Shown: positions 1 to 64,000, numbered from the stretch's first letter. The stretch is DNA of 64,000 nucleotides from Bispira polyomma (GCA_965649765.1 OZ287757.1:23436001-23500000); one strand, 5' to 3'. Program-made: numbers and translations. Notes: a model not told the origin generated them from the sequence alone.

Positions 1-756
1 GCCTCAAGAGAAAAAAATTGCACAGCGATGCCAGAGCAACAGATCCAGAGGTCGAGGCTGTGGCACAATCAGCGTCATCCGATGAGGACCTACAGAAGCA
101 GATACTGCAGCAGCTCAAAAAGGTCAACAAAAGACTGAACGTGGTTGAGGAAAAGGTTGCTGCTGGAACAGTGACAAAGGACAAAAGCAAGTTAAGTAGT
201 GTCAAGTGTTAGAGCAAAAAACGTACTGTAGATATGCCAGAAGACTTGTCTGAGTCATCCTAGGATAAGGAAATTGTACCAAAATAGTCGGCCTTAAGAA
301 GTGCTAATGATTTGCAAAAGCAGGTAGATGCGCATGTGCGTGAATTAGAAGGAGAATCCTGTAGTCAGAAAGGTAATGATAGTTGTAGTAAGGTTAAGTC
401 AAAAAGGGGTGGAAACATTGATGCAATAGTAAGACACAAGGTTTCCTAGCCACAAGAAACCATTCTGAGGGGCACTACTAGGCAAAGAATTTCATATGAT
501 CAGTTAAAAGAAAAAATGTTATTGTATATGTCCGACCTTATGGAGGACGCAACTGATTTCTCGTGGCACTCAGCCGAAGCGGCTCATGCCGCCCTTTCCT
601 GTGAGATGGAAAGGGGGGCCTTAAAGTGGAAAGATAGTTATAGAATAGACAGGATATGTAGGGCTCATGCATAAAACCATGTGGCAGCACCCAAAAACAC
701 ATGAGCAAAAATTTTTTATTCTAATTAAAACAGAAAACACTGGTATTGCAAATTGT
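1..756 (+). pseudogene. Ngaro-1 gag-like ORF remnant
   Basis: ORF 18-212 plus downstream frames resemble the gag of copy 2 (34449-34766: KSQRGG, VPWPQ, RVSYDQL). Confidence 0.75.
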
Positions 757-1010
757 AAGAGCCAGATGTGGTATCAACATTGACTTTAGCATGTGGGGTA
801 CTACATAACAAGCTGAGAACTGAGCCCACCGAGAAGCAATACCAAGACCACCACCACAAGATGACCCACCCATTCCAGTGCAAAATCTGGTCAGACACCA
901 GAATGCACCGGACGTCAGAAACCCAAGCAGGGTTGCCAAGGCACAGAGAGATTTACTGATGGGCTATTTCACGAACAAAGGTGCAGTGCCATGGAGAAGA
1001 AGATTGAATT
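757..1010 (+). pseudogene. Harbinger/PIF transposase C-terminal fragment
   Basis: EPDVVSTLTLACGVLHNKLR and AKAQRDLLMGYFTNKGAVPW match the typical Harbinger DDE transposase C-terminus. 5'-truncated, no TIR seen. Confidence 0.75.
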
Positions 1011-1227
1011 TGAACCGACAGGACAAAAACCAATCAACCCTTTTCAGGGCCACCCAAAACATTCAAGAACAATGTTTGAGCATTTTGTCATATAAAAACA
1101 TCCTATCATGATACGAAGTATACCCCCCAGCCCTCAAACATAACTAACTCACCTACAAACTCACCTATACTTGGCAAATATGAAGGGGGTATTAGGGGTA
1201 TCAACTAATACAGTAGAGGGCTGTAAT

Positions 1228-1720
1228 CTAAACATGTAGGTTAATGCCTGTTGGTGCAATAGTAGGGAAGGCCCAAATATAGTACATTTCCTGTCGTTTG
1301 CGATTATGTGTACGATTTGGGTCTTCTGTGTGGCCTAGCCATTGCAGTACACTAAACTCCATGTATCTGACAGTATGTTGGCTAGTACTGTAATGTCTGG
1401 ACACTGGGGTCAGTTTATTTTGACCAGGTTTAGTGACACTTGCTCTATGTTCAGACATTCTGTTTCTAAGGGGTCTTTTAGTCTCCCCTATGTACTGTAA
1501 TCCACATTTTTTTGCATGTGATAACATAAATGACATCCTTGAGTTCACAAGTAAGTCTGGGATTAGGTAGAATAGATATGCATTTGAACTGCTTATTAGT
1601 TTGGTGGCTAATGATATAATCCACTTTTTTTATGAGTGGACAATAAGTACATTTTCCAAGTCTTGTACAAACTTTGGGATGCATTCAGTATTTTTATGTG
1701 TTATTCTGGCCCCCTGATGT
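1228..1720 (-). pseudogene. Penelope-like element C-terminal GIY-YIG endonuclease with Cys-rich linker (one frameshift)
   Basis: CTRLGKCTYC linker, then VIYVITCKKCGLQYIGETKRPLRNRMSEH...PVSRHY...RKRQEMYYIW...PTGIN. Frameshift in the T-run at ~1507-1513. No RT present. Confidence 0.85.
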
Positions 1721-2475
1721 GTATCAACCCACACATTACTCACCTATAGTCCTAATTCTCAATAGGTCTTTTTGAGATATGATTCAGTTTATCATTATTC
1801 AAACTGTACAACCCATAATTCGTAAAAGTACATACAGTACATACACGAATTTTGAGTACATTTTTTTGATATATCTAGAATTATACCTTCTAGCTTGACC
1901 CACTTATCCACTAAAATAAGTGTAATCACATGTACCTAATAATGGATTTTTTTGCCTCCTTATCCAAGTATAAGAAGGTGTGATCTCATGGTAAAATCTA
2001 ACATAAAACCAGATTATAACAGCAACCTATGGGGCTACCATATAATGCCCATCATGGATTTTCTGACCTGGCCACCACCCTGTCACTTGCACCCACATAG
2101 CTTTACCCACTAGATAGAATATGGTATTATATCTGACTTAATTGATTTACCTGGACTGTGCTCACCAGCATCTGTTTACCATTTCAACACACCCAACCCA
2201 CATAAGTCATTATGAGGGCTATAGGTTTGAATGCAATATGAGTGTTGCCATGGAAACAGACCTATTTTGTACATAACCATTAATCATTATGACACTCAAA
2301 AGGTCAACCATTAAACAGAAAAAAAAAATTTCTAGTTTTTTCCAATTAAATAAACCCTGCACCGCCTGGCACCTACCGCCCGCCTAGCACCTTCTGCACC
2401 TCTGCACCTATATGGGCGGTGCCCAACGGTGCAGGTTTTTGTACCTAATGGGCAAAAATCCTAAATATCACATCA

Positions 2476-2544
2476 GCCTCTGAAGAGACCTTTGACCAAT
2501 ACCTCAGGTCGAAATATATACAACATAAGAGATATATATCAGGC
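2476..2544 (+). ncRNA. Type I hammerhead ribozyme
   Basis: GCCU-CUGAAGA-GACCU[14 nt loop]AGGUC-GAAA-UAUAUA[12 nt loop]UAUAUA-UC-AGGC. The core is complete and all three stems pair. Predicted cleavage after AUC at 2540. Confidence 0.85.
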
Positions 2545-2904
2545 AATTTGACTATTAACAAATTTCTCTCACACCAAGTATTAACTCTGTCACCTATACT
2601 TGGCCCCTACTTCACAGAATAAATATATTATTTTAGAAAAAAAACCCGAAAGATCTTCAAAATCAAATTAAATAAGCACAAAAACATTTTTAGCATACAA
2701 TAGATACCCCTTTTACTCGAACAACGTCCAGCTCCACTTCTATCTCCACAAAAACAGTTAGTTAAAACCTTTTAAGTGGAAGTACCTCTATTTCCATTTA
2801 AACAGATTTCTACTTATGAGGATTTTTCTCTAGTTTCAAATTTAATTGCTACTTGAATTTGTTTTTGTAAGTGTGGCTTTAAGCATCATTTCCACTGACT
2901 TGAA

Positions 2905-3175
2905 TTATGACTGTTCTATTTTAGAGGGTTTCACAAGTGGACAAGAATTATTTCTTATTTTTACTTTCTAGGATTTGAACAAATTTTTTACAATATGTTT
3001 TTATCTTTATGGGCAGGGGACAAGTATTTCTTATATTTTGGAGTGGGCTTTCAAAGTTGTCAAAGGTATTTTTCATTTCTGAATACAGGGACAAGTATTT
3101 ATTTGTTTTGGATGGGATTCCTTAAGTTTGAAAGGGGATTTTAATTTCTGTTTAGCGGGGACAAGTTTTTCTTCT
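2905..3175. repeat. Degenerate ~70-80 bp tandem repeat (4 units)
   Basis: GGACAAG(T/A)...TTT motif recurs at ~2939, 3018, 3089, 3159. Confidence 0.55.
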
Positions 3176-3499
3176 TGTGTGTGATGGGATGTTTTTTTCA
3201 TATTTTTGTCCAACATAAACTCAAACATTGTTCTTGGATGTTTTGGGTGGCCCTGAATGAAAAGATTGGTTTAGCGGTCAGAGACCAGTTGCTGAGGAGA
3301 GCAGGCTGCTACTGGTCTGGTGGTGGTGATTGGCTTGAGGATGTGACTTGCGTATGTAGAGTCTGTGGATGTAGTGGCTGTGGACATAGAGGTTGAGGTG
3401 GTGATGGCTGCGCGTGTAGTGGAAGTGGTGCCTGTTTCTGTGTCGCTGTCAGCATCCTATAGTCCTTGAGGTGTCATTCCTTTTGGAGTGGGTATATTT

Positions 3500-4850
3500 G
3501 TGTAGCTTATATCAGCACTGGTAAAGTCAATGCCTCTTCCAATAGACGAAGCTGCTGAGGTGTTCTATAAGTCCCGTGCCTTAACCAAACCGGGGTTGAT
3601 ATACTGTGTGATCCCACTAGTGCCTGGGACTAATGTTGTTTGTTGGGGCCCAATGTCGAACAATGGTACTCTCTTTTGTGGGACTGGTACTGCATGCCTC
3701 GAATAAACTGGTCTCAGCTGCTGCTGATGCTGGGGGAAGTAATACTGCTGCTGATGTGGCTGCTGTGGAAAGAACCTTGGTGGCGCCATCTGGTATGTTG
3801 CCTGCTCTTGCTCTGGGTAGTCCAGCAGCATCTGTGGCTGTGACCTGCAGGTCAGAAATGAGAAGGAATGTATTTTTTCTGAAGATGTTGAAACAATCGT
3901 TTGGCAGCTTCTCAGCCTCTAAGGTTAGCCAGTTGAGGTATGCCATCCTGAGTCCCTCTGGCTTGGTCTTGGTATCCTGGGCACTTTTCAGGAACTGTGA
4001 AATGTCATTCTTTAACTATCCTGAAGTTCAGTGTTCAGCAGGGCATCATGTGGTGGTGGAATTCCCAAAGGTCGACTGCTAAGACACATGGAGCGATGAC
4101 TCAACCCTGCAGTCAGACTCTGGTGGGGGTTAAAGGTGGTTTAGCCCCCTGTAAAGCCGACAGTATGGGTTTGAATCCTTCGGTCTTTGATTGCTAATTG
4201 ATGATGTGAGGCTGGAGAAGTTAAAGGTTCCCTTGACCCACATCTGCCTCTCGGTAAGCTCTGGCAGACCTGGCCAGACTTTGGGATTGACAGCTTCCCA
4301 ATTATAATCCGATGCATGTGGAACTACTTACTATTTACTCTCAAGGGGCCGCAGTGGCCTAGCAAGCATTGCGCTTCACAATCACTGGTCTCTCACCTCT
4401 GGGCGGCGTAAGTTCGAATCCTGTCGATGCCTATGTGGGAAAGAGCCGCTGGTTTTAGTGCAAAACCTTGATCAATTGTATGCAGTGTTTCCTCCAGCTT
4501 TTCCCACTACCCATCCCAAAATAACCTAAACATGTACTAGAGTGGACGTTATATATCCCAATTCAAATTTATTTACTCTTAAAAAGTCCACCACTGCCTC
4601 CACCTGGGCATCTGTCAGAAGCACAGTCTTCATCTTCCCCTTCTTGGGATTATGCCTGCTGAATGCTGAAGGCTGACTCTGTATCGGTTGATGTTTCCTG
4701 CAACAGCTGCTGTCGTGCCAGTTCTGACTGCAGCATGAAGATCTGTGTCAGTGGCAGATCTGATGTCTGCGTCTCTGTAATGATGTCCGGCTCTTCCCTG
4801 ACTACATCCCCAATGTTGAACTCCCTGCTCTCCTACTCCTCGTCATCTAT
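3500..4850 (-). pseudogene. Harbinger-associated MADF/Myb-SANT-like DNA-binding ORF remnant
   Basis: After removing the SINE: KKGKMKTVLLTDAQVEAVVDFLR...GKLSIPKSGQ...LTERQMWVKGTFNF; then AYLNWLTLEAEKLP...F and a Q/P-rich tail. Convergent with the transposase fragment. Confidence 0.65.
4345..4569 (+). mobile_element. tRNA-derived SINE family A, copy 1
   Basis: GGGGCCGCAGTGGCCTAG head, GTTCGAATCC B-box, AAATTC tail. TSD tatttactct(c/t)aa at 4332-4344 and 4570-4582. Confidence 0.9.
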
Positions 4851-4923
4851 CCCCCTAGAATTGATTAAGCAGGCTTATAGCGAGCTATCCTCCTAGAATT
4901 GATTAAGTAGGCTTATAGCGAGC
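4848..4923. repeat. 38-bp tandem duplication at the insert/Ngaro-pol junction
   Basis: tatcc(c/t)cctagaattgattaag(c/t)aggcttatagcgagc occurs twice. Confidence 0.85.
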
Positions 4924-6643
4924 CCCATTTTCAAAAATGGAACGAGCAAATGTTGAACAAATATGGTTTTATACCACTAGAAGAACCTACATGTCCCAAG
5001 CACGGACAAACGTTGCAAGTCAAACTGCTCACCCTTAAAATTACATAGCTGTATTAAAAACTCAGGTGAACCTAACTATGCAAATGCCCTAATCGAACTG
5101 GTATCAGAACTAAAGTCTGATGTGTGGGAAGCATACTTAACCAATTGCGCTACCTCATACGTTATGGCTTCCCTCTTGACTTTGATAAAAATAGTAAATT
5201 GTCGCACAAGGAACAAAATCATCAGTCTGCCCCACAATACCCGGATGATATACTTAGAAGAAGAAACAAAATTTGGAGCAATGTTAGGCCCATTTGACAG
5301 CCCACTTATTCAAAATTTACATATCTCACCTTTTATGTCTAAAGAAAAGCTTGGGGCTGCCCACAGATGGGTCATTATAGACTTAAGTTTCCCTCAGGAC
5401 GAATCAGTTAATGCAGCTGTAGTAAAACATAAATATCTGGGTACCCCGTTTGCCCTTACACTTTCCACTATTGATGAAATTACTTGATGAACTTGGTCGT
5501 AGTACCCACCTGTATAAAATGACGTCAGCCGTGCGTTCCGTCACGAAAAGATGGAACCGGCTGACAACCATTTTAGGGTTAAAAATGGATAATATTATGT
5601 TGATTCTTGTCTCCCATTCGGTTTCCGCCATGGAAGCTCGATTTTCCAATGCTCAAGCGACAGCGTCAGATACATAATGAAAAATCACGGCCATGATGTG
5701 ACAAATTATATAGATGATCGGGTACGGGTACGTCATCGGGTACAGTGACGTCACCCAAAGTCAAAATTCATTTGATATACTCTATAAGTTGCTCCAGGAT
5801 CTGGGTTTTGCCATTAGTAACAAAAAACTACATGAGTATATCCAAGTACGAAGGTTACATGCCTGGGGGTTATGGTAGACACAGTCGATCTGACAGTTTC
5901 GCTCCTTGACGAAAAACTTATAGAAATAAAAAGCTTGTTACAAGATTGGCAGGGACGTAACACCTGCACAAAACGTGAACTACAATCCCTTCTGGGTAAA
6001 TTAATTTACATTTCTAAATGTGTCAGAACCTCTAGAGTATTTCTAAATAGAATGTTGGATGTCCTCAGATTAGTGGGCACCAGCCACAAAGTCAAACTTA
6101 CATCTCAATTTTATCAAGACTTAAATTGGTTCACAAAATTTTTACCTAAATTTAAGGGTAAAGCTTTTTTCGATCACAAGCCAACCATTGATTGCTTCCA
6201 GCTAGATGCTTGCCTCCAGGGCTGAGGGGGGCTCTGTAACAACGAAGTGTATGAATTCCCCATTCACCTCAGGTTATCTGGATATGACCATTGTACATCT
6301 TGAAATGCTCAATATTTTAGTAGCTATAAGATTATGGAAAGACAGCTGAGCGGGTAAGCGACTTATAATTCAGTATGACAATGCAGCAGTCGTTACCATT
6401 CTCAATTCTGGTAAAACCAAGGACCTAACTTTGGCAGCGATAGCCGAAAATATCTTTATGGAAGTGGCTTCGGTGGACATAAGCATTAAGACCATACACA
6501 TTTTAGGTAGGCTTAATACTGTGGCGGACCTTCTATCCAGATGGTACCTCACCACAGATAACAACAAGTTAGTAGAATTAGTGCAGAATCATAAATGGGT
6601 TAAAATTCAGGATTCCATGGTACAAATAGACTGGTCTATCTGA
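4850..6643 (+). pseudogene. Ngaro-1 pol (RT + RNase H) remnant
   Basis: ORF pieces 5122-5487, 5872-6225 and 6431-6643 with DIRS-type RT/RH motifs. Confidence 0.88.
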
Positions 6644-6650
6644 TTTTCAG

Positions 6651-7640
6651 ACGCACCCTCCCAGTTAAGAAAGATTGCCATACAAGCTTCACATAGAACT
6701 TATCAAGCATTTAGACCAGCCACTGAGAGAGCTTACACAAACATGTTCAGGATATTTTTGGCCTTTTTCAGTTTTGCTCAGGTCAGCCCACGACATATTT
6801 CACCTATAATTCTCTTGGCTTTTCTTGAAGTTTTAGTGGTTAATAATGATTCTACACTGTCCATTGCAAATTACCTTTTAGCAATAAAAGCTAAAATGAC
6901 TCTAAATGGGCTCGACATTTCTGCCTTTACGGATAATTGAATCAAATACTACCAAAGAGCTCATGTACTGAACAGCCCCTTCAGGGCAAAAAATAAAGCA
7001 ATCATACATATACCACTCTTGTAGCAAATATTTCAAATCTGTGATTCCATGTTCATGGGATTAGTATTTAAAGCAGTCTATCTAATAGCCTTTTTCTCGT
7101 TTTTAAGAATCTCAAACCTGGTTCCTCATGCTGCCGCTCAACTTTCACCTCTGGTTCAGTTGGTCGGGGGAGACGTGTTGTTTGCCCCCCCTGGCCTGCA
7201 CATAATAATCAAATGGTCAAAGATCTTGCAGTTGAAGAATGTAGTAAAGGTGCTTAAAATCCCTAGTCTCAATGGTTCCCCTTTGTGTCCAGTGATGGCC
7301 GCTAAGGTTCTGTTGGCTATTACTCCAGGGCATAAGAACTCCCCCTTATTTTAATTCAAAAAAGACCAGAAATGGTTTCCCATGATTGATCCTCAAATTA
7401 GAAAGAATCTTACCTTAATACTGACCCAGTTGGGTCTGCAACAGTCTGCTATATCATTCCACACCTTTCGCAGGTCGGGTGCCACTTTGGCATTCAATAA
7501 TAATGTACCAATTCAAGATATCCAAAGTCATGGCACTCAGACCTCCGACTGTGTGTGGAAGTATATAGTTTAGGACCACAATGCCTCAGAACAAGTGGCC
7601 CTGTCCTTTAAGTCACTTCTTTCAAAATCCCCTACTTGCT
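6651..7640 (+). pseudogene. Ngaro-1 tyrosine recombinase remnant
   Basis: Catalytic R-H-R-Y motifs: FFSFLRISNL, FHTFRRSGAT, HGTQTSDCVWKY. Confidence 0.9.
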
Positions 7641-7647
7641 AATTGGG

Positions 7648-9646
7648 TTTTGGGGCTTATTTACATATTTTTACACACATAATATATTATTAAATGTTAA
7701 AGATAAACCTTTTGGGCCACCTTACCACCCTTTTTCATGTTAAACTTTTATATATACATTGTAAATCTATTTTGGCAACTTTAAATTAAATATAAGGTTA
7801 CCTGCTACTTAAAATCAACCCTAACTTATAAGTTAGGGCTACCTCAAACTAAACTCACTAATCTCACATTAGGGCTACCCTTAAACTCAAATTTTTGTGA
7901 CCTTAAACCAAGTTTACTCAGACTAAGGTCACCTTAAACTCAAATTTATCTCTGGTGCTAAGGTGGCCCTAAAAATCAGTATGTAAATAAACTTAGAAAT
8001 AACATAGAAAGCATTAAACTAATATCCCCACGTCTGCCTTGTTACTTACCTGTGTTGTCCGTTCATTAAAGTCACTGGGTAAGGTACTGTGTGGGGTATA
8101 CCCAGGTCAGCTAGGATCAGTGCTAGCAGTATTTTCCTTAACTCATTTGTCAGGGGTCAAGATCTATGACCCCTTTTCTAATTCGCCAGTTTGTACCAAT
8201 TAACCTCAGTCTTTTCCGCTTTTTCTTAGACCCCTCACTTTTAACATTGAAGTCAAGCAGGCGACACCACCATCTTAATTATATTTTATTTTTGTTTCCC
8301 TCCCACTTCCCCTACTACAACCTCTGCATTTGTCAGCTATTCGTCCGTCCGTTGGAGCGCTGTGGCTGTCCCCTGGGGTTCCACGAAAACCCCCTTTACA
8401 CTATGGCGCAGGGGGTGGGGGTTGTCGGCTGTGGGCCCACGAGTTATGCATTACTGTTGGGGGCCTTCTGGGGCCTCAGGTGACCTGTCTCCCCCACCTA
8501 GCTGGATCAAACCAGGGTTTCCATGGAACCACACATATTTCAGGTAGCTGAGCTCTGTTGAGACTGAGTCCCTATGGTTGTTATACACTGTGTTTCACTT
8601 ATATGTTTCACTTATATGTGGTTTGAAAATAACATGATTGTGTATTACATTTGTAGAAAATTGAACACACCTGTACTTTTAGGGGTTTATATTAGTAGTA
8701 TATACATATATCTCTGAAATTAATGTTATAGACAGAAGGCACGCAGTTTACTGGTAGCACCTAGGGGTCGTGTTTCTCTTAGGTACCTGTTCAATGTATG
8801 TCAATTCCAGTCATAAATTTGGTAAATAGTACACAGGAAGAAAAAACCCATTTTATTGTCAGTATATTGTAACATGAAATGCATGCTAAACAAACCATAA
8901 GCACATATTAAACACTAAGTGTGTAGTTTCAGACACATGGTGATCATGGACCAGTTGTGACATCCCGGAAGTCTCTGCTCTTGTCTGTGTGAGAACTGTT
9001 GCCTAAAACACAAGATCAACTCGATTTCAATTTTAACTCAATGTCTGTATGCATGTTTTCCTTTGATCATGGTTATTGTATGTACTAAGGGTTTAAGGTT
9101 AATTTCTGTGCTACTCTATTTACTTTAATTTAAGAACAGCTTTAATGTTTTAGCTAGTCACCATGATCTTAACTTCGATTTTACCCCTTTTTGGGGTCTT
9201 ATGTACATATACACTTTTTACACACTTAATATATTATTAAATGTTAAGGATAAACTTTTTGGGCCACCTTACCACCCTTTTTTATGTTAAACCTTTATAT
9301 ATATACATTGTAAATCCATTTTGGCAACTTTAAATTAAATATAAGGTTACCTTCTACTTAAAATCAACACTAACTTAGGGCTACCTCAAACTAAACTTTT
9401 AAATTCACTTTCAGGTAACCCTAATCTCACATTAAGGCTACCCTTAAACTCAAATTTTCGTGAACCTAAACTGGGTTTACTCAGACTAAGGTCACCTTAT
9501 ACTCAAATTCATTTCTGGTGCTAGGGTGGCCCTAAAAATCAATATGTAAATAAACATAGAAAGCATTAAACTAATATCCCCACGTCTGCCTTCTTACTTA
9601 CCTGTGTTGTCCATTCATTAAAGTCACTGGGTAAGGCACTGTGTGG
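7648..9646 (+). repeat. Ngaro-1 3' split direct repeats (B1 7648-8094, A2/spacer, B2 9188-9646)
   Basis: Two ~450-bp highly similar direct copies, both ending ...GGGTAAGG(T/C)ACTGTGTGG. Confidence 0.9.
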
Positions 9647-9769
9647 ACATTCTGAACAAATGGCCGTCTTGATATGACATAAACTGTTAAAACTGAGGTA
9701 AAACCCAACTAAATTCAAATTGACGCATTAACCAATTACAGAACCAATTATTGAACAGGTGGCATATTC

Positions 9770-12700
9770 ATAGAAAAATTCAGCAACATTCATGACAGCT
9801 TTTCAACGATATATCATTGAAGACCTCCAACCCCAGGATATAAGGTTTCTAACCTGTTTCATTTCAGTACACTGTCAGACCAGGAAGTTCTGAAACTCAT
9901 AAAATCTTCTACTGTTAAATCTTGTGAATTAGATCCTACCCCAACAGTTATGCTAAATCAATGTCTTGACATTCTATTCACACCCACAACAAACATTTTA
10001 AATCTTAACACCTATCGCCAGGATAGCAGTTATAAAATCAATAATACTATCAAAATTTAATCACCTGTTTACTTCAATTCCGAGTCCTGATCAAAAATCA
10101 CTTCTACGAGTAAACAGTATCTTATATAAATTTATATGGAGCAATAAACCAGACAAGAGAAGCAGAAATAAAGTGACTAATCACTATAAATCCAGAGGTC
10201 TTAATATGGTAGCTATAGATTGTTTCATCCAGAGCCCAAAAAAAAGTTTGGATAAAGAAGTTAACAAATGACTCAGACTCGCTATGGAAAATAATCAGTC
10301 AAAATTATACCCTCGACCCAAACAGACTAGTCACGGTAGGCCATCTGTGGCCAAAAGCTCTAGCGTCTCAAACAACAAACAAATTTTGGAAAGAGACACT
10401 ATTGTCTTGGTCAAATCTTTTACAACAAACTTGGTCTAAGCAACAAAAATAATAATAACCCCTCTGTGGTACAACAGTAGAATTTCAGATACCCCACTTT
10501 TTTCAAAACATGGTACCAGAAAGGAATACAAAATATAGTCGAGATACACAATAGTGAGTTAAACCTCATGTCAAAATTTGAAATAAGCAAACATTTTCAA
10601 ATACAAGTGAGCTTTCTTGACTATATGAGAATAAAAAAATGTCTAAATATATTTTTTAAAAAGAACACTTCCGAGATAGACTGTGAGAGACCGATACTAC
10701 CAGTAGTAATTGCACTACTGAATAAAGTTAAAAAAGGTATTTGACCCTTCTATGACAAACTAAAAAGCATAAATAATATTGACAGTGAATTAAAGCACAA
10801 ATGGGAGCTTCTGTTAGAAGTCTTCTTTAGTACCAACGAATGGCAAAATATTTATTCAATATGTTTCAAAAGTATTCTTGACAATGACTTATTTGGCTGC
10901 AATACCGTATTATTAATCAAATCCTGGGTACAAAAAAGCTTCTATATAAAATCGGAAAGGCGGACAATAATTTATGCAGGCTCTGCAACAGATATGAGGA
11001 ATCTATTAGTCATCTTTTTGTTGAATGTGACACAACTTTAAAATTTTTAAGGGAGGTGAAGATTACTTTTTTTCCAAAATGCAGATTTAGAAATTAATAT
11101 CAGTAAAAATGCTATCCTTTTAGGCTATACTTCCAACGAGAAGAATGATCACTTATTAAATATCATAAATATTATTGCAAAAAAAATATTCTTCTCCTGT
11201 GCTTTTAAAGGAAGTACCCCAGTTCTAAGAGATTATCTTCAATATCTGAAACAAATCTACTTTGAACAGGAATTACTAGCTAAAATAAACCTAAGGGTTT
11301 TGCAGTTCCACAGAACTTGGGGAAAATGTTCAAGGGCTTGATAAAAACCAGCTAAAAAACTACAGACCTGTGTCAAACCTCAGCTTCGTATCAGAAGTCA
11401 TCGACAAAGCTGTAGCTCAACAAATTTCTGACCACCTTAATAGACAACACATTGAAAATCGCCACCAGTCTGCTTACAGAAAATTCCACTTTACAGAAAG
11501 TGTCGTTTTTCAATCAGCAATGATATCAATCTTGCACTGGACCACAACGACACAGTGGCCCTCACCCTTCTGGATCTCTCAGCTGCATTCAACATTATTG
11601 ATCATGTCCTGTTCTAAAACACTCTCAAGCAGTGGTTTGGTATAAATAGAAGTTTTCTTAAATGGATCAGATCCTACCTTACTCTTAGGGCACAAAGAAT
11701 TAAATTAGATGGTCACCTATCATCTTCCATAAAGCTACCATATGGAGTACCCCAGGGATCCATCTTTAGCCGTCTAATTTTTACCCTTTATACACATCCT
11801 CTCAGCACTGTCATAAATAAACATAATATAAAACACCCCATGTATGCAGATGATCCTCAAGTCTATCTCTCTCTCAATCCACAAAATGCAAATACAAACA
11901 TAGACCCACTTGCAGACTGTCTGTCTGATGTTCAGGCGTGGACTACTCCGAACTAAAACTTAACCCGGACAAAACAGAATTCATCCACATTGGAAACAAG
12001 AAAAACAGTGAACTCCTAAAACCTGTGTTTCCCATCTCCCTGCTGGGAAAAGACATACCAACTTCCGAAAATGCCAATAATCTGGGTGTCACTTTTGATT
12101 CAGCTTTTTCGTTTGACACTCATATTGCCAACATCTGTCGCTCCCGCTATTACCATATACGCAACATCAAAAGAATCAGAAACCACCTGTCCATGGACAC
12201 AGCGATAACTGTGACAAATGCCCTTGTGAGTAGCCGCCTCGACTACTGCAACTCTCTTTTGTACGGAGCAAACATGTCACACATTAAAAAGCTCCAGTCC
12301 ATCCAAAACTGACTATGTAGGGTAATTTTTGCCTAGGTTGTCACACAGACGTCACTCCTTACCTCAAAAAATTGCACTGGCCTCCCATTCATTCTCGTTT
12401 TTTGTTCAAGATTCACCTTACTACTTTTAAGGCTGTAGTCACTCAACAGCCCCCCCCCCTACCTTGCCTCCCTTCTCTCCTTCAGTAACTGCAAGAGAGG
12501 CAACAGACTCTCTGTCTCTTCAGGAAGGCGGGATCCAGAACTCCACTGCAGCTCCACTGTTATAGAACAGTCTCCCAGTCGACCTCAGATCAGTTGACAC
12601 ACTTATCGGTTGTAGAAAAAAGCTAAAAATCTATCTTTTTAACCTTGCCTACCCATCTTAGCTTCCCTCGTGCACGCTCCCACTTCCTTCCTTACGACTT

Positions 12701-12803
12701 TGCAATGTCCATGGACTTAATGATTGGACCAATGATTCTGCTGTTGTGCTTTAGAAGATGCCTAGAATCAATAACAACGCATAAAAATTCATAATAATAA
12801 TAA
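9770..12803 (+). mobile_element. L2-clade LINE family X, 5'-truncated copy 1 (interrupted by a Tx1 fragment)
   Basis: Colinear with 31098-32890. Motifs [34 protein letters not shown]; (TAA)n tail. Confidence 0.9.
10004..11330 (+). mobile_element. Tx1/L1-clade LINE ORF2 C-terminal fragment
   Basis: LTPIARIAVIKSIILSKFNH, YKFIW, RGLNM, PLWYN, WLQYRII, and LCRLC...ESISHLFVEC (zf-RVT-like). No 3'UTR or poly-A. Confidence 0.8.
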
Positions 12804-13342
12804 AATAGTGTTGCACTTGTCTTAGATCTCTCAGACTGACAAAACAGGATTACACTAATGAGTTACATTATTTAATATTGATACTTTAGGTGGGGGACAG
12901 CAGCCCAACTATCCAAGGTATCGCACACAAACATTTTCTTATACGCAAGTAATTTGCTCGAAAATATTTACAAACAGTATCAATATCAAAATCGACACGA
13001 CCTATTTTGAATCAGTATTTTATGACACCAGCTCAATATGTACAAATTTGTTTGATTTTCACATAAGCTTTGTTTGTTTTTGTAATAAAAAAGTGGCTTA
13101 GTTTTTTAACATTTAACAATTCTTCTGGCCCAAAATTTTCTGGACTGATTAATTTATTGTGAGATTTAATCTGGTTTAGAATGCCCTTAATATAATACTA
13201 TATCACTGGTTTTAAAACAATTAACTTTAAAATTATAACATACTGAATAAAACATATAACATTTCATAAGGATTAGTTTACAGCAACAGGCACAGGTGCT
13301 TAGGATGCATATTCTCACAGAACACCACAATTCAGGTTTAAT

Positions 13343-16300
13343 TTATAAATGGCTGTTCTTAGCCATTTCTTTGAGTCTTCTTCTGATAATTTTTCCACTG
13401 GGTAGCCTAGGGATTTCAGACACAAACTGGATTCCTCCCTTTAAATGTTTAAATGGAGCCGTTCTTTCTGAAAAAATACAAAAACAGTAAAATTTTACTG
13501 ACCAGCACTGATAATTGATTTAAGCAAGTAAGAGACTAATAAGCTGGTATATCCATTACATTTGGAAAACACAACGGATGTATGAATAATCATTTCTAAA
13601 TTCTAAAGTAGTTAGGACTTTTTCGTCAACCAAAAGGATAAAATATAGTATAATTAAAAACTAAACCTTTCTGCAGGTTACTGTTCTAACCTGTCACGGG
13701 GGCCACAGTGGCCTAGTGGTTAGCAAGCATTGGGCTGCAGAATCACTGGTCTGTCACCTCTGGGATCGGCTGGCGTGGGTTTGACTCCTGTCGATGCCTA
13801 TGTAGGAAAGGTGGTAGTTTCTTACTGTAGGCCGCTGGTTTCAGTGCAGAACCTTGATCCACTGTATGCAGTGTTTCCTCCAGCGTTTCAAAGTACCATC
13901 CCAATATAACCTAAACAGGTACTAGAGAGGACGTTAAATATCCCAATTCAAATTCTAACCTGTCACTTTCTTGTTATATACAGATTAGGGCCAGTGGTGG
14001 CCTGGTGGTTATAAGGGGCTTAAATCCTACTACTTTCTTTATGTGGGAACCTTTGCAGATATATTGCCATTGGTCAGTAATTTCCAGTACATGTAGTACT
14101 AGTGTTCTACACCAATACATCTGGCTGACACAATATGACCAAATATTTGTTTACCGTGATGGCATGAAATGGCTGGATGTGATACATTACAGGAAGACTA
14201 TGCACCCTTATTTTGTATAGAATAGACAGTTTATGTTGCAATTAATGTAAATGTATGTGTTTACCATACATTACTTAAATATAAGAACAGCTATGGACAA
14301 ATTTTAACATCAGAACCTTCAGAAATGTTAAAATAATAATTTCCTGTCATTTCTTGTATTGAATGAAGTGCCTAAAAATTGAACATTTCCCACAATTCAT
14401 ACATTACACGGTCAAAGTTGTCTGAAATTTGGAATGGTAAACATATAAACACCACTTTAAATACCACTCTAATAGTTTTAATACTATACTGACCAGCTGC
14501 ATAGTCATACAGTTCTGTGTCTGTTGTTTCACTTTTCTTCACCACGAATGCCCTGGGCAATTCCCCGGATCTCTCATCTGGAATCCCTACCACCCCTACA
14601 TCATGTACCTTAGGGTGCTTTAGTAACAAAGCCTCAAGTTCAGCTGGAGCAACCTGCAACATAGAACAGTGTCTACCTGTTGTCCATGAGTGACCTCAAA
14701 TAACCTTCAGGGAAACCAGAACTTTGGAGCAATATTGGTTTCATTTATGTTAAAGTTTTAATAACAATACTCCAATGACAAAAATAATTGAATTGGAGTT
14801 GATCTCTTTACCTGCAGCACATTATACTGAAAGTACCTCCTGCTTCAGGAGTAAAACCCCCAAGCAGGATCTACCTATAATGACATATCAAACCAAGCCC
14901 CTTGATTTTGGTGTGGTAAGTGTACTACATGTAACCATCCAGCATAAAACACCTGAAAATTGCCCCACATTTGCCCACATTTCAGTAACTTAATTATGCA
15001 TATAGAATCTATTCAAAAATATTTAACACCTCAATTTGCACTGTGACATTTACACACTGCAACTTTTTTTTTCAAAAATTCACATTAAATATTTCTTACT
15101 TTAAAATCAACTCTCGGGGATTTTATCAAAGTATTTCTAAACGATTGCAAATGCACAATAATTGCAAAAGTTATTACCTGTAATCCTTTGACTTTAATGA
15201 GCTCTTTTATCCTGTCGACCACAAATATATACTGGTCGTCATCATAATAACCAATATCGCCTGTTATGAAGTAGTCAATTCAATTCTTCAGTTTTACACA
15301 AACACATGCATGTAGCATAGATATACATGTATCCTTATCATTTAAAACAAGTTTGCATTATAGTTTAAAAGTCATCAGGCTATATTAAATATCACAAATT
15401 ATACAAGAGTAGCCTTACATGTGAAGCCAAGTTTTACAAAGTTAGACCGACTGGTTTACCCTGCTGCATTGATGCGTCATGCAGGTGCCGATTTATCACA
15501 AGCCCATACATTTACAAAATTCAGCCTGCCACCAGTTGACACAACTAAAGCTAAGTTACCTCAGAGTAATGAGCTTCTCTTAGCTTGCTTGACATTAAAC
15601 ACAGCTTTGAACTCAGAAATGTTTGAGACTTGTTTTACCTGTATGCAGCCATTTCTCATTATCTAATGTGTTCATTGTTTCCTCTGGCCTGTTCAAATAG
15701 CCTTTCATTATCTGTGGTCCTCTCAACCAAATCTCTCCTCTCTCATTGGTCCCTAAAACTTTTCCTGTTTTCGGATCTACAATCTTTAAAAATAAATGTT
15801 ATATCAAGTAATCATATTATATTAGTGCCTTAGTAATGTATTCTAGCTTTCCATTACATATACATTCATTATATAATAGTTGTTATGGCCTTGGTAACTT
15901 AAAGGTTAGTAACAGCTTCTTTACAATCACTTGCCTTTCAACAATGTGGGTTCAAAGCCTGTTTGTTTATTGATTTGGGAAAGTTGGTCAGGTACTTGCA
16001 ATAGATCGGTGGTTTACAGTTCTTCAGCACTTTTTTTCTTTCACCACTGAATCTGGCCGTTGTGATAAGACCACAGCTGTTGAAGGCGTCATAAAACCCA
16101 AATCAAATAAATATAACTAGTTTTTGGGCCACTATAACATATATGAATAGGACGAGTGGTGTATTACGGATATTGTGATTCCCCACATATACACAGGTGG
16201 ACTGAGATGCAGTCAGCTTCTATTGGTTTCATGTTGGTTGGTGACTGAATATGTTGTTTAAAAGTTTTTGTTTTCCATTTGATGGATGAATGTGTACTGT

Positions 16301-19300
16301 GGAAGTGTAAAAGTAAAGTGATTGAAAGAGGTTATATGGCACATGGAAAAAGGTTAAGGCATCTGTTTAGACTTCCTTATAGAACTCACTCTATGGTATA
16401 CTACCCTTAATTTGTAATGACTTGTCAACAGATCTTTAATTGTATAGACGTTTTATTAAATTTCATTATAGAATTGTAAATAATGTAAATCTTTCAATTT
16501 CTCTATGTGCTGAATTAGCATACAATGGCAATAGTTCAGCATTATGTGATAATATTAATCTAATATGCAATACGGTTGGTGATAGTAAAAATGGTTTGTT
16601 ATGGACAACAAGCAAGTTGCTTTTGACACATACTAATGAGTAATCATCTAGACAGTACACCAAAGATGGGCTTACTCAAACTGGAAATATTTGCGATGTT
16701 CTATTATAATTGAGGTGAACAGAATTAGGTGTTAGATAGCATTTGTACAGGCTATTGTAAAGTTGCAGGAATTATCTGTATAAAGTTCTTTATTTCAACG
16801 CATTGTTTCCATACCTTTGCTTCCATAGAGGCCAGTAGTTTACCACAAGAGCCTGGTCTTTTTGGATGCTGGTAACCATAAGAACAGGCCACGACCGTGG
16901 TCTCTGTCATTCCATAACCTGAATCGTGTAAAAACCAGATTAAACAGTTGTATCTTTACTCAAATGTAAAAGTGTTTGACAGAAATATGCTCGTTTTTAC
17001 TTATAAACCAATCGGTTACGCTAAGTATTGTATACTCACCCTGACCCATCTGGGCGACACTAAGTCTTCCCTGAAACTCTACTTCCATCTCCTTAGACAG
17101 GGGTGCTGCTCCACTGTTGGCCATCTCTACACTGGACAGGTCATACTGTTTTACTAATGGAGACTTGGCCAGAAATATCACAAGTGGGGGAACCAGAGGT
17201 AAAATGTTGATCTATATGATAAAAGTGAATATAGAACTCAAATGAATGATGTAAAAAAATCAACTCAAGTTGAGCCACAATTTGGCTAAGCAAAAAGTTT
17301 TTATATCAAATTTGTTATTCACTTAAAAACTGAGCTAATTTTTCGATTATCTATTGGCTTAACTTTGATTCATTCATTTAGGTGAATCAAAATTTGGATT
17401 AAAATTTGGAACTTTGTAATAAACAAATAGACATTTATAAATTATCTATGATTTTTTGTCTTCACATATGTCAATTAAAGAACAATTATGTGCTGTTTTA
17501 CTGGTTTAAAATGTTAACAAAAGAGGTTATTTTTGGTATAAAAGTATGCATAAAATATGTTAATATTGTGTACTTCTCAACAATATTTAAAATATTCTTT
17601 GGCTTACAACAACCAACCTAACGCATAATATATCATTTAAATTGAATTCATTCATCATACAGTTGCTAAATATGTACAAAAAAACTTAAAGTTGTATTTT
17701 TGTTATTACAAGTATTACAATTTTTAGTTTAGCTCAGCTGATATGAAATCCAATTTGATTTGGTAACGCCATAACTGTCTAGGTATCCTTGGATAAGATG
17801 TGAACATGACATTGACTTCTCATTACTACCAAAACAAGCGCCTCTGAGATGATGCTCATATCAATTGGACAGTAAATAAATTATTTAAGATAAAATATTA
17901 AAATCTAACAAATAGCTTTCTTACTCACTTGATATTTCTCTATTGTCCGGAGAAATGAGTGAGGCTCAAATTTGGGTAAAATAATTAAATGGCTACCACC
18001 TCCAAGACCAAAAACGTTTAATCCAACCAGCCCATATGCGTGGTAGAGAGGTAGCACAACTATCATCCTCATAGGCTTCCCAGCCTGGATTTCAGCAGTA
18101 ACCTTAGGATCAACATGGTCTGGATGTCTATGAGCAGATACAGAAAACAAAAACACTCACATTAACAATACTCTAAAATTTTCAGAATTCTATAAATAGT
18201 TTTGTGTGATGGCTAAAACAAATAAAAAATATATAAAAAAATGTTCTGTTATATATTTCAGTCTTAAAACCCACTAGCTTGCTCAAATAATCAAAATCCT
18301 CTGGAAGCACAGTTTTGAAAAAAAATCACATGCTAAATGTTGACAGAAATAACAAAATGGCAGTGTTCGATAAGAAAAAAAAACACATGTAAAAGGTTCA
18401 CATTTTTAGAAGAAAGTTTTATCATACACTATAGTGGATTGATCCTTGTATGCATTTTTTCTAGACATCTTTTGATATTTTGCCTGAACCAATGAAAGCT
18501 AAAATCTGAAAGGTTTACAATGTGGATGGAAACAGATCTGTCAATGATTGCTCCTTGTTTGCAAGAAATGCTGTATCGCATTACATACCCCCTCTGCATG
18601 CCATTAGCCAGCACATTATAGTGTGTCAGTAAAACTCCCTTTGGTAACCCTGTAGTGCCACTACTGTATGGTATGATGGCCACATCTTCCTTAACATCAT
18701 ACTCTAAGTCTTCGCATGTAGACCATTCTGAACCATCGTCTTTGACCAAGTCTTCAAAATGGACACACATAGCGTCATCTGATCTCAAGGATATCACCTT
18801 CTAAAGCATACATTGGAAACTGCAGGATGTTTATGGTATGGTAACGGTAATATAAATAATTGTTTAGATGTACACAGATATGGTATACTAGAATAGAATA
18901 CCAGTGTGGACCAAAACTACATCTAATAATGGCTCCTTATGTATTTTTTGAAGTGTTCACATGTACTCATTACAGATTGTGTGTAAGTAGCAGTCTTTTA
19001 TTAAACGGAATCCATGTTTTCTATGTTATACATAGCAGGAACTGGTATTAAAATTTGAGTGATATAAATGCGTCCAAAAGTAAGAAGGTTACAATTACAA
19101 AAAATAAACAGAAATATTTTTTTCCACCATGGCAACATTTCTAACATGGCCACATCATTTTCAGAATGAAAAAAAAATGTAGAACAACAGAAATATTTTA
19201 TATTTGATGTATTGATATGCCACACCTTACTTACCTTCAGCGTAGAAATTTCTTTAATAGCTTCTTTAGTAGTAGGCAGTAAATCATTTATTGTGTAGAT

Positions 19301-21307
19301 GTACGAAGCCCCACTGTCCTTTAGGTGATGTGCCAGTTCATCTAAAATACAAATATCCGAAATGCTGTAAGTGGTATATCCTCATGTGGCCCTATAACTA
19401 TTTTCCTTTCTTGAATATAAAATATACACCCATTTTCCCTGCCAATATGCCGAATCAGTAACATTTTCGCTTATGGCCTGGTCATATCTACGCATGCTAT
19501 CGTCCCACAACGTAGCAAAGCCATATAAACTGAAAACGTGGCAGTTTTGTGTCAAATTGCCAACATATTCATAGAGGTTTAGTCAATTGTGAAAAATGAA
19601 ACACTTTACTGGTAGGATATCACTACCTACTACTACATACAGTTACTTACTGCTACTTACTGCTGCGTTCTTCTACTTAGTGAAGCGTTCCACAATGAAT
19701 ACAGATGAGTGGAGTCAAAATCACTACTTACTGCTAATTACTGCTATTTAATGCTATGTTATGCTACTTATGTAGACAAGGGAAGACATTATTTCAAACA
19801 GTTTGAAGTAATCGTGGATGCAGATTAAACGGAACAATATAATCCGTTAAACAACGTCACGGAACAAATGCACCAGGGATCGTCACTTTGGCAATACCTT
19901 CTACTATGTTTCAAAACAGTTAAAAATGTCACACACACACGTGGCTTCATCATATATAGGTGTGACCAAGCTTTTAGGAACATAGAGGACCTGAGTTTGT
20001 TCCCATCCGAGGTTCACCAGGTATAGACCGATACACATTGACATGTATGATTGCTTAAGATACTCTGTCATTGGGTTGGCAAGCCAAAAAGGTATTTGGG
20101 AACATTGATATATGATGTCATACTTAGGTTTTTGCCTTTAGCTAGAAGAATTGTAGTCAATGGTACTGGTCAGTTAAAAAATGGGTTCCAAATATTTGTC
20201 AGAATTATGATTTTGAAGCTTACACTTTGTGTATGCTGGATTCACAGTAGTCACTATTGCTCCTGATTGTAAAAATGACCAGAACATTACTATCCACTCT
20301 GCAGTGTTGTAGCTAAACATAGACACTACATCACCCTTCTTGACCCCTAGTTTGACCAAGGAACTAGCAACTCTTTGTACTGTATCGACCAGTTCACTGT
20401 ATGTATAAGACTTCTCTGTGGCAGCATCAGTCTAAAAGGTAGTATATAATCTAGTGTATTAATTAAGAGTCTAAGTGATACGGGCAAAATCTGTCTGGAG
20501 GGCAGCATAAAGCTTAATTAGTTTAGATTTCCATGTATGGCCAGTCCTAGTGGCGGACAGGCATGATAAAAGTTGGTCATGAAAGAAATGGAAAAGCTTT
20601 TACTATTTTTGCAGTGAGCAACTAAAAAAATCCAGTACTGACCAAAATTTGTTATTGGTGCTTGCCAGATTATTGTAATTTGTATATGTTGATTGCACAA
20701 TAAAGGTTGGGAACTATAAAACTACTTAACTCAGTTCAAGTTTTGGGATATTGGCAATAGGCTTCCTGAATCCCTGTGGTTTACAGTATTATACATTTGT
20801 TCAATTATCTTGCACTGCAACTTAAAGTCTCTGCTTGATATTTTACACAAATGTTGAAAGTGGCATTTGAAACACTAACTAGACTACAAAAACTTACATC
20901 ACATAACAGGGAAAGTAAGGGTTAAGTAATGATTTATAAATCTACTGTTTGAGTAGAAATTTTGACCAGGATTGAATTTGACCTAATAATTTAATATAGT
21001 AGAGAATTAATTCCCAATTAAATCTAGCACAAAGGTATACTGATTTAAGCCTAAGACCTGGCTAAGTCCCTTTGTGAATACAGCCCCAGAAGTCACTAGC
21101 TAAGTTCATGGAAATGAGTCAAGGAGTTTAAATAACACAGGTTCCTAGTTATTACTTTACAACAGCATATAATTTGGTTTCAAACATCTTGTCTATATAC
21201 TTTACCAGGGCCATCTTGTCACTGTATTCTTGAAATCTCATAAACATGAGGCGGTGAAGTGGCACCTCGGGCACCTCTATGTCTGAATAATCACTTTTGA
21301 TGGACAT
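13343..21307 (-). CDS. Peroxisomal acyl-CoA synthetase, firefly-luciferase/4-coumarate-CoA-ligase-like (ANL superfamily), ~538 aa, 11 coding exons
   Basis: Exons, all GT-AG with consistent phases, total 1617 nt: 21307-21206, 20431-20224, 19341-19235, 18800-18589, 18127-17929, 17211-17040, 16918-16815, 15783-15639, 15260-15178, 14653-14494, 13467-13343. Motifs [64 protein letters not shown]-terminal SHL. Confidence 0.93.
13698..13952 (+). mobile_element. tRNA-derived SINE family A, copy 2 (intronic)
   Basis: Same body as copy 1. 14-bp TSD ttctaacctgtcac at 13684-13697 and 13953-13966. Confidence 0.92.
13988..14165 (+). mobile_element. Old degenerate SINE
   Basis: GGGCCAGTGGTGGCCTGGTGGTTA head, TGTGGGAA core, CTGGC..ATATGACC tail, similar to 15885-16110. 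Confidence 0.5.
15885..16112 (+). mobile_element. Old degenerate tRNA-derived SINE
   Basis: GTGGGTTCAAA B-box-like motif, GGGAAAGTTGGTCAG core, TAAAACCCAAATCAAATAAA tail. A related tail fragment is at ~9655-9720. Confidence 0.6.
16250..16760 (+). mobile_element. LINE ORF2 3'-end remnant (intronic)
   Basis: Translates to ...WKK...[22 protein letters not shown]; similar to the 22200-22735 remnant. Confidence 0.55.
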
Positions 21308-22189
21308 CTTGGTACGACAGAGCTGCTCAGACAAAAATACAAGAATAAAACAACTCAAGTGATGTTTATTGAAATATATATATGTGACAAACAGATATAC
21401 GATACAGAATGAGTATTGTGTGTTTTATTTTCTTAAGTTATATAATTTTCAGTATACACATAGCAATGATTATTTTAATTGTATTATCCACTTGTTATCC
21501 TGAAGTTATTTGTCTACTGTCATGATGTAAAACTACGAAAACCATTTTTTGACAGACAAATTAAGTCAGTTACAAATAAAACGTTATAGCCGAAATGTAA
21601 TCAAAGAAGTAAAGAATTGCTGCTGTAAATAATTAATTTCAAATTCGTATATTTAAGCACTAATAATTTTAAACGTTTATATACTATAATGTAAGGTCTA
21701 TATTTCATAGATCCTATTTTTGGGCTTGATTTTTTTTTTTTAAGATGAAGTACAAGGAGAAAATATTATGGACACTAAAATCCTTGAAAAATCTTGTAAA
21801 CATTGCATTTTCATTACCATTTTCATAGAAACTGGGTAATAACAAAAGATGAACAGTGTTAAGTTAATGAAATGGCTGTTACTTTTATTTGTTGGCTGTT
21901 CTTGTGTAGTCAAGAAAAGGCTAATCTTGCAGATAAAGGTAGATAAATTATACAATTTGAATACAGTACAATAAAACATATCCCTGGACAAGCTGGTGAT
22001 ATTAATTTATTTATTTATTAAATACAGACTGAACTCGTTCATATGATAATAGATACATGTATAACAAAATAGTGTTGTTGTTTTTGAAACGAAGAAAAAG
22101 GAGCTTTGTATAACCCGTAGTACAATAATCATGTTGAAGAAATAATATAAACACAATTGTTACTCATTGATTTATTATATTTATAATAA

Positions 22190-22735
22190 TAAAAATAATA
22201 ATAATAATGATTTATTTTCGTACTTGTAGTACATAGTCAAAACATATATGACAAACAGACAGTAAAACAGACAAACTATAACAGCACAGTAAGTATATCT
22301 AGAAAATAGGAGGTAACTTTAAAAGTACAATTTAATTCAAAATTTATCTTCACATAGATATTTTAGCATAACATTTATTTCATACCTTGTAGATCTTGTA
22401 GTGTTGTTATCCCTTAGATACAGTAAGTCATTAATATTTTCTATAATATGACATTTATTTGCCTTATACCTTTTCTATAGGTGGCAATATTGGCTATTTT
22501 TGACATACTATATATATTATTGCTTACATTAGAACTATTCCCCGGCAAAGCCAACTTGGCACAGGTAGAGATGACATAGTTAGTACTAGAAATACAACTC
22601 TGAAAAAACTTTAAAAATCTCTTATACATCTGTATGTACAACTCTTGGTCATCACATATAGAACTAAGGTACCTGTTGTGGGTGTGTGGAGGTAATCTCC
22701 ATATTAGCCTGACAGACTTCCTGACATGTAAGCAC
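22190..22735 (-). mobile_element. LINE ORF2 3'-end remnant
   Basis: RKSVRLIWRLPPHTHNRYL...YKRFLKFF; (ATT)n tail near 22190-22210. Confidence 0.6.
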
Positions 22736-23413
22736 TTAATCATTGCCACCAAATTATTGAACACATTGATATAAATTCACCCAGCCCTACTTGGGCCTAT
22801 ATATGTGACTTTAAACACTAGTGTATATATATATATATATACCTAATGTCTGTTGCAAGTTTTCAGCCAAACTGATATATTACACTAACTTAAGACAATG
22901 AAACCTAGATACACAAATCGTCGTCCACAAATCACAATAATTCTTATGGACCTACAGTATAACTTTGGAATGACTGTAAATTTGAGCAAATATGTCCTTA
23001 TTGTGTTTTTTTTTTAAGTCTTAATTTTCCGCCAATTAAATGAATGGGATGCTTTGGATTATTGTTCTCCAATGTGACAGATCAAGGACAATATCCAGGC
23101 CAGTAAAATCTACACGCCTTACGGTACCTACTAGTGCACATACTGGTAGGGGGCAAAAACTAGGACTACATTTGTGTGTAGAGATTATTAGTTAAATTTA
23201 CAACCCATAAAGTTTACAGTAAACACAAATTATCTTACTATCCAGCTAAAGCTACATTGATTGAATAGCTTATGTAAAATGATATTTTGCCAACAAATAT
23301 AGTATGTTACGTTCATTATTCAAATAGGTACAAAATTTTATAATGCATGATTTGACTGAATAGAATATGAACTTAAGTTCTGGTTGATTGTATCAGTAAA
23401 ATATAAACCTCAC

Positions 23414-23520
23414 CTGTGTTATTGGCACTGCAATCAACAACCTACGTTAATCTAGACTGATTGTTTTTTTCTGTTTTCACATACGACACACACCCACCAA
23501 AAATCCTTGATTCTCCAGAT
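23414..23520 (-). other. Candidate 5'-UTR exon of the ACS gene
   Basis: Strong donor CAG|GTGAGG at 23414/23413, and an acceptor lies ~15-20 nt upstream of the ATG at 21307. The 5' boundary is a guess. Confidence 0.4.
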
Positions 23521-24309
23521 TTAATCTGTGTTGTGTGTTATCCAAATATATAATTAATGTGTAAGTAAATAAGTCAAGTTAAAACATGGACATTGCACCC
23601 TGTGTGTAAATCGATACCTCAAACCACTTGCTACAAAAACTGTGCACAAACTCAAAGGCTCACAGTTACGTATATACAGTAAACGTTAAAATATTGGATT
23701 TCTTTATATGAAAACAATAGAAACATTAGATTTGATAACTTTTATATAAAAAAAAAACTCTGGTGATCTGCAAATCGGCTTTAAAAGTAAGCATTCACCG
23801 CTCACTGTACTATATCTATCGCTCCATAAGATCAAGTAATTTGGATTGTGAAGACATTTTAACAAGCAAGGTTTATCATATATAACAACTTTATTTTAAA
23901 ACACTGATTTGGGTAAAACACGGATATGTTAAAAACATTTAGCACTACCATTACCATGTTAATTGTTAGCAATATTGAACAAAGTTGTTTACTATTAAAA
24001 AAATTAAAATTGTACTTGTAGTGTTTTTATAATGTTATAAGATTGTAGTAAAGCATTTGACAGGTATGCATATCACCTTTAACCTATTAGTCTGTTATCT
24101 TTGTTTTAGGGTGTCCTGACCTTAGGGTAAGTTTGACTTTGTGTATAACTGTATTGTATCCTTAGGGTCTCCCTTAATTAGGTTAAGTTCCACTTGTTAC
24201 ATATTTTCTCACTATTCAAAGAGACAGTCCTCACATTGTGCTCTTGTGCCCTATTTCTCATTCTCTGAGCCTGTCTATATAAACCTCTCCTTATTTGCCT
24301 TTAAGTTAC

Positions 24310-24662
24310 CCGTGGCCTAGTGGTTAGGAAGTTGGTCTGATGATCAGAAGGTCATGGGTTTATTCATGGTATCTGCCGCTAGTTTCATTGATGGGATAAC
24401 ACCCTTGAGCAAGATGTGTGCACATGTTTGCCTAGTGGCTTAGATGACCACTTAAAACAGCCGTCCTCTGTCACTGGGTCCTATTCCCAGTAGCAGGCTA
24501 AAGATCCTTGGGGATGTTGATAAATGATCATGATCAAGCCTCTCTCTTCAGTTAGGGGAATGACAGTAACTGAGCCAGTTTACTGTTGTAGTCAGGAAAG
24601 GGTTATTAACACTCTAAAGACCAGATTAAAGTAGAGATATGCGCTGAGTATAAATATAAAAA
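24310..24662 (+). mobile_element. tRNA-headed SINE of a second family (CORE-like box)
   Basis: CCGTGGCCTAGTGGTTAG head, CCCTTGAGCAAG box, GCGCT..TATAAAT tail. Confidence 0.55.
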
Positions 24663-25548
24663 CAAAAGTTTTAATCGCACTGGGAGTGCTTTCAATTTAT
24701 CCCAACCCTTATCCGTTATTTTAATCCTTGTTTTATTAATTTTTAGTGTAACTATGTGATCATGTATACTTGCCAAAATTCTACTATATCTTAATGTTAC
24801 TCACTTACTGAATTATAAATAGAATCATAGTATATTTCGTACTTATACTACATAAGGAAGTGAAAAAAACACTAAAAAATGAACATGTAAACATAATTAC
24901 ATATAATTACAACTAAAATACACATACAGTTATAGTTATTATTACATTCTAAGTTACATCGAGTAGTACATAAAAAAATATGGTTTTAATGATTTCAATT
25001 TTTATAAAATATGAGCAATTGGTGGAAGTAAGAGGTCTCTAATATTTCCAGCTATCATGGCATTGTAACTCAGTCTCAAGAATGGCCCACACGTTATCAT
25101 AGTGGATATATCAGATTTGAAAAGAATTGTATCTGTCTTTATTAAAACAACAGACAAATCAAACTTACATTATTACTAACAGAAAAACAACTTTATTGTT
25201 TAACTAACTGGTGGTACATATACTGGAGAGTTATTGTTATTTAAATACTGAATAATTCATAATGGATGTGACGTATTTGTAGTATACGATAAACAGCGAA
25301 ATCAGTACTGACTAAAAATTGTTATGGTTGCTTATTTTTGGAGATGCGGTAGTTAATTTTCAGACTGCCAGGGGTTGCTTATTTTTGGGATGAGTTTTAG
25401 TGGGATGGGATGTTCTTCAGTTGGTCGAGTACTTAGTGTTCGAAATATAACAAAACCTCAAATTGAGCTTTGATGCTTTCAAGAATACTCCATATTTTGG
25501 AAACTGGATTTGGGATAGTTTAGGATTTATTATGTCTCCGAAAGGGAC

Positions 25549-25737
25549 ATTAATCACTTCGTAGATGGTTGTGCATCCGCAAATTTGATGTCATGTGGGT
25601 AATCTTCAGGGTAAACAAAGTTTTGAATTTTCGGTTATTTTTTGGAAACATTCATTCAAAGCATTTCATGTTTATCCCAAAAATTACCCACAATACATCA
25701 AATTGGTGGATGCGTGACCATCTATGAAGTAATAAAT
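25549..25737. repeat. Imperfect inverted repeat (~68-bp arms), probable MITE
   Basis: The arm at 25549-25617 is the reverse complement of 25669-25737, with mostly transition mismatches. Confidence 0.75.
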
Positions 25738-28240
25738 ACACAACAGAAAATCTCTCTTGAAGGCCACAAGAAATATAAGTAAATGCGGTCCAAAAAGCCA
25801 AAAGTTAATTTTTCTATGGGATTTCTGCTAGTGTTGATTGCTTGTGTCAGAGATGTTCCATCTTTAAAATGCCCTTGGTTCTGGAAAAAAAAATACATTA
25901 ATATTTTAATTTTTCTGGTGTCTATATTTTAGTTTGGAAATTGTGTACAGGGTCCAGGCCCCAGGAGTTTCCAGTTTATTTTTCGATTGATAGTTTATGT
26001 GAATGTATTTAACTGGTTGATGGAATGTATGCATTTGTATATATATGTAAATGAACTTTGTATGAATCTGTATTTAAGTGATTGGTGGAATTTATGCATG
26101 TGTATATTTCTGTAAATAAATTATATATATATTCTAGCCTTCAATCCTCCCTTTCTCACTCTCTCCATTCCCTTATTCTTCATGACCCTTTACTCTATCT
26201 CTGCATCTTCCATAAGATTTCCTTTACTTTATTTTTCTTTTTATTCTATGTTTGTGGCTTTTGAATCACTATAGCATTCCTAGTTCCTGTGTTTGTAAAA
26301 CAATAACATTCAAAATTTCCCATTATTATTTTTGGATAATAACTCTGGCATGAAGGCATTGTCTCTTATTTTTGTACAGATGTACCAAGGTGGTCTTCCA
26401 AAAATAATTCAGACTGTATTGACCATTTTATGACTAAGTATGACAATGCAGTAACTACATGTGGATGTACCAAGTACTCTACAACATGATCACTGTGTAG
26501 CTCTCATCAGAACAACGAAAACCAAAAAAAAAAAAAAAAAAAGAAAAGGAAAGACAGTAAGTATAACATGAAAAAAATAACGAAAAGAGAGGGTAGCATG
26601 GAAATGGCAGGAAGGACTTACATACTGCATTGAAGAAACTACATTAATTAATTAACTTAATTTATGTATAAATTAAGATAATATTTGAAGCAATTGGCTC
26701 TTAAAATTACATGACAAGTAAATTATTCATACGGCACCAACCATAATTTAATTATTTCTATGAATTACTCATGCAGTTTGTTAATTTCAAATATTTCTGT
26801 TTATTTGGGTAATTGTTAAAAACCTAAATAGTTGCTTTCCTTCTGCACTGCTTTGGTAAGGAAGGGTTAAGGTGGAAAGGTAAGACAGTTGCTGAAATAT
26901 AGTAGTTTGCGATTTTGTGATAGTATAGTGATTCAGTGAGGATGGCAAAGGAAAGGGAGAAGGACAGTGCCTCCCCTAAAGTTTGGATTTATGAATTAAC
27001 AAAATAAAAACACCATTCTTTGGGCATATTAGTTTAATTCACCAAAGTTAAATCCACAGATGATGTATAAATTGTAATATCATTAACTAAAAACTAAGAC
27101 CACCTTAAATTAATGTTGAATTGAAGAGCATGACTTAAAGTCCATGCCTGAGTTTACGTGGTTTACTTAACTTAATTTAAGATTACATTACAGTTTAAGT
27201 TATGTCACTTTACTAATGTTATTACTTGATTTAAGGTTACCTTACAGGTTTAAGTTCCGTAAGGTTAATGTGGCCTTAAGTTTTGACTAGTAGTACACGT
27301 AAGTTATATATGGTGTATATCAATGACATTTAAGTTTATTGTGTCAACTAAAAACATCAACATAGTAAAAACAGAAGAACCCTCTAGCTAAAACTACACC
27401 TACACTCACATACAGACAACACAGTCCATGGAAAGTCTCTTACGTGCCACTGCCTGTTCCGATCTAGCTATGCCTTAAATGACTACCGTAGTAGCCCCTT
27501 ATTACATAAATCGGGCATTACTACATAACACTGTGTAAAGCCTGTGCCTATGCCTGAGGTCACACACATGTATACATTATATAACAGTACTTACACAACA
27601 ATTAGTCAACATCAATTCATAATAGAATACCAAGACACTGGTGAGGTGGGAGGGAACTTTTTTGTTAAATTGGCATATTGCCTTCTTGGTTTCTAAATTT
27701 ATAATGGAATTATGTAGAAAAAGCGGGAAAGACTTGGGGTCATGACCCTAATGTAGCCAATTAGAATTTGGACAAGATTAGTTTTAGCAATACTTTTGGT
27801 AGCACTGAAACTGCTGAGGCCCCGACCTCACCATACATAGTGCCTCCCCCAAAGTGTGAATTTATGAATAAACAAAATAAAAACACCATTCTTTGGGCAT
27901 ATTAGTTTAATTCACTAAAGTTAGATCTTCAGATTATGTACAAATTGTAATATCGTTAAGTAAAAGCTAAGACAACCTTAAATTAATGTTGAATTAAAGA
28001 GCATGACTTACAGTCCATGCCTGAGTTTACGAGGTTTACTTAACTTCATTTAAGATTACATTACAGTTTAAGTTATGTCACTTTACTAAAGTTATTACTT
28101 GATTTAAGGTTACCTTACAGGTTTAAGTTCTGTAAGGTTAAGATGGCCTTAAGTTTTGACTAGTAGTACATGTAAGTTATATATGGTGTATATCAATGAC
28201 ATATAAGTTTATTGTGTAAACTAAAAACACCAAACCCCAA

Positions 28241-29195
28241 CTAGGAGGTAGTAAAGGAAGGGTGGTGTAATGAGTTTTGAAAAGCTAACGCCACCTGGTC
28301 AGAGGAGTCATGATGCTGGATAATGTAGCGCCAGACATCTGATGACCAAGTACCATGACTTTGAATATTTTGAATAGGAACATTATTAATAAGGGCCCAG
28401 GTTGCTCCAGAACGTCTAAAAGAGTGAAAAGTGATTTTAAATCTTGAAGGCAAAGATCTTTTAAAATTATGGTCAAATTAAGTCTGACATTGGAATCAGT
28501 CATAGGAAGCCACGAGGCCAGGGTTTTACATTGAAACAGTGGTGAATTTCTCTGATGGCAATAACACTGGCAATGGCAGCCACTCGACACAGTGGGGAGG
28601 GCCCAAGCGAGGGGATCTAGATAAGTCTGACAGTATCCCTGCGCTGTAACGTCTTACTCCATTTAATTGGTACATGAATGACAGGAGGTGCAAATAAAAT
28701 GTCGCCTCTAGCCAGGTGTTGTAAGGCTGAGTAAGAGGCAATGGAGTGGGGAACTAAATTTGATATTCTCAAAAACGGGAAGTATGCTAAGAGGTAAATG
28801 GCTTTGTAGACCTGACCCATGTACATAAAGTCACATTTCCTGATAATTTGAAGAAGCAATGGAATGTCAATTATAGATTTCAGTTGTACTTTGAATTGTT
28901 TGATGCAAGGCAATTGCTTTTTGAAAATATTTTATTCTAGGTTCCATAAAAGCTGAGGTGTCATACAAGCAAAGCTTTGCCTTGACAGCAGCCAGATAAT
29001 TTCCTATGCCTGAATGAGAGGTGTTGTTTTCAACAAACACCTCAAGGAAAGCTAATAGAACTTTAGGTGTGATTGGTTGGATTGAAATGTTTGCAAACAC
29101 AATAATCTAGGAAGATTTTTGGGTGGAAGGCCTAAAAGCCGTATGAGCCCTGTCAGCTGCTCTGCCAGCAGCCTTTGCCAGCCAGGAAGTTGTAC
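28241..29195 (-). pseudogene. Ngaro-2 tyrosine recombinase remnant
   Basis: ORF pieces 28867-29100, 28617-28913 and 28241-28453 with R-H-R-Y motifs. Confidence 0.9.
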
Positions 29196-29208
29196 CTATA
29201 AATTAGAA

Positions 29209-32200
29209 TCAGATACCCCAATCAAGTTGGGTGGCTTCCACCCCAACAGATAACCATGTTGGTTGTGGTATAAATTTTTGTAATTTACTTGTAGGTTCAG
29301 TGGTTATCACCCATCTTGACAGCAAGTCTGCCACTTCATTATTTTTACCTAGGACATGTATAACTCGCAGGTCAGTGTCTGCCCTGGCAGCTTCCATCTG
29401 GATATTTTGAGCCATGGCTGCAAGTGTAGGATTCCTAGTTTTACCATTGCTAAGTACCGAGACTACCGCATGATAGCCACATAATACCACCATTTTACTT
29501 CCTCTCCAATGGCAGCCCCATAAGCGAATAGCAACCAGAATGTTGATCATCTCCGGGTGAACAATGGAGAAATTTTTAAAGCCTAGGGGAAGTGGTAAAG
29601 TGTACACCTGGCTGCCCCAACGCCCACCCAAACCTTGTGTCTAATTCTATACCAGTTTTCGTGATTGTATGATAGAAGAAAGCAACCCCATTGAATTGTG
29701 AAATAAATTTACTGAACCATGCCTGATCTTGCTTAAATTCAGCCGTTAATGGGATGGATTTGTCGTCATAAGCAGAGCGAACTACATCTAGCATTCTATT
29801 TAAAAAGAAGCGTGAGATCTTTACACACTTCGAGACATCTAATAGACTTTCTGGTAACGACTGTAGATCTCTTTTTGAGCAGTGTATTTTGTGAAGCAAC
29901 TTCAGACAGACATTTTTTAATGTCACTCAGTTTTTCAGGTGGAATTGACACAGTAAAATTTTCTGTGTTTATTAGTACTCCCAAGCATGTAACGCTAGCA
30001 GCTGGACTAAAATGTTTTTTCTGGCTAATAGCAAAACCTAGGTCCATTAATAGATCATGGAGGGTTTTAAATGATTTTTCTGTTGTACTAGGGGTGCCAT
30101 AACCTATGACGTCATCGATATAGTTGGTAACTAGAGAACCCTTTTGACATGATAAACCCGACGGCGTCACTTAGGTGTTGGAATATCACACTTCTGTGCC
30201 AGAACTCAAAGGGCAGGCACGTATCCACATAATAGTCGTCTAGTTATCGGTTATCATTCATTCCTAGTTTCCTCCTTTTACAGACACCCATCCCTTCTTT
30301 AACTAGTTTTACTCAAGAGTTTTCCGAATTCCTAGAGACTCTTAACCTTCTCCCATTTGAAGCTATCATCCTTGGTGATTTCAACATCAAGCTTGACATA
30401 GAAAATACTACGACAAAAGATTTCAACACCCTCCTCGACACTTTTGGGTTCTCACAGTTTATCTCTACTTCAACCCACATCCACAATCACATACTCGATC
30501 TGGTAATCGCAAGACCAAATTCAAATCTCATCAGAGAATCATGGGTAACTGATGGGATTTTAGATCACCTAGCAACCTTCACCTATTTAAATTTACCAAT
30601 ACCTGCCTCACAAAAACCGTGTGTCATAAAATACAGAAACATCAGAAAAATCAATATAAACAAATTTAGAGACAATATCCTGGAAACTAATCTCATCAAA
30701 CATCCATGCAAAAATGCTGAAAGCCTTAGCTTACAATACAATCACTGCCTTTCTACTGTCCTTGATAAACATGCGCCATGGGTATCAAAAACCCTTCCCC
30801 CAACTAACACCCATGAATGGACCAATGCCGCCATTACAGAGGCCAAAAGACGCAAACACCAACTTGAGCATCAATGGCGACGCACAAAATCCTCCGTTAC
30901 CGTATCGCCACAAATAATTACAACAGGCTAATAACTGATGCCAAAAAGCAACACTACGACTCTATCATCACCGAAAATCAGGATAATCCCAAAAGGTTAT
31001 GGGCCTCCAAAAACAAAATTCTACATCGAACATCAGATAAAGTTCTCCCCATAAACCACTGCCTTACTTTTTTAGCAGAAAAATTTGGAAAATTTTTTAT
31101 AGAAAAAATCAGCAACATTCGTGACGCCTTCCCAACGATACATCACTTCAATCCTCCAGCCCCAGGATATAAGGTTTGTAACCTGTTTCATTTTAGTACA
31201 CTGTCAGAGCTTGAAGTTCTGAAACTCATCAAATCCTCTACTATTAAATCTTGTGACTTAGATCCCATCCCAGCAGTTATACTGAGTCAATGTCTTGACA
31301 TTCTTGTCACACCCATAACAAATATATTAAATTTTTCTCTTCGGGATGGTGTTTTTCCCACCTGTTTCAAGACGGCAAATGTAACTCCCTTGATTAAAAA
31401 ACAAGGGCTTGATAAAAACCAGCTCAAAAACTATAGACCGGTGTCAAACCTCAGCTTCGTCTCAAAAGTCATCGAGAAAGCTGTAGCTAAACAAATTTCT
31501 GACCACCTTAATAGACGAAACATTGAAAATCGCCACCAGTCTGCTTATAGAAAATTTCACTCTACAGAAAGTGCCCTTTTTTTCATCAGCAATGATATCA
31601 ATCTTGCACTGGACCGCAATGACACAGTGTCCCTCACCCTTCTGGATCTCTCAGCTACATTCGACACTATTGATCATGTCCTGCTCTGCGACACTCTCAA
31701 GCAGTGGTTCGGTATAAATGGCAGTGTCCTTAAATGGATCAGATCCTACCTTACTCTTAGGGCACAAAGAATTAAACTAGATGATCATCTTCGATAAAAC
31801 TTCCATATGGAGTACCCCAGCAATACGTCCTTGGTCCTCTACTTTTCACTCTTTATACACATCCTCTCAGCACTGTCATCAATAAACACAATATAAAACA
31901 CCACATGTATGCAGACGACACTCAAGTCTATCTCTCCCTCAATCCACAAAACGCAGATACTAACATAGACCTACTTGCAGACTGTCTGTCTGATGTCCAG
32001 GCGTGGATGAACTACTCCAAACTAAAGCTTAACCCGGACAAAACAGAATTCATCCTCATAGGAAACAAGAAAAACAGTGAACTCCTAAAATCTTTGTTTC
32101 CCATCTCCCTGCTGGGAAAAGACATACTACCTTCCGAAAATGCTAAAAACCTGGGTGTCACTTTTGATTCAGCTTTTTCGTTCGATACTCATATTGCCAA

Positions 32201-33240
32201 CATCTGTCACTCCTGCTATTACCACATACGCGACATCAAAAGAATCAGAAACCACTTGTTCATGGACACAGCGATAACTGTGGCAAATGCCCTTGTGAGT
32301 AGCCGCCTCAACTACTGCAATTGTCTCTTGTACGAAGCAAACAAGTCAAACATTAAAAAGCTCCAGTCCATCCAAAACTACCTATGTAGGATCATTTTTC
32401 ACCTGGGTTGTCGCACAGACATCACTCCTTACCTCAAAAAATTACACTGGGTGCCCATTAAATCTCGAATTTTGTTTAAGATTCACGTTACCACTTTTAA
32501 GGCTGTAGTCACTCAACAGCCACCCTAACTTGCCTCCCTTCTTTCCTTCAGTAACCGCAAGAGAGGCAACAGACTCTCTGTCACTTCGGTCAGACCAATC
32601 AGAAAGGCGGGTTTCAGAGCGTTCTCCACTGCAGCTCCACAGTTATGGAACAGTCTCCCAGTTGACCTCAGATCAGTTGACACACTTATCAGTTTTAGGA
32701 AAAAGCTTAAAACATATCTTTTTAATCTTGCCTACCCACCTTAGCTTTCCTTGTGCACGCTTCCACTTCCTTCCTTACGACTTTGCAATTTCCATGGACT
32801 TAATGATTGCACTAATGATTCTGCTGTTGCGCTTTAGAAGATGCCTAGCATCAATAAAGCGCGTTAAAAATCTACAATAATAATAATAATAGTTTCAAGC
32901 TTAATAGATCATAGTTTTTAGGACCCATTTTGACATGCCGGAACGCCCGGCTGATGTTAATTTTGTACAGTAGTAAGCCTTTGCCCAAGTGCTTGACTTT
33001 ATTGGTAAAGTCGTCTATAGTAGGTAAGGTAAGCCTGAAAGGAGTACCTATGTAACTGTTTTTGAGAGCCCCTGCATTAACCGAGTGACCCAAGGGAAAA
33101 CTAAGGTCAATTATGACCCTTCTGTAGGCACCACACCGTTTTCCTTGGTAATGAATGGTGAAATATGTAAATCTTTTATTGGTGGTTTTTCAAAGGGACC
33201 TAATATAGCTTTGAACTGCTTTTCTTCTTGTATCTATCTT
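29209..33240 (-). pseudogene. Ngaro-2 pol (RT/RNase H) remnant, split by an L2 insertion
   Basis: VIIDLSFP, LPTIDD and KINISRAFRH at 33093-32891; resumes in frame DDYYVDTCLPF at 30240; then NYIDDVIG and ADLLSRW. Confidence 0.88.
30246..32889 (+). mobile_element. L2-clade LINE family X copy 2 (partial APE + RT), inserted antisense in Ngaro-2 RT
   Basis: APE motifs ILGDFN and THIHNHILDL; RT ORFs 30874-31797 and 31905-32528 (YADD); (TAA)n tail; flanking tagtt repeat at 30241-30245 and 32890-32894. Confidence 0.93.
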
Positions 33241-35694
33241 ATCTACTGACGTACGCATGAGATCCCTATTTTTAGGCTTCACCTGCAACTGCAACTCATA
33301 TTTGTAATCAGTGTTGATTTTACTTAAGCTATCACCTTTAAAGTCAAATTCACCTCGTCCAATGAGTTAAGCTCTATTCGTAGCATTGTACACAACCTGA
33401 TTACTTGAATTATTGCTTAGTTTTGCATTGCTTTTGTTTTGACCCTTATGGGGCTCCACAGTGGGATGATTTGATTCACCCGCTTGGTAACTAAGGTGTC
33501 TTCACTTTGTAATTGCTCTACGGGTGCCAACCGATTGTACAGTATAGGCGCCCAGCCATTTAGAGTGTCACTTTTAATTGGTTTACCTCGCCCTGAGTGT
33601 TTTTTGACATCACTTTCCCGGTGGGGGGGGGGGGGGGGGGGGGTAAAAGCCTTATTGTCGCTTTTGTCCTTTTTGGAGACAATGGGGCCACCACGCACCT
33701 TTGTTGGTGGGTGACATGGGCTTTTTCTGAAATTTTTTGTTACCATACATTTGTTACTGTTTTCACACTTTTTCTTCTTTGCACAAACATTATTTGACAT
33801 TTTTTGAAAGAACACGCTGGTTTTTGAGACTGGTTTTTTATTTTTGTTCCGAATAATTATATCCTTTTATTCCCTTCCCGCAACACTTGTGCATAAGAAA
33901 TTTGATTTACTTTATTCCACTCGTGTCTCCAGGTCCAGCTCGCCCTTTCAGACATATCACTATTTACATATAGTTTAGTGTGGAATTTCTGGACTTCCAA
34001 CAGTGGCTTAAGGCCAAGATACTTTACTTCTTTAAACTTTCTATGCACTGCCCCATGGCAGTGCTCTACTCTTTCTTTTAACTTAAATTTTGATTTAAAC
34101 CTTATTTACATTCTTTTGGCGGGTGTGTGTTGTTTGCCATAAAAACAGCACATGTTGCACACACGTGGGATTATAATTGGCCCCCTGACCCATGGTCGGA
34201 CTTGTGAGAACACGCCCCCCCCCCCCCCCTTCAATAAAATCTGCAAGGAATTGCTGCAGTTTTGTCTTTACCATATTTTTTGGCCAAACTCCCCCCAGTT
34301 TGATTAAAGACCTTGTGGGCATGGGCCCTTCTGATTCTCTTAATCTGGATTGTGTCACCCCAAGTGACCTTTCTGTCCTCCATCCTACAGAAAAAGACAG
34401 TATGAGCTCCCTTGGTGGCAAACCAAGAAAAATCAGGGCTGTCCTCTATTATATCATTGAGGTAGTGTGGTTTTTGGTAGCCATGTCGGATTCTGCGGGT
34501 ATTATAGCGCTAAATCCAGCTATCCACTGGGCTATTGACAGCTGGTCATAACTGACCCTCCCTTTGTTATTCCCCCCTAAGACATAACTCTGAGGCCATG
34601 GAACTTGTCGCTTAACACACACAGTCTCTGAACCACCTCTTTGTGACTTAAACCTACCCGACTCGTTCAACAAGACCAGCTCCTTCAGTCTGTCATCTAC
34701 CTGGTACTGGGCTGTCTGTGAATGTCTCAGCACTGCCAGAGAAGGGATCACCAAGTCGTCATCCACAGTCGACCTTGAAAAGCCGTGGAAGGGGTTTTAG
34801 TTGAATCATATTGTGGGGCCGAAGCCCCTACTTTGTCACCATAGTTCACTTTTGTTCTATTTTGGACATACGCCCTCCCAATTCCTTCAATTCCTCTAGG
34901 ATTCTTTCATTCACCGTATTCACTGACGAGTGTTCACTTGCCATATAGGAATTATCCAACTCATCCCCAGAATTTTGAATTCGTCTGGTTGTAAATTTGG
35001 TGTATAAGATTAAAATTGTATAATAAATTGTAAATAAAATGGTAAAATGTTATAATAAAAGGATAAAAGCACTTTCTCTAACAGAGCTCAACGAACAGTA
35101 CAGGCATGACTCAAAACATGAGTATTTTAACAATCTTTCACACAGGTACCAGCACCACTAACAGCAAGATGCTCCATGTTTTCACCAGAATATCCACTAA
35201 CTGTGCCTGACTCTAACATATGAAGACAGTACAACACTTCGGAATTCCAATATAAAACTTTTTTGTTGAAATTGCGTCTTGCCTCCTTGGTTTTTAAATT
35301 AATCATGGGATTATATAGAAAAAGCGGGAAAGACTTGGGGGTCATGACCCAAATGTAGCCAATTAGAATTTGGACAAGAATAGTTTTAGCAATACTTTTG
35401 GTAGCACTGACCCTGCTGAGGTCCCGACCTCACCATACAAAGGGATCCGTTGTCAAAATTAATGGCCCATGTTTTGGCTCATATGTCGAAGTTTGGTCTG
35501 GTGAAGGGTGTTGGTTTTGATATGAGCCAGGTGCCACAGTACCAGCATGTTCGAACGTCTGTAAGAACAGTAGTCTTGGAAGTAGATGAGGATGTGGAGG
35601 TGCCAAGTTTGAATTCTATCCATTTCGAAAATATGACAATGCCGATTCTATTAACCATTCCATTATGTGTTATAATTTTACAACTTGTTAATCT

Positions 35695-36200
35695 ATTTAA
35701 GGTCACCTTATAGTCGAAATCATCTTCTAACCTTAACTTCTCTCACTAAGGTGGCCTCATTTATATTAAAGATAAATTTTGCCCAGTTGCATATATCTGC
35801 AGTGATAGATTAAAGATATATATCCCAACTGTCGTCTTATTCCAAGGTCATAATGTATCTTAAGCTCAGGGCAATAAGTAAGTTATATTCACTCGAAAGT
35901 TACCTTTGACTGATAAGAAAATAAGTGATATATATTATTGATAAAAAATTACCCCCAAAAGAGTAAAAACGTTAATAACCTCCTAGCTAAATAAAATAAA
36001 AAGAATGTCCAATCTAAAGTCCATGCACTCAACTAAAAACCTTCAAACTATCATAAGGGAACCAGCAAACATTAACATGCATACAGACAAATCACAAAAA
36101 TCAAGTAGGCAGCCTGGATTTTGACAGTTCATGCATCTTATAAGATGACATTGGCTGCGGCTGCTGAGACTGACGTGCGTTGTGACTTCTCCAGTATAAT
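35695..36200 (-). mobile_element. Remnant of another Ngaro terminal/spacer region
   Basis: GGTCACC/GGTGGCC motifs. Segments ccccaaaagagtaaaa and catgcatacagac are reverse complements of the Ngaro-1 spacer (9043-9055, 9179-9196). Confidence 0.45.
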
Positions 36201-36809
36201 CTATAACTACAGAACTCAGTGTATTTTGGATACGTATTCATACACAACATACTTGGAAATGCTGAAGGTTCGAAAGTGAGATCTAAAGTTAAAAGCTTAA
36301 ATTTTGATGAAAACCCTCAAGGTTGTTCCTAACTAAAGAAAAGAACACGAGTTAGTTTCAGGAGTTAGACGTTATAAAGACTTTACTCGTGGTCCTCCTG
36401 TCCTGTTTCATTTCATTTATAATTTTGGTCCCACACAGATGATTCATTTTCTGATTAACTGGCCAAACACAGGTGGTGGAAGTCAGATTCCATCTTTCGA
36501 TCTATACTCTGCATCACTTTGGAGTTCCACAAGCATCTTTCCTGGGTCTCTTACTGTTTTAAACTCTACACTACACCCTGTAGTTTTATATTCCATGTGA
36601 AATGCCACTTGTACATGACACACAGCTTATAACAAACACATGTAATAGTAACCAAGACTCTAAGTACTTAAAAAAATATTAAGTCAAAACTTTTCAGTTA
36701 ATCATGCAATCATGCAGCACCGGCTTTGTGGAAATCCCTTCTTTAAGTCCATCCATCAGGATCAATTTTTTCTGACTGCCCATGGTACCACACTGTTTCC
36801 TGACAACTC

Positions 36810-36878
36810 TCTGTTGTTGCACTTTAGAAGATGCCTCGCATCAATAAGGTGCGTTAAAAATCTATAATACAATACAAT
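36810..36878 (+). mobile_element. 3' tail fragment of L2 family X
   Basis: ctttagaagatgcctcgcatcaataaggtgcgttaaaaatcta matches 32832-32875. Another such fragment is at ~45425-45500. Confidence 0.7.
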
Positions 36879-38819
36879 TGTCTAAGGACTATGGTTCTAA
36901 ATAACTGAATATATCAATTGTGCCTACTCTCACATTTTGAGGAATATACTGTTCCAACTAAGAATATAGAATGACATATGCTGTCATTTAAAGTTAGATA
37001 TTAGACTGGTCAAAATAGAATAGGACTCAGACATATAAATGTTGGTAATTTCAAAAGTGTGGAGAATTTTAATTATTTTGATATGTATTTGTATAAACAC
37101 ATCTATTGTTCTTTTTTCAAGCTATTGTTGCTTCCCTTCAAAATTTCTTTAAGGAATTACCAAGCAAAGAATATGATGGGCGAGAAATCCAAAGTCACAA
37201 GCACAGGAAAACAGATGTCAAGAAAATGAAAGTTGTCTTTCACTTGTCAATTGATTGAAAAAATAATTGTTATTAGTGGGTTGTACCTCATTCAAGTTAT
37301 TACACTCAGTACAATGTCTTTGTATAGTAGCAAGAGTGTTCCAGAACATATTCCACCTGTTCCAAGGTGGTCATGTATTTTTTCACAAATTTGCAAAGTT
37401 GTATGACCGTGTTATATTGCTATTACATCAATGGTTGTAAGTGGACTATTTTGACAAATTTAGATGATGTCCTAAATGGAGTTCAGTGGCAATGGTCTTA
37501 TTTCTAAGTAAAGAAACATGCAAAATGTATAAAGTATAGCTTTAAAACGTCTGTCTCACTTTAAATGTAAGAAATTGGAGGGAGCTTTCAATTATGGCGG
37601 CCTTTTAAATAACTGCCAATGTGTCCTAAAAAGAGGTTAGAGGAAGTGTTCCATGCACTAAGAATACTATAAGTGTGCTAATTTTGACGCTTTTGTTACC
37701 AAGTGAACGACTTTTACCTGATCTACTAGTAATATTAAAGACCTTATAACCACTAAGCTACCACTAGAACCCTCTATGAAAGTTGCAGGAGGAGGCTATA
37801 AAACTTGAAAAACTGATTTCATATGGCATTTAATTTATTTAAATCCTATTTTGGGCTTAAGTGTTGCAGTATTGCTGGTTTTCTTATTTTATTATTGAAC
37901 ATTTCATTTTGTTATCAGTTTAAACTGACTACTCTTGTATTTTTTATCTTTTTTTTTGTTTTCCTTTCTATATTTGTACCGTGTTCATACCGGTTACCAT
38001 TTTCTGTTTCTGTCCTACCTCAGGTCTTACGCATAGATAGCATATGTTCATTACTAATCACAGGAAGTATTTTACTATTTTACGGCACCATTGACCCGTT
38101 ACACATCAGTTACAAACTGCTTAAGACCATCTGGCCAATTATTGTACAACTAGATCAGATTTGTAAAGATTGATCTTGCGAATGTCTTGTGAATGTATCA
38201 GATAACCAAAGACAGGTTCCAGATTTCAATATCCAATGTTTTAGAAATCATTAAACTCATTGAAAGGAAATAGTACATTGTAGAGTATATACCTTTACTT
38301 AGGTTTTTGTGGGATATGGCAAATATAGGCCGATATAGTCATAATTGTTATGAATTTTCTTTTCATGTGTTATTTTTTTTTTGTTGTTATTGTAGAGTCA
38401 TGTACCAATGTTTAATCACCTGTGCTATTTATGGTGAATAAATGACCAAATGTATAAATGTTTCATCCTTATAATGTCACTGATGGGAAGTAAAAAGAAT
38501 ACTATTTTAAACTATGTACACTTACCTATTGCATTTTAAACAATTTACCTACTTGTTTTACTTTTTATTTTACTTTAAATTTAACTAGTTAATGATATTT
38601 AGTCTCTTTTACATTTCTTGCATATATTGCTCATCTTAACTATTGGTGGCTTGACACTTGCAAAGTGTCGCTTCAGTAATAAAGCACTACCAAAAAGTAT
38701 ATAATTCACATTAATTATCAGGAAATACAAGTTATGTCTGGTTTTTGGGCATAAGGTCCCCTATGTAACAGAGTACATAATGTACTCATACCAAACTTCA
38801 ATAGTACCAACTTAAATTC

Positions 38820-39085
38820 AAATCCAACATCTAAATTATTATGGTCACCTTTCTTTCAATTCTGATCAACTTAAACTCAATTTGGGGTGACCTCATTGCT
38901 CAAAAAATTATAGGTCACCTGGCTTGAACCATATTATGGCGACCTTAAACTTGTCAACCATTAGGTCACCTCTGCTTAAAACAGGCAACTTAAACTCAAC
39001 CTGTTGTGACCTTAAGTACTTAGGGTGACCTTAAGGCAACTTCAAGGTGCATTGACACCACAATTAAGGGTGACCTTATGCCCTC
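38820..39085. repeat. Cluster of GGTNACCT/ACCTTAA motifs (probable solo Ngaro-type terminal repeat)
   Basis: About eight GGTCACCT/GGTGACCT-type motifs plus AACTCAA boxes, as in the Ngaro-1 B repeat. Confidence 0.5.
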
Positions 39086-39107
39086 AAATATGTTAACTGT
39101 ATATAAA

Positions 39108-39371
39108 GTTTGAATTTGAATTTGAATTTGGATATTTAACGTCCACTCTAGTACCTTTTAGTAGGTTATATTGGGACGGGTAGTTGGAAACGCTGGAGGA
39201 AACACTGCATACAGTCGGTCAAGGTTCTGCAGAGAAACCAGCTGCCCACAGTAAGGAACTACCACCTTTCCCACATAGGCATCGACGAGATTCGAACTCA
39301 CACCACCCAGAGGTGAGAGACCAGTGATTGTGAAGCGCAATGCTTGCTAAACACTAGGCCACCGCGGCCCC
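39108..39371 (-). mobile_element. tRNA-derived SINE family A, copy 3
   Basis: 15-bp TSD ttaactgtatataaa at 39093-39107 and 39372-39386; (AAATTC)n tail. Confidence 0.93.
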
Positions 39372-42300
39372 TTAACTGTATATAAAAGAATATTAGATAT
39401 AACCCAGTCACTAATAAATATATCACCGCAGAATTGTTTCTCTGTGTTGTAATAGTTAAATTCTAAACCCCGAGGCACTGTACACGTACTTAACATGTTT
39501 TAATAGCCGTTTTAATTATGTTTGGACCATAGTCACATTTTAAAATACATTTGTTTCCTACGTTTGTAAACTTGTTTCAATCTCGTTCTCTTCATTAAAA
39601 AATATTTTTTGAATATTTTTTAAATGTGTAGTACGTTTTACTGCCATCCTTAAATCATATGCACATTTAATATATGTCAAACATTACCCTTGAACACACC
39701 AACTGTTTGAGAATAATCGCCGTAAACATAAAAAAAATTTGTGCCGCACAAAATTTGAGATGTTTACGGCCGTTTTCCTTATTAAAGGATTATCTTAATT
39801 GTGCATGCTAAAGTTTACTTAGACATTCACTATGCAAATGCTTACGTTTCACCTTACATTAGCATTTTTTTGTGCGTAATCGAAACGTAGGCCCAGTGTG
39901 ACCACAACATAAGAGTCGAATATGAATGGTACTAATGGTGTTGTCCTTTTATTGTTCAAGAGGCGATCAATTGGGTTCTGTATTTAAATGCTGGCTGGAT
40001 CAAGGCGAGAAAGACACGAATTGTGATGTAGATATGACGTATATAAATAGAAGATGGCGGTTTTGTCAACAAAAATGAATATATCAGATTATTCGTTTGC
40101 AGAGTCCAAGATTTTCATCAATACACCACAAGAAATCACACAACAATGGTCAACGACATCCTCAGTACTTCAAACACATTAAACATCAATTTTAAAGCCA
40201 ATCATCCTACTTATCAGCCAAAATATCTCGCAGCAATGTTAAGAGTGAAATCTCCTTTTCAATTCTTAACTAGACATTCCCTTGTCCTTAGGTTAGCGTG
40301 TTCTAGATCAATTAATGTCATAGTACATTCTGCAGAGAACAGACTCCATGCCGGTATCCATGCTAAAAGAAAGATTACCAGCTTTCTCAAAGAGTGAAAA
40401 CTGTGTCAACTCGTTTTTCCACCATAACATAAGTCTGTTAAGGAATTATATAAGTTCTGTACCAGAAGGATAATTGAGGATATTTCTGAAATAATAGGTA
40501 AAAGAAACTAAAGACCCAGTCGTATTGAAGATACAAAAACTTACTGACAGCTGGGACTTTAAAATCCTCATAGTATGTTGGAGGTCTTTTATAGTCCCTA
40601 ACATTCCTTACAAATATGTGGATGGTGGATGATCTTTTGTAGATCTTACCATTGTAGTTTTTAATTTGTTCCACATTGTCTGACAAGCGACTTTGAGAAT
40701 CAGGAGTAGTTTCTGTCAGTCACAGAACAGTTATAATACAAGAGTAGTTATGTTTCATAACCAAGAACCGACCAAAAACTTCCTTAACTGAACAACCAGT
40801 TCTTTGTTCACTGCTCGACCACCGATCGGCCATTGATTGGCAAATAATGAATAATCAGACACTGATCACATGATGGTTATACAGAATGTATAAAATCCGG
40901 CCCATACATTGATCTTTTGCAATGTTTCAATGAACTTTCACTTTGTTTATTTCTGTTTTCTTACATTTACAGAATTTTAAATGTAACACGAATGTGCTCA
41001 GTGTGACCACAGCATTAAGATGCATAAATGTATGATAGGTAATCATAAACAACTGAGTAATTATTCTAACCGGTCAACTGCTGTATTCTGATAGCTGTAA
41101 CATATGTGCTTTCTTTAACACATGCCTATTCAGATGGACTGTTATTGTTCTCATTGAGATACTTGGAACAATCTTGTTTTGACGCGTGGCTTTATTTTGG
41201 ATTTTCACAATACATTCTCAGGAATCATGTGTTGGAAAAAAATACTGGTAAGCTTCAGCTTTCTTTTTTTATCTACTTTTTTTATAGTAAACAAGTAAAC
41301 TTGACATATTTTTAACAAAATAGAACAAGTGGGATTTTATTTAATGTCTTGGAAGCTGAGGGGCCAGTGTAAAGTGAAAGGTATGCTTTTTAGTGAGACT
41401 CAAGATGTAAATCGTGAATTAATCGTCTAAATATCCAAAAAAATTACTTAAAGAGCCGAAACATTTTGCTATTTCATTATACAACTGAATGGCTCACAAA
41501 AGCATTACCAAGATTGATACTTTTTTTTCTGACATGTAGATTATGGTTTTGCCAGAATCCCTCTGTTTCTTTGTCACAATGACTACACATACATGCTCAA
41601 CGGATTTACATGGCATTTAGTAAAGGAGTATTTTTAACTTGTGTGATGGTGGCATTTAATCAAATTTTTTAAATTTAATATAAGTTTTGGTAAGAACTTT
41701 CCCCAGCATTAGATTTTGGTCACGAATGCTACACATCAATAAAGCTAACTCACATTACTTGTATTGCAGTAATACAATATCTAAAGTCAACCATTTGGAA
41801 ACCTCCTATTAACAATCATTGACAATGGTATCTCTTTTTGTCGCAACCCTTTTGTTTTTCTAACAGCACTTAGTCAATGTCATTAAAGTAGTTTTTAGGG
41901 CTACATATTTAAACGATTTTAGTTTTAACTTAATATCAGGCTTTTAATAACAAGCATTTTTCTTTTGAGACTAATACATTGTCCTGACCTTATATTTATC
42001 GTCCTTGTATAGTACTTATTTATGGGTTCAAATCGAGCTGATACATTTCTTTATTACAGGTTCAGAACCATGACCCCAAAGTTTTAAAAGGTCTGGTTAA
42101 CCATTTTATTCCAAATTACAATCGCTTGCTATCTTAAAAGTGGTATTAATTTAGTGTTTTTTTTTATTTAGCTTCAGGCTCGAGCATGAACCAAAATATG
42201 TCAACTTGTGAGAGGCAAGACTCAGTGTCATTGAAAATTATGTGATATCATCAGCTAACTGGTTTATTTTATACTCCAAGGTACATACTTTAATGCCACC

Positions 42301-44819
42301 TGTACTTGTATTACTTTGGTAATCAATGACTAAAGATTCTACCACAATAATAAAAAGTAAAACACTCAAACCACACAAGTCAAAATTACTGAATATTCTT
42401 TAAACCCACCTGACATTGAGACGGATGGCCCTCATAAATGCACCAAGTGATCAATGAGAGTGTTAACTTTATTTCAGATTTGACTACATTAGGAGTACTT
42501 TGGAAGTTTTCGTTGTTATTTTTTAGCATAAGTAGTGGCGCCACGAAAGTTTTGAAATGTTCAAACAGTCATGAATGCATATTGGGTTAGAGGGGTAGGC
42601 GCCTTGATTAGTTTTGTATTGTTTCTCATCAGTAGCAGTTAAATTTGGCAATTTGTGGCTCGTTTCATGTTATTTGCAGTAAGTGGCAGTTAGGGAGCAT
42701 TCGTTGTGGTTAGTGATGCATAAGTGGGTGTTTATTATTGTATCTTAAATCTTCATTTCTCAATAGTGGGTCTTAGTCAAGGTACATGTCACAGCTTTGT
42801 TTCGTACTCGGTTCATTGATGCTCATGCGAACAAATCTTAATGAGACTGTGGAATTTTTTAAAGGTGAGGGGGGAAATATACTGAAAAGGTTCTCTGAGG
42901 GATAAAAGTATGCAATCTTCAATAGAAATGCTTAAATGTGCCAAATCGAAGGTCTCAAAGAGGAAAGGGGAGGGTACCCAAATAGCTGCCTAGCATTTAC
43001 TGGGGTTAGCCATTATAACCTTATAACGCGGGAATGAGGAGTGGGGGGATTAATGTATAAGGTCAGAATGTCAAGTTGCACTTTTTGTAGCCATTTAGTT
43101 TAGACAGACACTACACATTGATTCCCCCAAGTAGTAAAAAATAATAAATTAGTTCATAGTTCATAATGCTCATAGACCTTCTTTTTGTTTAACTTGTTAA
43201 TTGACAGGACAGCTCAGATATTGATTAAACATTTCCTAAAAAAGTAGCTAGCCTAAAAACACTACACCTATGGCTGCAGTTTCACAAACAGTAATAACCC
43301 TATACATATTGTAATTATGTAAGATTCATAATAGAATAGATGTGGTGGCCAACATTTGCAGAAACAAATGCTCAGGCAGGTCTAATAAATATGATAAAAA
43401 AGTTTTAAAAGGCCTCATAAATGATAAAACACATGTTAGGGTCTTTCATTATACTTGTAGAATATGTTTATGACTTTGCCTGGTCTGTAGCAAAAGTCAC
43501 CCATGCTGTGTTATTACACTGTAGCAGGGGTATTAGGGGTATTATCTTATATATGAGAGGGCCATACATTATACATTTTACACCCCCTACAATAACCTGC
43601 ACCACTATGCACCTCCTACAAAATCTGCACCTTCTACAAAACCTGCACTCTTATGCACCTTCTACACACCCTGCATCGTTATACAGATATAGCTATATAA
43701 TATATGTATATCTCAATCATTAATTTCTGCTCCAAATCAAATATGGAAAAGATGGTTTTTGGTTGGAGGTAGTTATCCCAATTGTGTTGATTCTCGTTTA
43801 TATGCAAACATCATTTCCAACTGGTGTACAAAACGGTGGATGTGTCAATTCACATGATGAATGTTCTATCATTAGTGTCTGTTTAGGAAAGAGAAGTATA
43901 AAGATAGAATGATGTTAGTTTAAATAGATATGCTCTTCGAAAATTAATCTTGTGAAGAGTTTAAATGGCTCCAATGTTCAAGTTACCCAGGGTTAACCTT
44001 GATTTTGATGTACCGCTGTCATGTTCAAAGAGCTCCTTCCTTTAACTGTGTTGTTTGAATTAAATCTCTTGTTCTATTATACACATTTTATTTATTTCAG
44101 TGACAAGTGTTAATCATCCACAATCATATTTAAAGACACATTTTTGTTGAATACTCATTTCAGGCTTTAAAAAATATTTATCACTTTAGATGTACAATTC
44201 AATCATAAGTTGCTGATGCATGTAATAAACAACAAAAACGATATTAATAATTTGCCCCTTTTATTAACACATGATATCTAGAATCAATTCAAGTTATATT
44301 TATCACTGTAGTGGTTAGGTTTAGTGTATTAGGTCCACTGTTATTAAAGTCTCTTTCCATTAAATTAGTTAATGACAGTCTATTTCAATCAAATCATGTT
44401 ACAACTTTAATATGTACTATGACAGTACATTCTAAAGAACAGGGGGTAATTTAAAATTGAGTTTAAGTTAACCACCCCCTTCCCTCAGCTATACATCCTT
44501 AGATTCACATAAAATTGTAATTCTTACTACAATGAAGAAGTTTATTGTATTTTTGCACCCTTAATAAAGCTTATAATCATCGCTTGATCTAGTTCAACTC
44601 TTATGCTAACACTATTTATGCAGGGGGTAGGGTAATATAAAATCGGAGGTCGAAAATTTAGATAAATTTCATGTTATCCCCCGGGGGGTGGTATTGCATT
44701 GATTTTAAATTTCTAGTGTGTAATCTAAAATGGAATCTAAATTTTCAGGAAGGGAGGGGGGTGGGAGGTGTAATTTAAAAATACTACACCGGTTTCCCTA
44801 AAGTGGGGATTACTGAGGG

Positions 44820-45002
44820 CATTGTTACGAATAACAGCCGGTCATATCCCGACCGGCAGGTTTACTGCTAAGAAAAGCAGTGCATACTAGTCGAGGGTCG
44901 GCAAGTAACTAATAACTTTCCATTTTCTTCACCACAGCCGGAATTCAAACCCATAATCTCAGCAGTGGGAAAAATGTGTTAACCACTACGTCACTGAGAC
45001 CC
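44820..45002 (-). mobile_element. Degenerate SINE
   Basis: The reverse strand reads GGGTCTCAGTGACGTAGTGGTTA...GGGTTTGAATTCC...GGAAAGTT. Confidence 0.55.
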
Positions 45003-46772
45003 TCCACCACCCCAATACCTATTAACAATCAATTTCTCTCTTCGACGGCAATGAAGTACATTGATTCTAATGCTTATAAAATTCATACATTTAATGCATA
45101 ATGCATCCTGATGTATCTCTTTGTTTTGCACAGGTATGTTTCTATGATCACTTTTTAAAATATTACCTTCTCAACAGTGCTGTTAATCAGATTCAGTGTG
45201 AAAAAGTATGCTTTGGTGATAATGTTAACATTGTCAACACTGATGCTTCTCCTATTGATTGTATTATATAAATGTGGGTGCCCAGGACTGGGATAGTAAT
45301 ATTGGCTTAGATATGTAGGTTAACTTTACTTACCTAACACATGTACTCCTATATGGGGTTAACTTGCTGTTACACGCAATATTTAATTCTGTTGTAAGTT
45401 TGCTATGCCCATAGAACTTACGATTGGATCAATGATTCGGTTGTGGAGCTTCAGAAGATGACTAGCTTCAATAAAATGCGTTCAAAATTGATAATAATAA
45501 AAACATTAACAATATCAGAGCATTAAACACTCAGACTTCTGGGGTTTCCCATTTAGCTCAACTGTTAGTGTACTGGACTATTTAATCTCAAGATCCATCA
45601 CAACCCAAGATCGAATCCCAGCAGTGGCAAGCCTCTTTGTAATCTTTCTAATATGCTCTATTTCACTTCAACTGGTGCTAATTGCAGTATGTTTTCAAAG
45701 TCCAACGTGTCGCCCAGCATACTATAATCCTATGTATCCATCTTTAAAATATTAGATTTGACTCTTGCAGTTATTACAAGCTTGTCTTTTATAACCTTAA
45801 CATTTGTGTTTGAACTACTCTCCCTGGCTTCTCTCCTTAATTTTGTTCACACAGGAATATGAGCAGTGTGCCTTTTTATGAACAGACTAAAAAGTATATC
45901 ACAATACTATATACATGTATCTTCTTTTTTATTTCACAACTATTGGTATCACACATTCTTTTTGTTCTATTCAGTGGGCTATATCCACACAATGAATTCG
46001 GGAACGTTAGTGTAATTGATTTAAACATATTTTATTAAACAATTGGCAGAAGGAAGAATGTCATATTAAGCAGCTTGCTTTGGTTTGTCTCTGGTCACAA
46101 TAGACAGGTGGAGATATCTAGGAAAACTCTTTAATGAAACGTCTAATATTAACCATTCACAATTATAAAATTAATATTATTTAATACAGTATAGTCATAC
46201 AATATATTTGTTGCAAAAAAAATGCTGACAGTCACCAAGCATCGTATATTTAAATATAAAGCAATCTTTGATGCTTCTAAATAGGAATAGTATGGTTACA
46301 TACACAACAGACATGTAATTAACAACAGATTAACAAAATTTAAAACAATTTCTTGGAGAATCTGTTTGTAGTTGCCATGTAATCCTGTATATAAGTCATT
46401 GCAATCAAATTTGTCTTGGTAGCGGTATTAGCATTGCCCCTCAATAGGTTTGACAATGTTACCTTAAAATTTATTTGATATAATTTGTTACACAGTTCTA
46501 TTCTGAGATCATAATACAGTGGGCCGCTTAAAAAGTAATGATAGGCATTTTTTGTTAAAGCAGTGCTGCGGCATTTGCTGTCATGTAAATTGAACAGATC
46601 TGAATTTAACCCGCTGCGTCAGTGTTATTAATGGATCTGATACTGCATATAACGTTCATTGAATGTGCTTCCATTGAGATTATCTGGTCCGCAAGCAAAG
46701 AATACTACTAAAGCACAACTTTTATCATACTGACATAAGCTTATATTTTCAATACAGAAGTTGTCCCATATC

Positions 46773-48656
46773 ATGTATCAAGTAGTAAGGTTAACTTAAC
46801 TTTAGTGATTCACTTTACTGTGTCTAATACTGTCTCAAATATCAGTAATGTACCAGTAAAACAAAAAAATAATATTTTATTAAGAACCCATACTACTGTG
46901 GTATTTGTTCCACTGTGTATTGTAGGTGTTTTGTTTGGCTGCTGTAGTGTTCTACATGTTTTACTTGTTGGACCACAAGATCTACAAGAATGACATTTAT
47001 GGTAAGGTATATAGTTATCTTGCATTATCCAAATCTAACATCACACAAATATATATACCACTGTAAAAATCCTGGATTAACCCTTTACTGCAACATTTAA
47101 TGGACTCTTCAATTAGATCAACATCTTCCATACATTAAATTTGTGTTGTCAAATAGTTGTCATTCTGTTTGTCAATCGTACCATTACATAATTGTATTTG
47201 CGTCCAATAAATTGTTACATAAGTGTGTTTTAATACTACAGATTAACCCCACAAGAGTATTTTGTGCTTCAAAGAAGTAACACCAATATGAATAAATATG
47301 TAATATAACCATATGTAACACAGATCATCTTTACTAAGTATTCCTTGAACAATTTGAAACTGCTCAATATTGAGAACAAATGCATCAACTATTGGATGCC
47401 AAAGTGATTTAGAAAACCTATGTTATTTTAGCTTCAGTAATTAGATATAAGATTCATACATTTCTGTATTTAAAGCAACAGAGATGCAGGGCAAAAGCAA
47501 AGATGCCATCAGCACACAAATACTGAAGCCTTGCCTTCCCAAGAGACATATTTATTACCTCAAAGTTGCAAAGACTGGCAGTTCCACCTTTTCAAACATA
47601 TTGAATAGAATAATACTAGCAAATAATCTCACTGATTTCAATCCACATAAACTGAAGCCGCACCCACACACCCTTGTTCAAAAGAATTGTGACAAATGTC
47701 CTTCTGAGCCTCGATTTGATGTTCAAGTTAACCATGCTGTGTATGATCCCAGTCTCACAGCCAAGTGGATGAAAACTGACACTCAGCACATAGCAAGCTT
47801 ACGGCATCCCTTCAGCAGGTCTAGATCTGCTTTTTATTTTTTCTATGGTCGGAAACATCCAAGTTTAACAGAAGGAGCTTTAGATAAAATATTCAAGGTT
47901 AAAATTCTAAATCCTCCTAAAATAAATCAGATGTTTATTTTTTTTAGATTTGACACCATAAAAGCATCTGGAAACAACACATACTTTTTAAAGTGTCTGC
48001 AAGATATCGAAGACAGATTTGCCCATATCATTATAAGTGAAATGTATGATGAAAGTTTGATACTTTTAAAACGTAAAATGTGCTGGAATACAAAGGATAT
48101 TATTTACATATCCCACAAAAATGCCTCACTAAAATATCAACAATATGATAATATGGAAAATTTAAATTATGGAAACTTATCAGAAATACACAAGAGCAAA
48201 TCTCCATTAGATTATGCATTATATCAACACTTTTTAGATATCCATAGAAATAGTGTCAGATCATTAGGTGCAGCATTTTACAAGGAAGTAAAAGAATTTC
48301 AAAGTGCAAAGGATGCAGCAAATAGGTTTTGTCAGACTGTATATGTTAAGTTAAGAAAAGGAAACCATAACAATCATATTTTGTCCCAAAAGCTGATGAT
48401 TCCCAAAGGAGAAACAATTGATTCTTTTGAGGTAACTGCCCATGACTGTGTTGCCATGGCTTTGGCTGTTCATGATGCCCAACTCATCAAGATGGCTTTG
48501 AATTATCCAATGGCATGTTCATACGATTTTAGTGACTCAAAGGTGCATGTCCGGGAAACGTTTTGTTCTCAGCATAACAAAGCAGGCATTTTTGTATATA
48601 ATAATACGGTATTTATACCAGACAGTGTCTTACACAACATCAAATCGGATCTATGA
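46773..48656 (+). CDS. Galactose-3-O-sulfotransferase (GAL3ST/cerebroside sulfotransferase) family, type II membrane protein, ~422 aa
   Basis: The main exon 47476-48656 has a 5'-PSB-like motif YLKVAKTGSSTF, a 3'-PB-like motif LRHPFSRSRSAF, and YDESLILLKRKMCW and LDYALYQHF. Simplest upstream model: exons 46773-46784 (MYQV) and 46926-47001 (VFCLAAVVFYMFYLL signal anchor), phase-compatible. The 5' exons are less certain than the catalytic exon. Confidence 0.85.
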
Positions 48657-51600
48657 TGATGTTACTTTGCAAGTTGATATAACAACTAATAATACAACTA
48701 CTTTGTAGGACACAAAACTTTAATGGGTCATAAATGATGTCTTTAAACATGTTCATGTTCTATATATTAAATATGTATAACAGTATGATGTAAAAGAAAA
48801 ACAATAACATTCGATTGTCCACTACTGTCTGACAGATTTGCATCAGATGTATAAAACTGATGTAAACGATATACTATAAACGTGTGCTGTCAAACGTTAC
48901 AGTAATAAGACGTCAAAAAAGCAGACAATTGAAGAAACTTTGGCATAAAAGCTAGAAATGTTGACATTAAATAGGTTTGGTATACATTTGCTTGTGGGGG
49001 GGGGGGGAGTGCCATTAAAGGTCAATGCTCTAAGTGGTACTTCATTGGACCTGTCTTCTGTCCGGAATACTGACTGTGAAACTATCAATTCTAGTGGTAC
49101 CGTTAAACATATACAAACTAGATTGGAATTGTTGCAGCTACTTTACAACAGTTTACAACAAAAAGAGTAATCAAACATTGAATTATGAGATAGGTTGTGC
49201 AAAGTTGAGACCGAACAAAGTGAATGGATTGCTTTTTTACACAGCAAAACTACATGTTGCCTTGACTTTGCTATTTTCCACTGTTCGTTCTCCCTATCTG
49301 TATTGTGGGCACAGAATCTTCTCTTCTCTCCCTAAAATGTATACCAGTGTATGTATTAACCTAATAAAATTGAACAAAATGTCTAAAAATTAAATGTGTA
49401 CGCTAATATCCTTATAAACTTTTTTCCTCGTGTTTATACCACAATGTCCAATTTCAATATGGGTTCTTGGACAGTGCATAATGAGAGATTATGAAGCGGG
49501 GACATTGTGCTCATAATATAATAATATAGGGTGCAAGTGAGACAGCAGGCACCTAAAGTGGTCATACTGGACACATTTCTAAAATCCTGTCACACCTTGA
49601 GACCGTATTATGGGAACTTATCACAAACAAGAATATTGTGCCTGCTGTTGCCTAAAGGATCACTGCGGCTCAGTTCAAAGTCCACCTATTATGTATTTTC
49701 AAAAGTTTGTACTTGTTGGCATAAATTAAAATTCTTCCTCTGTGGGGCCTTGTGAACGCACTCTCACTTTCCTAAGGCTTAAGTAGTGTAGCCAAAGGAA
49801 AGGCAAGTGGAGTGCTGGCAAGACATGAAATGATAACACACATGAAACAACTCATTTAGGATTTATTACATACCAACATTCTATACTTTAATAATTCCCC
49901 CTCATCTTGAGGTCACCCCAATCTATCGGCCGAGGCCAACTTTTTTTCCCTTAAGGTGACCTGAACATGACAGGTTTTTGTATACTACTTCTACATTCTA
50001 CTACAAAAACTACATATATTAACTACACCCTTACTACTTCCCTTGTGGCTTAAGGTGGCCATAAATTGAGGCTATCCAGGCCAGTTTTATTACTTATGGT
50101 CACATTAAGTAGAGGAAGTTTTTATATGTATATACCGTTTTACTACTTAACTATTAAAATATTAAGACAATTTGTATAAATGTATATATGTACGTATAAA
50201 ACTACGAAACCCCTTACAGCTAAAAACGCCCTGTGTAACGCCATGAAATCACCCCCTGCTATATTTTTACTGCCCTTTTGATCTTTTTTTTTTTTTTTTT
50301 TTTTTGGGGGGGGGGGGGGGGGGGTAAGTATTTGGCAAGCAAATTTTGCACCCCCAATCAGTAGGAGGATTAAAGGGGGGAAATATGGCAGCCAGCTTGT
50401 CAAGGGTGATAATTATTTATGTGCATTTCATGGCAGGTTATGTGGGACACTGTTATTGGTATTTGGGGGATTTATAAAGAATTAAAGAATAACAAAACAA
50501 TGATTAAAATATTGATTGTAAAAGAAATAATGATTGCAAAAATACTGGTTTATTGTTGATATGGAAGGGGATGACTTAGATAAGGCTGATGTGATGTGTG
50601 GCTGGTACTGATAAGAGGATAGTGATATTTAAATTTAAAAAAAACACTTAATATGACTTTTTCATTAACTAACAACACATGAAATATAATGAAGTTAACT
50701 TTTACATCACCTCTTTATATGCACTTACGGTTATCCAGTTTTCACGAGAAGCCATGTGTCTAATCTTACTATTTAAAAGTAAGAAGCCACTATCAAGATA
50801 ACTTCAAAGAGTGTTTTTTGAAGTTACTATAAAAAAATGTTTATCACACTGTGAGAAACCACCTTTAGTGAAATAGTCAAATATATTAGTGGTAAGCAGG
50901 ACACCTTTAGGGCACTGATACGTCAGGTTAACACTTCTGTACAACCTTAAAACATTTTCTTTGACTAGACTACTTTTGTGCTGACCTTCTGTCAATCCAT
51001 ACTTCAACCAATCACAGCACAAGCTACTTAATTATGTTCCCGCTAATTTAAGCTTACATATTGAAACTTAAATTTGAAGCAACAACATTGCTCTGTCTCT
51101 ACAAGTATCACTGGGGCCAGATCATGTGCAGGAATTATGCCTAGTATTAAGGAAAACCAGGAATCGTCCTGTGGCGAAAGCAAGGAAACCAGCAGCTGAG
51201 AAACAAAAGACAACAAGTGGACAAGTCAAAGCTTGTCAGGTAACTGATTCTACTATAGCAGCCCCAGGTCACCTGGCCGACGAGGTCCATTTAATTTTTT
51301 GTCGGATTCCGACTCGGTAACTCACACATCCAACTTCAGGTTTCTAACGCTCCCGGTTTTAACACACCTTCCACGAGTAACAGCTATACAAGCAGTACAC
51401 AATCTGGCCCACATGACAATTCCAACGAGGTACTACCAACACTGAGAAGGCTGGAAACGCCAATAGATAGGGTTGAGGCAAGAAAATAAGGGACCAACTC
51501 TAGTCAACCCATTCAACAACAGGCGCCTCATTTGCCCGTTCAAATTCAACAGCAAGCTGCATCTCTGTCAGTTCACACACAACAACAGGCTGCTCCTCTG

Positions 51601-52740
51601 CCCCCTCATATCCAGCAACACGCTGTCACTCGGCCAGCTCAAACTCATCTTCAACTGCCTCACAATCATGGAGCTCACCTAAATCCACTCGTGCAACCTT
51701 TACCAGGCCATGTCCCTCGGGACTACTCTCAGGATAGGATCATTCTAAATGTGGATGTATTCAGATCTCTACCGAATGTCCAATCGGCTGTGTCGTGCCA
51801 GCTGGCGGAATATGAGAATCTAGCACACAGAACACTGCGTACCAAGTCAGGGTGCTTCAATAACACTGACGTAACAACAATTGATGCTCGGTTTAGGTGG
51901 CCAAATGAGGGCTGGGTCGGGGGTTCGACAAAGAAGCGACCTACATATGACGGCTTAACGCTTCCTCAGTGGGCCACGGGACAAATTTCAAATGCTTTGC
52001 AGGTATCCGACAACACTGTGATGCGTCCGCTCACCGTGGTTTAGTCATGAACCCTTCTTCTGAAAACTTTACTGAAATGATTCACACTGACCATGCTAGC
52101 AATCCTGTCATCAGGCAAGCTAGGGACTATAATGACAAAATAAGGAAGTTGGGTTTAAAGCCCTTACATCCACTGAGTTCTACTTTGATTGGCCTGACAG
52201 ACTACCTACAAAAATTGACTCTGTTTCTAAAATTTTGGAAGTGGCTGACATTATTAGAGACACAGGTGTTCCTAATTATCGTCAGGCCAATACTAATAAG
52301 TTTTGGGTTGGTGATTGAAGCTTGGGAAAAATTACTTAAGGGTTATTCTGAGTTATTGATTCAATACCTTACATTTGGCTTCCCCTTGTCACTAAATGAA
52401 CCAAACAAGATCAGGAATGCTAGAGTCAAAAATCACTTTTCAGCTTTACAACATCCTAAGGCAGCCAGTGAATATCTACAAAAAGAAATGTCCCTTGGGG
52501 TAATGTTGGGCCCTAGCAAAGATATCAACAATATTCATTACAATTGCTCTCCACTGTTAACTAGGCCCAAGGATATAACGAAACGTTGGGTAATTTTAAA
52601 TCTTTCTCACCCATATGGAGCTTCACTCAATGATAATGTCAACAAAGGGAAATTCAACAACGTAGCCTTTACTTTAAAATTTCCGACAATTGATAATATT
52701 ACACAAGCAGTAAGAGAAATTGAGAACGCAGTCTTAATTT

Positions 52741-54814
52741 AATCTAATCTAATCTAACTTTTATAGCGCCTAATCTCTCCTATTTAGGGGATTCTAAGGC
52801 GCAGGACAGTATCCTTATTCAATTTGCATTTCCGTTTGACAAGCATGGGTCAGCACCATGGAGACGCCGGGTGAATTTAGGGCTATGGTGGGAAAGCCTT
52901 GTTGAAAAGGTAGGTTTTAAGTTTTTTTCTAAAGGATGTAAGTGAGGTTGCACAAGGAATTCCGGTAGGTATTTCATTCTAAAGTGTTAGATTTGAATTT
53001 GGATATTTAACGTCCACTCTAGTACCTTTTAGTAGGTTATATTGGGACGGGTAATTGGAAACGCTGGAGGAAACACTGCATACAGTTGGTCAAGGTTCTG
53101 CAGAGAAACCAGCGGCCCACAGTAAGGAACTACCACCTTTCCCACATAGGCATCGATGGGATTCGAACTCACACCGCCCAGAGGTGAGAGACCAGTGATT
53201 GCTAACCACTAGGCCATTGCGGCCCCTCTAAAGTGTTGAAGCATCATGGGCAAAGCTATTGTTAAACTGACGTTTAGATTTGTGTACTGCTGAGATAAAT
53301 CTTGGAACGGTCAGATAACTTTTTTCCGGTCTGCTCCTTCTGGTATTGTGGCTGCAGGTGTAAAGTGTGAGGTATGGATTCCAGTATGCTGGAAGGCCAT
53401 TATTTAAGAATTTGTAGACTAAGGTAGCTGTTTTGAACATACATCTAAACTGAATGGGTAACCAGTGGAGATTTCTTAAAACAGGAGTAACACGGGAGTA
53501 CTTGGAATGGTTGGCCACCACTTTGGCTGGCGAGTTTTGGATGCATTGCAACTTACAGATGTCAGCCTTGAATAAACTTCAAAAGAGAATTACAGTAGTC
53601 AAGACGACTTGTAACCAGGGCATTTGCAACTATAGTAGCAGTACCAGCTGACAAATAGCGCCTAACCCTTCTTAGATCCCTCATTTGGATGAAGCAAGAC
53701 TTGCAAACTTCATGAACTTGTTTGGAGAAGGAAAACGTTGAATCAAACCACACCCCCAAGTTCTTGACAGCACTTGCATGGTACACTATGTTTCCTAAAA
53801 TATTGGCTGGGAAAAATCCTTCAATCTTGATCCGAATAGTATAAACTCAGTCTTATCCAGGTTTAATTTAAGCTTGTTGGCAAACATCCATTTTTGAACA
53901 TCACTGAGACAACTTTTTAGACTGTCGAGAACAGTTGTGGCATTTTTATATGAGAGATGAGTATACAGCTGTGTGTCATCAGCATAAAAGTGGTACTTGA
54001 TATTGCTATGTTTGCTGATGATATAGCTGAGCGGAGTAGTGTACAAAGAAAACAAGATTGGGCCCAGAACTGACTCTTGTGGAACACCAAACTCAAGCTT
54101 AAACAACTCTGACAGAGTGGAGCCTATTTTGACAGACTAAAATCGATTTGAGAGATATGAAGGAAACCATTCGAGAACTGTACCATAAAAGCCGAACCAG
54201 GACGATAAGTATTTAAGCAACGTAGCATGATCAATAGTATCAAAAGTTGCCGACAGGTCTAGGAGGACTAGTGCTGTAGGTTCACCTTTTGAAAGAGATA
54301 TATGTACTTCATTTTGATGAATAGAAGAGCTGTTTCAGTGAAATGGCCCTGTTTATAAGGAGACTGCAGGAGATTACCCAAACCATTTTTGTTGATATGT
54401 TGTGTTATTTGTTTTGCAACAATTCTTTCCAATAGCTTGGAGATGAAACTTAGGGCTGATACTGGCCTATAATTCTTAAGGTCCTTTTTTGGTAATGATG
54501 GTTTCTTTATAAGTGGAGTTACTACAGCTTGTTTAAATTTATCAGGTACAATACCCTCTGCAAGAGAGTGGTTGACAAGTCTGGCGATAGAGGGTAGAAG
54601 TATATCGACACCTTCATTCACCAGGAAAGTTGGCCAGGGGTCTAACATACAGGTTTTAGTGGGGGATTCATTTATAGTTTTTAGAACATCATCTTGTGAA
54701 ACTTGAGTAAAGCCAGAGAAATTCGGTGGAGGTCTGGTAGGGGGAATGCAACTTGTATTTGAGCCAGAGAACATGTTTCTGATATTTTTAATTTTTCCAC
54801 TGAAGAAAACCCCA
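52741..54814 (-). mobile_element. L2-clade LINE family Y, 5'-truncated, antisense in Ngaro-3 RT
   Basis: NYRPVS, GVPQESVLGP, YADD, LVTSRLDYCNS, LHWLPI; tail GCGCTATAAAAG(TTAGA)n at 52741-52770. Confidence 0.92.
52989..53226 (-). mobile_element. tRNA-derived SINE family A, copy 4 (nested in the L2 inside Ngaro-3)
   Basis: 11-bp TSD tctaaagtgtt at 52978-52988 and 53227-53237; very similar to copy 3. Confidence 0.93.
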
Positions 54815-57800
54815 AATTCAAAATTGACATTTCGCGGGTGTTCCGGAACTTAAGGTCGACCCAGTTGACGCTGTCAAACTGGGGATATTCTGGAATGATG
54901 CATACTACATTGATCCGGCAATTGCGTTTGAGTGGGTTCACGTACGCCATTACGTCACATATGCTGAAACAAGGTTTCCGGACGTTCGGGTACATGGACG
55001 ACTACATATGTGTGGCCTCAAGAAGTGTTGCGCTGGAAGGATTCAAAATTTTACATCGGCTCATGACAGAACTTGGCCTCCCTATGAATCTGGACAAACT
55101 AACTCCTCCAACAACCAAATTGACATGTCTGGGCATTGATTTTGATGTAGAGCAGCTGACTATTTAAATTCAACTAGATAAGTTAATGGAAGTTTATAAC
55201 GCATGTGTGGAGACACAGGCTAAGCAGTATATATTAAAAAACCAGTTCCAGTCGTTACTAGGCAAACTGCTATATATCCATAAATTCGTCCTCCCTGCCA
55301 GAGTTTTCATTAACAGGCTGTTGGCAGAATTTCGGGCCAATCATGCAGCTAAACGATTTAAAGTAACTGTCAACATGAAAAATGACTTACAATGGTTCGT
55401 ACTTTTCCTACAGAAATTCAATGGCATTACATACATCTCGTATGACGTTTTGGTGAAGAATTACACCTGGAGGCCTGTCTCACAGGTTTTGGAGGCATTT
55501 GGAATAATGAAGTATATGCCACACCGTTCTATGACATTTTGAATGGTCAACTTACCATAGTTCACCTGGAAATGCTCAACATAATTATCGCGCTAAAAGT
55601 CTGGGCGGAACAGTTGAGACACAAAAAACTGAGCATCAATTGCGACAATATGGCTGTGGTTTTCATAGTTGACTCCTAAAAAACTAGAGACAAATTTATG
55701 CGTTATGTCTTACAAATATTTGGCTTATTACAGCGACATATGACATAACACTAAGCATAAAGCACATTCCTGGTAAAAATTTAGAATTCTAGAATTTTAG
55801 AATTTATTCAAAGGCCTTTGTAGTGCAACTTTAGAACCTATTATTAATAATTATTTTTGGAAATTAGTTCCTCTCACATATTTTAATCTTAATTTGTCTA
55901 TTTAATTGCAGGTGCTTCTGCATTATCATCACAGCTCAAGGATTCTGCCTGGGTTAGGATTAATTCAGCCTTAAGACCCAAGACTAACTCTGCTTACAAT
56001 GGACAGTTTAGAACTTTTGTAGCTTTTCTAAAATTTTCTGGTATATCCACTATTACTGTACATGCTATTATTGCATTTTTGGAGTACTTGGTGCAGAATC
56101 ACTTATCACCAGGTGCCATAAAAAAACTACATGGCTGCTATTAGATTCAATGCCAAAAGATACCAATGAGATTTATCACCATTTACACACAATGCAGTGG
56201 CTTTATTTTAAAGGGGTTTGTCGCACAACTCAAATTTAAGGCCGAAACCCAAGGGCCTTTTTCCAGTGAATCAAATTTTACAAATCTCTGCTATCTGTGA
56301 CATTCTGGATGACCCTGTACAATATAGGGCCATTTTTCTGGTAGCCTTTTTTGGCTTTTTAAGGCCATCAAACATAGCACCACATTTTAGGGCTTCTTAT
56401 GACCCTTCCAGACATTTCTAAAGGCAAGATGTGGTTTTTGGCCATCCTGGAGCACATATAATTTCAAAATGGGCTAAGAACCTTCAGAATAGAACTGACA
56501 CACATATAAAATTCAAATCCCACTTTTTCATAACAGAAACATTTATCCAGTGACAGCAATTAAGAAACTGCTATCTAGCAGATCTCTACCTCCCACAGCC
56601 CCACTATTATTAGGAGGTCTGGGGCAACTTTCGCTATCAACCATAATGTATCCTTACAGAGCATCATGGCACATGGCCTTTGGAGGTCTTCTTCAGTCTG
56701 GTCCTACCTTCAAGAAACCTCTCAGGCTGCCTCCATACTTCCTCTCACTTTTGCTTCTGCCATCTATTCCTCCCTTTAGTTTGGCTGGGGCTTTAAAATT
56801 TTTTAAATTTTAAGCATCTTTATTAACTAACTGTTAAATGTATATTTTGAGAAACTAATATGTAAATAATAAAACCTCAAACGGAATTTTTCATTACCTG
56901 TGTTACATAGCATATCATCTTACCAATAATAATATCAAATAATATCTATTTGACCTTGGCCAATATCACCTTTGAACTTGACACTACCTTGGGGACTGGT
57001 GAAGCCACTTGCAATCAAATAATCAAGGTACTGATGACTTTCACAATGAGAAGCCACATTCATCTGTTAGTAATAATAGTTTATTTTTCGTACTAATAGT
57101 ACATAAAAAAGAGATAGATACAGATTAATAAAACAAACGTACAAACATAATTACATATCATTATATAGATAAATAAAAAATATATATATATACACTATTT
57201 CATTATAACTTAAGTAATCAAGCCAGTTTTGTAGTAGTTTATACCACAATGAGGATTCACATTCAATCATCTAGTAATCCAGTTAATCAAACAATTAAGT
57301 AATCAAGGTACAGATTAGTTTCAGTATGAGAAACTACATTCAGTTATTAATTGATCAATCTAGCTTTGTGATGTATACCCCAATGAAAAGCCGATTATCT
57401 AATAACACAGTTAACATCAAAGATTTATGTATTTGTATATGAAAATAGACAGATGAATTACTCTATTATACCGACATTGTGTTTTACATATACAGATATA
57501 CAACGTTTCACATGTTTTATTAAATGTAACACTCAGCCTTAAGGCTTATATGTCGGTTTAAAAAGAATATTCCAATTCAATGTGTGTATAAAAATAGGTG
57601 AAAAACTGTACTATTTTGCAGAAATGGTGAAATTCGCAATCTATATCTTCAATTCTTGTAAATATATATATATGTTATTCGTAATGTAACCATACATGTA
57701 AATTTAGATTTGTATGAACAGAAATGGTAAAGATAAAAATCATTTAAAATATTTCATAGTTCAATGAAAGTAGTGATTTTGTCAATGTTTTAACCAATCT

Positions 57801-57996
57801 CAATACATTACCATAACTCTCAAACCTGTCAAAAAAGTTAGAATAATAGGGTCACTATCTAGATACATTTGCCATCATATACAAATGAAAAGCCTCATAC
57901 CACATTGTTATACCACTATTGATCTATAATATATGATCTATTTTTTTGATTTGGGGAGGAACAATTTGGCAAGGAGGGGGGGGGGGGAGTGAAAAT

Positions 57997-60272
57997 AGTT
58001 TAGTTTAGTTTATTCGTTTATTTCTGTCACTAGAACATATCAATGTTTAATAACAATAACATAAACAGAATAGTAGTTCCCAGCCCCTATGGGCTCATTA
58101 GTGACAATTTAATGAATACACAAAAAAACAGGTTTAGCATGTAAATTATTTCAAGATATTATAAAGACGAACATGACATTGATTCAATACTATTTTACCA
58201 TGAATACAGTTTTAGCAGTTCAAGCACAATAATTCAATGTGTGTAAATACATAATTTGGCACAAATACAATTACTAATATTTCAAATATATTACATTAAT
58301 TTTATGCTATTTTACTATTATTTCAGTTTTAGCACAATAATTCAATATGTTTGAAAACATAATTCTGCACAAAATACAATTTTATTATTTAAACAGAAGA
58401 CTTTTTCTACATTCCCATGCCTTTATCAAAAAAGTTGCCAGATTTTTATTCGAGTTTTGCATTATCAAGTTAAATTGATCAATTTCATTTATTTTTTGAA
58501 TACCGGGATACACTAGTTCATATTTATTAAGAAGATCTTTTCTGTGTAAATCATAACGAGGACATTTTAATAAAAAATGCCTTTCATCTTCAATTTCTTT
58601 TAAATTACACATTTCACAAATACGTTCACTAACATTCAATTTTCTCGTTTTTTGAGTAACACTGTCTTTTATGTTACAATATCTACCAGTTTCAACACGG
58701 AGGGGTAATATTCCTGCTCTAAACTGTGCAACCATTGATCTTTCATGTTTATGCAAATATGTTTTGACATAATCTTCTGTTTTAAATTCATATTTATACA
58801 TTTTATAGAGTCGTAATTTTGGTTTTGAAATCACATTTTCAGACCATTCATTTTGATTAATTACCATGTATTTATTCAATACTTCACTAACATCAATAAC
58901 TTCACGATTTACAAATTTATTTTCCATATTAATTTCAGTCAAAAGGCTTAAAATATCTGAGCACCAGTTATTTTCACATTTAACATAGTCCCACTCAAAG
59001 ATTTTCTTGGTTAACCTCTCACTTGGTAGTCTAACCAAGCGATTCCATAAACGTATACTACATAGTCGTTTGGCAAATTTTGACTTTAACCAACCCATAT
59101 CACCGAGTATGGCTGCAATAGGCGCATACTTATGGACACCGAGATAAAATCTCATGGCTTTATTCTGGACAATATCAAATGATTTAGTTCTAGTATTACC
59201 CCAGATTCCAGCACCATAATTCATTATTGGCTCTACTCCACTTTGGTACAGTTTGGTGAAGGTGTTAAAGCCCAAATCTTTATTATTTTTCACCTTTGCT
59301 ATGATGCTTCCAAGTGCCCTACTTGACGAGTCGGCTAATGTGTTGATACAGTTAAGAAAGTTTAAATGTTCGTCCAATATGACACCCAGATATTTATAAC
59401 TTGAAACTATTTCAAGACTGTTATTTCCCAATTCAAACTGAAAATTACTTCTGATTTTTCTACTTTTTCGAAAATGTACAATTTTGGTTTTTTCTTTGTT
59501 TATTGATAAACGCCATTTTTGACACCAATCATAAAGTGTATTTAACATAATTTGCAGGTGTTCTTCAGTGTCAGATAATAAAACCATATCATCTGCATAC
59601 AGTAAAATAGAAACATTTTTACCATCTATATTAATACCCACTTGTAAGTTCAATATTTCGATGGCTAGATCATTCAAAAACAAAGCAAATAATAATGGTG
59701 ACAAATTGTCTCCCTGTCATACACCAGATTTTGTTTCAAACCATCCTGTAAACAAATCATCTATCCGTACACAACTGAATGTTTTACTGTACAAAGACTT
59801 CACAGCTTCATATATACGCCCTTCAATGCCATACGACAGTAATTTAAAAAGTAACATGTCCCTATTTACCCAGTCAAATGCTTTTTCCATGTCAACAAAG
59901 CAACAATATGTAGAAATTCCTTCCGATAATCTATTTCTTATTATCGAAGTAAGGCTATATATATGGTCTTCACATGAGCGTTTTTTCCTGAACCCATTCT
60001 GTTCATCAACAATAATACCTAGCAGTTCACAATAGTTGCTAATGCGGTTATGCAAAATTGCGGAATACAGTTTGGCTACAGTTGATAGTAAGCTGATTCC
60101 TCTATAATTTAATGGGACTAGGGGATCTTTTAGTGCACTTTTAGGGATTGGTCTAACAATAGCCTTTAACCAGATACTTGGTACGAGTCCATTTTTGAAA
60201 CATGTTTTAATCATGTTCCACAGAATAATTTGAATATCAATATTTTTTAACGCCTCGTTTTGGATCCCATCA
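57997..60272 (-). mobile_element. CR1/L2-group LINE with C-terminal CCHC knuckle, 5'-truncated, ORF2 nearly intact
   Basis: ORFs 59717-60298 and 58385-59704 are in one frame, separated by a single TGA in GV*QGD. Motifs NYRGISL, FVDMEKAFD, YADD, RICEMC..EDERHFLLKC; (AAACT)n tail. Confidence 0.9.
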
Positions 60273-60612
60273 TATGGCACCCTCCCTGCCAAATCCACCC
60301 CCCAATGTGAAGCTTCTTGGGGGTTGTTTACCCAAAACTGTTGGTTTTTGGCGAGAAACCTCTGTATTATGTTTTATGAGTAATGTCCTAAAAGGTGTCC
60401 TTATACTGGGTGACACTTTGTTTGCCAAATACATATGTAGTTTGCCTGGTAGTGTCCCTAAATATAGGTGACACTTTGTTTCCTAGAAATCCCTGTTGTA
60501 GGGTTGTGTGCATAATGACTTGAGCAACTGAGAACTGGTGCTAGCAAATTCCATAATGCACGCATTCAACTTATTCCCTCCTCTATTTTATTGGCAATGC
60601 TGCCATTATTGA

Positions 60613-60738
60613 CAAAGTCAAAGTTGAGGGGTTTACGTCCCGTTCAACAGCCAGGGTCATATTGGGACAAGCCCACAGCATTTGTCATTTGTGGGAGGCG
60701 AACCCACACAGAGGTGACAGCCTGTGATCAGATGCCAA
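60613..60738 (-). mobile_element. 5'-truncated tRNA-derived SINE
   Basis: 14-bp TSD gctgccattattga at 60599-60612 and 60739-60752. The reverse strand has a GTGGGTTCGCCTCCC B-box-like motif and a GGGACGTAAACCCC tail. Confidence 0.8.
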
Positions 60739-61080
60739 GCTGCCATTATTGAACAAAAGTTTGTACGGCACAACCTGACAGTACCAAATTGTAGAAATAT
60801 TTATAATATTGTCAGAATCTGGCTGCTTTTACATGCTTGATATATTACCCGTTTTACCAGCTTTTAGTCTTTTTAGCAAACTTTTTAACATTTTTAACAG
60901 TGTTTTAACCAGCAAGTATTAAGCCGTGAGACACTTATACAAAATAAATATAGACATGAGAAAAGTTGCAAGTAAAAGTGTCACCTAGCAAGAAGTCACA
61001 CGACGTCCGTTTCCGTCATCTGACATCTGAATTTGCAAATATACAACATCCAAAACATCGGCCGATTTTAGGATCCTAAA

Positions 61081-62217
61081 GGGGCGAATATGCCTGGCCG
61101 ATTTTGCTTTCGAATCCGTCACCCGAAGTCCGTTGCCGTCATCAGAATTTGCAGATACACTATATCCGAAAAACTGGACGATTTTTCTAGTATTCATGTT
61201 TTAAATAAATTAATATATAATGTTTGTCACACGAAAAAATTGGTCTTTGACCTTTTTTGACCTTTTTTGAAAATTCGGCTGCCGATTGGGAGGTGCCGTC
61301 AGTCAGGTAAATTCTACTTCTCTATTTTATTATATTTTATTTTTTGGGGTTGACGGAAACAGACGTCGGAGACGGAAGCAAAATCGGATAGGCATATTTG
61401 CCCCTTAAGTCAGGCCTGATTAATTATTTATAACGGAAGCCTATCCAGGTCATATTTTAAAGAAAAAGGTATCTTGTAATTACGAGGAGGACCTATCTTG
61501 TTATTACTAGATAGCCCTATCTTGTAATTACTAGATAAGTGTATCTTGTAATTACAAGATATATCTAGTAATTACAAGATAGCTGTTTCTAGTAATTACT
61601 ACATATATTTTGAAATTATAAGATACACTTATCTGGTAATTACAAAATAGGGCTATCTTTTAATTACAAGATAAAGTTATCTTGTAATTATGAGAAACAC
61701 CTATCTTGTAATTACTAGATAATTCTTTTTTTAAATGTGTGAGCTGTATAGGCTTCCGTAATTTATTGACTAATTATAAGAAAGTAATATGTTTACTATG
61801 CATTTTTATATCCTTTTTTAAAAGATAGATTAACTGCTACATATCTGCTAACACATCTTACAATATTTAGGGAATAACTTACACAGATTTAAAACATCAC
61901 ATGTTATAATAAGTTAATGCTTTAATGTAGTTTGATATTTTAATAGTTTTTATGTTTTATATGTTGATGTCTTTGTATACTATCTCTTATTTTAGGATTC
62001 CTAATCAACTATATATTAATATATAAAGACTAAATATAAAACCTTAGAGGAAAACGTCATCAACCTCAAAAGTCAATTAAATTAAGTTTAACTGCCCGTC
62101 TGTCATCTAAAAAAAAAACGGTTATAGACCTACTTTAAAAATTTGTCTCCCGAATCTGAGGTGATGTCGGCTAGGATGACGGATTCGGAAGAAAAATCGG
62201 CTAGGTATATTCGCCCC
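61081..62217. mobile_element. Non-autonomous TIR DNA transposon (Kolobok-like: GGGG termini, TTAA-like flanks)
   Basis: The left TIR ggggcgaatatgcctggccgattttgctttcgaatccgtca matches right TIRs ending at 62217 and, less well, 61404. Both right TIRs are followed by TTAA. Confidence 0.7.
61432..61760. mobile_element. MITE with ACGGAAGCCTAT TIRs and an internal array of palindromic ~20-23 bp units
   Basis: acggaagcctat at 61433-61444 and ataggcttccgt at 61748-61759; about 11 internal units like tatct(t/a)gtaattac(t/a)agata. Confidence 0.8.
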
Positions 62218-64000
62218 TTAAATTGTTCACAAATAGTTAAAATTAAATGGAGAGTTTTCCATTATTAAAGCCTACTGCTTTGTGCGTTTCTAAATTTGGG
62301 ACTAATTTAGCACATAAAGAAAATGTAGAGTTATATCAAAAAAGAAATGGGGTTAAAAAAGCAGCCAAGCATATATGGATCAAGGTGTCACGCTTCTAGT
62401 TGGTTTCAAGCAATAAAGTGGTTTCTTTAGTTTTCTATTCAGCTTACAAGGCTTTAATATGTATATACAACTCGTTTCACTCTACCAGGCAGCAAAACAG
62501 TAAAAGAGATAACGGCTTTTTAATGATGGATACCTTGATTATATAAATAAACCTCTCTCATGGTTGGAATGTATGAAGTATAACCGGCATTATAATGTTC
62601 AGTGGAAGTCATCCTAAAAATGTAAGTAAAACAATTGACTGTAACATTATTTTTATTTCAAAGCTTTGCAAAAATTATATAATGTGATGGTACCCTGAGC
62701 TCTCAATGTAAAGCAAAATATCCATTTAACAGGGTGGAATATTTTCCGTTGTGCTGATAACTTTTTCCAAAGGTGTTAGTCTGGAACTATACCTGTCTGC
62801 ACCCGTGGCTGCACTTGTGTTCGTACCCGTATCGGCACCCGCAAAAGGAAACTTCACTTGTCCCTATTTAAGTCAGTAGTTTTACCTGTGATAGCCACAA
62901 ATGACTTAAATGTGACGTGGTAAAGACATACTTATATTTTGTCTGTGCTACGGAATCCATTTGTACATCCCAAATGCAACGAAATCTTGTGCCGTGAGTT
63001 TCATCTTCAGCAAAAAGTAAGTCATATTTCAGCCATCAATATAAAATTTCACTGGTGGCCAATACTTAGAACAATTTTTTTAGTTTTTACTTATATTTTA
63101 TTATTTAGACCTACCATTTATTTCGTATTTGTACTTCATAAAACAGGTTACATTATATGACAGTACATTTTATAAATAATAAAAAAGGTCTAGATTATTT
63201 TATATATATTCTAGAAATGAAATAGTTTTTTTGAACTTTCAAAATCGAAATGGACATTATTTGGAACACTTTGATCGTTTTTGGTGACAGTAAATCTAAA
63301 AAAAATCAGCTTAAAAACAAATAGGCATCCATATTGTCATATTTCAGGTTAAAATGAATAAAATTACTTTGAAATATTTATTGTTGTTTAATATGGGCTG
63401 TAATTAGACATAATTAACAAGGCTTGTTTCAAAATATATGCCAGTGGAATTTTATTTTATATTTCTTTTATTAAAGCTATAACCTTACAATTTACTGTAT
63501 TTTTATTCCAATTAATGTTCATTCCATTGTAAAAAAAGTATGTAATTATAATTGCTAACATTCCAGGCAGGTATTGTTAGTGTTCACCAAAAATGTGGTA
63601 ATAGATGTCATTTCCTTAAATTGATCTCATCTGTAAAATATTAATGTGGTGATGTTGACTTGGTTGTGGTTTTTGTATTTGACCTTGTGTCTGTTATTTG
63701 TATTTTTGCCGAAAAACTGTTATGTCACAGTCATCCTCAACTTTATGAACATTACAAAAATGACCTCCCTGTCACATGATATGTATTGTTCCTCAGCAAT
63801 AAGGTAACAGAAATAAAACTCCTAATTACCAAAAATCCGAATTACCAAAACACTAATTAAATTACAAAAGAAACATAAACGAAAAAACTTGACTTTGTGT
63901 GAATAAATGTTCCCAAATTAATGTAATTGTTCAGGGACATAGCTACCAATAACGCCAGTACGCCCAGGCGTACCAATTTAATGACAAAAAATCAAAAAAA

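Follow-up and report, generated by a model that had tools for sequence, protein, structure and literature searches.

Conserved donor and acceptor motifs predict a spliced Gag-tyrosine recombinase protein in Ngaro-type retrotransposons of Bispira polyomma

The question raised by this locus is how a retrotransposon expresses a tyrosine recombinase (YR) whose reading frame has no start codon. Translation of the start-less YR has so far been a guess, and the guess printed in the accessible parts of the literature is frameshifting. The window analyzed, i.e., the whole stretch of 64,000 nt of Bispira polyomma DNA (GCA_965649765.1 OZ287757.1:23436001-23500000; host genome of 1.04 Gb), holds an element, window copy 2, with the order A1-gag-pol-YR-B1-A2-spacer-B2 (Table 1). 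Its gag remnant contains TCG G/GTAGGT (the slash marks the predicted splice border) within LLNES-G-RFKSQRGG, the last exon base being 34658 and the GT 34657-34656. Its pol stop, TGA, is followed by 11 nt (ttctaatttat), an AG at 29197-29196 and a predicted exon starting at 29195, in phase 1 and in the YR frame. The preliminary description had placed the donor at 34658/34657 and the acceptor 11 nt past the TGA at 29211-29209, and both were read from the sequence exactly so. It had also claimed that the acceptor recurs in the two other copies of the window, and it is indeed present in copies 1 and 3. The donor of copy 3 is lost together with the surrounding codons that relatives possess.

Table 1. 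Features of window copy 2 and acceptors of the two other copies (positions counted from the first nucleotide of the window).
Feature	Position	Strand	Basis or remark
Decayed Ngaro-type YR retrotransposon (window copy 2)	26964..35442	-	Self-BLAST and BLAST to intact relative L015
Split direct repeat A1	35256..35442	-	90% identity with 27655-27840
Split direct repeat A2	27655..27840	-	Self-BLAST and BLAST to L015
Split direct repeat B1	27839..28233	-	93% identity with 26966-27360
Split direct repeat B2	26966..27360	-	Self-BLAST and BLAST to L015
Predicted exon 1 remnant (gag 5' part)	34658..35001	-	tblastn to intact Gag aa 22-135; comparison with L012, L029
Predicted phase-1 splice donor G/GTAGGT	34652..34658	-	Sequence; best U1 match of 25 GT in gag frame
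Predicted intron: remaining gag and all pol	29196..34657	-	tblastn, BLAST to L015
LINE-like insertion in pol	30246..32879 (edges approximate)	+	ORFs 30236-32528 on +
pol 3' part (RT end, RNase H), TGA stop 29211-29209	29209..30243	-	tblastn; Pfam RVT_1, RT_RNaseH on intact relative
Predicted splice acceptor ttctaatttatag/G, phase 1	29195..29208	-	Sequence; acceptor profile of 36 representatives
YR frame (predicted exon 2), broken	28247..29195	-	tblastn; Pfam Phage_int_SAM, Phage_integrase on intact relatives
Acceptor of window copy 1 (ttttcag/A)	6644..6651	+	7 nt past pol stop; AG ends 6650
Acceptor of window copy 3 (ttgcag/G)	55906..55912	+	6 nt past pol stop; AG ends 55911

Window copy 2 is a fossil. 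It has suffered frameshifts and deletions, the exon 1 remnant having lost the start codon, the zinc knuckle and an unbroken frame; its YR meets a stop 26 codons in; and its pol carries an insertion, flanked by the points where the match to L015 ends (32880) and restarts (30245), which we take to be LINE-like from its endonuclease and RT motifs. Because of this insertion, the predicted intron is longer than in intact relatives, where it measures 3.0-3.5 kb. The test of the splice had therefore to rest on relatives.

The relatives were 91 stretches of the B. polyomma genome taken around gag or YR matches, which formed about 38 families at 82% nucleotide identity. A YR tree, built without named reference elements and with L062 and L069 left out, splits the families of this genome into two clades. 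Window copy 2 shares about 78% identity with the nearest intact family (L012, L015). Split direct repeats arranged as A1-[ORFs]-B1A2B2 are present in window copy 2, L012, L015, L039, L082, L083, L089 and L095, a few hundred bases of spacer separating B2 from the matched part of A2, and the ORFs run in the order gag-like, RT/RNase H and YR, all on the same strand. The accessible part of PMC8547959 gives this layout, A1-[gag, RT/RNase H, YR]-B1A2B2, for Ngaro elements, and that of PMC4157794 describes them as having no methyltransferase domain. Pfam analysis of the pol of L011 and L039 returned RT and RNase H families only, with no methyltransferase domain, and the gap of 6-21 nt between the end of pol and the acceptor leaves no room for one; a PAT-like element was rejected on these two grounds. 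A DIRS1-like element was rejected because the repeats are direct, and not inverted terminal repeats with an internal complementary region. By layout and domains, the elements are Ngaro-type YR retrotransposons (order DIRS). In 26 aligned YR sequences the catalytic residues R165, H284 and R287 are invariant and Y318 nearly so; the Phage_integrase matches to YR lie below the Pfam curated cut-off. No relative of the element was found in the viral contigs searched, and the YR profile gave no match among solved structures at E <= 0.01.

The acceptor was analyzed in 75 loci. In 73 of them YR begins, in phase 1, at the first AG past the pol stop, and in the two exceptions the frame is shifted downstream. 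The distance from the pol stop to the AG is 6-21 nt. The acceptor profile of 36 representatives shows T at -6 and at -5 (34/36 each) and a purine at +1 (36/36), features that played no part in selecting the acceptors. Protein homology among the 26 aligned YRs starts at the acceptor codon, and an in-frame Met upstream of YR occurs in two of 35 rows.

According to Poulter and Butler (2015), as quoted in the accessible part of PMC13003380, YR of Ngaro is probably expressed by a programmed frameshift, and PMC3783388 and PMC9210276, in their accessible parts, describe YR ORFs as in-frame or overlapping. Such a frameshift, or a readthrough of the stop, from pol into YR would give Gag-Pol-YR. The pol stop could be located in 32 of the 36 representatives, and in 21 of these YR lies in the -1 frame with a short open overlap, while in nine, including window copy 2, it lies in frame behind a single stop; both arrangements would suit this route, and recoding-like signals do exist at the gag/pol border of the same elements. 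However, in two representatives YR is in the +1 frame, and the occurrence of all three frames argues against one frameshift or readthrough rule. Besides, a slippery heptamer is found in only two of the 21 representatives with a -1 frame, and in three elements of other hosts (L104, L106 and L107) the YR frame, with its acceptor, opens 268-334 nt beyond the pol stop. Recoding from pol into YR would account neither for the acceptor profile nor for the fixed GGTA of gag described below, and it is considered very unlikely.

Translation of YR alone, from an internal Met or a non-AUG start, could also be envisaged, either from a subgenomic RNA or by reinitiation. A Met located 31 codons past the acceptor in 21 of 25 rows of the clade of window copy 2 would be a candidate start, and some RefSeq models (P0812, P0689) begin inside YR. 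Nevertheless, about half of the 26 aligned relatives have K or H at +31, and members of the other clade have their first Met at +9, +25, +79 or +85. The 29 codons that precede the +31 Met are conserved as protein (differences of 0.42, 0.27 and 0.60 by codon position), and the Pfam N-terminal integrase domain begins upstream of it. An internal start is, on these data, exceedingly unlikely.

Concerning the donor of the predicted Gag-YR splice, one natural copy per family was counted, considering only families with a readable Gly (n = 31, after removal from the initial 32 of L081, a duplicate of window copy 1; the site was unreadable in L032, L033, L034/L042, L066 and L097). The Gly before the KS motif of gag is encoded by GGT and followed by A in 31/31 families. 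For comparison, the glycines of the conserved motif a little farther downstream are GGT in 18/52 and GGTA in 4/52, and the remaining gag glycines are GGTA in 67/562; differences between families at third codon positions close to the acceptor amount to 0.6. The P value of the donor codon bias is 2e-10, which overstates independence because the families share ancestry. The residue after the donor Gly is variable (R, T, N, K), its first base being constantly A, and the spacing between this Gly and the KS motif varies from 3 to 8 codons; the constraint on the donor therefore acts on nucleotides. A search for the motif in 120 Gag homologs from other assemblies, retrieved from a protein database, found it in 108; the residue after the nearest Gly is K, M, T, N, I or R in 106 of them, and each of these residues, except R, needs a codon with A in first position. 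Two single-copy families (L065, L093) have AGT at the donor Gly, with the GT kept, and decayed copies have GCT, GAT, GGC or a deletion, as in window copy 3.

Within the gag frame, no other site surpasses the donor as a U1 match in 26 of the 31 families. In L012 and L015 it ranks first among the 240-246 GT sites that lie between the 5' repeat and the acceptor, so the match exceeds chance in the nearest intact family. In the genome's more distant clade, several sites of the element score higher than the donor. The preliminary description had named, among the findings that would refute it, a donor Gly codon that is freely GGN and an in-frame ATG or frameshift overlap that starts YR; the fixed GGTA, the scarcity of upstream Met and the spread of YR over three frames show neither, and support its reading of the locus as a Gag-YR splice. 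Two particulars have to be amended: the conserved motif is G/GTA instead of the proposed G/GTRRG, and predicted exon 1, which had been given about 95 aa, runs in the nearest intact family to 134 full codons, starting with a Cys/His zinc-knuckle pattern, and to 116-331 across ten elements.

The two sites could also be used separately, the gag donor binding U1 for termination control or for a short Gag RNA, and the acceptor being joined to another donor. Plant Copia elements, according to the accessible part of PMC5580714, make a Gag-only RNA by splicing plus premature termination, and weaker donor-like sites were seen in the 5' leader of three of ten elements. Against separate use, the phases of donor and acceptor match, no leader donor is common to the elements, and a non-coding leader would leave YR without a start codon; moreover, RefSeq models hold 120-245 Gag-like residues before YR. 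Separate use of the two sites is thus regarded as highly improbable.

The Gag-YR splice was also considered in elements of other hosts. A metagenome scan yielded 25 other-host loci at 26-43% identity, and the acceptor was examined in 14, those left out being matches without the YR N-terminus or near-copies of L110. A phase-1 YAG after a pyrimidine-rich run occurs at the homologous place in 14/14, several of these loci being mutually related. Seven other-host gag frames were examined; L104, L114, L115, L120 and L121 have a clear phase-1 donor-like site, and L103 a weak one. The distant element L117 has the acceptor and shows no GT at the site homologous to the L120/L121 donor.

A broader YR alignment search, together with cluster look-ups, gave 18 named RefSeq models, of which ten have a Gag-like N-terminus joined to a full-length YR and eight are not Gag-fused. 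The fused models belong to six clusters, from Branchiostoma, Mytilus and Crassostrea/Magallana, and have 120-245 extra N-terminal residues ahead of a YR of 327-334 residues. In five clusters this N-terminal extension is similar to Gag from L117, L120 or L121 (E 3e-7 to 1e-4), and the sixth (P0460) shows a zinc-knuckle pattern with a weak Gag match (E 0.1). In four of the six clusters, a paired sequence with the same YR diverges at the donor Gly, and in three of those four the partner is a read-through with an ending such as FRLYSAG, VFFYIG or SSFTG. One RefSeq locus is annotated with a fused and an unfused isoform. The fused models are computed annotations and stand on a well-supported branch of the YR tree separate from the families of this genome. 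The 120, 120 and 150 closest matches of the clade of window copy 2, which resemble prokaryote-style ORF calls, included no fused protein. As a separate observation, and as a lead only, the ESM Atlas clusters nearest to one fused model have 452 and 569 residues.

Spliced products were also searched for directly. A search of the genome for retroposed spliced copies used two junction motifs, designed for the nearest family and for about ten other families, respectively, and gave 0 matches; likewise, none of the 117 YR matches in the genome has an open frame longer than 378 codons. Among the sequencing runs listed as containing the nearest intact family, none is registered as RNA. Three runs of unknown kind covered the whole stretch of L015 and contained several deletion-like joints, none of them between donor and acceptor; these runs look like DNA and therefore say nothing on expression.

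The elements studied carry two conserved motifs in matching phase, one in gag and one past pol, and a YR without a start codon. The consensus, the phase and a conservation beyond coding need, as proper to GT-AG introns, coincide at the borders of the predicted intron, and the joining of donor and acceptor in the RNA of this clade is likely. Judged from the sequences, there is a high probability that the phase-1 gag donor and the post-pol acceptor are spliced together, giving the predicted Gag-YR fusion.

The transcript would then have two fates. Unspliced RNA would serve as genome and as Gag/Pol message, Pol being made by a -1 frameshift in the clade of window copy 2 and by UAG readthrough in the other clade. 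At the gag/pol border, the former clade has A-AAA-AAC at the end of gag followed by an inverted repeat, and the latter an in-frame TAG-G, in phase 0 and without a pyrimidine run; by the example of retroviruses, we take these to be signals of frameshift and readthrough, respectively. Spliced RNA would encode the N-terminal third of Gag fused to the whole YR, the predicted product, Gag(1-134)-YR in the nearest family, having about 466 residues there and 446-656 residues in elements with intact YR frames. In a structure model of Gag (mean pLDDT 80, pTM 0.48), an N-terminal Cys/His knuckle is followed by a long helix (45-79), helices at 108-133, a helical bundle and C-terminal fingers, and the donor position falls directly past helix 115-133, ahead of the next domain. 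A fold search with this model gave no Foldseek match at E <= 0.001, and the best VIA Z was 4.7. The Gag part kept in the fusion (zinc knuckle, long helix and two short helices) might deliver YR to the particle formed by Gag, or to the cDNA, a role suggested by analogy with P50 of murine leukemia virus and with the packaging problem of foamy virus Pol, and for which the chances seem evenly balanced. Because the front domain differs in the sister branch, what is conserved may be splicing itself rather than a single way of binding. A wider proposal, which may hold or fail with about equal probability, is that across animal Ngaro-type elements, including molluscan and amphioxus lineages, YR is made only as spliced Gag-YR and delivered by its Gag part, Gag is made by plain translation and Pol by frameshift or readthrough, and many RefSeq 'xerD homolog' genes are such transcripts.

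Compared to what is published for the Ngaro superfamily, where YR is a separate, in-frame or frameshifted ORF (accessible parts of PMC3783388, and of PMC13003380 quoting a review), a splice is predicted here. The accessible parts of PMC7192593, PMC6681497, PMC3266345, PMC9341512, PMC4495291, PMC12477816 and bioRxiv 10.64898/2026.05.21.726589 contain no gag-YR splice. The literature search as a whole returned no description of one, main reviews, Repbase and supplements lying outside its scope, and a prior mention is possible. The nearest parallels, as given in the accessible parts of the respective sources, are found in retroviruses and in a plant element. In the SD' RNA of murine leukemia virus, which encodes P50, a donor internal to gag is joined to a downstream acceptor, placing a Gag N-terminus on integrase sequence, and P50 is packaged (PMC10496198). 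Unlike the case considered here, P50 is accessory and contains only the last 116 integrase residues (PMC10496198), whereas the whole integrating enzyme, a tyrosine recombinase, would depend on the splice in the Ngaro-type elements. In foamy virus, too, an essential enzyme, Pol, is translated from a subgenomic RNA produced by splicing, so that its packaging becomes a question; this Pol lacks a Gag part and relies on the RNA for packaging (PMC7828637), whereas the elements studied here would retain a Gag part and leave RT to the unspliced RNA. In Ty1/Copia EVD, a conserved splicing likewise sets the protein ratios of a retrotransposon, but its spliced RNA makes Gag alone (PMC5580714), while here it would make the integrating enzyme.

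The pair of splice motifs is, then, a real and conserved feature of a known element class, and the Gag-YR splice probably a new expression route. If true, a conserved splice would settle how YR is expressed in a large group of animal elements, and the active enzyme would have about 450-650 residues, the front ones derived from Gag, instead of 330, which matters for recombinase biochemistry. It would also make splicing a control point for both host and element, and would explain a class of odd RefSeq gene models.

In the genome of Bispira polyomma (G000), the border between gag and pol was found in two arrangements, one in each of the two clades of the YR tree. In the clade of L012, the sequence A-AAA-AAC lies immediately 5′ of the gag stop and is followed downstream by the inverted repeat GCAC...GTGC (L012, L039, L043, L045, L067, L072, L074 and L076), and pol occupies the −1 frame relative to gag in those of these loci that were checked. 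The heptamer together with the inverted repeat at the end of gag is likely a −1 frameshift signal. In the clade of L082–L100, gag and pol share one frame and are separated by TAG, which is followed by G in all the gag/pol borders listed for this clade (16/16). Such an in-frame TAG-G suggests that pol is reached by stop-codon readthrough. The route to pol would differ between two clades within one genome. In L012 and L015, the intact family nearest to window copy 2, a unit of about 150 nt occurs three times in tandem within the long pre-RT region of pol.

Concerning the sister branch, the Gag N-terminus of the other-host loci L117, L120 and L121, and of the RefSeq model clusters P0410, P0480, P0544, P0703 and P0813, is a common helical domain of about 60 residues, which replaces the zinc knuckle and for which no match was found in Pfam.

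Regarding the copies within the window, a distance of 4.3 kb separates the gag remnant of copy 1, which is divergent in type, from the pol/YR stretch, and these parts may therefore come from different elements. Like copy 2, copy 3 is broken, in its pol, by a LINE-like element, which holds a short repeat also present elsewhere in the window.

Coordinates of the features (the insertion in copy 2 is labelled LINE-like by endonuclease and RT motifs, and its edges are approximate)
Feature	Sequence	Positions	Remarks
Copy 1 gag remnant	window	42-725	
Copy 1 pol/YR part	window	4896-9646	
LINE-like insertion, copy 2	window	30246-32879	
Second copy of that insertion	window	11331-12809	88% identity
LINE-like element, copy 3	window	52739-54850	strand opposite to copy 3
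Open frame	window	47451-48656	401 codons; putatively sulfotransferase-like by its motifs
Tandem units	L012, oriented	4456-4905	
Tandem units	L015	4337-4787	

The group is highly abundant in G000, where each genome-wide protein search returned thousands of first-look candidates. In some families no difference separates the paired repeats (100% identity), which points to recent movement.
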